The notes under the pieces were generated by a model. That model saw only the letters and a program-made list of their open reading frames with translations, was not told where the DNA came from and did not search any database. Shown here piece after piece: positions 1-64,000 of a stretch of DNA of 64,000 bases. This stretch comes from Mobula hypostoma. Lineage: Eukaryota. The stretch is from positions 67,086,001 to 67,150,000 of the forward strand of contig NC_086108.1 of NCBI RefSeq assembly GCF_963921235.1. Direction: 5' to 3'. The position numbers were made by a program, and so were the translations under genes. Position 1 is the first letter of the stretch, and every line of letters starts with the position of its first letter.

Positions 1-375
1 AATCCTAAATCTTATCAAAGGAGATAACTAAATGATAGTTGGTGCCGCTTAGCTGCCTCTTGATCTAGTCCAGTCGCTTCTTGAGTGAAATAATACAAGG
101 ATGTCAGGGGTTTAAAGTTTACAGAAATAATTTCAGTTAGTTTTATAGTTTGGGGTGGAGCAAACTACGGACAGCAAAATCACCTGTAAAACCTCATACT
201 TACTTTGCCCCAGTCAGTAACTTTTAATTCACTCTTTTGTGCAAGAAGCTATACGTCTGACTTTGAGAGTAATTTTGAAGACATAAGGATAAAAATGTAA
301 CTGCTACAGCAACAACCATTGATTAGAAGGGCGAGTAACAGCTGAAAGGGAGGTAACTATGAGGTAATTTTCATT

Positions 376-1869
376 GCAACACACACAAAAAGCTGGAAGC
401 AGCATCTATGGAAATAAATAAATACTGTAGTCGATGTTTCAGGCCGAGACCCTTCTTCAGGACTGGAAGGAAAGGGGGAAGACACCAGAATAAAAAGATA
501 GGATGAGGGGAAGGAGGTAGAAGAATATAGGTGAAGCCAGGTACATGGGCAAAGTGAAAGGCTGGAGAAGAAGGGGTCTGATAGGAGAGGAGAGTAGACC
601 CTGGGAGAAAGGGAAGGAGGAGGAGCACCAGGTGGAGGTGATAGGCAGATGAGGAGAAGAGGTAAAAGGCCAGAGTGGGGAACAGAAGAGGGAAGAGGGA
701 GGAAAATTTTTTACTGGTTGGAGAAATCAATGTTCATACCATCAGGTTGGAGACTGCCCAGATGGAATATGAGGTGTTGCTTCTCCACCCCGAGAGTGCC
801 TCATTGTGACAAAAGAGGTTACCATGGACATACATGTCAGAATGGGAATGTTGATAGGAATTAAAGTGGTTGGTTCCTGATAGACTTCCTCTTGTCCTCA
901 TCTACCACTCCATTACCCTCCACATTCAACATATCACTCTCCACAATTTCCGTCATCTTCAACAGGATCCAGCACCAATCACATCCTTACGTTCCTTCCC
1001 CCATCTCTCTGCTTTCTGCAGTGATTGCTCCCTCTGTGATTCCCTTGTCCATTTGTCCCTCCCCACTAACCTCCTCTGTGATTCCCTTGTCCATTTGTCC
1101 TTCCCCACTAATCTCCTTCCTGGTACATACTCCTGCAAGTGACCAAAATGCTACACCTGTCAATTTACCCCCCATTCAGTCCCAAACAGTCCTTCCAGGT
1201 GAGGCAACATTCCACCAGCGGATCTGTTGGGGTTGCCTACTGTATCTGGTGCTCCCGATGTAGCCTCCTCTACATTGGTGAAACCTAACGTAAATTGGGG
1301 GACATGCTTGTAAGCACCTCCACTCCATCTGTCAAGAGTGGAATTTCCCTGTGGTCAACCATTTTAATTTCTATCACCGTTCCCATTCTGACATTTTGGT
1401 CCATGGACTCCTATTTTGCCATGATGAGGCCACTCTCTGCACGGTGGGGCAACACTTCAGATTCCATCATCAATTTCTCCTTCCAGTAAAACTTTCCCTC
1501 CCCCTTTTCTTATATTCCCAACTATGGCCCCTTACCTCTTCCCCTCACCTGCCTATTATCTCCTGCTGGTGCCTCTCCTTTTCTTTCTCCAATGGTCCAC
1601 TCTCCTTTCCTATCAGATTCCTTCTTTTCCAGCTGTTTACATTTCCCACCCACCAGGCTTCACTTCTCATCTTCCAGCGAATCCTCTTTCCCTTCACCTA
1701 TCTTTTTTATTCTGGTGTCTTCCCCCTTCCTTTCCAGTCCCAACGAAGGGTCTCAACCTGAAACCTCGACTGTTTATTTATTTCCATAGATGCTGCCTGA
1801 CCTACTGAATTCCTCCAGCATTTTGCATGCGTTACTTGGATTTCCAGCATCTGTAAAATCTCTTGTGTT
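376..1869 (+). mobile_element. Old Penelope-like element fragment: inverted 5' arm (376-873, minus) joined to the plus-strand 3' half (GIY-YIG region and pLTR)
   Basis: ORF 870-1142 (DRLPLVLIYH..HIQHITLHNFRHLQQDP) resembles the young PLE at 23880-24000. Segment 376-873 is a reverse-complement copy of the 3' region. It ends in the tttccagcatctg tail. There is a 42-bp tandem duplication at about 1031-1114. Confidence 0.85.
428..465 (-). ncRNA. Minimal type I hammerhead ribozyme motif in a PLE pLTR
   Basis: The minus strand reads cagtc-CTGAAGA-agg.gtctcgg.cct-GAAA-ca-TC-gacta. Confidence 0.7.
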
Positions 1870-3581
1870 GTAGGCAACTAGCATTTTTTGAATCAAGTTG
1901 AGTTTACTTAAACGCTTTTAATTGATTAGATGGGTCCTTAGGGATTTTTAAATGTCCTGTTTAAATTTTTCATCATTTAAAAAGATATAATTGAAATTTA
2001 ATGGCTATTGAATTAGTAAAATAATTATCCAGAACTACTGTATGGATACCGCTATTATATACATTAAATTGGTGGTCTGCGATGCAATGATAGTTATTAC
2101 CAAAATCTAAATGTATGGGTTTTAATGCTGCAACACTCGTAATTAATTTTTATCACTCTCAATTTGTACCTTCTATTACTGTGATACTGATCAAATATTA
2201 ACTATGGCTGAATACACACGAGGTGGTGAACATTGGATTAGAAGCTGAGAAATCTGATTTTCCCTTCGTGTTTTGAAGTTTTGGCTAAGTATTTTTGACC
2301 TGCCTATAAGTTACCTAATTGATGCAGGGTCTCAACCCAAAACGTCAGCAATTCCTCGACTCCACAGATCCTGTTCGACCTTCTGTGTTTGTTCAGCAGT
2401 TTGTCTTTGCTCCAGATTCCAGCATCCACTATCTCGTGTCACCTGGATTGACGGGTTTCAGCAGCAAGCTGCAGAAAGAGGCAGGATCATCCCTCAGTCA
2501 GGGTGAGGTGCTGCTGTCTGTCCCCAGGCTCAAAATCCTCATTCTATGTGAGTGTGATCCCCATTCCTTGGGAGCCCGAATTCACATCAGAGAGTACCAA
2601 TCCCTTAGGGCTCAACATATGAATGCCCTGATTTGGGACAGCCTCAACATTCTTCCAAGACCCAAGTAATGTTGTGAAACAACGAGTGTCCCATAAACTT
2701 CTTGCAAGATCACAGACAATCTACAACACGTGGAAGACACTTGGCACATAGTGTCTATCCTTGTTGGAAAAGGATGATCCATTTGCCAGCATTGGGTTTG
2801 TAGCCCAGCAGGACACAGCTCTTCATGCTCTCACCCAAAACTTTTTAAATATGTTAATGGCTCCTGGCTCTATTACCCATTAGGACAGTGAATGCTAGAC
2901 TGCTACTGGTCTCTGGAGAGAATAGTTATTGTTATCTCCTTTCCAATCATTCTGCCAATTACTTACAAGCTTCTGTAAGGGACAATAGGTAATTCTATTT
3001 CCTGTATATAAGCCCTCATAATTTCGTACGCCGGTGAAGTCTTCCTACAACACCCTCTGATCCAAAGAAAACAATCCCAGTCTATGCAATCTCTCTTCTT
3101 AGTTAAAATTTTCCAGTTCTGATGGCTTCCAAGGACATTTACACGGCACCCTCTCCAGTGCAAGCACATCATTCATACGTAAACTATTGTGTTCTCATGG
3201 CCTGGAATCTTGACCTTTCTTTGTGAGAACTGCAGAACTGGTTAAATTAGTGACTGCCTATTTCATAAAGAGACCTAAACAGCCAGACCTGTACAAGGTA
3301 ATGATCTGGTTATCCTGACCTTGTACCACCCCTATCTTACATGGAAATAGGTCTGTTGGAGACCAATGCCCATTGGATTTGGATTGGTGTCTGATTTAAC
3401 TCTCTCCTCTTATGTTCTCTAATGATACAAGAAACCATTTGGTCTATTGAGGCTATACCAGCACTCAGAACAGACACATCAGACCTATTCCTCCATTTGT
3501 TTCCTTATGCTCTTTCTCTCTTATTTGCCCATTATGTATCTCCAATTCTCCCTCCAACCACCTGAGGAGTAGATTACAGCT

Positions 3582-3777
3582 CAAACACGAGGAATTCTGC
3601 AGATGCTGGAAATTCAAGCAACACATGACTTTCAAATCTCGTACTAGCTCTTCCTTCAGTTAGTCCTGACGAAGGGTCTCGGCCTGAAACATCGACTGTA
3701 CCTCTTCCTAGAGATGCTTCCTAGAGATGCTGCCTGGCCTGCTGCGTTCACCAGCAACTTTGATGTGTGTTGCTTGA
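3582..3777 (-). mobile_element. Miniature PLE insertion (3' end plus inverted pLTR arm) with 15-bp TSD
   Basis: TSD gagtagattacagct at 3567-3581 and 3776-3790. 3582-3626 is the reverse-complement PLE 3' end. 3627-3777 is a plus-strand pLTR closely matching 24760-24899. Confidence 0.9.
3661..3698 (+). ncRNA. Minimal type I hammerhead ribozyme motif
   Basis: Reads tagtc-CTGACGA-agg.gtctcgg.cct-GAAA-ca-TC-gactg. The core is intact; stem III reads ACAU instead of ACGU. Confidence 0.8.
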
Positions 3778-5117
3778 GTAGATTACAGCTAATCACTTTA
3801 CCCAACAACCATCAGATCCCAAACACAATCAACCATGTAAAACTTCCCTTCATAATATTTGATCAAGAAATGTCATTGTTGTCAAACTATTGCAAGAAGT
3901 AGCAGGTATAACAACAAAGGTGGCCTCAGTCAATACCTCAGGCTCTTATCCACCACTACCCAAGATATTCATTTGCTACATTCTTATTTGAAGGATGAGG
4001 TAGGTGTAGGACAGGTGAGTTTATGTATCTGGTGCTCCTTAAAGACAGCTGCACCATTTAAATGGAAGTTCCAGTTTGAGTACTGCCACCAGATAAACAC
4101 CTGTAAGGAGTGGAATAGCTTCAGCATCTGCAAATTGTGGCCCCAGAAACCATCAGCCCTTTCGAGACTGGAGGAGAGAGATCAAATCCACACCACAAGA
4201 GACTACAATTTCATCATTCTGACTTTGGGGTCATTGGTGTCCAAAGCTTCCTGGGTACCATGTTGCAGATCTTCTTTGATCTTGCACTGACCTATATGTG
4301 CTAAGACACTTTCAGGAAAATGAGTTCATCTCTATAAAAGATGCATCTTTATCAATAATGAACGGGATAATTGGCAAGAAGAGGATCATATTCAGTAGTG
4401 ATGTTATCATTTCAAGGCTTATAATGGTGGAACAGCCACCAGACGTGTACCTTAAATTAGCACCTTTCTGCTTAAAAAAAAATGGAGAGACCAGTAAAAC
4501 CACTCTATCATATATTTTTGGATACTTAAGGCAGTGTCTGTGTTTTTTTTATTCATTTAAAAGCATAGATTTTTCTAATGGGAATCCTTCATGCTTTAGC
4601 TAAAGCAAACGAATCCCAAGGAGGATAAAACTTAAAATATACTCTTGCCAATCACAATATTGTATATTAACAAGTTTAATGTTGTTTGAGTTCCTTTCAT
4701 CCTACCATTTCCTGAGCAGTTTAATCTTCTCATGCATAAAAGAGCATGTTTTGATTGTTATGACCTTCATTACTGTTGATTTATGATAACGGAAATGAAA
4801 CCAGTTAGAAGTCCTAAGGGTGGCAAAGTTAATAATGATGATGTTTATCTAGTTAAATTGATTGGGAAAGGGGAGATGGTGAAGGTGATTCTGAATGCCT
4901 GATACTATTTATATAATTTATGGCTCTTCTGCTTCACATTCTCCTGAATCTGCAATTTTCTCTTTCATGCTTCACTTAGACTGGCAGTTGGAACCCAAGG
5001 CAGACAGAATTCTTCCATGTCATTTTGATTCCAAGTAAATTGTATCAAGCAAAGGATAAAGTGAAAACAAATAGCTCTTAATTGCTTAACTCTCAAAAAG
5101 AAGGCAAAATTGACTGC

Positions 5118-6389
5118 AGACTAGACTGAACTCCTGCTCAGCAAGGACCTGGACCCATTGCAATTTGCCTGTCACCACAATAGGTCAATGGCAGATGCAA
5201 TCTCAATGGCTCTTCACATGGTTTTAGACCACCTGGACAACACAAATACCTATGTCAGGATGCTGTTCATCGACAATAGCTCAGCTTTTAATACCATCAT
5301 TCCCACAATCCTGATTGAGAAGTTACAGAACCTGGGCCTCTGTACCTCCCTCTGAAATTGGATCCTTGACTCCCTAACTGGAAGACCACAATCTGTGCGG
5401 ATTGGTGATAACATATCCTCCTCATTGACGATCAACACTGGTGCACCTCAGGAGTGTGTGCTTAGCCCGCTGCTCTACTCTCTCAATACCCATGACTGTG
5501 TGGCTAGGCATAGCTCAAATACCATCTATAAATATGCTGATGATAGAACCATTGTTGGTGGACTCCAAGATGGTGATGAGAGGGCGATCAGGAGCGAGAT
5601 ATGCCAACTAGTGAAGAGGTGTCACAGCAACAACCTGGCACTCAGTGTCAGTAAGACGAAAGAGCTGATTGTGGACTTCAGGAAAGGTTAGATGAAGGAA
5701 CACGTACCAATCCTCACAGATCTCAGAGGACCTAACCTGGTCCCAACATATTGATGTGGTTATAAAGAAAGTACAGCAGTGACTATACTTCATTAGGAGT
5801 TTGAAGAGATTTGGTATGTCAACAAATACACTCAAAAACTTCTACAGACGTACCATGGAGACCATTCTGACAGATTGCATCACTGTCTGGTATGGGGGCT
5901 ACTGCACAGGACCTGAAGAAGCTGCAGAAGGATGTAAATTTAATCAGCTCCATCTTGGGTACTAGCCTACAAAGTACCCAGGACGTCTTCAAAGAGCGGT
6001 GTCTCAGAAAGGCAGCGTCCATTATTAAGGACTGCCAGCACCCAGGGCATGCCCTCTTCTCACTGTTACCATCAGGTAGGATGTTCAGAAGCCTGAAGAC
6101 ACACACTCAGCGATTCAAGAACAGCTTCTTCCCCTCTGTCATCCGATTCCTAAATGGACATTGAACCCTTGAACACTACCTCACTTTTTAAATATATATT
6201 ATTTCTGTTTTTTCCCTGATTTTGAATCTATTCTATATATATATATATATACTGTAATTGCTTGCTTTATTTATTTATTATTATTATTATTTTCCTCTAT
6301 ATTATGTATTGCATTGAACTACTGCTGCTGTTAAAAAATTTCACGACACATGCCGGTGATAATAAACCTGATTCTGATTCTGATTCTGA
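5118..6389 (+). mobile_element. Rex1/Babar-type LINE, 5'-truncated and decayed
   Basis: RT fragments [42 protein letters not shown] and HPGHALFSLLPSGR. Ends in aataaa followed by a (GATTCT)n tail. Confidence 0.9.
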
Positions 6390-8094
6390 GATACTGAATC
6401 TGGAACCAAAAAAAAAGCGCTGTTGCACGAGCTCAACATATCAGGCAGCATTAATAGTTTTGATCAAAACCCTTCATCTGGACTGATAGAGGGGAGATGG
6501 CTAGTATAAAGAAGTGAAGGGTAGGATGGAGCAAGTGCAGGGAAATGATTGGTGGATCCAGGTGAGGAAGGGTTGCTTGGCAGATGGAGTTGGATGGGCA
6601 CGTGAAGGGCAGAGGTAGTGACACAGACTGGGAAGGTAATGAGTGAACAAAAGGCTGGAGATATGGAGTCCCATGTGACTACTATCCCTCCATTATTTGG
6701 TTCCACCCTTCCCTTACTTTTTGTCAGATTCTATAGCCTGCAGCCATTTGTTGTTTCCACTTATCACTTCTGTTCTGCCCTTAGAGGCACTGCTAAGTTT
6801 GCTAGTCAGGGGTTAAAGCTGAAAAGGGAAGTAGCAGGTTTGTCCCTAGTCTGTTCTGAGTGACCTGCTCACATTTGGCTCAACAAGTGATCTTAGAAAT
6901 ATGAAGATGATTGCCAGAAATGATGTCCCATTCTGATAGCAGCATCTGTGTGGATTTCAAACAAAGATAGTGTTGGTTCCGTCTGCAATGGTATAACTAA
7001 TGTGATCTCAGTTCAGATGTTTATATACATATAACATATGTATATTACTTATAATCTTTATTCCTATACATTTCCACCCCAACAAACCACCACCACTCTT
7101 TCCTCAATACCATACATCCCTAGTTTGCTATGATATACACAAATACCATTTCACCACAGCATCCATCACTGAAGATTTGCTGCTCGTGCTCATTCTCTTC
7201 ATTCCTCTTAGTACTTACACTCCTCGGATAAGCAAAGACCTGATCAAAAAACTGAATTCCAATCTAACCAACTACTTCCCATTTTCTTTAACTATGTGTA
7301 ATTTCCTCTCCAAGAGCAACATTGAAATATAAATTCTTTATTCAAGCACAATATTTTCCACATTAAACCACCTTTCCCTGAATTAAAAATAAAATTGATT
7401 TTGTTCACGTTTTTAAGATTTTTCTGTGGTAAAACCATTGACAAAGTCCACTTTTCAGTGTTTTTCACAGTTTCTGATGTGCACTTTAGTCCATTTGCCT
7501 GTTATTTCTTAATATCGCATTTTCTCTATTCCAACTTTTACCTCTGTACTTATGGAACTCTTTTCCATAAGTTCTGAGTCATATTTTGGCCCCTAGTTCT
7601 CTGAACTTGTTCTTTTGAGTTTAACCTTGTTCATAAATATAGACTTGCCAACCTCTAATTCATAGTTTGTGCTGGTTGTTCCAGTTATGGAAAACTCATT
7701 TTCAATTACCAGATCTAAATGCACTTCACATGTTGTAAAGCTTTGTATAGGTTTAAGCAGAACGTACTTGGCATTGAGTTAACTTTGAAATGGTTGCAAA
7801 CTCACATTGTTATTTTTACTATAATATTGGAACCAATTGTACTAACAGTCACAACGCAAGATTGCAACCATCTTTCTCCAATAGCTTGAGGCAGGCGTAT
7901 TCACAGTGTTAGCTAATAAATCACTAACCAATCAGGCTCATTGGTGCAAGAAGGAAAGGGTTATCGTCAAAAGAATAGCCTTTGGCTACAGAATTATAAC
8001 AATAAGTTGCTAACTCAAGTGAAGAACTGGTAGTTGTAATTTAATACTGAAAAAAAATGTGAGCTTATACACTTTGGCATGGTCATTAAGCCCA

Positions 8095-8800
8095 GGACAT
8101 ACACAGTGAATGACAGGAGTCTAGGAGGTATTGAGGAACAGAGATCCACGGATCTGAAAAGGCTTCAGCACAAGCAATAAGATGTATATGATCTATAAGA
8201 TCAATAAGGTTGATCAAACAACTGGATACCTGCCTTAATAAGCCAGGTTATGGAATAAAGAGCGGGCAGGTTACAGTACAACTTTCTGAAATGTTGTTAG
8301 CCCAAGGCTGAAAAATAGTGTGCAGTTCTGGTTGCCATACATGAGGTAGGACAATTACATTGGAGATAATGTAGAAGAGGTTCACCAGAATGGACGACTT
8401 CAGCTATGAAGAAAGAATGAATGGGTTTGTTTGCTTTGTTGGAGCAGAGAAGGCTGGAGGGGGAACTGATAGATGTACATATATATCTGAAGGATAAAGA
8501 TGCAATAGGTAACGAAAAACTCTTCTCTTAAGTTTATAGCAAGGCGTTTAAGGTGAGTAGGTATAAATCTTTTATAAAATAATTTATTCACTCAGAGGTT
8601 GATTAAAATCTGGAAAACTGTGCTGAGTGGGTGATGGGGACAAGTGATTTATAATGTTTAAATATTCATACAAGCACTTGAAATGCCATTTTGTAGGTAG
8701 TTATGGGGCAAGTGCTGAAAATTGGAAATAGCAGAAATAGGTACATGATGGTAAATCTTAAATGCAATGACCAAGTACAAAACTATGCAGATAGCTAACG
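8095..8800 (+). mobile_element. Highly decayed CR1 LINE 3' fragment
   Basis: Recognisable CR1 3' motifs (gtgtgcagttctggttgcca, agaggttcaccagaatg, ttcactcagaggtt). Confidence 0.65.
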
Positions 8801-9734
8801 AGAAGTTAATCTGCACTGTGGCTTGATAATCTCCGCTAATTACCCCCTTAATGGATATTTCATTTCTCAAGACTTTTACCATCTAAATTATAAATTCAGC
8901 ATTTGTTGTACATTTATGCTGACAAATTCCATTTCTATCTTTTTATTACCTCTCTCAATCCCTCCAGAGTCCATTAAGTTGTCTGATTGTTCATTAGCAT
9001 ACAGTCCTCACCTGTATCTCCTCCTCCTGAAGTCAATAATCTTTGTCTTGCTGACACTGAGTAAAAGGTTGCCGTAGTGCACAACTTTACTGTAGGTTTC
9101 AAAGTAATTATGATGAATCAAGCTCATCTTATAAAGCCCATCTTTATTATAGAACCAATCCCCCATAAACTGAGAATCACCACTCAAAGTCAGGTCTACG
9201 ATGAGCAAATTGATCTCAAACAGATCAGACTGCAAATGTGGAGTTAATCTTTCAGATCAGTCATCTTTGAAGAGTGCACAGGTCATTGACTCAACACAGT
9301 AACTAATTCTCGGGGAAACAAGAGCCGGCGGATGCTGGAATATAGATCCAAAGACAGACCGTGTCTTGGGTGCTGATTGCATGTAACAGTCTGTCTAAAA
9401 ATTCAGATCGCCATTTTTCTTTCAAGCCCAACCAGTGTAGCATATGTAAATAGAACTGATTAATGAAAATCCATATCATACTGGAGATACGAGAAAACAG
9501 AAATAAACTAAATACAGAAACTGCTGAAAAAAACTTAGCAGACCAGACAGCATCTGAAAAGAAGTATTGTTTCAGAACTGGGAAAGAGAAAGAAAAAAAT
9601 TAGTTTTGGATAACAGAGAGGGCGGCAGGGAATGGTTGTAGGTGGATCAGAAGGAATATCTCTGAGAGGGCAATTCTATAATGTGGCAGTTCAAGTCAGA
9701 TCCTTTTTGTGTAATATGTTGTTTACACTTAGTT

Positions 9735-10174
9735 TCGTGTCAAAGTGAAAACAAATTTCTACAAATTGGTCTAAATTTATTTTGTCCTCTTTTTATACTC
9801 TTTTGTCTTCATAGTGTAGTTTTTGCTGCAGCAGTTGAACCCTCCAGATACAGGTGTATTTTTACTACAATCAATTGAAACACCTTGACTGCACGCGGGT
9901 GATCTCCATTTAACTAATTATGTGACTACTAAAACCAATTGGCTGCACCAGTGGCATACTATAGGGAGAGAATAGTTATGCAATCTATTATTTTGTGTTT
10001 TATATTTGTAATTAATTTAGATCACTTTGTAGGGATCTGTTTTCACTTTGGCTTGATAAAGTCTTTTGCTGTTGATGTGTCAAAATAGCCAAATTAAACC
10101 CATTGTGATTCAATGTTGTAAAACAATAAAACATGAAAACTTCCGAAGAGGATGAATACTTTTTATAGGCACTG
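9735..10174 (-). mobile_element. Tc1 remnant of the same family as 38213-39820 (terminal region, inverted)
   Basis: 9850-10174 resembles the reverse complement of 38213-38560. It ends ...ttttataggcactg|TA at 10174/10175-76. Confidence 0.85.
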
Positions 10175-10384
10175 TATATTGAGTAGCAGTTTTCAAATAC
10201 CTCCTTTAGTAGTATAATTTCATTTATTTCAATTCTATTATGATTATCTGCCTTCAAATTGTATTATTACCCACAATGTTCATAATCACAACAATTTGCC
10301 AATATTCATCACATCACAGATTCTAATTTGTGACTGAATTTAATGAGGTTGCTATCAGGTCTTGTTGGTTTGGTCCTCAGAAGA

Positions 10385-10858
10385 ATGAATTTTGAGAATA
10401 AAAGAATTAATGTATGAGGAATGTTTGATGGCTCTGGGCCCGTAGTCGCTGGAGTTTAGGAGAATGAGTGGGGATCTCATTCAAACCTATCGATTATTGA
10501 AAGGCCTAGATAGAGTGGATGTGGAGAGGATGTTTCTTATAGTGGTTGAGACTAGGACAAGAGGGCACAGCCTCAGAATAGAGGGAAATCCATTTAGAAT
10601 GGAGATGATTTATTTCTTTAGCTGGAGGGTAGTGAATCTATGGAACTCATAGCCAAATATGGCAGTACCGGCAAAGTCACTGTGTATATTTAAAACAGAG
10701 CTTGAAGGTTCTTGATTATACAGGGTGTCAAAGGTTATGGGGAGAAGGCAGAAAATGTGGTTGAGAGGGATAGTACTGTAAATCAGCCATGACAGAATGC
10801 CAGAGCAGACTCAATGGGCCGAGTGGCCTAATTCTGCTCCTGCATCTTATGTCTTATA
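10385..10858 (+). mobile_element. CR1 LINE 3' fragment
   Basis: Peptide MSGDLIQTYRLLKGLDRVDVERMF..RGHSLRI..FFSWRVVNLWNS. 3' end tctgctcctgcatcttatgtctta. Confidence 0.85.
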
Positions 10859-13569
10859 ACAAGCAGATGTTGCTAGCTATTGCTCCCAATACATTGTTCA
10901 CAATGAAGTGGAAAAATATTGATCTCCTAGAAGCAGGATTTGCAATGGTTGGAGAGTGACTATGAAGCTGCTCGTGAAGCAGTAGCCAAAATGTCATTGC
11001 CTTTCCAGAGTGATTAGGAAAAAGAGAAGTAAGAAACTTTTGAATGGGAACCAGCCTTTGATATTGTGAAGATCGCTGTAAGGTGGATGGTCATAAAGGA
11101 AGGCTAACACCCCTTAGGGCAATGATTGAATAGTTTTCCTCAGTCTGCTTACAGAATCCACTGGAATTTGCCACTGATAGTTATTGAGCTTCTCCTCCAT
11201 GATAGAATTCAGAAAAGCAGGGGCGCTGTACACACTTGGCATTTTCAGCTGTGGTGATGTATAGTATCAATCAGAACAGCCATTGGTTAACTGAGGTAAA
11301 GGGTAAAGGTTATTTAAAGATCAAGCACTCAGACCTGGCACTAAACTCATGGTCTACAGTGCAATAATAATCCCTTCTTTTGTACTTGCATCTGAGACCT
11401 GGGGTCAATGTGGAAGACAACTCAAGGCACTGGAATGATACCATAAACACTGGTTCTGCAAAATCCTCCATATTAACTCAAATGATAACTGAACCAATGT
11501 CCTCACCTAGGCCCACAACCAACACTGAGGCCTCTGTTACACTCCTGTAACTGCACTGGGCATTTTCACTCTTGATCATAATGCAGAAACTGCCAAAAGC
11601 AAAGCAACTGGTATTCCATGACAAAAGGCATAAGACAATGAGTATAAAGTGAGGAAATACAGAGGAAATATGCCATCAATGAGGTAAATCAGGAAGCAAA
11701 TTTTCACAAAAAAGTGAGTAGAAATCTGGAACTTGCACAGGGTGTGTGAATGTTGGGTCAATTGACATTTGAGGACTTAGGTTAATAAAACATTAAATAA
11801 AAGATTGCAGGAGATGTAGGTTAAAAGTAGATAAGTGGAGTTGAAATACAAGTTAGCTATTATCTAAACAAATAAGACTGCTGCATGCATTAATGCATTC
11901 TCTGCTCAGTGTTCCAATGAACCATGAAAAACTTGGCGTGGGAATCTAATGTACAGTATTATATACAGACTTGTCATACCTGGGGGGTCCTTCGCTTTGT
12001 GCCTGCACATTAGTTACTTAAAGTAAGCATCATTAAACAAAATCTAAAGGCATCTACCTTAAATATTGGACAGTGGACATTTCCTGTACCATTTATCTGG
12101 GTAAGTGTGAGTGCTCTATCATTACAAAATATAAACTGTTTACATATCTGTTCATTTACTGTTTGTTCTTCAGCCAGCATTTCCAAGTGTGTATCATAGT
12201 ACAGTGATATGGAAGTCAAGTTAAACCAAGTCAAGTTTACTGTTATTCGCACAAGAGCAATGAAAAGTTCCCTTGCAGCAGCATCAAAGGCAAATACAAG
12301 CAGATTTCACAAGAAAAACATACACATAAATTACATACAACTTCTGCAAAAAAAACACAATTAAAACAAAAAATAGTATGTTTTAGTGCAAAGTGCAGCT
12401 GCCCTCCTACTCCTGTGCTAGATTCTGCACCGAGCCTAAGGCAGAGATCAGCCATGCTGAATGCAAGGCTGCATTTAGTTTGTACTTGGTACCTTTGCTT
12501 TACAACGGTTCTGTCAGGCATTAATACTGTGTTTCAATCGTTGGACTGGGTTTGCTGACTTCAATGGAAAGGTTGAGTGAAGAGAAGTGTTTTTCTTTCA
12601 CATTACTAAATTTACCTAATTCAAATGGATTAAATGTTTGTAAATAAGCATATTTTTAAAATAAATTATGATGTTTACTTTTTTTTATTGTTTTCAGTTA
12701 TTTTCTGAGTGCCTGATTATGAGAGACATTTAGAAACAGTTTAAAATGACCATCAGCTTGTTTTAAGGGAAGAGCCTCAGTCCTGACATAGTGAACATTC
12801 ACACACGTCACTACGTTGCAGGATGGCCACTACAATGAGTTCTACTGATCAAATGGACTCACAGAACCACAGAAGATCTGTGTGGCTTCAAGGACCACAT
12901 GGAAATGGATGTACATGAAGCATGGGTCTTGTTAAATACAACATGCCCTTTTCTGCCAGTTCATTGAGAGTTTCCAGTTACCATGTACCTGGTATCAATA
13001 AACAAGGATAATCTTGTTGATAAATTCTTGGCCACCAATAGAAGACACTTGGATTGCAATAATTTCTAATTCAAGCCATATTGTTAGAAGTACTCGCATA
13101 CAGTTTCAAAATGTTTGTTTTGAAATGCGGTAAAAGGCTGAGAATGGAGCATTTCATTAAATTTATTGATACATTTAATAAAAGTGCACATTGCTTCCTT
13201 GAATACAAACAAAAGCGAATAAAGAGCAAATTCTTGCAGTGTTCAAATATATGGATTTTATTTTTTGTTGAAACTCTTTCTGATCTACACAGCTATATTT
13301 TTCTCAGCAGGTATTACCTTAGAAGTCATTGGTAAATTATTGATTTCTTTTTCATGCTTTAAGTATTGGAATTTTAAATTATAATTATCATTTCAAATAA
13401 TAGTATTCTTGGAAAAATAGACTTTTGCACTGTTCAAGCCAAGTTTTAAATCTAGGTTCGAATCATTTCTGATGAAGAGCCTTCAACTTGAAACATTAAC
13501 TCTGTTTCTCTCTCCAGAGACACTGTTTAACCTGCTAAGTATTTCTTGTTTTCTGTTTTTATTTTATTT

Positions 13570-13960
13570 TATTTATTTACCAGCCTATCAGAATGTTGTA
13601 CCATTTTCAATCCTGCAGAATACTTTTGAAGTGCAGTCAATAACTGCACTTTGGAAGTGCAGTCAATGTAGCAGTGCAGGACTATACAACAACTATATTG
13701 TCTTCACCACCAGCAACAAGAAGATGATATGTTTTATTGTTACTGATTGAGGGAAGAACATTGGCCAGGATACTGGAATAATGTGCATTTTCTTCTTTCA
13801 AATATTGCAAAACTATCTGTTGTGGGGGAGGCTGAAGTGGGTTTTACTTTTGCCTCTCATACAAAAGGCAACGCAACATGGAGTCATACTTTTCTGGTGT
13901 GGATTGAACCAAAAACCTCTCCTCAGTCAGAGGCAAGAGTGCAAAATGTTAACCACTGAT
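13570..13960 (-). mobile_element. Old SINE, probably Deu-domain (SacSINE/AmnSINE-like)
   Basis: Decayed motifs recognised by eye (tgattgagggaagaacattggccagga; ggattgaacc...aggcaagagtgc as an inverted tRNA-like head). Confidence 0.45.
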
Positions 13961-14123
13961 TGAATCGTTGAGTGTTTATTTTCTGTGCAACACAGGAAGG
14001 ACTGCAGCTTATAAATGGAGTAGAATTACTTCAGGAGGTTACAGACATGACAGCCAGAGAAATGCAATTGTTCTGGTTCTGGCTAACTACCTTTGTTTTC
14101 ACAAATTTATTAATCTTTTACAG

Positions 14124-14178
14124 AGAATACAACATCAATTCCTTATGTCTTGCTTACTTTGAGGAAAAATGATGAAAT
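14124..14178 (+). other. Candidate 55-bp spliced exon, product unknown
   Basis: Pyrimidine-rich acceptor (ttttcacaaatttattaatcttttacAG) and donor GTAAGT. One frame is open (xNTTSIPYVLLTLRKNDEx). I recognise no homology. Confidence 0.25.
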
Positions 14179-15254
14179 GTAAGTAAAATGCATTTGATTT
14201 AATTAGAACAATAAGCACGTTGGACCTTATGACAAAGCAATGCACATCATGAAAAGGTTGCTCAGAACAGGTGGAGGGAGACCATTTCCAGTAGCTTGGA
14301 ACAAAGGTCAGAGCTATTAGCTGCAGACACAAAACACAGAACAGAAAGAACATTTTATCACAAATGATTGTGAAGCTACTTCCGTAATTTGTAGCTGAGA
14401 AAGAAACTGCACTCACAATAGGTGGACGAAAAAGAACTGGAAATAGAGAAGCAAGTTTCATGGGTGTGGTGCCTTCAGTAATACTGAGTAATCTTCATAT
14501 GACTTCCAATTTCTATCAGGGCCTCAGTCTCAATTTGCTTGGATTTGATTGACACCAATGTGGTCTGCCTGAGCTGTAGGACCTGCTGTTGGTGAGCATT
14601 TTACATCTTTAAATTTGGGGGGGGGGTTCAAATCAGGTTGATGAGCCTGGAATGAAACAAATGACCTTCATCCTTCATTGTAACAGTTGTGTGAATAATA
14701 TAGTCTGCCAATAGCTTAATATAATACTTAAAACTTAGAACTGTTCTTTTTTAAACATCTTGAAATTAAAAGCATGTATTAATATTGTTTAGTATGTAAA
14801 GTCACCTGATATCTACATGTGTAATATAAGGAAGTTAGCTTTACATTTATAAAGAGTGGTGGCTTTTACAATCTGCAAACACCACTAAGTGCATTTGAGC
14901 CAACTAACTATATTTAAAGCATGATCAAATACTTTCAGCAATAGTCGTAACATAACAATGGGAATCTGAGCTCACTTTTCCTCTCCAACAGCCTACCAGT
15001 ATTTGATCTATATTAAATGTTTCCACTAAACCATTGAGCATGATCTTAGATACTGTTTCATTTACTAAATTCCAGTGCTTAAGCCTTCTGCATTTTTTTA
15101 TTCTATCAATCATTCCCCTATCAAAAATAATTGTCTGTTTCAGCTTCATAGAACGTGCTGCTTCAGTAATATTAAGCAATCTTCATGTGACAGCCGATTG
15201 CTATCAATGTTTGCAGCCCCTGTGTTCATCATCAAGCCCTCATCTGTGAGCACC

Positions 15255-16295
15255 TGCATCGGCTTCCACAACACTCAAGAAACTTGACACTGTACAGGAC
15301 ATAGCAGCCCACTTGATAGGCAATCCATCCACAACCAATCATTTACTCTCCCACCAACACACTACAGCAGCCCTTTGCACCATTTACGAGATGCACTGGA
15401 GTAACTCACCAAGGCTCCTAAGGCATCATGTTCCAAACCCACAAACTCTTATCAGCAAAAAGGTTAAGAGTAGCAAAAACACAGGAAGGCCATCTCATTC
15501 TAGTTGCCTCCTAAGCAACACATGATCCTCACATGGAAGTACACTCAGAGGCCATTTTGTTAGGTACCACCTGCACCTAATAAAGTGGCCACTGATTATA
15601 TGTTCATGGTCTTCTGCTGCTGTAGCCCATCCACTTGAAGCTTCAACATGCGATGTTTTCAGCGATGCTCTTCTGCATACCACAGTTGTAACACATGGCT
15701 ACTTGAGTTACTGTCGCCTTCCTGTCGGCTTGAACCTAGTCTGGTCATTCTCCTCTGACCTTTCTCATTAACAAGATGTTTTCACCCATAAAACTGCCAC
15801 CCACTGGACATTTTTTTTTGTTTTTCACACTAATCTCTGTAAACTCTAGAGACTGCTGTGCATCAAAATTTCATTTTCTGAGATACTCAAACCTTCTTGT
15901 CAGGCACCAACAGTCATTCGACTGTCAAAGTCACTTAGATCACATTTTTTCCCAATTCTATTGTTTGGTCTGAACAACAACTGCACCTCTTAACCATGCC
16001 TGCATGCTTTTATGCATTGCGTTGCTGCCACATGATTAATTGATTAGGGATTTGCATTAATGAGCAGATGTGTAGGAGTATTTAATAAAGGGCCATTGAG
16101 TATATATCGTTGTTCCTTTACTGTCGCTGGGTCAAAATCTTGGAACTTCCTCCCTAATAGCACTCTGGGTGCACCCACACTCCAAGAACTGCTGTGGTCA
16201 AGAGGCAGCTCACTACTGTCTTCTCAAGGGCAATTAGGGATGGGACGTTAAACGATGGTTCAGCCTGTGAAACCCACATACCTTGAATGAATAAA
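15255..16295 (+). mobile_element. Old LINE 3' end (CR1/L2-like), interrupted at a TA by a Tc1 derivative
   Basis: Reads aaacttgacactgtacaggac..gcagcccacttgatagg (LDT.QD.AA.LIG), continues after 16103 with tggaacttcctccctaatagcact, and ends tgaatgaataaa. Confidence 0.6.
15542..16102 (-). mobile_element. Non-autonomous Tc1/mariner derivative
   Basis: TA|cactcagaggccattttgttagg ... taataaagggccattgagta|TA termini. The minus strand retains a Tc1 N-terminus (GKKCDLSDFDSRMTVGA). Confidence 0.75.
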
Positions 16296-16534
16296 GATAC
16301 TGGTACAAGAATGATATTGGATGATTGTTTGATGCCGTTCCTAAACAAGAAGCAGCCCATCCCGATACACTTCAGATCATAGTTGGGGACTTCAATCAGG
16401 CTTATTTGAAGAAAACCCTGCCCACTTGCCATCATTATATCACCTGTAGCACCAGAGGTCCCAACACACTGGACACCTGTTATACTAAGATAAGGAATGC
16501 CTACCGTTCCATGTCCAGACCGCATAGTTAGTCA

Positions 16535-16564
16535 TTTCCAGCATCTGCAGAATTCCTCGTGTTT
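16535..16564 (+). mobile_element. Solo 30-bp PLE 3' tail with 13-bp TSD
   Basis: tttccagcatctgcagaattcctcgtgttt is flanked by gcatagttagtca at 16522-16534 and 16565-16577. Confidence 0.9.
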
Positions 16565-16895
16565 GCATAGTTAGTCAGAGGCTTTTTTCCAGGGCTGAAA
16601 TGGCTAACATGAGAGGGCACAGTTTTAAGGTGTTTGGAAGTAGGTACAGAAGAGATGTCAGGGGTAAGTTTTTTTACGTAGAGAGTGGTGAGTGCATGGA
16701 ATGGGCTGCCAGCAGCTGAGGTGGAGGTGGAAACAATAGGGTCTTTTAAGAGACTCTTGATAGGTACATGGAGCTCTGAAAAATAGAGGGCTATGGGTAA
16801 CCCTGGGTAATTTCTAAAGTAAGTAGATATTTGGCACAGCATTGTGGGCTGAAGGGCCTGTAATGTGCTGTAGGTTTTCTATGTTCTATGTTCTA
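16565..16895 (+). mobile_element. CR1 LINE 3' fragment
   Basis: Contains RGHSFKV..FFT.RVVSAWNGLP motifs and a (TTCTATG)n tail. Confidence 0.9.
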
Positions 16896-18689
16896 ACTCG
16901 TGTCTGAGAAGCGGCTTAGATCCACTCCAATTTGCCTATTGGAGCAACATGTCCACAGCAGATGCAATCTTACTGACTCTTCACTCAACACTGCTACACC
17001 TGGACAGCAAAGATGCACACATCAGATTGCTCATTACTGACTGCACTTCAGCATTTAATATGATTATCCCCTCAAAACTAATCAATAAGCTCCAAGACAT
17101 TGCCTTCAATACCTCATTGTACAATTGGATCCTTGATTTCCTCACCTGCAGATTCCAGTCCATTTGGATTGGCAACAACATCTCCTCCATGATCTCCATA
17201 AGAACAGGTACACCCCAAGGCTCCAGTATGCTAGAGTGTACAGCAAGTAGAGTGTTAGCCTCCCACTCTACTTGCTGTACACTCCAGCATACTGGAGGGA
17301 GATGTAAAATCTGGCTGAGTGGGGCCACAACAACAACCTCTTACTCAAAGTCAGCAAAACCACAGAGCTGATTATTGACTTCTGGAGAAGGAAACCAGAG
17401 GTCAAAGAGCCAGTACTCATCGCAGGATTAGAGGTGGAGAGGGTCAACAAATTTATATTCCTCTGTGTCATTATTTTGAAGGACATGTCCTGGGGCCCAG
17501 CCCATAAGTGCAACTATGAGGAAAGCATGGTAGTGTCTCTACTTCCTCAGGAGTTTGCAGAGATTTGGCATGACGTCTAAAACTTTGACAAACTTCTATA
17601 GATAAGTATTTGAGAGTATATTAATTGGCTGCATCACAGCCTGGTTTGGAGACACCAATGCAGTTGAATAGAAAATCCTACAAAAAGTAATGGATACAAC
17701 CCAGTCCATCAAGGGTAAAGCCCTCCCCACCATTGAGCACATCTACATGAAATGCTGTTGCAGGAAAGCAGCATCATTAGGGATCCCCACCACACAGGAC
17801 AAGCTCTCTATTGCTGCTGCCAATAGAAAGAAGGTACAAGAGTCGCAGGTTCAGGAACAGTTACAATCTCTCAACCATCAGGCTCTTGAACCAAAGGGGA
17901 TTAACTTCACTCAGCCTCACTTGCCCCATCAATGAAATGTTCCCACAACCAATGGACTCACTTTCAAGGATTCTTTATCTTATTACTCAATATTTATTGC
18001 TTAGTTAGTTATTATTATTGTTTATTTCTTTTTGTATTTGCACACTTGTTTGTATTTTGCACACTGATTGAAGGCACAAGTTGGTGCGATCTTTCATTGA
18101 TTTTGTTATGGTTATCACTATAGATTTATTAAGTATGCTCTCAAGAAAATTAATCTCAGGGTTGTATATTGTGATAGATTTGTACTTTGATAATACATTT
18201 ACTTTGAACTTGGAACTTTAATTGGCACAACAAAATTATTTACTAACATACTCATTCTCCAATTCTTTTTCCATCTTTTGCTCTGGAAAAAGCGCATTTT
18301 TCTGGAAATACAAGAAAGAAATTTTGTGCATTCCTACATCATACTCCAGTGTGGAATTTGCAGATTAAGAACAGCCAAACAATTATGCTGAACATTTGCA
18401 GGGATCTCAAATCCTGCAGCAAGCCAAATGAGGCCACTATCTAAGAGGTAGTTTACTTGGTGTAGTGATGGTGAATCACAGTGCAATTCAACCTCAGCAG
18501 CAAAGTCTTGGCCATTTCAGTCTGATTTCTGTTTGACAGTCAATTTGCAGAAGTCCCTTTCTTACTTCTATTTAGGCAGTAATATAATGGTGGTTTACCA
18601 GCAAGATCTAGCTTTATATTTCATGTGAGTTTTGATTATTCTTTGCATTAATGGCCTGCTGAGTGTTTCCAAGACTTTCAGCTTTGGAT

Positions 18690-20659
18690 TTGCAATATTT
18701 CTAGGGCTTGGGGCTTCCTTAATAGCTCTCACCTTGTCCTCCACAGGGCAAAGCCCCTCAGCTGTGATCTTGTGTCCCAGGTAAGTCACACTCAATGCCA
18801 GGAACACACATTTTTCGCGTTTCAACCACAGCCCTGCGTCTGAGAGCCTCTTCAGCACCCATTCTAAATTAGCCAGATGCTCCACCTCCAGAGCCCCCGT
18901 GATCAAAATATCATCAAGGTACACTGCTACGTGTGGAATCCCCTGCAGCAAAGTGTCCATTGACCTTTGGAAAATGGCAGGGCTGGACGCCACTCCAAAC
19001 ACCAGGCGATTGTACTTTAATAATCCCTCATGCGTATTAATTGTGACGTACTCCTTTGAATCCTCGTCGAGCAGCAGCCGTTGGTAAGCGTGGCTCATGT
19101 CCAGCTTTGTGAACAGCTTACCCCCTGACAGGGTCACAAACAGGTCATCCACCCGTGGCAATGGGTACTCCTCCAGCTCAGAGATCTGATTCACCGTAAG
19201 ATTATAATCCCCACATATCCTCACCATTTTGTCTGCCTTCAAAACTTGTACAATGGGAGCTGCCTACCTTGAAAACTGGACAGGCTCAATAATGCCCAGC
19301 CTCTGTAAACGTTCCAGCTCCTCCTCGACTTTGCCTTTCATGGCATAGGGCACCGACTTGGGCTTGAGAAAATGTGGTGTGGCCTCAGGGTTGACATGGA
19401 GTTTCACTGTCACGCTCTTCAGTGTTCCTAGCTCGTCCCTGAAAACGTCACTACACCACTGCAGAATGTCCTCCGTCGTGTGTGCAGACTTAATTTCATG
19501 CCAGTTTAGCCGGATTTTGTGAAGCCAATCGCGACCCAAAAGACTGGAACCCCTGCCCTTAGCTACCAACAGACTGGCTTCAGCCTTCTGACCCCCGGCT
19601 GAAATGTCCACATATAACACACCTAAATGAGGTATGGACTGCCCCGTATAGGTCCTGAGTTTGAGCTTTGACGGTCTAATGGGAGGCAGGTTGGACCCTC
19701 AGGTCCTCCTGTAGATCTCCTCACTAATGACCGATGCAGTAGCCCCTGAATCAATCTCAAACTTAATGTCCTTTCCCCTGACAGTAACTGTGGCATAATA
19801 TGGTTCAGGTGGTTCCTCATCTGTTTCCACTCCAAACATGTTGTAGGCACATGCTGCCTCTCCATCTGCTTCTTTTAGATGGTGTGTGGCTGCCTGAGCC
19901 TGTTGAGTTTTCCCCTGGCCAGGCTTAATCTTACCCTTTGAACTTCTGCACTTTTTAGCTAAATATCCCTTTTTACTACAAGCATGGCAGACAGTGTCTT
20001 TGAATTTGCAATCATTTGCATAGTGCGCCCCTCCACACCGGAAACATTCCACCCGCTTTGCCTGTTTATCAGTCTCCCTCCTGACTTGGTGCACTGCCGC
20101 TGACTGCGACCCCCCCCCCCCCCCCATGTCCTTTCTGGATATCCTTAACATTATTAGCAGCCATCTCCATTCCTTGGGCAATCTCTAAGGCTTTCTCGAA
20201 AGTCAGTGGTGGGGTTTCCCCTAACAGGCGGCGTTGTATGCTGCCATTATTAATGCCGCATACCAATCGATCATGGAGCATGTCTTCCAACACCACTCTG
20301 AAATCACAATGCTCTGACAGCTGCCAAAGCTCGGCCACAAAATTAGCCACAGACTGACCTGGCTTCCTGAAACGGCTGTGAAACTTACACCGTTGGACTA
20401 TCACAGAAGGTTTTGGATTGTAGTGGTTCCCCACGAGTTTGACCAGTTCGTCATATGGAATGTCCCCCAGTTTCCGTGGTGCAGTTAAATTCCTTATCAG
20501 CTTGTAAGTCTTTGCCCCACACACACTCAGGAGAATAGAATGCTTCTTAGCCTCCTCAGTAATTCCATTAGCACAGAAGAAGTGTCCCAACCTTTCCTCA
20601 TAATCCGGCCAGTCCTCGGTTGCCTCCACAAAACCAACGATAGTTCCAAATGTAGCCAT
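18690..20659 (-). pseudogene. gag-pol polyprotein pseudogene (frameshift and stops)
   Basis: ORF pieces 20069-20659, 19699-20181, 19264-19620 and 18595-19242 are collinear gag, PR and RT. Confidence 0.9.
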
Positions 20660-20966
20660 CTAAAACGCGAAACTCCCATTCAAAAAAACGTGCCAATACG
20701 TTCACAAAACCAGTCCACCTCATCGCCAAAAATATGTGGTAACTTCTACCTTGAAAAAGGCACACTCGACAACTTCATGCCAAAGAAACAACTTTACTTC
20801 GAACTTCAAAACTATTATGTATATACAGAGGCTTTCACAACCATACGGCATGGTGGGCTCACCATATACAGAGCTCACTGGAAGTATAAGAAAGAACGGA
20901 AGTAAACCCCCCCCCCATTATCCTTATTAGTATTAACTTACTTTTAATAATGCTCACATTACAACA
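18690..20966 (-). mobile_element. Gypsy-type LTR retrotransposon (Mag-like), 5' part: LTR, PBS, gag, protease and RT; 3' part lost
   Basis: LTR 20735-20966 (TGTTGTAA...TTACCACA on minus). PBS-like TGGCGATGAGG at 20718-20728. gag starts at 20659 with knuckles CFRCGGAHYANDC and CHACSKKGYLAKKC. Protease FEIDSGA. RT RICGDY..KLDMSHAY..YLDD. Confidence 0.92.
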
Positions 20967-22224
20967 GGTATCTTCAGGATATCAGAGTCGTAGAGTCACA
21001 GAGCAAAACAATATGGATACAGGCTCTTTGGCCAAATGAGTTCATGCCAACCATGCTGACCACCTGGCTAGTCCCAATTCCCTGCATTCAGTCCATATCC
21101 CTCTAAGCCCTGCCCTTCCATGTACGTATCTAAGAGTTTCATAAAGGAAATTAATGTACCTGACTCAACTGCTTCTTCTGGCAGTTCATTCCATGTACTC
21201 ACCACCCTCTGCGTGAAAATGTTTCACCCAGGTCCCTTTTAAATCTTTGCCCTCTTCCCTAAACTTACGATCCCTACTTTTAGACTCCCTGCCCTGGGGA
21301 AAAGACCGTTACTATCCATCTCATTGATGCCTCTCATAATATTAAACATTTCTATGAGGTTACCCCTCATTCTCCTGTGCTCCAAGCAATAAAGATTCAG
21401 CCTAGCCAACCTCTACATATAACACAGACCCTCTCGTCCTGGCAACATCCTCATAATTTTTACTGCACTCTTTCCAGTTCGACTATGTATTTACAACAGG
21501 GTGAGTAAAACTGTACACAGTGCTCCAAGGACAGCCTCATCAATGACTTAGATAACTGCAACATAATGCCCCAATTTCTATACTCATTGCCCTGACTGAT
21601 GAAGGCCAATGTGCTAAGTACGTTTTCCATCACCCTATCTACCTATGAAGCTGCTTTCAATGAACTATGCACGTAGATCCTTCTGTTCCATTACACTCCC
21701 TAGTGCACTACCATTCGTAATTTAAGTCCTGTGCCGGTTTGACTTAATAAAGTTCTTCACCTGACATTTATCTACTTAGCCAATTACCTGACCACAAGAT
21801 AATTCAGAAATTAATCTATTTGTGACTGCTTGGCCCACTTCCCTTACTGATCAATATCCTTTCTTCACTAGCTATAATACATCCTAATTTTGTGTCATCC
21901 ACAGACTTGCTGAACAAACCCCATGCTTTTGCATGCAAATCATTTATGTAAGTTACAAATCACAAGGGTTCCAACACAGACCCATCTGGCACACTACTAG
22001 TCTGTGGTCTCCATGCCCAGAAACAAATCTGCTTCCTACTTCCAGGCCGATTTAGAATCCACCTAACTTGCTTTACCTGGATTCCATGGGATCAGCCAAA
22101 TATGCTGGACCTTGACGAAGACCTTGCTGAAGCTCAGACAACAGCCACTGCCCTACCTTCAAGCAACACACATCAAAGTTGCTGGTGAACGCAGCAGGCC
22201 AAGCAGCATCTATAGGAAGAGGCG

Positions 22225-22262
22225 CAGTCGACGTTTCAGGCCGAGACCCTTCGTCAGGACTA
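22225..22262 (-). ncRNA. Minimal type I hammerhead ribozyme (inverted pLTR arm)
   Basis: Exact reverse complement of 24796-24833. Confidence 0.88.
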
Positions 22263-22556
22263 ACTGAAGGAAGAGTGAGTAAGGGATTTGAAAGCTGGAG
22301 GGGGAGGGGGAGATGCAAAATGATAGGAGAAGACAGGAGGGGGAGGGATAGAGCCGAGAGCTGGACAGGTGATAGGCAAAAGGGATACGAGAGGATCATG
22401 GGACAGGAGGTCCGGGAAGAAAGACGGGGGGGGGTGACCCAGAGGATGGGCAAGAGGTATATTCAGAGGGACAGAGGGAGAAAAAGGAGAGTGAGAGAAA
22501 GAATGTGTGTATAAAAATGAGTAACAGATGGGGTACGAGGGGGAGGTGGGGCCTAT

Positions 22557-24502
22557 CTTCTGCCTGCTCTGGATCTCTTTATCGCTAACTGCCGACGGGA
22601 CATCAACCGTCTCGACTTCACCGCACCTTGTACCCATTCCAACCTCACTCCTTCGGAACGCTCTGCTCTCCACTCCCTCCGCACTAATCCTAACATTATT
22701 ATTAAACCCGCTGATAAAGGGGGTGCTGTTGTAGTCTGGCGTACTGACCTCTACCTTGCCGAGGCACAGCGACAACTCGCGGATACCTCCTCTTATTTAC
22801 CCCTTGATCGTGACCCCACTAAGGAGCACCAGGCCATTGTCTCCCACACTATCAACGACTTTATCCGCTCAGGGGATCTCCCATCCACTGCTACCAACCT
22901 TATAGTTCCCACACCCCGCACTTCCCGTTTCTACCTCCCACCCAACATCCACAAACCTGCCTGTCCTGGCCGACCTATTGTCTCAGCTTGCTCCTGTCCC
23001 ACCGAACTCGTTTCTGCATACCTCGACACTGTTTTATCACCCCTTGTTCAATCCCTTCCGACCTATGTTCGTGACACTTCTCACGCTCTTAAACTTTTCG
23101 ATGATTTTAAGTTCCCTGGCCCCCACCGCTTTATTTTCACCATGGATGTCCAGTCCTTATATACTTCCATCCCCCATCAGGAAGGTCTCAAAGCTCTACG
23201 CTTCTTTTTGGATTCCAGACCTAATCAGTTCCCCTCTACCACCACTCTGCTCCGTCTAGCGGAATTAGTCCTTACTCTTAATAATTTCTCCTTTTGCTCC
23301 TCCCATTTCCTCCAAACTAAAGGTGTAGCTATGGGCACCCGTATGGGTCCTAGCTATGCCTGCCTTTTTGTTGGGTTTGTGGAACAATCTATGTTCCGTG
23401 CCTATTCTGGTATCTGTCCCCCACTTTTCCTTCGCTACATCGACGACTGCATTGGCGCTGCTTCCTGCACGCATGCAGAACTCGTTGACTTTATTAACTT
23501 TGCCTCCAACTTTCACCCTGCCCTCAAGTTTACCTGGTCCATTTCCGACACCTCCCTCCCCTTTCTAGATCTTTCTGTCTCTGTCTCTGGAGACAGCTTA
23601 TCCACTGATGTCTACTATAAGCCTACTGACTCTCACAGCTATCTGGACCATTCCTCTTCTCACCCTGTCTCTTGCAAAAACGCCATCCCCTTCTCGCAAT
23701 TCCTCCGTCTCCGCCGCATCTGCTCTCAGGATGAGGCTTTTCATTCTAGGACGAGGGAGATGTCTTCATTTTTTAAAGAAAGGGGCTTCCCTTCCTCCAC
23801 TATCAACTCTGCTCTTAAACGCATCTCCCCCATTTCACGTACATCTGCTCTCACTCCATCCTCCCACCACCCCACTAGGAATAGGGTTCCCCCGGTCCTC
23901 ACCTACCACCCCACCAGCCTCCGGGTCCAACATATTATTCTCCGTAACTTCCGCCACCTCCAACGGGATCCCGCCACTAAGCACATCTTTCCCTCCCCCC
24001 CCTCTCTGCATTCGGCAGGGATCACTCCCTACACAACTCCCTTGTCCATTCGTCCCCCCCATCCCTCCCCACTGATCTCCCTCCTGGCACTTATCCGTGT
24101 AAGCGGAACAAGTGCTACACATGCCCTTACACTTCCTCCCTTACCACCATTCAGGGCCCCAAACAGTCCTTCCAGGTGAGGCATCACTTCACCTGTGAGT
24201 CGACTGGGGTGATATACTGCATCCGGTGCTCCCGATGTGGCCTTTTATATATTGGTGAGACCCGACGCAGACTGGGAGACCGCTTTGCTGAACATCTACG
24301 CTCTGTCCGCCAGAGAAAGCAGGATCTCCCAGTGGCCACACATTTTAATTCCACATCCCATTCCCATTCTGACATGTCTATCTACGGCCTCCTCTACTGT
24401 AAAGATGAAGCCACACTCAGGTTGGAGGAACAACACCTTATATTCCGTCTGGGTAGCCTCCAACCTGATGGCATGAACATTGACTTCTCTAACTTCCGCT
24501 AG
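22557..24502 (+). pseudogene. PLE reverse transcriptase / GIY-YIG endonuclease, N-terminally truncated, one frameshift at about 24000
   Basis: The frame from 22557 (IKPADKGGAVVV) is in phase with 23142 (MDVQSLYTSIP, QTKGVAMGTRMGPSYA, RYIDD). After a 1-nt shift in the C-run come the linker CKRNKCYTC, VIYCIRCSRCGLLYIGET, RFAEH, HFNSTSH and stop TAG at 24500-24502. Confidence 0.93.
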
Positions 24503-24795
24503 GCCCCACCTCCCCCTCGTACCCCATCTGTTACTCATTTTTATACACACATTCTTTCTCTCACTCTCCTTTTTCTCCCTCTGTCCCTCTGAATATACCT
24601 CTTGCCCATCCTCTGGGTCACCCCCCCCCCCCGTCTTTCTTCCCGGACCTCCTGTCCCATGATCCTCTCGTATCCCTTTTGCCTATCACCTGTCCAGCTC
24701 TCGGCTCTATCCCTCCCCCTCCTGTCTTCTCCTATCATTTTGCATCTCCCCCTCCCCCTCCAGCTTTCAAATCCCTTACTCACTCTTCCTTCAGT

Positions 24796-24833
24796 TAGTC
24801 CTGACGAAGGGTCTCGGCCTGAAACGTCGACTG
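24796..24833 (+). ncRNA. Minimal type I hammerhead ribozyme (3' pLTR)
   Basis: Stem I tagtc/gactg; core CTGACGA at 24801-24807; stem II agg/cct; GAAA at 24821-24824; palindromic ACGT stem III; predicted cleavage after GTC at 24828. Confidence 0.88.
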
Positions 24834-25772
24834 CGCCTCTTCCTATAGATGCTGCTTGGCCTGCTGCGTTCACCAGCAACTTTGATGTGTGTTGCTTGAA
24901 TTTCCAGCATCTGCAGAATTCCTGTTGTCTGCCCTACCTTCATCTATCTTTTGGCTACTTCTTCTAAAATCTATAACAGGTTCATCAAGGACAACTTCCC
25001 ATGCACAAACCCATGTTGACTGCACCTAATCAGACTCTGTCTATTCAAGTGCTGGTAGATCTAGCCCCTCAAAATTTACTCCTGTAATTTCCCTGCTGCT
25101 GCTACATCTCACTAATCAAACAGGTTACACTCCCTCTTCATTAACCTGTCGCTCTGTCACACATCTGCAGTCTATCCTGAAATTTCAGCTGCCTGTCTTG
25201 TTCTGATAGGCCTATAACATCCCATACCTGAGAGCCAATCCAGGTTCTGTGTTCATCTGTTTTACCTGTTAAACCTTAAGCACCAAAATAAATGCATTTT
25301 AACCGACTATTCCTTTCTCTGCCTTTACTAAGTTCTTGGTTATCCTGATTACAAGAGTTGCTTTCACCAGCCACTGTTTTATCCCATCACTTGCTCTTGT
25401 TTAGGATCCCACCTCCCCCACCCCCCACCCAACAATCTAGTTTAAAACTTCTCTCATGGCAAAAGCAAAATTTCCTAGAAGGATATAGAGCTCTCTGTAG
25501 TTCAAGTGCAACCCATCCTTCTTGTACAGGTCCCAATGGTCAAATAACCTGAATTCCTGCCCTCTGTGCCAGCTCCTCAGCTATAAGTTCATCTGGGCTA
25601 TCGTCCTATTTCTGAATTCACTAGCATGTGACACCTGGAGTGATCCTGAGATCTGTTTGCTTGACAACCTGCTTCTTAACTTATTACAGTACTAAATTCC
25701 AGTGCTCATTCTCCAGGACATAAAACCTTTTTCTACCTCTGTACCAACATGTGCAACAACTTTTGGGTGTTT

Positions 25773-27597
25773 AACATAGAACATAAAATAGTACAGCACA
25801 GTACAGTCCCTTCGGCCCACAATGTTGTGCCAACCCTTAAACCGTGCTTCCCATATAACTCCCCAACTTAAATTCCTCCATATACCTGTCTAGTAGTCGC
25901 TTAAATTTCACTAGTGTATCTGCCTCCACCACTGACTCAGGCAGTGCATTCCATGCACCAACCACTCTCTGAGTAAAAAACCTTCCTCTAATATCCCACT
26001 TGAACTTCCCTCCCCTTACCTTAAAGCTACGTCCTCTTGTATTGAGCAGTGGTGCCCTGGGGAAGAGGCGCTGGCTGTCCACTCTATCTAGTCCTCTTAA
26101 TATCTTGTGTACCTCTATCATGTCTCCTCTCATCCTCCTTCTCTCCAAAGAGTAAAGCCCTAGCTCCCTTAATCTCTGATCATAATGCATACTCTCTAAA
26201 CCAGGCAGCATCCTGGTAAATCTCCTCTGTACCCTTTCCAATGCTTCCACATCCTTCCTATAGTGAGGTGACCAGAAATGGACACAGTACTCCAAGTGTG
26301 GACTAAACAGAATTTTATAGAGCTGCATCATTACCTTGCAACTATTAAACTCTATCCCTCAACTTATGAAAGCCAACACCCCATAAGCTTTCTTAACTAC
26401 CCTATCTACCTGTGAGGCAACTTTCAGGGATCTGTGGACATGTACATCCAGATCCCTCTGCTCCTCCACACTACTAAGTATTCTGCCATTTACTTTGTAC
26501 TCTGCCTTGGAGTTTGTCCTTCCAAAGTGTATCACCTCACACTTCTCCGGGTTGAACTCCATAGCCCACTTCTGCATCCTATCAATGTCTCTCTGCAATC
26601 TTTGACAATCCTCTGCACTATCCACACCACCACCAACCTTTGTGTTGTCTGCAAACTTGCCAACCCACCCTTCCACCCCCACATCCAGGTCGTTCATAAA
26701 AATCACAAAACCGATCCTTGTGGGACACCACTAGTCACAACCCTCCAATCCGAATGTACTCCCTCCAACACGACCCTCTGCTTTCTGCAGGCTAGCCAAT
26801 TCTGAATCCACCTGGCCAAACTTCCCTGGATCCCATGCCTTCTGACTTTTTGAATAAGCCTACTATGTGGAACCTTGTCAAATGCCTTACTAAAATCCAT
26901 GTAGATCACATCCGCTGCACTACCCTCACCTACATGCCTGGTCACCTCCTCAAAGTACTCTATCAGGCTTGTTAGACATGATCTGCCCTTCACAAAGCCA
27001 TGCTGACTGTCCATGATCAGGCCATAATTCCCTAAATGCCCGGAGATCCTATCTCTAAGAACCTTTTCCAACAGCTTTCCCACCACAGACGTAAGGCTCA
27101 CTGGTCTATAATTACCCGGACTATCCCTACTACCTTTTTTGAACAAGGGGACAACGTTTGCCTCCCTCCAGTCCTCCGGTACCATTCCTATGGACAATGA
27201 GGACATAAAGATCCTAGCCAGAGGCTCAGCAATCTCATCCCTTGCCTCGTGGAGCATCCTTGGGAATATTCCGTCAGGCTCCAAGGACTTATCCGTCCTA
27301 ATGTATTTTAACAACTCCAACTTTTCCTCTCCCTTAATATCAACATGCTCCAGTACATCAACCTCACTCATATTGTCCTCACCTTCATCAAGTTCCCTCT
27401 CATTGGTGAATACCGAAGAGAAGTATTCATTGAGGACCTCGCTAACTTCCACAGCCTCCAGGCACATCTTCCAACCTTTATCTCTAATTGGTTCTACCTT
27501 CACTCCTGTCATCCTTTTGTTCTTCACATAATTGAAGAATGCCTTGGGGTTTTCCTTTACCCTGCTCGCCGGGGCCTTCTCATGCCCCCTTCTTGCT
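25773..27597 (-). mobile_element. Relatively young CR1 LINE, 5'-truncated ORF2 (RT)
   Basis: ORFs 26703-27608, 26359-26706 and 25837-26331 give NYRPVSLTSVVGK, QHGF, YMDFSKAFDKVPH, GVPQGSVL, KFADN and ERVQRRFTRM. Ends in a TTCTATG-type tail at 25773-25790. Confidence 0.95.
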
Positions 27598-29329
27598 TTA
27601 CCTACCAACTTGAGAATTTCTTGCAGTCTCTCAGAGACATCTTTGAACCTAGCACTTGGTAGGTGTTCATTGTGGTGTTTTGTTTGTGCATCCTCCTCAA
27701 ACTCTCTTTACCAATGTTTAACATACAAACAACTATGAGAAGCAAATATGATATCCACCATCAAACAGACCTGCAAAATAAAATACCACTACTTGTAGAC
27801 ATTATCACCATAACAGATCAAAATTTTCTAATTTTTCTTCAAGTTTTTCTTCTAAATACAGACAAAAGTCTGAAATCCGTTTCTGCAGCAGTACGGAAAT
27901 CGCTGTTCGTTTATCATGGCAATTGATTCTAGCAAAGTTTATCTTGAAGAATGTGCAAGGAACACCATATCAGATTCGACTGAAACCCTGTTAGTGTCAC
28001 TTCACACTTGTTATTTTCTTAGCTGGTGAAGTGTAAGTGATAACTTGAATCCAGTGTGTATACATTTCTGGCACACTCTGCCATTGCCAGCTGCTTCCAA
28101 GCACTGTACACAGTCCGGAACAGTGGAATTTTTATCATCCTTGGTAAGCACCACTGACATTTTGGAGTTTGTCGTCCATGCTCCACTTACCTAAGGAATG
28201 GTTTCATTCCCAAAACATCAAATACAAATAAATTTCAGATTTCTTTTGGAACCTCTTTTGAGGCGGTCCTATGCTATTATTTTCTCCTCCCAATGATTGA
28301 TTCACATTCTTGAAAATTAGTTCTAGAAATACCTCCTGTCCAAAAAGCAAAAAATACATTGACTTCAATCTATAAGGTAACTTGGCTGGCATGAAGATGT
28401 TTTTGATAAGGAATGGCACTCTGGGAAACTATCAGACATCTTGTATAATGTGTGTTTTCTCCCCCCAAATACCTGGTTTACTTTGTGAAAACTTAATGAT
28501 CGCTGTTTACTACCACACTGTGCTGCACTAATGAAATAACCTTCTCCACCAGTTCATATATCCCATTGCCCCCACTTCCAACTTTCAATTCTTCAGGTCA
28601 ACAGGCTTTCATCAGAACCGAGAAAAGTATAACATTTTCTAGTTTTGATGCAAAATCATCATTCTAGAACTAACTTGGTTTCTCCTTCTGCAGATGCAGC
28701 TTGCCCTGTTGACTACTTCTAGTGTTTCTCAATCTTGCATTTCAGACTTCAGGCATTTGGGGTTTTCTTTGCATTTGTATTACATTAGTTTTTGTTTCAC
28801 TGTTTCAAGTTAGTGCTTTCTCCATTGGTTTGGATTTGATTTGCTATGTTTCCATATTGCAGCTAAGAACATGCTCCCAAGCATTCATACTTCCCACATT
28901 TTAAAGTCAATCATTTTCCCTCCCAGTTTTCTGCTCCTCCACCACCACTCACCACCCACCCCATAAGGAGAGAAGTGATTCTGTGCTCCAGGCTCATGGG
29001 AATTCCTCCACTTGGCCAGGCTTCCCAGGTGCCATGGGACAGAAGTCTGCAGGCTTTTGGCTTCAGATGACAGCTGTTGTAGTTGAGCATAGTCCTCACA
29101 AGAAGAACTTTAAATGACTTTTCTATTTGCTGTTCAGTTAATGCTAAGAATAGCCATAGTTATTCGATTGGGCTATTATTTCAAAATCAGATTGCATCTG
29201 GTCAAATATTTAAAAACACTTGCATTCGTTATAGAGAAAACTTTCATGGCAACTCTCTATGTTGGTCCCAAACACAGTTTATGTTTTTACTACATTTTTC
29301 TACATTGACTGTAGTGTTTAGAAGTTAGT

Positions 29330-29800
29330 CATAGTTCAGTAATAGTGCTCTCTCTTCTGAGTTAGACTACTGTGATTTTAAGCTACCCACCCCCTCCAAG
29401 CAGTTCAAAGCAAGTTCTGTATTGACACTTCAGTAAAGCACAAAGGACATGCTGCAGTGTCAGATGCCTGAGATGCCTCTCATCTATATATAAAATATAT
29501 TATAGTACAAATTGAAAAAGCACAGAGGAGTGTGCTTGTTGTCTCACTTATCAAATATAAATGAATAACTAAAACCAAATGTCTGTTCATTTACCTCACT
29601 GACCAATTTTACTCTCAATATGAAAATGACTGAACCAAAGGTCATCACATTACTGCTTGCAGGACCTCCCCATGTACATGTTGCCTGTTCCATTTTTCTA
29701 CAGCTCAGCAGTGGTTACACTTCAAAATTTTCATTTTGATATTTTTGAACCACTTCGCAGGCGTTTTGAGGTTGTCAAAATGCCACATTAATGTGGAAAC
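29330..29800 (+). mobile_element. Old SINE, probably Deu-domain
   Basis: Decayed tRNA-like head (tctcttctgagttaga) and 3' motifs (tcatcacattactgcttgcaggacct...cacttcaaaa). Confidence 0.4.
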
Positions 29801-29959
29801 ATTTGCTGGCTGGAATATTGTTAAAAATAGAACCTGTTCATCCCTTCTTTACATATGGAACATTATTTGAAGTAATGAAAAAAAATCAACCCAAAGTATA
29901 TTTTTAAAAGTACACTTTTTGAGGAGTAAAACCAGTAGTCTTTCAATTTTCATCTCCTT

Positions 29960-30900
29960 GTGTAGTCTTGTTATCCTTATTTTAGAAAGAATATACGAAC
30001 ATTGGAGGCACTCCAGAACAGATTCACTTGGCTAATACATGGATTGTATCACAATCAGTTAACAAAGTTAGGTCTGTATTATTTGAAGTTTAAGAAAATT
30101 AAGAATAATCTTATTGAATCATACAAGATCCTGAAAGAGTGTAAAAGGGTAAATGTTTAGATGTTTGCACAAAGTGAGAGAGCCCAAATGAAGAGTATAA
30201 GGGGCTGATAATTTAAAACTCAGCAAAGACTCTAGCAAATTTCTACAGGTGTAGCATAGAGAGCTTTCTGACCAGCTGAATTACTGCCTGTTACGGAGGC
30301 ACCAGTCTTCAGGATCGAAAGAGGCTCAGCCAACTCCATCATTGTCACAACCCTCCCCATCATCGATGAACACCTTCAAAAGGTGGTACCTCAAGAAGGT
30401 GGTATCCATCCTTAAGGACTCTCACTATCCGAGACATGTCCTCTCCTCAATACTGCCGTACAGGAGGATATACAGGAGCCTGAAGGCCCTTCAGAGTACT
30501 GAATAGTCCGTGAACCCATGAATACGACCTCACTACTTTTCTTCTGCAGTATTCATTTATTTATGTTTTGTGACTTTCAGTAATTTTATGCATTGGGCTG
30601 TACTGCTGCATAAAACAAGAATTTTCACAACATATGTCAGTGATAGTAACCTTGATTCTTATTCTGTTTCTGAACTAAAGTATATTAGAACCTCTGGACA
30701 TAAAGGTGGTAAATCTCTGGAGTTCTCTACCTCTGAGAGCACTTGAGGTTTTAAAAAAGGAGATATTTAATGTTTGAAAAACTGTGGAATTGAGGCTGCA
30801 TGGAAGAAGAGTTGAGGCCCCGGCTAGATCAGCCAGGAATGGTGGGGCAGGTTTGACAGGCCTCATGGTCTACTCCTGACCTTATTCATCTGTGTCCATG
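29960..30900 (+). mobile_element. Decayed CR1 3' fragment interrupted by a Rex1/Babar 3' fragment (about 30225-30672)
   Basis: CR1 motifs lie on both sides. The insert has gcaaatttctacaggtgtagcatagagagc and a GATTCT-like tail. Confidence 0.65.
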
Positions 30901-31829
30901 TGTTTTATAAACATTCAAGAAAGACAGAGACAATTCTGAAGACTGAAAATTGAAAGGACTATTGAAAAGAAACTGTCAGGATTTAATAGTCTTTTGCATT
31001 GTATTGTCCACCTAGGTTCATATTTATAAATTTTATACATTCCATCAAATCCATGTAATCCTCCTAAAATTTTTGTAAGTATTGGTATATTCAAGGCTGC
31101 GTTCAATTTATAGAATAAGGCCTCCTTCAAAACAAAATTCTTCAGCTTTTTCCTCATCCAATCAAACTCAAGTTTTTTTTTACTTTCAAAGTTTCTAAAT
31201 GATGAAAGAATACAGTCCAAATATAGGAAATAAAAGAATGTAACAAATAAGGAGAGGATTTAGGTGTTAGAAGATTAAAGGAGAGGCCCTACTAATTTAC
31301 ATTAATATTTCAGATAATCTGCTTATCCTTTCTTTTGACTCTTTTCTGTTCTGAATTTGTTAGCCAATATTAAACATATGCCTCTATTTTGCATCACAGG
31401 AACAGGATATCATAAATTCTAACCTTTCATTCAATTTTGAGGTTATGTCACCTTTTGAAGGTGATATGTTCTATGTTTCTATGATATTCTGCATGTAAAT
31501 GGAATGCTTAATGAAAGGAAACACTTGCACTGTTTCCACCTTGATAACCTTTCACACATGAGAAATGGAGGTCACTTTCTGTGGAACAGAAGTAGAATAT
31601 AATCCCAGTGCTCAGCTCTGACCCTGGATCACTGCCTGACATTCAGGCAGTATCTTGAAAAGTCCAAACAGGAAACTAAATCCACAGTGTGCAAACTCAT
31701 TGGCAGTGGCTAGGGAACTGAGGGCTGAACACTGCACACGGAAACTGGAGCCCTCTACACCCTTTAGCAGAGTTCTGCATTGCTGTCTGGACAGCAAGTC
31801 GCCATACAAAGACCTTTGATCAGTAATTA

Positions 31830-32862
31830 ACTGCTGTACTGCGGATCAGCCAAGACACATATATTTTAAAGAACGATGATTGAATGGCTGGCTGTTTTTT
31901 TTTCAGCTTTTGCCTCTTCTGTTCTCATGGATGTCTGTGAAGAACAAGAATTTCAGGTTGTATATTATATATATTCTTTGATATTAAGTGGACCTATTGA
32001 ACTATCGTTTGAGCTACAATGCCTTTCAGTCTTCTGGTAAGAAGGCGGTGCATTTGGACGCAGCAGTTTTTTGAGGGCCAACCGAAGGTGTTTATGTCTT
32101 TTGTAAACATCTTTTTCATGGTCACAGGACAATGCTAGACTTTCAGAACTTCAAGTATGACAGGTATATCTCATGAGTTGGTGGCCCATTGGCGGAGGAG
32201 CTGGACTTGGTGCGGACTGTGCTACTGCCTGCTACAGGAAGGCATCGGAGTCAGTGCACAAAGGTGGTGCGCAGTCTAACTGCAAGTAATTGTCTTGAAT
32301 GTTTCTCTTGCAGTTGCAAGACCCTGTTGGATATTGATTATGTAAAATGCAGCAAGTCTGTTTCCCTTGTTTATTGGTGAGGCAGATGGTGGGGTCGCTG
32401 CGTGGCCTCTGTTGAAGCGAGGACAAGGCCCCAAGCCACAGGCTTGCCTGTTGCAGCAGTCCAGGAGAGGAGATGCCACAGGCAGTGTGATACAGTGTAC
32501 ATGCTGGGTCGGGGGCCAGCCCCCTCCTGTCGGTTCTGTCCTCCAGTGTTCGATCGCTGGAATGACAAGTTGGATTGCGTGCATGCATGTGTGCATACAT
32601 TCGCTTGCGGACTGCTGAGAACTCCTTCTTCTTGCTGATAACACCCATGCACCGTCAATTTATAGTATATGTCACTCAGGGACTTGCACTACTTGTTATT
32701 TTTTGTGTAACTCTATGTTTACTTGCGTCTTATATGTGCTGCATGTGCTGTGTGTGATTGTTGGTACTGTGTTTTGCACCTTGGCCCCGAGGAACGCTGT
32801 TTCATTTGGTTGTATTATTGGGTATGTGTGTATGTTTGAATGATAATTAAATGTGATCTTGA
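31830..32862 (+). mobile_element. Two adjacent non-coding retroposon fragments with Rex/Babar-like 3' tails
   Basis: Tails gaacaagaatttcaggttgtata...gacctattgaac (about 32000) and ttggccccgaggaacgctgtttcatt...gataattaaa (about 32850). The body is GC-richer with no recognisable protein. Confidence 0.45.
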
Positions 32863-32969
32863 AGAGATGCTTGAATTAGAGTTATGGCTACGTCTGACTT
32901 GCCACTGGCTACAGTCTGAACAATTCCTCTAGAATTGGGTTAACAACATGCCACCGCATTTAATAATTT

Positions 32970-33162
32970 AGGGTGCCATGGTAGTATAGCAGTTAGTGCA
33001 ATGCTGTCATAGTTTGGGGCTTTGGAGTTCAGAGTTCAGTTCCAGTGCTGTCTGAAAGGAGTTTTTGTACGTTCTCCTTGTAACTGCATGGGTTTCATCT
33101 GGGTGCTCTGGTTTCTTCGAATAGTCCAAACATGTATCAGTTAGTAGGTTAATTGCTCATTG
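32970..33162 (+). mobile_element. tRNA-derived V-SINE (HE1-like)
   Basis: A/B-box-like head (ggtagtatagcagttag...gagttcagttcc) followed by the V-domain gtacgttctcc...gcatgggtttcatctgggtgctctggtttc. Confidence 0.75.
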
Positions 33163-33999
33163 GATAAATACTTTCCTTGACATAGGTAAGGTACAATGGA
33201 GAGTTATTTGCATCAATGTCACGTGCCACAATAGAAAACTCAATGCAGGACTTAATCTCCTAACCTCCAGGCCTCACGATCTGGCAGATCTTGAAACTAG
33301 GTCACAGCTATTCTGGGTTAGAGTCTGCAAACTAACTGAACCAAATTTTAATGTGGCTCTAGTCACAAAAATCAGTTAGCAAAATGTATTCATCACCTCT
33401 GACCAACCCATTTCTTCAATACACTAATATCGAAATCCATAGAAAAATTTCCAATACAGTGACAATTAAAATGGCAAAAATAATCTTTGCTGATCTTGTC
33501 ATATGAAAGAATAATAAAACCCTTTTCTAAAAAAAAGATGAAAGGTTCTATTACTGTTATTTTCCTGCTTTACTTTGTCATAGTTTCTCCATTTCCAAAC
33601 AGGCTTCAACTGGACATATAATATTCCAACCTATTCCTCAGTCACTGTGGTAATTTGGTATTAGGTGCCGCAGCTGATAAATGTGTATTTTTCTCTGCAG
33701 CAAGGTTTACATAAATCACTACCATAAGCTTTCACTTCAGAGAGTGCTTATGTGACTCAGTCTGCAAAAAGTGTGCCAGAAACATCAAGGGATCTCATAG
33801 ACCTTGAAGTTACACAGTGCTATATTAGTGTACAAACACTTAATGTATTCATAGGAAACATCTGTCAGCTACTTTAAAAGAAATGAATCTGTTTATTTTA
33901 AATTCAAATAGGAAGGAAACTTTATAGGAATTTATTTGGTTCATACACCAATTTTAATAAGTGTCATTCCAAGGCAATGTATTGGCTAATATAGTGCAG

Positions 34000-34810
34000 G
34001 GATGTGTATGGTCTTGTACATTGGTAGAAGGAATAAAGGCATAGACTATTTTCTAAATGGGAAGAAAATTCAGAAATCAGAAGTGCCAAGGGACTTGGGA
34101 GTCCATGTGTAGGGTTCCTAAAAGGTTAACTTGCAGGTTGAGTCGGTGGTAAGGAAGTCAAAAGCAATGCTAGCATTCATTTCAAGAGGATTAGATAATA
34201 AGAGCAAGGATGTAATGCTGAGGCTTCATAAGGCACTGATCAGACAACACTTGGAGTATTCTGAGCAGTTTTGGGCATCTTATCTAACAAATGATGTACT
34301 GGTATTGGAGACAGTCTAGAGGAGATTCACTAGAATGATTCCCAGAGTGAAAGGGTTAATGTATGAGAAGGTTTGACGCTCTAAGCATGTACTCACTGGA
34401 GTTTAGAAGAATGAGGGGCTTTCTCATTGAAACCTATCGAATTTTGAAAAGCTTAGATAGAGTGGAAGTGCTGAAGATGTTTCATGTAGTGGGTGAGTCT
34501 AAAGTCCATAAGGCACAACCTTAGAATAGAGGGACATCCTTATAGAACAGAGATGAGGAGGAATCCCCTTAGCCAGTGGGTTGTGAATCTGTGGAGTTCT
34601 TTGCCTCAGGTGGCTGTGGAGGCCAAGTCACTGGATTTAATTAAAGCAGAGATCAATAGCTTCTTGATTGGTAAGGGTGTCAAAGATTACAGAGAGAAGG
34701 CAAGAGAATGGGGTTGAGAGGCATAATAAATCAACCATGATGGAATTGCTGAGCAGACTTGATGGGTCAAATGACCTAATTCTGCTCCTATATCTTTCAG
34801 CCTTTTGGTT
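34000..34810 (+). mobile_element. CR1 LINE 3' fragment
   Basis: Peptides QVESVVRKSKAMLAFISRG, HLEYSEQFW and VVNLWSSLP. 3' end tctgctcctatatctt. Confidence 0.9.
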
Positions 34811-35374
34811 AATACTTCTGTTCATATTATTGTGGTAATTTATTTACCTTAATTCCCTATTTCTGTTGCATTTCATATCAGCAACAACTTCACTTCATCA
34901 GCCAGATTAATCTAGTTTAAGATGTTACAATGAAGGCCACCACCTTAATAAATGAATCTGCTACATTTATCTTTACTGTTAATATCAGCATAATTACAAA
35001 AACTCAAAAAATTCCAGAAAATTCCATCAGATATAATTATGTTGAATTCTATTAGTTAACAATCATCGGTAAGATAGATGAAAGAAAGAGTACCCTAAAG
35101 TAAAGAACAAAAGATAAAGTGTACCTAAAATAAATTACTTTTAGATAGACAAGGAGGAAGGTAATGTCAGAGCTCATAAACAAGAATAAATAGAAAGCAC
35201 TTAGCTTAGATATTTTTTTAAATAAAATTTAATTGTGTTGATGTTATGTGTAATTTCAGTTTTTTAAAAGATGTGATTATAGACCAACTTCTTGTTCTTA
35301 AGTTCTTTCTATACACTTTGAAGTCTCACACGGCTCAGCATCTCAGCAAGTAGTTTTAAGTTGTTAAGTTTTAC

Positions 35375-35542
35375 CTATCACTTGCCAGCATGTTCTCCCT
35401 CCCCTTCCCCACCTTTGTATTCTGGCTTCTTCCTTTCCAGTCTTGACGAAGGGTCTTGGCCCAAAATGTTGTCCGTTTATTCTGTTCCATAGATACTGCC
35501 TGACCTGCTAAGTTTGTGTGTGGTTGCTCTGGATTTTCAGCA
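35375..35542 (+). mobile_element. Decayed PLE pLTR 3' fragment
   Basis: Degenerate HHR (tcttgacgaagggtcttggcccaaaa) and tail ttttcagcacttgcagaatctc. Confidence 0.7.
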
Positions 35543-35676
35543 CTTGCAGAATCTCTGGTGTTTTGTTCCTATGAATAGTATGAACTCTTTTTCAACTACA
35601 ATTTGGCATGAAGTTAATGTGAACGTGTGCTTGATGGCTGGCATAGTCTTAGTGGTCAAGTTAAATGTAAGAAACT

Positions 35677-35775
35677 CAACACACACAAAATGCTGGAGGA
35701 ACTCAGCAGGCCAGGCAGTATCTATGGAAAAGAGCAAACAGTCAACGTTTCAGGCCGAGACCTTCATCAGGACTC
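35677..35775 (-). mobile_element. PLE pLTR fragment carrying an intact HHR core (35739-35775)
   Basis: The minus strand reads gagtc-CTGATGA-agg.tctcgg.cct-GAAA-cg-TT-gactg. Confidence 0.8.
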
Positions 35776-37534
35776 ATAAAGAACACGTTAGTCATTAAAG
35801 CGACTTAGAGGGATATAGATATAGAGGGTAGGCTCTTTGGCCCAATGAGACTGAGATCGAGACCATGCTAATCATCAGGCACCAACCTACATCTATACTT
35901 CACTCCCATTTTATTTTCCGCCATTCAACGCAAAGACCTGGATTAGGCCTTCCTATTACACACTGAGAAGGATTTGGCTTGCTCCCCGATGAAGATGACA
36001 TTCACTGTCACAACGCCCTACATACAGTACCTCTTGATACAGCAGTTACTAGTCAGACTCCAAAGAGGCCCTCAGAAGAAGTGAAATACCATTCACCAAA
36101 TTTTTAAAAAATTACCATCATCAGTTCAATCAGACGTAATGAGGGAGTATTGAATTCCATTTCAGAAGATGGAGTTGAATGGTGGGTGGAGAAATCAGGC
36201 AATGGAGGGAAATGAACATCGAAGTGGCAAGCTTTATCTGAGGGAAATGAAGCTTTTGTGAACAAGACTGTCACAATGCTCAAAATGTTGTTTTGTGACT
36301 TCACACTTATACTTGAAGAATAAAAGCAGTGCAAGCATTCAAATTGTTTAACACTCAGTAGCTGTGTCATTTCTATTTCTTTCATGGCATTACTCCCTTT
36401 ATACCAATGGAAAGAATGTTTATTTCAACATCACAAGAGTTTCTCTCACCAGGTGAAGATTTTGGGAACATACTTTAACTTAATTAGGTAACTGAGACTT
36501 TAAAGTTAAGAACTATGAAGAGAATTGACGCTATAATTAACTGAGTGAGTCATTATTCAGGTAGAGGCAAAAACCATTGTAACATTTAACATTTCAAAAA
36601 TTCTGGATGCAAATTACTAAATACAGGGAAGCCAGTAAGTAATACACGCACATTCAAACTTTCAGCATTCAAACCACAAGTAAGTTAATGTAATTACATG
36701 TTTAATTATGTAAAATCATTATAGATTGAAGCCTGCATCTTGACATATTGTACAGTATGTACAATTAATAGTACCCAACACCATGGTAACTAGTCAGTGG
36801 CATCTAACTGCTACTGAGTTTCCAATTACTGCTGTCTGATTCTGGAGAAGCATATTTAATGACGTGCCCTCCTGAGGAAGGCATCTGTGACCTATTGTTT
36901 GTAATGCAACTCGGATGGCTGATTGATCCCTGCTTAATCCCCAGCAAACTGCCTGTAAGTAGCCACTATCAAAGACGTTAATAGCTGCAGTGACCTTTGT
37001 GGCAACTTGTAAAGCAGTTGAAATTACAAATTGCAAGTTGAGTTGCAATTCTTTATAAAGGTCAACTAAAATTTGTCAGCTGACCCAAATATCATTAGTC
37101 CCTGCCATTCAGGAATAAATAATTACTTCCTAATATGTTCATCATCCTGGATACCACCGTTCAACTGTTGAGTCTCTTCAGTTTGAGAACTAAGCAGTAA
37201 AAATAACTAATCAAAACAAGAATTGAAAATAAATGTCCTCCAATTCTCTTCTAAAGGTACTGCTTCAACCATAACAATACCAACCCTTAGCAACTTTACC
37301 TGGGTGTTCAGTATTGAAAATTGAGACAAGACAATTATCTTTGCTTGGCTTTTCAATTGCAGGAGCAACATTCCAATGCTCAAGCCCGTGTAAATTTCAG
37401 CATCAGGATTAGCCATCAGTAGCAGAAATCCTGGCTGGTTTTTCCACACCCTAACACATGGCTACCCTGATCAGATTAGACTTGGCTACATTTAGTGAAA
37501 ACTTTACTCATCAAACTGAGTCCTTCCTATTTTT

Positions 37535-37778
37535 AGAATTCCAGCACGGTAAAAGGCCTTTCTGGCCCAAAGAGCTTGTGTTGGCCAATTACACCCATGC
37601 AACCAATTAACCTACTAACCTGTAAGGTCTTTGGAATGCGGGGGTAACCAGAGCACATGGAGGAAACCCACATGGTCATGGGGAGAAGGTAAAAATCTCC
37701 TTATAGACAGAGGCAGGAGGCTGAATTGACCTGGGTCACTGGTGCTGTTATAGTGTTATGTTAACTACTATGCTACCA
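37535..37778 (-). mobile_element. tRNA-derived V-SINE (HE1-like) with CR1-like tail
   Basis: Reverse-complement V-domain (accagagcacatggaggaaacccaca) and head (aactactatgctacca). Tail aggcctttctggccca. Confidence 0.75.
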
Positions 37779-38212
37779 TTTCACACTTTCCCTTACTACA
37801 GTGCAACTCTGGATTTACCTTTTTGGAAATGATGGTGGAAACTTTATCGCATTTTTTGTTCTAAATGGCATCCTGTCTTCAGTAAATGATAGCAGTAGGG
37901 ATTAACCTTTGGCTTATTTTTGTCACTCTATTTATATCTATAGGTCCTTTTCATTGGCTGGTTCATGAATCTGAGAGTAAACACTTCAAAATAACCTTGC
38001 CAAATGAAACGTTTCAGAAAGAGTACTCTATTACCATTTGACTTGGGCTGGGCTAGGTGGTGTTGTGCTACCATCACTGAGAGGATATGACAAGAACCTA
38101 GATTCAGTAGCTCCAACTACTGTGGCAAGGTTTTTATTTTCCCAGGAAGCCATGATTTACTTCATTGCCTATTTTATTTACTGTGTTAACATACAGTAAG
38201 CTTGGATAATTA

Positions 38213-39820
38213 CAGTGCCTATAAGAAGTATTCACCTACCCTACCCAGAAGTTTTCATGTTTTATTGTTTTACAAGGTTGAATCATTGTGGATTAAATTT
38301 GGTTTTTTTTGACACTGATTAACAAAAAAAGACTTCTTTGTGTCAAAGTGAAAACAGATCTCTACAAAGTGATCTAAATTAATTACAAATATAAAACACA
38401 AAATAATTGATTGCATAAGTATTCACCCCCTTATATGACACACCAAATCATTATGGGTGCAGCCAATTAGTTTTAGAAGGCACATTATTAGTTAAATGCA
38501 GATCACAGTGTGCAGTCGAGGTTTCAATTGATTGTAATAAAAACACTATATCTGGAAGGTCCAGCTGCTGGTGAGTCAGTCTCCTGGCAAAAATGACACC
38601 ATGAAGACAAAAGAACACTCCAAGCAACGCCGCAAAAAGGTTATCGAAAAGCACAAGTCAGGAGATCAATATAAGAAAATTTCCAAGTCACTGAATATCC
38701 CCTGGAGTACAGTTAAATCAATCATCAAGAAATGGAAAGAATATGGCACAGCTGTAACTCTGCCTAGAGCAGGCTGTCCTCAAAAACTGAGTGACCGTGC
38801 AAGAAGGGGACTAGTGAGCGAGGCCACCAAGAGACCTATGATGACTCTGGAGGAGTTATGAGCTTCAGTGGCTGAGATGGGAGAGACTGCATACCACATC
38901 TGTTGCCCGGGTAATTTACCAGTCACAGCTTTATTGGAGAGTGGCAAAAAGAAAGCCACTGTTGAAAAAACCCACATGAAATCTCAGCTAGAGTTTGCCA
39001 GAAGGCATGTGGGAGGCTCTGAAGTCGGCTGGAAGAAGGTTCTTTGGTCTGATGAAACCAAAATTTTAGCAACTAGACTAAATGTTATGTTTGGCATAAG
39101 CCAAATACTGCACATCACTAAAAACACGTCATTCCTACCATGAAGCATGGTGGTGGCTGCAACATGCTGTGGGGATGCTTCACTGCAGCAGGCCCTGGAA
39201 TGCTTGAGAAGGTAGAGGGTAAAATGAATGCAGCAAAATACAGGGAAATCCAGGAGGAAAACCTGATGCAGAGTGCGAGAGAGCTGCTACTTGGCGAAGA
39301 TTTGTTTTCCAGCAAGACAATTACACTAAACATACAAATAAAGCTACACAGGAATGGCTTAAAAACAACAAAGTTAATGTCCTGGAGTGGCCAAGTCAGA
39401 GTCCAGACCTCAATCCAATTGAGAATTTGTGGCTGGACTTGAAAAGGGCTGTTCACTCACAATCTCCATGCAATCTGACAGACTTGAGCAGTTTTGTAAA
39501 GAAGAATGGGGAAAAATTGCAGTGTTCAGATGTTCAAAGCTGACAGAGACCTATCCACACAGAGTCAAGGCTGTAATAGCTGCCAAAGGTGCATCTACTA
39601 AATACTGACCTGAAGGGGGTGATCAATTATTTTGTGTTTTATATTTGAAATTAATTGAGATCACTTTGTAGAAATCTGTTTTCGCTTTGACATAACAGAG
39701 TCTCTTTCTGTTGATCAATGTCAAAAAAGCCAAATTAAATTCACTGTGAGTCAATGCTATAAAACTTTAAAACAGGATAATTTCCAAGAGCGGAGGAGTG
39801 AATACTTTTTATAGGTACTG
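38213..39820 (+). mobile_element. Full-length Tc1-family transposon (IR/DR type), decayed
   Basis: TA|cagtgcctataagaagtattcac ... gtgaatactttttataggtactg. TIRs are about 210 bp with an internal repeat aagtattcacc. Total length 1.6 kb. Confidence 0.95.
38601..39608 (+). pseudogene. Tc1 transposase pseudogene
   Basis: MKTKEHSKQ..paired-like HTH, WKKVLWSDETK, KHGGG..MLWGCF, FQQDN, WPSQSPDLNPIENLW and AKGASTKY*. Contains stops and frameshifts. Confidence 0.93.
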
Positions 39821-40099
39821 CATATCACAGTTTCCTCAATAATTTAGAAATTTTGAATGTGTGCCCTTTTTTTCCATATATCACCAAAATTTATTTGAGA
39901 ATTTAGCTACCTTGCTATTGAAACCTTATTTCAATACTCTAGAAATAATACTGAAACGTGATTTCACTCCGTCATTCATGCTTGCCTAAACCCATCTATT
40001 TATATAAGTGGAAGTGGACAATGGGAAGATGGACACAGGGAACCTGGGAGATGGGCTTGAAAACTTTGGAAACAATAGTCAGAGAAGCAAAAGTGACAT

Positions 40100-41710
40100 T
40101 CAAAGAATCATGAAAAAAATGCAGTACAAAAAAGGCCCTTTCGCACATCTAGTCCGTGTCAAACTTTTAATCTGCCTACTCCCATCAACCTGCATACGGA
40201 CGATAACCCTCCATACCCATACCATCCACGTGCCTATCCAAACTTGTCTTAAGCATTGAAATCGAGCTCGCACACACCACTTGAGCTGGCATTTGCCACT
40301 TGCACTTCCACGTGTGTGGAACACTGAGTGAAGAAGTTCCCTCTCATGTTCCACTTAAACTTTCCACTTTCACCCTTAACCCATGACCTCTAGTTGTAGA
40401 CCCATCTAACCTCAGTGTAAAAAGCATGCCTCATTAACCCTATCTATATCCCTCATAATTTTGTATATCTCTATCAAATCTCCCCAGGAACTTCTACATT
40501 CCAGGGAATAAAGTCCTAACCTATTCAATCTCTCCTTATAGCTCAGGTTTTCCAATCCCAGCAGTATCCTTGTAAATTTGGTCTGTGCTCTTTCAACCTT
40601 ATTTACATTTTCCTGTAGGGAGGTGACCAGACATGCACACAATACTCCAAATTAGGCCTCACTAATGTCTTATACAACTTTCATATAATATCCCATCTTC
40701 TGTACTCAATACTTTGATATACAAAGGCCAATGTGCTAAAAGTTTCCTTTATGACCCTATCTACCTGTGATGCCACTTTCAATTATTTACCTGTATTCCT
40801 TTGTTCTACCGCACTCCTCAGTGCACTACTGTTCACCGTGTAAGACCGACCCTAGTTGGTCCTACTGAAGTGCAACACCTTGTACTTACCTGCATTAAGT
40901 TCCATCTGCCATCTTTCAGTCCATTTCACCATCATCCAGAACTTTGATATAGATGACAAACAACAATGGACCCAGCACCGATCCCTGCAGTACTCCATTG
41001 ATCAAGGGCTTTCAGTCAGAGAGGCAACCACCTACTACCACTCTCTAGCTCCTCCCACAAAGCTAATGTCTAATCCAATTTACTACTTCACCTTGAATGC
41101 CAAGCAACTGATCCTTTTTGACCAGCATTCAATGCAAGACTTTATCAAAGGTCTTGATGAAGTCCATGTTGACAATATCCACTGCCTTGTCTTCATCAAC
41201 TTTTCTGGCAATTTCTTCAAAACACTGTATAAGATTAGTTAGACATGACAGCCATGCACAAGCTATGCTAATTAATCAGTCCATGTCTTTCCGAGTACTC
41301 GATACATCTGGTCTCTTAGATTACTTTCCCACTGATGATGTCAAGCTCACAGGCCTATAATCTTCCTGTTTTTTAGAGCCATTTCTGAACAGCGGAACAA
41401 CATTAGCTCTCCTCCAATCCTCCGGTGCCTCACCTGTCGCTAAGGATAATTTAAATATCTCTGCTAGCGCCCCTGCAAGTTTTGCACTTGCCTCCCACAG
41501 GGTCTGAGGGAACACCTTGTCAGGCCCTGGGGATTGATCCACCCTAATGTGCCTCGTCTGGAAACAATTCCTTCTCAGTAATCTGTTTAGGGTCCATGAC
41601 CTGGCTACTGCTTTGCCTTACATCTAAAGATTCTGTCAGTCTCTTGAATAAATTCAGATGCAAAAAATTCAATTTGGGTTTCTCCCTCATCCCTTTTGGC
41701 TCCACACATA
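40100..41710 (-). mobile_element. CR1 LINE fragment (RT and 3' end)
   Basis: Peptides SPGPDKVFP..YRPVSLTSSVGK and ERAQTKFTRILLGL. Confidence 0.9.
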
Positions 41711-41949
41711 GAATTCTACATTATAAAAAGAATCTATCAAATATTCTGTAACTTTTCTATCTAAGGCATTGGATGTTGCAACCAGACTGATTCCCTTATG
41801 AGGTCCCAGGAGATGTTTCTTGCCCTGTAGAGTTGAAAATAGCTCCGAGTATGACTCAGGTAATGTCTTTTAATGATAATAGTTAACAGTTATGAAACCT
41901 ACTGAAAGCTGTCAGCAGCTTATCATAATGTCAATATTATTACCCAGAG

Positions 41950-42218
41950 CCCGGACTGACACCAACCTACAGCCCTCTACTGTGCCTATTGTCTTGTTTA
42001 TTATTTATCGTAATGCCTGCACTGTTTTGTGCACTTTATGCAGTCCTGGGTAGGTCTGTAGTCTAGTGTAGTTTTTGTGTTGTTTTTACGTAGTTCAGTG
42101 TAGTTTTTGTATTGTTTCATGTAGCACCATGGTCCTGAAAAACGTTGTCTTGTTTTTACTCTGTACTGTACAAGAAGTTATGGTTGAACTGACAATAAAA
42201 AGTGACCTGACTTGACTT
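41950..42218 (+). mobile_element. Short LINE-type 3' fragment with (TGACT)n tail
   Basis: Ends caataaaaagtgacctgacttgactt. The body resembles a Rex 3'UTR. Confidence 0.55.
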
Positions 42219-42786
42219 AATTATTTTTAATTACTTAGTTCATTATTACTTTTATTATTATCTGATTATTATTTAGATAATTATTCAAATCACCTGTCCT
42301 ACTGTTTTGCTATGTTTTACTAGAAGATGAAAGAAAGCAAATCTTGTCCGGTAATAAATGGGCTACCAATTCATTCTCAGCCCAAACTCATGCTGTTGTC
42401 TCCATATGAGTTTACCAACAATTTCTCAACAATACAGTACACAACTTATGGGTTAATTCTTTCCCAGATAATTGTTTTGGAATTTAAACAACGATTCAGA
42501 ATGGAAGGATATCTGCTGTCTGCTATCACTCATGAAAGGAGAAGTGAAGCCATTGTCTTAAAATATCTTAATAGTGTTATAAGAACACTAAGATCTGAAA
42601 ATGTACTCATAATACAGTGAATTCCAGTTAATTGGCCCATTGGCTAATCAGAACAGCTACTTATTTGAGACAACTCATAACGAACTAGAACTAATCGAGA
42701 ATATAGTCGAGATTTCCTTCGTTAATTTGGGTCACTATGCTGTTTGATTGGGGCAACAATTGTTGAACAGTTTCTAACTAGCACCA

Positions 42787-45700
42787 TAAACAAGATAAAA
42801 TCTACAGATCAAAGGTCTCTAAGGTACATTTAGTGTCAGAGAAATGTATACAATATACATCCTGAAATGTGTTTTCTTCACAACCATCCACGAAAACAGA
42901 GGAGTGCCCCCAAACAATGAATGACAGTTAAATGTTAAAACCTCAATGTCCCCCCTCAGCTCCCCTCCTGTGTGTAAGCAGCAGCAAGCAACAATCCCCC
43001 CCCACTAGCAGAAAAAAAGCATCAGCACCTGCCACCAAGCACTCAAGCGTGAGCAAAACAACGACAAAGACACAGACTTGCAGTACTCCAAAGACTATTT
43101 GTTCACACAGTATTCGACATACCACAGGCTCTCTCTCTCTCCCTAAGAGGTGTCTCATTTCCCAGCGAGAGGGGAGGCATAACAAACAACTCACTGTTTT
43201 ACAATGTTAAAAGTCCGTTGCATCACTTTTTCCGAGCTCTGTGCCCAAAGATCTCAGGTCTCTGGGCACACAGCCTTAGAGATCTTCCTTCTCCCATGAC
43301 ACACCGATCTTCTGCCCCGACACCAACCTTCGATCCGCCCATCTCCAGAGCTACGAGATCTTGGCCTTCCGAAGGCGAGCTGAGCTCTTAGGCCGAGTCC
43401 TTGGCGTGCCAAATAACGGCCAGTCGTGAAATCCCGAGAGCGGGTCCCATTCCTGCAAAGAACCGTTGTCAGCCTGTAACTCCAGGTCAGGGAGTTCAAA
43501 AGGGAAAAACAGAGAAATTAAAGATGGAAATAGAGCTGTTTCTGAAGATGCAAGCAGAGGAGTCGCCGTTAGATGCCATTAATCCTCCTAAGTTCCTCCA
43601 AGTAACACACACAAAATGTTGGAGGAACTCAGCAAGCTAGGCAGCATCTATGGAAAAGAGTGCAGATGAAGTTTTGGGCCGAGACTCTTTGGCAAGACTG
43701 AGGAGTACATTTAAAAGGTGGGGGGGGGGAGGGGAGATAGAAACACAAGATGATAGGTGAAACTTGGAGGGAGAGGGATGAAGTAAAGAGCTGGGAAGTT
43801 GATTGGTGAAAGAGTTATAAGGCTGTAGAAGGGGGGGAGTCTGATAGAAGAGGACAGAAGGCCATGGAAGAAAGAAAAGAGGGTAGGAACACCAGAGGGA
43901 GGCGATGGGCAGGCAAGGAAATAGGGTGAGAGAGAGAAAAGGGGATGGGAAATGGTGTGAGGGGGTCTTTAGTGGAATTTTGAGAAATTGATGTTCATGT
44001 CATCATGTTGGAGGCTACCCAGACAGACTATAAGGTGTTGTTCCTCCAACCTAAGTGTGGCCTACTCACTACAATGGAGGAGGCCATGGACAGACATATC
44101 GGAATGGGAATGGGAAGTGGAATTCAAATAGGTGGCCACTGTGAGATCCCACTTTTTCTGGCGGATAGAGGGTAGGTGATCAGCGAAGCGGTCTCCCAAT
44201 CTACGGTGGGTCTCACCGATATACAGGGTGTCACACCAGGAGTACCAGACACAGTATATGACCCCCAACAGACGCACAGGTGAAGTGTCACCTCACGTGG
44301 TAGGACTGTTTGGGGCCCTGAATGGTAGTGAGGGAGGAGGTGTAGGGGCAGGTGAAGCACTTGTTCCGCTTGCAAGGATAAGTGTCAGAAGGGGGATCAG
44401 TGGAGAGGGGTGAATGGATAAGGGAATCGCATAGGGAACGATCCCTGTGAAAAGCAGAAAGGTGGGGAGGGAAAGATGTGCTTGGTGGTGGGATCCCATT
44501 GGAGATGGCGGAAGTTGTGCTGGACGTGGAGGTTAGTGGGGTGGTAGGTGAGAACAAGAGGAACCCTATCCCTGATAGGGTGGCGGGAGGATGGGGTGAG
44601 AGCAGACGTGTGTGAAATGGAAGAGGGCAGTGTTGATTGTGAAGGAAGAGAAGCCCCTTGCTTTGAAAAAGGAGGACACCTCCTTTGTTCTGGAATGAAA
44701 AGCCTCATCCTGAGAGCAGATGTGGCTGAGATGGAGGGACTGAGAGAAGGGAATGGCATTTTTACAAGTAGCAGGGTGGGACAAGGTATAGTCCAGGTGG
44801 CTGTGAGAGTCTGTGTGTTTGTAATAGACATCAGTAAATAAGCTGTCTCCAGTGACAGAGACAGAGAGATCAAGAAAGGAGAGGGAGGTGTTGGAAATGA
44901 ACCAGATGAATTTGAGGGCAGGGTGGGAGTTGAAGGCAAAGTGGATGAAATTGACAAGTTCAGCATGGGTGCAAGAAGCAGCACTAATGCAGTTGTCAAT
45001 GTAGCATTGGAAAAGCGTGGGATGGTCACCAGTATAGGCTTGGGACACAGACTGTTCCACGTAGCTGACAAACAGACATGCATACCTGGGACCAATGCAA
45101 GTGCCCATGGCAACACCTTTATTTTAAAGGAAGTGGGAGGAGGCAAAGGAGAAATTATTGAGAGCGTTGACAAATTCTGCTAGGTGGAGGGGAACTGGTT
45201 GGTTCTGGTGTCCAGAAGGAAATGGTGAGCTTTATGGTGGTGGATGGAGGTGTTTATGGACTGGGCATCCATAGTAAAAATAAGATGATATGGGCCAGGG
45301 AACTTGAAATCTTTGAAAAGATCCAGAGCATGTGAAGTGTCATGGACGTAGGTAGAAAGGGACTAAACTAGGGGGAATAAAACAGAGTCTAGGTATGCAG
45401 ATAGGAGTTCAGTGGGGCAGGAACAAGCTGAAACAATGGGTCTTCCTGGACAAGCGGGTTTGTGGATCTTATGTACGGGTTAGAACTCGGAGGTGCGGGG
45501 TGCGGGAACTATGAGTTTGGTGGCAGTGGATGGGAGATCCCCAGATCGCCAGAGTCAGTAAGGTTGGTGATGGTGTGGGAGACAATTACCTGCTGTTCCT
45601 TAGTGGGGTCTTTTTCGAGGGGTAAGTAAGAGGAGGTGTCTGAGAGTTGGTGCTGGGACGCAGCAAGGTAGAGGTCAGTACACCAGACTACTGCAGCACC

Positions 45701-45800
45701 TTCCTTATCTGCAGATTTGACGGTGAGGTTAGGATTGGTGTGGAGGGAGTGGAGAGCAGAGCATTTAGAAGGAGTGAGGTTGGAATTGGAGACAGCTATC
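42787..45800 (-). mobile_element. Penelope-like element (RT plus GIY-YIG, decayed), its 3' tail split by another insertion
   Basis: Minus-strand peptides VKSADKEGAAVV, MGTCIGPRYA..YIDN and VIYCVWYSWCDTLYIGET. pLTR at 43597-43970. Tail remnant at 42787-42809. Confidence 0.9.
42810..43596 (-). mobile_element. Non-coding retroposon with a Rex/Babar-like 3' tail, inserted into the PLE tail
   Basis: Minus-strand 3' end atttcaggatgtatattgtatacatttctctgacactaaatgtacc resembles 31950-32000. It interrupts a contiguous PLE tail. Confidence 0.6.
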
Positions 45801-45876
45801 ATCAGTCATGTGTACTTGCATGGCCATCAGACACAATACCATGCTTGAGCAAACAATTTTTAGATAGCAGCAGTTG

Positions 45877-46207
45877 TACTTTATACTTTATACTTCATTG
45901 TCGCCAAACAATTGATACTAGAATGTACAATCATCATAGCGATATTTGATTCTGCGCTTCCTGCTCCCTGGATTACAAATCGATAGTAAATATTAAAAAT
46001 TTAAATTATAAATCATAAATAGAAAATAGAAAAATGGAAAGCAAAAAAAACCGAGATGCAGATCCAGATATTTGGAGGGTACAGCTCAGATCCGGGTCAG
46101 GATCCGTTCAGCAGTCTTATCACAGTTGGAAAGAAGCTGTTCCCAAATCTGGCTGTACGAGTCTTCAAGCTCCTGAGCCTTCTCCCGGAGGGAAGAGGGA
46201 CGAAAGA
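45877..46207 (-). mobile_element. Rex1/Babar-type LINE 3' fragment
   Basis: The minus strand encodes LFRPSSLREK/RLEDS-type C-terminal remnants (LPSGRRLRSLKTRTARFGNSFFP) and has an (AAAGTAT)n tail. Confidence 0.8.
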
Positions 46208-46739
46208 GGGTGCTTGTGTTCAAAAAGCAGTGACTTTTGTCACTGATAGTTGGTGAGAAATAAGAAGTAAGACAATTTAGAACTGTTTTGCTCACTGCGG
46301 CTTTAAGCATTCAGGCTTGGAGATGCCAGAAATGGCCAGGAGCGCAAATAAAATGATTTCACTACTTTAACAGGTTAGAAACTATGGAGAAGTTTTATAG
46401 CACTGCAGTAGTATTGGTAGTGTTTTAGTTTGTTCTGTATTTTATTGAAATAAATAATTTGCTACTCATTTTGTCTTCTTTGTACCTTTTTAAATGTTTC
46501 CATGAAACTTTGGCTGATTGGGGCAGCCATTTAATTGGTCCAAAATGTACTGGTCCCGATATGTATCAGTTAACCGGAATCCACTGTAATTATCTATGCA
46601 AGAAATTGAACTTGAGCTTTGTTTTGATAATACAGTTAATGACCACAAACAATATTTGAAGCAGATCGCTGGCTTACACATCTTAGTCAAATTAATACAG
46701 CCTCCATGCCCAGGCAACATAACATGCTTTGCCACACAG

Positions 46740-48050
46740 AGCAACCTAGAAGCTAGATTATGAAAATAAACTAGCACAAAATATAAAAATGGATTGTAAA
46801 AGTTTTTATAATTATATAAAGCAGACAGGTTGGCTAAAGTGAACATAGGTCCCTTGGAGGACAAGAAGGTGAATTGATATTGGGTAATGAGGAAACGGCA
46901 GAGACTTTGAATGACTATTTTGTGTTGGTCTTCATGGTGGAGGACACGTCAAAGAGAGATGTTATGGAAGCGGTGGGTGGTGATTACCTTGATACAATGG
47001 CTATCACTAAAGAGATAGTGCTGAGCAAACTTGTGGGCCTGCCTCCTTGATCACTATGATCACTGCTTCCTTAGGGTTCCTTTACCTTAAGCTCGCTAAT
47101 CAAATCTGGGTCATTATGTAACACAAAATCCAGAATTGCCATGGGGGGTGGGGGGGTGGGGCGACACTGATTTCCTAATCTACCTGCATATTGAAATTAT
47201 CACAACATTGTCTTCTTTAACAATTGCTGGTGAACTCAGCAGGGCGGGCAGCATCTATGGGAAGAGGTACAGTCGACGTTTCGGGCCGAGACCCTTCCTT
47301 AGGACTAACATTAGTCCTGACGAAGGGTCTCAGCCCAAAACATCGACTGTACCTCTTCCTATAGATGCTACCTGGCCTGCTGTGTTCACCACCAATTTTT
47401 ATGTGTGTTGCTTGAAATTCCAGCATCTGCAGATTTCCTCGTGTTATTGTCTTCTTTACATACCTGTTCTACCTCCCTTTGTAACTTGTAGTCCATATCC
47501 TGGCTACTGTTCGGAGGATTGTATGTAGGGTCAGGGTCTTTTTACCTTTACAGTTTATTAACTTTAGCCACAAGGATTCTACATCTTGCGATGCTATGTC
47601 CCCTCTTTCTCAGGATTTGATTTCATTTTTTACCAACAGATCCACCCCAACCCCTCTGCCTACCTGCCTATTCTTTCAATACAATGTGTATTCTTGAATG
47701 TTATATGCCCAACTATGATCTTCTTTCAGCCACAGCTCAGAGATTCCCACAATATCATACCTACCAATGTCTAATTGCACTACAAGATCATCTACCTTAT
47801 TCTGTATACTGTGTGCTTTTAAATATAGCACTTTCAGTTCTGTATTTGTCACCTTTTTCAATTTTGTCCTGCTATAACACTGCAACCCATCCCACTGACT
47901 GGCAATTTTACCCTATCATCTACCTATCCTTCCTGCCAGTCTCACTACACACTCTGCGCTGTAAACCAGCATCCCTATCCTCAGACCCATCACTCCGGTT
48001 CCCATCCCTCTGCCAAATTAGTTTAAACCCTTCTCTATCACATTTAAAAC
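46740..48050. mobile_element. CR1 fragments: plus strand about 46740-47040, minus-strand APE region about 47040-48050
   Basis: Minus-strand peptide LKVLYLKAHSIQNKVDDL..YDIVGISELWL (APE N-terminus). Confidence 0.8.
47220..47445 (+). mobile_element. Palindromic mini-PLE with back-to-back HHR motifs and 13-bp TSD
   Basis: TSD attgtcttcttta at 47207-47219 and 47446-47458. Symmetry centre aggactaa-ca-ttagtcct at 47309-47310. Confidence 0.9.
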
Positions 48051-48099
48051 AATGAGACCTCGGAAGTATGATCTGCTAGTCCTTTTTGAGTTTAACCTT

Positions 48100-48457
48100 C
48101 TGAAAGGACTAGATAGGGTGGATGTGGGGAGGATGTTTCCTATGATGGGAGGACCCAGAACTAAAGGGCACAGCCTCAAAACTGAGGGGTGATCTTTTAG
48201 AACAGAGGCATGGAGGAACTTTTTTGGTGAAAGAGTTGTAGATCAGTGGAATGCTCTGCCATAGACTGTGGCAGAGGCCAAGTCCTTGGATATATTTAGG
48301 TTGTTAGTTTCCCGAGCGGTTAGGGCATCAAAGGATATGGTGAGAAAGCAAATGTGTGGGTTTGTGGGATCTGGGATCAGTCATGATGGAATGGTAGAGC
48401 AGACTCAATGAGTTGACGCCCTAATTCTGCTCCTTTGTCTTATGGTCTTATGGTTTT
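48100..48457 (+). mobile_element. CR1 LINE 3' fragment
   Basis: Contains LKGLDRVDVGRMFP-type sequence and a (CTTATGGT)n tail. Confidence 0.85.
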
Positions 48458-48459
48458 AA

Positions 48460-51400
48460 GGACTGCAATTTTGTCCTATCATTAGCCTGTCCTTCCTCAC
48501 AGTCTCACTACACACTGCATTTAGTTGTATACCAACTACCCTGTCCTCAGCCCTATCATTCTGGTTCCCATTACCTTGCCAAACTAGTTTAAACCCTCCC
48601 TAACAGCTCTAACAAACCTGCCCCCAAGGATATTGGTCCCTTGGGTTCCGGTGTAACCCATCCTTTTTGTATAGATCATACTGTACCTCCCCTAGAAGAG
48701 ATCCGGAAATCCAGAAATCTGAAACCCTGCGCCACACCAATTCCTCAGCCATGCATTCATCTACAAAGTCATCCTATTCTTAACCTCATTGGTGCATGGC
48801 ACAGGCAGCAATCCAGAGATGACTACTCCGGAGGTCCTTCTTTTCTGCTTTCTACCCAACTTCCAGTATTCTCTCTTCAGGACCTCCTATCCATGTTATT
48901 GGTACTAATAAATACTGTGGCTTCCAGCTATTCACCCTCCCCCTTTAGAATGTTGTGGACCCAATCCTAGACATTTCTGATCCTGGCAACTGGGAGGCAA
49001 TATACTATCCGGGGTGTTTATCTCACATCCACAGAATCTGCTGTCTGCTCCTCTAGTTATGGAATCACCTATCTTTACTGCATTCCTCTCTCTCCCTTCC
49101 CTTCTGAGCCACAGAGGCAGACTCAGTACCAGACATTAGGTCTTCACCTGGTAGATCATACCTACAACAGTATCCTGTCAGGCTCACTGGCCTATAATTT
49201 CCTGATTTATTTTTAGAGCCTTTCTTAAACAACTATCCTCCAATCCTCTCGGACCTCACCTGTTGAGAAGGATGATTTAAATATCTCTGCTGGGGCCTGG
49301 CAATTATCATACTTACCTCCCGCAAGGACTGAGGGAACACTTTGTCAGGCCCTGAAGATTTATCCACACTAATTTGCCTCAGGACAGCAAACACATCGTC
49401 TTCACTGTAAACTGTATCAGGTCCATGAAGTTGATGCTGTTTTGCCTCACCTATATAGACTCTGTGTCCACCTCCTGAATAAACACAGATACAAAAAAAT
49501 TATTTAAGATCCCCACATCTCTTTTGGCTGCATACATGCATTCCCATCTTGATATTCCAGAGGACAAGTATTGTCCCTTGCAATCCTTTTGCTCTTAACA
49601 TATCAAGCAACACACATCAAAGTTGCTGGTGACGAAGGGTCTCGGCCCGAAACGTCGACTGTACCTCTTCCTAGAGATTCTGCCTGGCCTGCTGCGTTCA
49701 CCAGCAACTTTGATGTGTGTTGCTTGAATTTCCAGCATCTGCAGAATTCCTCGTGTTTACGCTCTTAACGTATCTGTAGGATTTCTTAGGATTCTCCTTC
49801 ACCTTGTCTTCTAGGGCAACCTCGTGTCTTCTATAACCCTCCTGATTTATTTCTTAAATGTTCTCTTGCATTTCTTGTACTCCATAAGCACCTCATTTAT
49901 TTCTACCTGCCTATACCTGCTATACATCTCCTTTTTTTCCTTAATCAGATCCTCAAAAGCTTCTGAAAACCAAAGTTCCCTACACCTGTTTTCTTTCCCT
50001 TTTATTCCAACAGGCACATACAAGCTTTGTACTCTCCCACTTACCAAGTGCAATTTTGCAAGAAAACAGCCTGTCTCCATCCACACTTGCCAGATCATTT
50101 CCAATCCATCAAATCTGAATTTTCTCCAATTTGGAATCTCAACTTGCGAACCAGACCTCTCTTTTTACATATCTACTTTGAAACTAACGGCGTTGTGATC
50201 ACTAGATGCAAAATGTTCCCCTATACCAACTTTTGTCATCTGCCCTGAATCATTCCCTCATAGCACACTGCGTATCACACATTCTGTCATTGGGACACGC
50301 ACGTACTAAGTAAGGAAACCTTCCTGAACACATTTGACAAACTCATTCCCATCTAGTCCTTTTATGGTATGGGAGTCCCAGTCAATATGTGGAAAGTTAA
50401 AATCACCTACTATAACAAACCTGTTTCTTGCAACAGTCTGTGATCTCTCTGCAAAATTGTTCCTCTAAATCTCTCAGACTGTTGGGTGGTGTGTAATATA
50501 GCCCCATTAACATGGTCATACCTTTCTTATTTCTCAGTTCCACCTGTAACGCCTCACTAGATGAGTTCTTCAGTCTGTTCTGACTCTGCTCTGCCATGAC
50601 GTTTTCCCTGTCTAGTCATGCTACCCCTCCTCCTGTAATCCTTCCTGCTCTGTCACATCTGAAACAACTGAACCCCAGAATATCAAGCTACAAGTCCTGC
50701 CCCTCCTGCAACCATGTCTCACTAGTGGCTGCAATATCATAATTCCAGGTGCTGATCCATGCCCTGAGCTCATCTGCTTTTCCTACATTACTCCTTGCAT
50801 TGAAATATAGGCAGATCAGGACATTAGCCGCACCATGCTCAACCTTTTGGTTCCTGACTTTGTCTGCGGTCTTAACAATATCTGTCTCTACAACCTCTCC
50901 ACTAACTGTTCTGGCAGTCTGGTTCCCATCACCTTGCAAACCTTTCTGCTAAGATATTAGCACCCTTCCAGTTCAAGTGCAAATTGTCTCTTATGTACAG
51001 ATCCCACCTCCCTGAAAGAGAGGCCATTGATCCTAAAATCTGTCGTCTTCCCTCCTACACTAATTCTTTATCCACATGCTAAACTGCATAATCTTCCTAT
51101 TTCTGGCCTCATTAACGTGTGGCTTGGATAGCAATCCTGAGATCGTAATGCTGGAGGTCCTGTCCATTAACATAGCACCCAACTCCCTGAACTTACTTTG
51201 CAGAACCTCGTCACCATTCCCATCCATGACTTGGTACCTGTGTGGACAATGACCTCTGCTTGTTCACCCTCCCACTTAAGAATGCTGAGGACTCGATCTG
51301 GGATGTCCTTTACCCTGGCACCCAGGAGCCAACATAGCCTCCTGAATGATACAGAATTCATCCAGTTCCATCTCCAACTCTTTAATGCAGAGTGTTGGAA

Positions 51401-51760
51401 GCTGCAGCTGGATGCACTTCTTGCAGGTGTAGTCAACACAGACACTAGAGATGTCCTTGCCTCCCTACATCTTGCAAGAGGAGCTTTCCACATAGCACTG
51501 GCTGCCTATTCCACTTCCCCCTCCTGACAGTCATGCAGGGTGACTTTGGGGTGATTACTGTACCTCCCTGTAGCTCCGATCAATCACTTCCTCATTTTCC
51601 CATATGAGCCGAAGGTCATCCAGTGACAGTTCCATTTCCTTAACACAGCCTCGATGGAGCTGCAGGTCAGTGTACTTCATGCAGATATAGTTATCAGGGA
51701 GACTGGAGGTCTTCAAAAATTCCCATATCTCATACAAGAATCATACCACTAACTCTAGAC
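48460..51760 (-). mobile_element. CR1 LINE 5' regions: ORF1 zinc-finger/leucine-zipper and SGNH esterase, APE endonuclease, start of RT (at least two fragments)
   Basis: Peptides SSLPDNYICMK..ELSLDDLRLI, LGARVKDI..EGEQAEVIVHTGT and CLYFNARSNVGKADEL..SETWL. Confidence 0.85.
49603..49760 (+). mobile_element. Miniature PLE insertion with 30-bp inverted arm and 14-bp TSD
   Basis: TSD gctcttaac(a/g)tatc at 49591-49604 and 49761-49774. The inversion junction is at tga (49630-49632), inside the HHR core. Confidence 0.9.
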
Positions 51761-52924
51761 ACTTCCTCTGCTGTCTACAAATGTTTATATTTCTTGGTTT
51801 ATCAAAAGTCTTTGAGGAATAAAGGTTCAAATCACTAATAATTATTAAGTGACTGCAGACTTAAAGACGTCCATACTTTTGTCTTATGTTAAGTAACTGT
51901 TACCTGATGTTAAAACTGTAGATTATGATTGAATAGAAAACCATAATAATATGTAAAAACTAGGCTCTCATTTAAAATCCCTGGTGTATAAATTATTGTA
52001 ATAGGGACAAATAAATTGTTGACTGGATAATGAGCAGGTTAAGTTGTTTTAACAAATACTGTCAATGATATATTATTATTCATAGAGCCATATAAAACTG
52101 CACTTGATAGGATTTGTTTATTCAAATTTCATACAGGAGGGTTTGAAAATGCTTTTTGAAATGTCATTAATAAAACATACCAGTATTTTTGAAATTGTGT
52201 TTTTTTTCCCAATTTCCACTCTTCTGATGTTACTAGCCCTCTCAATAATGTGGTTTCATGGATACCAGTCACGCTGTTGTATTTCAATGCACAGTCCCGT
52301 CATAGGCTAACTTGATGATAAGGGTTTTCTATTTAATAAAAAGCCAATTGGCATAAACTTAAATATTTGTAATGTTTTTTTAAAATCTTATAACTTTAAG
52401 GTCTTAAAATGATAACCTTTTTCTTATTTTAGGATCAATGATACTTATTTCAAAATGATAAAAGGTTATCATTTGGGCATTAAGATGGCAAGGCTTTATC
52501 CAAGGTTTTTCAATCACATTGGATAGAACCTTGCATCATTGGTCTAATTCAACTGAGCTGTTGATCACCATAAGCATTGAGGAGTATTCAGAGGATTACA
52601 AGTTCACAATGTGAAAGCAGAGCAAAACAAATACAGTTATTTTTGTAAAGTGAAATGGTGTATTTTGGGTTGGAGGTTATTACCACTGGTTTAAAACCAG
52701 TGAGGGAAAAGGTTTAAAACCATCATCGATATGCCAGAGCCTGAAAATATAGCAGAGCGAAGATGATCCCTAGAGGGAATGCAGTATAACAGATAATTCC
52801 TTCCATAGCTTTAATGTTGCTTCAACCATCACTTCTTCAAGAAAGAACATGAAATAGATGTGTGGAAAATGGCACATATGATCAATGCAAGAAGAAGTTA
52901 ACTAGTGAAGTCTTTCTCACCTGA

Positions 52925-54414
52925 AGGCCTGAAGACCTGCGCTGATCAGCTGACTCCATCTTTACATGGATCTTCAATAGATCACTGGAGCTGTGTGAAG
53001 TCCCTCATTGCTTCAAGCGCTCTATTATCATTCCAGTCTCTAAGAAACCCACTATCAAGGGACTAAATAACTACAGGCCTGTTGGCTTGACATCTGTGGT
53101 AATGAAGTCCTTTGAGAGACTAGTGTTGGCTCACCTGAAGGACATCACAGGCCCCCTGCTGGACTCCCTGCAGTTTGCTTATCGGGCAAATAGGTCAGTG
53201 GATGATGCAGTCAACATGGGACTGCATTACATACTACAACACCTCGACAACCCAGGGACTTCTGCGAGGGTCCTGTTTGTTGTCTTCAGCTCGGCGTTCA
53301 ACACCATCATCCCAGAAATCCTCCACTCCAAACTCACCCAGCTCACTGTCTCCCCCGCCATCTGTCACTGAATCACAAGCTTCCTGACTGACAGGGTGCA
53401 GCGTGTGAGGCTGGGGAGCATCATTTCTAGCACCCAGACAATCAGTACCGGTGCCCCCCAGGGATGTGTGCTCTCCCCACTGCTCTTCTCCCTTTACACT
53501 AATGACTGCACCTCACAGGATCCATCTGTTCAACTCCTGAAGTTTGCAGATGACACAACTGTCATTGGCCTTATCCAAGACAGTGTTGAGTCTGTGTACA
53601 GATGGGTGGTGGAACGGCTGGCCCTCTGGTGTGGTCAGAACAATCTGGAGCTAAATACACTCAAGACTGTGGAGATGACAGTGGACTTCAGGAGGAGCCC
53701 CCCAGTACTCCCCCCACTCACTACACTCAACAGTATTGTGTCTGCTGTGGAGACCTTCAGGTTTCTGGGTGTCACAGTCTCCCAGGACCTGAAATGGACA
53801 TCCAACGCGGACACTCTTATCAAAAAGGCTCAGCAGAGGTTGTATTTCCTGCATCAACTCAGGAAGTACAACCTGCCTCAGGAGCTGCTGATTCAATTCT
53901 ATTCAGGAATAATCCAGTCTGTTCTCTGTTCGTCCATCACTGTCTGGTTTGGATCAGCTACCAAACAAGACAAGAATAGACTCCAAAGAACCATTAGGGC
54001 TGCGGAAAGGATTATTGGTGTGAAGCTGCCCTTGATCCAGGATTTATATCATCTAGAGTCAGGAAGTGAGCAAGCAGCATCATTGTAGACCCATCACACC
54101 CTGGACATCACCTGTTCCAACTCCTTCCTTCTGGTAGGTGCTTTAGATCACTGTATGCCAGGACAAATAGGTACAAGAACAGTTTCTTTCCGTATGACAT
54201 CAGTCTTACGAACACTTGAATTTTAGTCTATTATAAGCCAAGTCCACCTGTACATACACAGGTATACCTCATTGTATATAGTTCACGATTACTTGCACTA
54301 TTGTTTTGTTTGCTTGTTGATTCTGTACAGCGAGAGCTCAGGGAAACCGGCACCAAATTTCCTGTACGTGTCCACATACTTGGCGATAAAAAAGGATTCT
54401 GATTCTGATTCTGA
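52925..54414 (+). mobile_element. Rex1-type LINE, 5'-truncated, well preserved RT
   Basis: LKTCADQL, NYRPVGLTSVVMKSFERL, LQFAYRANRSVDDA, TGAPQGCVLSPLLFSLYT, KFADDT and KAQQRLYFL. Ends in a (GATTCT)n tail. Confidence 0.95.
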
Positions 54415-54967
54415 TGCTTCACTCAAGTTGCATTTGACCGATGCTCTATCAAAAGCACTCTATGAATTTTGCTAGGCAGATACTTTAGTAGAAAAGCATA
54501 TATCACAACTTCTGATATAAGGCCTCCCCATCAGCCATACCTATTATGGCAACATCAAAAGTGCAAGGTGAGCAATGCTTCTGTCACCATGTGACTGTAC
54601 AATAAAATACAATAGTTCTGAGGAGAGTGATTCATGGACTACATGAACTCTCAAGTTGGAAGTGAAATGTGATCCACACATTAAATTACTTTCCCAGTAA
54701 TTAGCTGAAGTCATAAACAAAGCTCAAAAAGCAGTGTTGAAAATATGAATGAGCAAAGACTGAAAGGATGGACTGAAATTGACCTTTAGGCTGACCATTT
54801 CACAATTGGAGCAATGAATTGTCATGTGAGTAGGTGTGTATTGAGTGGATTCATAAAGTGGTAATATCTACAGTTTAGAGAAAACGATTTTGGACGAGCT
54901 TCATAATGAGCACACAGGAATTATTACTGTGGCAGGAGGTGCAAGAGGCTTGATTTACCAGCAAATC

Positions 54968-55162
54968 ATAAACACAAGAGATTCTACTGATGCTGGAAAT
55001 CCTAAGAAACACACAGAAAATGCTGGAGGAACTCAGCAGGACAGACAGTAACTATAAATAAACAAGTCTTAATGAAGGGCCTCAGCCTGAAACATCAAGT
55101 TTATTTAATTTCCATTGATGCTGCCTGACCTGCTGAATTCCTGCAACATCTTGTGTGTGTTG
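54968..55162 (-). mobile_element. Older miniature inverted PLE insertion
   Basis: A reverse-complement 3' end (54968-55055) is joined to a plus-strand arm with a degenerate HHR (ttaatgaagggcctcagcctgaaac). Confidence 0.7.
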
Positions 55163-55239
55163 ATATACCACCTCTCCTTAGCCTCAAATAAGCAGATGCA
55201 GTGTTTCCAAAGATGTAAGAGCAACCTAATATTACTTTT

Positions 55240-57107
55240 GAATCTCCTCCATCGAGCGGAACTTGACCTCACTCTTACTAATTTCTCTCTTGGCTCCTCC
55301 CACTTCCCTCAAACAAAAGGTGTAGCCATGGGTATTTGCATTGGTCTCAGCTATGCCTGCCTTTTTGTTGGCTATGTGGAACAGTCTATGCTCCAAGACT
55401 AAACTGGTGCCTGTTCCCACTTTTCCTACACTACATCGACGACTGCATTGCTACTGCTTCCTGCAGCCATGTGGAGTTCGTCAACTACATAAACTTCGCC
55501 CCCAATTTCCACCCTGCCCACAAATTTACCTGGTCCATTTCTAAACCTCCTTCCCCTTTCTCGATCTCTCTGGAGACAACTTATCTATTGATGTCTATTA
55601 TAAACCCATGCACTCTCACAGCTACCTGGACTATAACTCCCCCAACCCCGTTACCTGTAAAAATGCCATCCGCTTCTCTCAATTCCTCCATCTCTGCCTC
55701 ATGGGCCCTCAGGTTAAGGCTTTTCATTCCAGAATGAAGGAGATGTCCTCCTTTTTCAAAGAAAGGGGCTTCCTTCCTCCATCAACAAGTCTGCACTCAA
55801 CCTCATCTTTTCCATTTCACACGTCTGCTCATACCCCACCCTCCTGCTACCCTACTACGGATAGGGTTCCTCTTGTTCTCATTTTTCATTTTAAAAATCT
55901 TTTTTATTAATTATTATTAAAGATCAACAAAAATATTAAGGTAATCAAGTCAACGTGTCAATACGTACAATGAAGACTTAAATTACCAAATAACTGGTTA
56001 ACAAAACTAAACAATATATCAATAATAATAATAAAAAATAAAGTGTTAAGAATACTTTTTGAGGGAAAAAAAGAAGGGAAAAAAGAGAACCCCTACTAGC
56101 TACTAACCCCTACTCACTTACCACCCCACTAGCCTTCGCGGCCAGCACATAATTCTTCTCGGTAGCTTCCACCATTTCGAATGGGATCCCACCACCAAGC
56201 ACATCTTTCCTTCCCCCAACTTTCTGCTTTCTGCAGGGATCGCTAGCTACACGACTCCCTTGTCCATTCATACCTCCCACTGATCTCCCTCCTGGCACTT
56301 ATCCTTTCATGTGGAACAAATGCTACACCAGCCCCTACACCTCCTCCCTCACTACCATTCAGGGCCCTAAAACAGTCCTTCCAGATGAGGCAACACTTCA
56401 CCTGTGAGTCCTTTGGGGTCATACACTGTGTCCGGTGCTCCCGGCGTGGCCTCCTGTACATCGGAGAGGCCCGATGTAGATTGGGAGACCGCTTCATCGA
56501 GCACCTACGTTCCATCTGCCAGAAGAAGCAGGATCTCTCAGTGGCCACCCATTCCTATTCCGATATGTCTATCCATGGCCTCCTCTACTGTCATGATGAG
56601 GCCACACTTAGGATAGAGGAACTACACCTTATATTCCGTCTAGGTAGCCTCCATCCTGATTGCATGAGCATTGATTTCTCGAACTTCGGTTAACACTCCC
56701 CCACCCCCTTCCTGCACCATTCCCCATCCCCTTTTCCTTCTCTCACCTTATCTCCTTGTCTGCCCACTGACTCCCTCTGGTGCTCCTCTCTCTCTTTCAT
56801 GGATTTCTGTCATCTCCGATAAGATACCCCCTTTTCCAGCCCTGTATTTCTTTCTCCAATCAATTTTTCAGTACTTTACTTTACCCATCCCCCTCCTGGT
56901 TTCACCTATAACCTTATGCTTCTCCCTCCCCTCCCCCCACCTTTTAAATCTACTTCTCATCTCTTTTTTTTCTCCAGCCCTGCTGAAGGGTTTTGGCCTA
57001 AAACATCAACTGTACTCTTTTCCATAGATGCTGCCTGGCTTACTGAGTTCCTCCAGCATTTTGTGTGTGTTGCTTGGATTTCCAGCATCTGCAGATTGTC
57101 TCTTGTT
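55240..57107 (+). mobile_element. Penelope-like element (RT 3' half, GIY-YIG and pLTR), decayed, with an AT-rich insertion at about 55881-56112
   Basis: Peptides QTKGVAMG, HYIDD and VIHCVRCSRRGLLYIGE. Ends in the tttccagcatctgcaga tail. Confidence 0.9.
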
Positions 57108-58363
57108 TCTTTTTGAATCATTGTAATGGCATACTAAGCCTATTCAGAGGTAAATGGAAATGTTTGTGTACAAGGCGACTGATAGTCAATCAAAGTGAAT
57201 TGAAATTAAACACATTCATTCATATACAAATGCCAAACTTACTTTAGATGCGATGAAGTCTATATGTACACGTCCTACTGTATTCAAAGAGCTCATTTTC
57301 AACAACAATCCCCAGTTCTGATTAATTCTCTTTGGACATTTTATGGGGTGCAGTGGTAACAAACTAACTCATGTTCTTTCATGCCATCTGGCTTCGGATA
57401 GAATGGCTGAGAGGGTAATCACAGTAGTTAACGAAAGTCTCAAGAAGCAAGTATTGCAAGGATATACAAAACTCAAAGTTCAAAGTTCAAAACTCAGCAT
57501 GAGAAATCATAGGGGTAGCTTCTTGGTTCAGAACACTCCTTACATTACTATGGGAAATACAGCATGGAACTTGATGAAAACTGAGAACAGGTCTTGTTTC
57601 AAGCAAATTTAGCTTCTGTAAGTTGAATAGAAGCAGCTGAGTCTCAATGACACTAAGCAGAGGAATCTGTGTGCAAGATAAAAAGCACTGTTTCTAGCCT
57701 ACCTAACAAGTTGGTATCACAGAAGAAAATACCAAAGTAAAGACTAACAGAACCAAAAATACTTGATTGAAGATGCTAACAGAACTTAGTGTTTTTGTGG
57801 ATGAAATCATAGTTACTATAGATAAACCCAGTCTGCATGATTAACCAATTTACCACAAAACTGTTTGTGTTGGACTTTAGAAAGCAACAAATCAAACCTA
57901 GACAAGTCTGTCAGAAATGGAGCAGCTCTCCACATTGAAATGCAGAATCAATAGTCCAAAAATCGATTTAATATCAAAACAAGGAAGTAAATCAGAAAGT
58001 GTTTGAAAACCAGTTACTAGACTAGTTCTTGTCCATTAAATGTGTGTATTAATAAACTACCTGTATCTCATCTTTGAAAACTTAAAGCAGGATTGACAAA
58101 GTATTTTCCCTTTTTTAAAAAAGGAGAATCAGCCTATAGTATTTTTAATAAATGATATACTGTTTCCACGTGCATTCATTCTGTGTATATACAGTACAGA
58201 CTGCAGGAAGGGCCTGAAGTCTCTCAGATCAGCACAGAACGTGATAATGAGAGATGAACAAGAAGGAAAAGGGTCAGTTCAAGCTGCAGGTGAATCCCAG
58301 TTAATCCCTATCTGAATGAACTTCCAAACTGAATTCTCCTACAATTGCTGAAGAAATTGGTAT

Positions 58364-58443
58364 TGTTGTGTCTGTGCAACTACATATCAATTAAATAAAA
58401 AACATGCATATGGAAGGTGGCTTTAATGGGTGTATTTACATTG

Positions 58444-58475
<32 letters not shown>

Positions 58476-60507
58476 ACAGCACATATACATAGACAATGGA
58501 TCAATGCGTATACGTAGACAACAGATGAATACACATGCATAGACAACAGTCCATATGTAGTGCTAAGTGAGGTCATTGCTCTAAAAGAAATCGATCCATA
58601 CATTACACTTCCTCCCTCTTTAGATTATGTGAATGGCTCTGGCCTTCCCTTTCTTGATCACAGGGACGATGGGCATTGCCCAAGCACTCCACTCAACCTT
58701 GGAGAGAATTCCAAACACCTCTAAGCTCTGAGGTTCAGCATCCACTTTAGGACATAGTGAGTAAGGCACTGGACATGCGTTATGGAATCTTGATGTTGCT
58801 ACTTCATCCAGTAAAATTCTGGCCTTCATGCCTTTGAGTTTAATACCCTTCTCAAACACCCTCTCTTTAGCATTAAGTAGCTGTGACAGTCTGTGGTTAG
58901 TGCTACCATTTGGGCCGCAGTTGCCTGTTGATGACACATTGAGAGCTTTGATCGAGTGCCAGTCTAGTTGGATTTTTCTCAAACATTCATATCTGAAAAG
59001 TGCTGGGCCCCCCCCCCCCCACTTTACAATACATACAGCTCTAACTGTTGTGTTTGGCCTCCATTTGTCACATTCACTTTCAGTTTGCCTTTGGGAGACA
59101 CATTTTCACCTGTGTAGGTCTTCTCTAATGGTAGCTTAGAAAACAGTCTATTGTGGTCAGTCTCTGAAATTATAGGTAAAGCTGACCCTGTGTCTAGTTC
59201 CATTTTCAGTTTTACGCCAGGCACATTTATTGTGATCAACATGATATTGTGATCTGCATCAGTAAATACTATGCAGTTCTAGGCATGACAGCTCACCTTT
59301 GTCAGACTCTGTGTTGACTGATTCAGTTTCACATTTGGTCACTTCATGCACTTGCGTTTGAAACTTTTCACTCGGCTGTGCTTTTTGTCTGCCTTGCAGA
59401 CTCTCACTTTATGACCTTGACTGTGGTACTTTCCGCAAACTTTCTCTATGAACCAACAGTCATTTGCATCATGGAAGGATTTGCCACATTGATAACATTT
59501 TTGGCCTTTTGCGCCATTCAGGGACAATTTGTGCATTTCACATTCTAATCTCTTTTTCTGTAGATCTGCTGCATCCCTTGCTGCAGTCTCTAACAATATT
59601 GCAATGGTCAATGCCCATTCTAAGTTTAGGTCTCTTTTTGACAGTCGCCTCTTTTGAGTGTTTTGATTATGCATGCCACATACGAGCCTGTCCCTTAATA
59701 CATCAGAAAGTCCATCTCTAAAGTCATGGCACTGGGAAAGTTTGCATACTTCTGCAATGTATTCAAAAATGCTTTCATCCTACTGCCTGGCCTGCTGTGT
59801 TCCTCTAGCATTTTGTGCCTGTTGCTTGGATTTCCAGCATCTGTAGATTTTCTTTAGCTTTCATCCTTTGACTGGTTCCTTTTGTAAAATCTAAATCTCT
59901 CAGCTATTACCAACGGTTCAGGGCTGAAGTGATCTTATAAAATTGTAACAGTTTTGTTGAACACCTTGCTTGCTGGCTTTTCAGGGGTTACTATATAGTG
60001 TAAAAGACTGTCCGTCTTAGCATCCATTAAGCTATGAAGAGTGGGGGCATTCTTTTGCTCATCCACATCGTTCACTTTACAATATAGTTCAACCCTCTTG
60101 ATATACAACTCCCAGCCTTTATTAGCACTACTAAATTCATCAACTTTCCCCACTAAAGCCAACACCACGTTTCACTGTGTATTATGCAGCTATTCACACG
60201 TCCCTTTCTTAACGTTCATGACAGCCTACTCTGTACTGTTTAACTCTTTCCTCTCGCTGTTTCGTTCCGTAACTGTTGGTGCAGATAATGATATTTTCTG
60301 TCATTCAGGTTCGTATTCATCACCAATTTGTTGTGTCTGTGCAACTACATATCAATTAAATAAAAACACGCACATGGGTGATGACTTTAAGGGTGTATGC
60401 ACATTGCATCGAGAGGGAGAGAGAGAGAGAAAGAAAGAGAGAGAGAGAACAAGGTACATGTATAGCCAACAGCCATTACTCTAAAAGAAATACATCCATT
60501 CATTACA
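58364..60507 (-). mobile_element. Complete non-autonomous Gypsy-type LTR element (gag and protease only)
   Basis: LTRs 58364-58607 and 60329-60507 (TGTAATG...CACAACA on minus). PBS-like TGGTGATGAATACGA at 60311-60325. PPT AAAGAGGGAGGAAG at 58608-58621. Flanks ggtat/gttat. gag knuckle CYQCGKSFHDANDC; protease MELDTGSA. Confidence 0.9.
59782..59856 (+). mobile_element. 75-bp PLE 3'-end insertion with 11-bp TSD inside gag
   Basis: TSD gctttcatcct at 59771-59781 and 59857-59867. The insert is ctgcctggcctgctg...tttccagcatctgtaga. Confidence 0.88.
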
Positions 60508-61704
60508 GTTATTGCTGCTTTTCTTGGATTTGCAGCCTGTCAAAATGTGATCATTGTATTGGCATCTGAAACACTTGGCTATTCCAAACTGATATAACTG
60601 TGGAATTTAATTCCATTAGAATAGTACCAACTGATAGCAAATGGTTGGCACTAGTACTCTGGATTTTCATTTGGATCCTTGTACTTTGCTACAGCACTCT
60701 ACTGAGAAATGGGATTATATCAGTCACCAATGGTGGACAAGATTCTCTGGTATTCTTGGTTACCACTTTTATTGATACAATAATTTTGCATGTAAGTTCA
60801 AAATGTCATGTTTTCCATGATTAATATTTTAGATTAAATCTATTCATCAATAAGGGCATTCACATAATGTACACACTGCATAAGGTTTAATTCTGCAAAT
60901 GTACTAAAATTGCAATGCATGGATAAATTTATTTAATGTAACAATTTATTTGCTATTTGCTTCACTCTGATTCCACTTCCTTGTCCCTAGCCTATAGCTT
61001 TCAGCGATTTCTAATGGTTTTAGATTGAAAGAAACTGCCATTTCTGCACAACTTCAATCAATATGCATGGTAGAAGAAAATCTGCCAGCACATCGGATGT
61101 TTCTGGCCCAAGTTCCATCAGGAACATTGATATGTGCTCCCACAACATTTATTTCATCAAAATATTACTCACTTCAAAAGGTTATGCCCAATTATTTGAC
61201 ACTTTTGTTATTCAAACTTTGGTCATGCACCTTATGTTTCCTAATATTGCTGCCATTTTACCCCATGTTTGTGATATTCCAATACATTGTCCCCACCACT
61301 GTGACTTGCCTAGTTATGTGTTCTTGTCAGCGTATGTTGAAGCCCACAAAAAGTAGTATTCTGTGAAATGATCACAGTAAAATACCATGAATAATCACTT
61401 AAAGTGCAACAAACTGTGCCTGCCAACTAAGTGTCAACGATATCCTTCAATAATCCGAAAGGAAAACAACTCATTTTTCTCATTCTTTTTCCCCATTTAT
61501 AATGGATTCAATATACATATCCCTAAAAGAGGCAGTAGCATATTTTCAAAGCAGAACATTTTGTGGAATCCTTCAGTATTGATATTCTTCTGGCAAAAAC
61601 TTCTGTTGATCTAAAATCGTTTACTTAACCATAATTATAGCTTAGCTAACATTTTGGCCCTGGAATAAAAACTAACTGTTTCTCTGGGACTGTGAAATTC
61701 AAAG

Positions 61705-62080
61705 CATCATCCGTTCGTTATGTGCCTTGTCATGTGATGTGGGCGATCATGGTCTGTCTATCACCATGATTGTTCTTGGCAAATTTTTCTGCAGAAGCGG
61801 TTTTCCATTGCCTTCTTCTGAACAGTTTATTTACATGATGGGTTACCCCAGCCATTATCAATACACTTCAAAGATTGCCTGCAAAAGCAAGATTGGTGAT
61901 ATACACCAGCTTATAATATGACCATCTACCACCTGCTCCCATGGCTTCACATGACATTGATTGGGGGACTAAGCAGGTGCCACACTTTGCCAAAGAGCGA
62001 CCTTGGGCTAGTAGAAGGAAGGAGTGCCTTACACTTCATGCTTCAGATTGGGGTTCAGACGTATCTCCACCCCGACACCT
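61705..62080 (-). mobile_element. Probable SINE with an RTE-like tail
   Basis: The minus strand has ggcaatggaaaaccgcttc...aatttgccaagaacaatcatgg...cacataacgaacgg, resembling RTE-type 3' ends. Recognised by eye only. Confidence 0.4.
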
Positions 62081-62449
62081 CATTTCAAAACATAAAGGAT
62101 TTAAAACAATGTTTTTTATAAAGCTATTAGAATATTTCAGCTTCACTTTAATGATATGTTTGATCTAATTTTATTTTACACAGTTATAACAGTAATTAAA
62201 ATATCTCCAGGTTAGTTTCTACAAGCATGGTTCAGTAGGATTGACTGCTCAGCCATCTTGATGACTTCACTGTTCCTAAATGTCACGGATCCATCTTGAA
62301 GAATTAGTTGTCAACAAAGTGTGTTGGAAAATAAGAAATCTGTACCACAGGAATCCCTTCACCAATGACAAAAAAAAATCCAGAGAGATTTCACAATGGA
62401 GAAATGGACATTTTCTGAAAGCTAAAGCTTACCTTTCTTGTTTACAAGA

Positions 62450-62611
62450 TTTGTTTTTCTCTCTCTCTCTACACACTGGCGTTTGATAGTCTTCATTTGC
62501 TTTAATGGGCTCTATTGTGTTTCTTCGTTTTGTGGCTGCCTGTAAGGAGACGAATCTCAAGGTTGTATAAAGCATACATTGATAATAAAAGTACTTTGAA
62601 CTTTGAACTTG
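62450..62611 (+). mobile_element. Rex/Babar-like 3' tail fragment
   Basis: Reads gacgaatctcaaggttgtata...aataaaagtactttgaactttgaacttga, similar to 18140-18219. Confidence 0.6.
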
Positions 62612-64000
62612 AAGAAGAGAGGGTATGCATAAGAAAAGATAGAATAGGTGAATCTGAAGCAAGAGAGGAAAGGTCCATTTATAGGTGATATTCCCATAGT
62701 GAGTTTAAGGGCATCCCACTACTTTAAGAAGGCATTAGAATCTAACAATACCAATGCTAAACAGTTTGCTGTACTCACAAACATCTCTTGTCATTATATG
62801 TCCCACCCAGCCATTTAGCATTGAAAAGTGCCTTCTTTCACATCAAAGGTTTCTAGTACTAAAGCTCTTTTTTCTAGTGTCAGCTTTCAAGATTTGGTCA
62901 TATATTGAACTTTTGTTGGAAGGAAAAAGCGTTATATAAAGGTAGGATCAATTGTACTATATCTAGACAATGACTTTATTGAAGGAATATCTCTTCTTCA
63001 ATACAGTAAAAATGAAATTCCACTCATCATTGTCTCATATCCCTTGTTAAAGAGCTGCCTAGGAAATCTCTTCAGATTTACTGGGTTATTTGGTACAGAT
63101 AATCTATCTTTTGCCCTATTGAGTGATGTGAACACTACCCCAAGTCTGCATACATCCTGTGATGGTGACAAAGGGCATTATGCAATTAATTGAGGTGTCT
63201 TTTTAAAAAAAAAGTGAGCAGAATTGTTTGTGTCAGGCAATGCAAGATGTCAGTATAATCATGGATTTGCATGGTGTTTGGCGATGTCCATCATATCTCT
63301 GACACATAAAGGGTTAAATTAGAATCTGATCAGTAAGAAGGTGAGAGAAGACAGTATTTGTGGCAGGGGGTCTCTATGGGAAATTTACATTTACTTAGCT
63401 GCACTGTCTGCGTCTCTATCTGTAAGCTTTTGAGTGGTGAAGGCTGCACTGTTTACCTCAACCATCTCTCCACAAAATCTGATATTCTTTGTATCAGAGC
63501 TCCAACCCTAAGTCCCTGATTGTTTCCATCATATGGCCCCACTTGCAACCCCCAAATGGACCTCCATTGATTTGTTGGAAAACCTAGGTTCCTTTCCCGA
63601 TCCCCATCCTGTCGATTCTTCTGATTTTTCTTTTTAACTTTCATTCCCTCAAAGCACATCGTTCTTGGTGTAGCTTTTCAAATGAGGCATCACTGAACAT
63701 TCTCCCCTCCCTATGGCACTAGACCTCTTGAGAAGCAGTTAGATTTCTTCAAGACTGCGTGTATAGTTGATGTGGGTCGGGGAGCAAAATAGGGTAGCTT
63801 ATGTGAGTATATGTCATTCTCAACCCACAGTCAGCTTGGTATCGCAGGACAAGCTCGAATAAGATACAAATATCTTTTCCTGTCAGCTTTGCAGTTGTAC
63901 TTCAGGTAGTTTGCACTATTTTCAAAACTCTTTCAGCAAATTAGCAGAATAGAAGTCATTTTATGAATTTCTTAGGGAATAGCTTGGACAATCCTTAACC

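Follow-up and report, generated by a model that had tools for sequence, protein, structure and literature searches.

A minimal type I hammerhead motif in the 3' pseudo-LTR of a Penelope-like element of the ray Mobula hypostoma

The element and its hammerhead motif

The 64-kb stretch of Mobula hypostoma DNA analysed here (the window, 64,000 nucleotides) contains an insertion of a Penelope-like element (PLE) whose 3' pseudo-LTR holds a 38-nt minimal hammerhead ribozyme motif (min-HHR) at 24796-24833 on the forward strand, with the letters given in the original prediction confirmed. The insertion and its boundaries are as follows:

22158-24932 (+), PLE insertion, 5'-truncated and frameshifted, with a Neptune-type linker and a 14-bp target duplication
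22148-22161 (+), left copy of the target-site duplication, 14 bp, overlapping the element end by at most 4 nt
22158-22555 (-), inverted 5' pseudo-LTR, the same as 24500-24900 save 3 nt
22225-22262 (-), twin of the 24796-24833 min-HHR, with the same sequence, in the inverted pseudo-LTR
22556-24002 (+), reverse transcriptase (RT) region, beginning at residue 247 of 889 of the homologue P0011
23999-24502 (+), CX4CxxC linker and GIY-YIG endonuclease, in a frame different from that of the RT, with a frameshift near 24000
24500-24900 (+), 3' pseudo-LTR, pyrimidine-rich, starting at the endonuclease stop codon
24901-24932 (+), tail, about 30 bp long and absent from the left end
24929-24942 (+), right copy of the target-site duplication, 14 bp

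Since the homology starts only at residue 247 of 889 and the frame changes near 24000, this copy of the element is 5'-truncated and broken. A 401-nt inverted repeat, whose arms differ only by 3 nt in a C-run, bounds a single insertion, and because the motifs at 22225 and 24796 lie in the two arms of that repeat they belong to one insertion and are not independent. The features of endonuclease-bearing (EN+) PLEs found here are an RT followed by a C-terminal GIY-YIG domain, inverted pseudo-LTRs, a tail, and a target duplication; an inverted pseudo-LTR, tail and target duplication form the published PLE layout (PMC8557442, PMC3846280), in which pseudo-LTRs may be direct or inverted and a tail of 30-40 bp is optional, and the tail signature is described in PMC8557442 and PMC11167929. 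The closest proteins to the RT are 91% identical in Mobula and 86% in Hypanus, and the ratio of observed to expected CpG, 0.26 for the window, reaches 0.63 in the ORF region. Judged by its near-identical twin repeats and the high CpG ratio of its ORF, the insertion is young.

The ORF at 23981-24502 carries a CX4CxxC linker. Linkers of the form CX2-5CxxC between RT and endonuclease are described for Neptune and also for Nematis (PMC8557442), which places the element with one or the other; a related locus (L019) bearing the motif of an Acropora Neptune element tips the choice towards Neptune. The linker together with this one matching published motif thus favours assignment to a Neptune-type clade. 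Four Mobula gene models (P0030, P0121, P0122 and P0001) encode proteins containing sequence of the same PLE family, and the names among them include chitinase domain-containing protein 1 isoform X1 and STARD3 N-terminal-like isoform X3; this reflects either exonisation or an annotation artefact.

About 300 nt separate the motif from the GIY-YIG stop codon that precedes it, and the motif is sense to the ORF. Its parts are:

24796-24800 with 24829-24833 (+), helix I, 5 bp
24801, 24805, 24806, 24807 and 24821 (+), core positions C3, N7, G8, A9 and G12
24808 (+), unpaired A between positions 9 and 10.1
24809-24812 with 24817-24820 (+), helix II, 4 bp with a 4-nt loop and a G10.1-U11.1 pair
24824, 24827 and 24828 (+), core positions A15.1, U16.1 and C17

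Both this copy and its twin at 22225 hold all 11 invariant bases of CUGANGA, GAAA and UH, and the 24796 copy has type I topology with a palindrome at 15.2-16.2 (ACGU) in place of a true helix III. The cut had been predicted after C24828, and this is the right site, since hammerhead numbering makes 24828 position C17. The predicted core bases and ACGU palindrome likewise hold, but the 3-bp stem II proposed with them does not: an unpaired A after A9 and a G10.1-C11.1 pair occur in 17/17 matches from related loci, which sets the register of helix II as an A followed by 4 bp, and folding of the helix as A plus GGGU/GCCU gives -7.0 kcal/mol vs -5.6 kcal/mol for the 3-bp register, which was rejected on both grounds. 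In the predicted best fold of the monomer the palindrome is tied up with the core. Folding z-scores for five stretches included none that was significant (best -1.24). By its sequence 24796-24833 is a genuine minimal type I hammerhead in a PLE 3' pseudo-LTR, and its identification as one of the type I motifs of PLE pseudo-LTRs thought to cut as dimers is borne out alike by the sequence, the related loci and the published description (PMC4209133).

Related loci, published motifs and copies in the window

A structural descriptor (core, both helices of at least 3 bp, palindromic 15.2-16.2) found three matches in the window, with C3 at 24801 (+), 22257 (-) and 35770 (-), and none in each of 100 dinucleotide shuffles of it; a loose pattern alone was a weak discriminator, with 13 matches vs 5.0 expected and 2/100 shuffles scoring equally high. 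The hammerhead search suggested in the original prediction had a divided outcome: the Rfam scan returned no hammerhead family among its 11 matches (E up to 10), while our own descriptor and a covariance model were positive. That model, built on 12 motifs from related loci with window sequences excluded, recovered 8 copies in the window at E<=0.002, the next match having E=0.45. An nhmmer search with the motif gave 18 matches, of which 16 were aligned and two weak ones (E=12, E=17) left out. A metagenome scan with a pattern drawn from the flank behind the motif had 0 matches.

The related set comprises 80 metagenome loci (278,691 bases) found with the RT alignment. The descriptor matched 17 times, 14 of them on the element strand in 14/80 loci and three on the opposite strand, and had 0 matches in 20 shuffles of these loci. 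Eleven of the 14 element-strand motifs lie 96-219 nt behind the endonuclease match, the other three before the ORF. Among relatives the core is fixed and the stem sequences vary, helix I changing on both sides (12 aligned rows, leaving out L008, which equals L004 over the motif, the three minus-strand matches, and L079, which has a longer palindrome). Over these 12 rows pairing stands at 94.4% and the covariation score is 0.745 vs 0.17 when shuffled; this and the contrast of stems and core are partly circular because the rows were picked for pairing. In L035 (at 338) and L040 (at 323) the motif stands upstream of the ORF in a direct 5' pseudo-LTR, and these are probably full-length units; L004 and L019 have an inverted twin, as in the window.

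Minimal hammerheads of metazoan PLEs were described in 2014 by Cervera and De la Pena (PMC4209133), with the consensus CUGANGA-H ... GAAA-N-palindrome-NUH, a helix I of 3-5 bp and an unpaired base between 9 and 10.1. Like these, the 24796 motif combines type I topology, the core, the unpaired base and a helix III reduced to the palindrome with a site in the pseudo-LTR; most of the published copies are single and decayed, and an opposite-strand 5' twin is figured (Fig. S4A, PMC4209133), as is likewise the case in the window. The species in Table S1 and Fig. S3 of that paper include no cartilaginous fish, and in this the ray copy differs. Its short 4-bp helix II and U11.1 also occur among the published examples: the G10.1-C11.1 pair exceeds 80% in the consensus, with G-U in several motifs (Fig. 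S3, PMC4209133). The Acropora digitifera Neptune motif (Table S1, Fig. S3, PMC4209133) equals that of L019 from helix I to helix I; it shares with the window motif a 4-bp helix II opening in GGG and a CG palindrome, and differs from it in helix I and loop II. Whereas the window pseudo-LTR measures about 400 nt, the distance between endonuclease and motif is about 105 nt in L014 and L019.

Two other systems invite comparison. The Anolis Poseidon element PAc (Frangieh et al. 2024, PMC11167929) resembles the window element in having a pseudo-LTR hammerhead followed by a tail, with a frame overlapping the motif; unlike the ray family it belongs to the Poseidon clade, has no cysteine linker, and has a protein-dependent cut shown by experiment. 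Non-LTR retrozymes (bioRxiv 10.64898/2026.07.22.740005) carry type I hammerheads from PLE pseudo-LTRs and are reported in one chondrichthyan genome; they are head-to-tail tandem units with at least two complete hammerheads, unlike the window elements. No direct tandem pair of motifs was found in the window, where copies on one strand come no closer than the roughly 580 nt between two decayed ones. Our literature search met no catalogue of this ray PLE family, although the supplements of the bioRxiv preprint may list chondrichthyan families.

Besides the 24796 copy and its twin, the copies in the window include:

428-465 (-), min-HHR with the core retained but the palindrome lost (CA), following an endonuclease-end remnant at 717-868 (-)
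1736-1773 (+), decayed copy following an endonuclease remnant (879-1468), with 2 changes in the core
3661-3698 (+), min-HHR, core kept, palindrome lost (CA at 15.2/16.2)
13465-13501 (+), diverged copy, 11 core bases kept, palindrome lost, missed by the descriptor
35739-35775 (-), min-HHR from an older subfamily, which retains core and palindrome, has U17 and lacks 1 nt at the helix II base
43661-43700 (-), decayed copy terminating an older PLE (about 43595-45789, -), with 4 changes in the core
47264-47309 (-), first of a head-to-head pair, G5 changed
47311-47355 (+), second of the pair, G12 changed, palindrome lost
49630-49668 (+), copy that an inversion junction severs at C3, lacking the 5' strand of helix I
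56976-57013 (+), decayed copy terminating an older PLE (about 55243-57106, +), with 2 changes in the core

All 11 bases of the invariant core are present in 6/16 copies (428, 3661, 13465, 22225, 24796 and 35739), and core and CG palindrome are both kept in three (22225, 24796 and 35739). Each of the other ten has between one and four of these bases altered; G12>A, found in 6/15 independent copies, is the change that decay of the CpG at 11.1-12 would produce. Five copies had been called intact, and a copy is indeed present at each place, but at 428-465 and 3661-3698 the palindrome is lost (CA, not CG), and that at 35739-35775, with core and palindrome kept, has the helix II deletion and U17 listed above. 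The CA at 15.2/16.2 is a mismatch within the 4-bp helix of a dimer; one published Latimeria motif also shows CA at the palindrome (PMC4209133), so this loss alone does not put a copy outside the family. Degenerate copies had been placed near 1735, 2320, 13470, 35440, 47270-47350, 49630, 55070 and 56980, and a copy is found at each of these, with two further ones at 43661-43700 (-) and 6460-6486 (-). The claim that a hammerhead sits in every terminal repeat is too broad, given that 10/16 copies are altered in the core and some repeat pieces have no motif, those at 16534-16566 and 59783-59853 retaining only the part behind it.

Several other details of these copies were seen. A 13-nt tandem duplication directly follows the 3661 motif (about 3700-3730, +). 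Short PLE insertions at 47219-47443, 49596-49755, 54977-55164 and 3582-3780 consist of motif and tail with an inverted piece at the 5' end; the head-to-head arrangement is discussed as a self-priming signature in PMC3846280.

Selection, decay and alternative roles of the motif

Conservation was counted over 15 independent window copies (the twin at 22225 left out), as changes relative to the column majority. An excess of core over flank conservation, whose absence the original prediction named as refuting it, did not appear against the adjacent 27-nt flank, with changes in 20/163 core cells vs 53/391 flank cells (p=0.78). When the comparison takes in all 56 nt of flank, the core does look better conserved (20/163 vs 176/798, p=0.004), but leaving out the three copies that diverge most brings this to p=0.12, and the distal flank is a mixture of subfamilies with ragged ends; as a signal of selection it was rejected as fragile. 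As far as the 15-copy sample shows, the inserted copies in the window decay neutrally.

Public sequencing runs give another view of the family. Four runs (8805, 6317, 103 and 1419 contigs, region covered 24640-24960) were compared, their contigs having been matched to the 24796 copy at at least 80% identity, so that they favour its letters, and their RNA status being guessed (in the run table 18/22 rows are only guessed to be RNA, and all are contigs). At the CpG formed by C7 and G8, C>T accounts for 8%, 12%, 69% and 2.6% of depth, but G8>A does not reach 4% in any of the runs; at the palindrome CpG the two sides change similarly (2-13% and 2-16%). G8 is conserved while N7 varies, as catalysis would demand, and on this pattern of letters selection appears to keep the hammerhead in source elements.

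Position 11.1 bears on a different reading, that catalysis was lost in the ray subfamily through U11.1 and the motif was kept as a protein-binding signal or as coding sequence at an ORF start. The 24796 copy has U where 17/17 related matches have C, and T is the majority in all four runs, with C at 16-40% of depth; one frame is open through motif and tail, and Anolis catalytic mutants are unimpaired in insertion in vitro (PMC11167929). A G-U pair at 10.1-11.1 is present, however, in several published motifs (Fig. S3, PMC4209133). Within the window C stands at 11.1 in 6/16 copies, and four of the younger-type ones differ (C in 47309, 47311 and 49630, T in 3661), which offers CpG decay as an alternative cause; the retention of G8 while N7 varies in the four runs also speaks against lost catalysis. 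We regard this reading as improbable. The favoured reading, to which we give high confidence, is that of a standard min-HHR of a ray Neptune-type family, selected in source elements and decaying neutrally in the passenger copies seen here.

The sequence before the motif raises the matter of splicing:

24781-24798 (+), pyrimidine tract that ends, where the 5' edge of helix I begins, in two AGs (24793-24794 and 24797-24798)

This stretch is a weakly supported candidate splice acceptor, folding predictions pair it with the core in unspliced RNA, and the ribozyme might be gated by splicing: the pseudo-LTR would be an intron abutting helix I, and its pyrimidine tract would mask the core until splicing unmasks it. 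Such gating would add to the favoured reading and not replace it. The tract and AG stand directly before helix I. Folding with the native upstream 30 nt puts helix II at a predicted probability of 0.02; removing them raises it to 0.69, and shuffling them gives a median of 0.42, with values as low as the native one in about 2/60 shuffles. The three other window copies tested are not masked beyond their shuffles (fractions 0.28, 0.35 and 0.10), however, and in 0/11 related loci does this fraction fall below 0.13. A protein search with the frame open through the motif gave 6 candidates, among which 2 Mobula gene models contain the region internally. One of them, P0122, joins host-like sequence to the family motif exactly at the first AG; the other, P0121, already matches two codons upstream of the AG, so that it reads through and gives no support for an acceptor, which is therefore backed by 1/2 models. 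The Penelope intron of Drosophila virilis does run up to helix I and end there (PMC4209133), but U-rich flanks are already part of the published consensus (PMC4209133). An alignment of 4 pseudo-LTRs shows no conserved donor, and no spliced junction was seen in the public contigs over 24640-24960. On balance we think splice gating unlikely, at about the level of lost catalysis or a shade below it. Were it true, the same acceptor would let dispersed copies splice into host mRNAs, as P0122 suggests, and would place a potentially cleavable hammerhead in mature host transcripts; it would also account for PLEs retaining a weak ribozyme right next to an intron.

A second pyrimidine tract with AG, followed by ATG, lies at 24845-24851 (+), 15 nt behind the motif, and is common to most copies; by its letters it is possibly an acceptor or a start codon.

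Dimer cleavage and the fate of read-through transcripts

For the ray family a mechanism can be drawn from published PLE work. In source elements the hammerhead would probably process the element's own tandem transcript: two adjacent pseudo-LTR copies would pair through ACGU and swap helix I strands, and the cut after C17 would likely be helped by the element's protein. A Schistosoma min-HHR shows no cut as a monomer and a weak cut as a dimer or trimer (PMC4209133). The Anolis PLE hammerhead cuts only with the element's protein, with no RNA-seq reads ending at the site in that account (PMC11167929), and it is not needed for insertion in vitro, where catalytic mutants are unimpaired (PMC11167929). 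Among the window copies the nearest-neighbour model puts the active fold of the homodimer at -11.5 kcal/mol vs -22.0 kcal/mol for two monomers, although a model that omits tertiary contacts, Mg and protein would disfavour dimers known to cut too. In this reading the window copies are passengers of dead insertions; that at 24796 is intact only because its insertion is young, and with no near partner and a place inside a long inverted repeat it is probably inactive here.

The original prediction had gone further, to a long transcript across the window with several same-strand hammerheads able to pair and cut it. This expectation finds no support in the copy survey, which leaves core plus palindrome in only 1 copy on the forward strand and 2 on the reverse. 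As an explanation of the motifs, the idea would be that scattered same-strand copies, or family RNA acting in trans, pair and cut host read-through RNA. The two intact reverse-strand copies (22225-22262 and 35739-35775) can be drawn as a nested double hammerhead, but they are 13.5 kb apart, for which an ideal chain gives an effective concentration of about 3e-7 M, and their active dimer is modelled at -12.0 kcal/mol vs -19.0 kcal/mol for two monomers (again leaving out tertiary contacts, Mg and protein). The forward strand has a single intact copy, its 3661 partner lying 21 kb away and lacking the palindrome. Transcription of either strand would make the antisense pseudo-LTR before the motif, giving a 400-bp duplex of -878 kcal/mol; this antisense arm, 2.5 kb from the 24796 copy, is predicted to bind the best copy in any read-through RNA. 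Trans partners are possible if the runs are RNA, the family being abundant in them (8805, 6317, 103 and 1419 contigs), yet natural Xenopus retrozyme dimers cleaved in 1/9 cases (bioRxiv 10.64898/2026.07.22.740005). Nor did a host domain appear: Pfam searches of 121 of the 391 ORFs of at least 55 aa, plus 9 long ORFs, gave only transposon domains and one weak match (E=0.007), in a scan that short exons could escape, and the window could be intronic within a host gene. Cutting of host transcripts is, in our estimate, very improbable, more so than either splice gating or lost catalysis.

We thus return to the standard min-HHR of a ray Neptune-type family. The kind of motif has been known since 2014 and the window adds a new ray member, so the finding is an ordinary one; what it adds is a known motif in a ray family that the 2014 species tables (PMC4209133) do not include. 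The in vivo role of PLE hammerheads is described as still open (PMC8557442), and a vertebrate family that is both young and abundant could serve in testing it, this locus giving no gain in testability over the Anolis or Xenopus elements.

Other elements share the window with the PLE copies. Remnants at 18595-20659 (-) and 58620-59105 (-) hold gag-like, protease and RT frames in pieces (Pfam RVT_1, aspartyl protease) and come from LTR retrotransposons that we take to be Gypsy-type. LINE-type RT remnants (Pfam RVT_1) lie at 25837-27707 (-), 52946-54088 (+), 16874-17371 (+) and 5125-5688 (+), and a Tc1/mariner-type transposase remnant with Sleeping Beauty HTH and DDE_3 domains lies at 38541-39543 (+). 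Two near-perfect hairpins, at 15537-15603 and 17220-17298, match Rfam miRNA families below gathering scores and are more likely transposon-derived inverted repeats.
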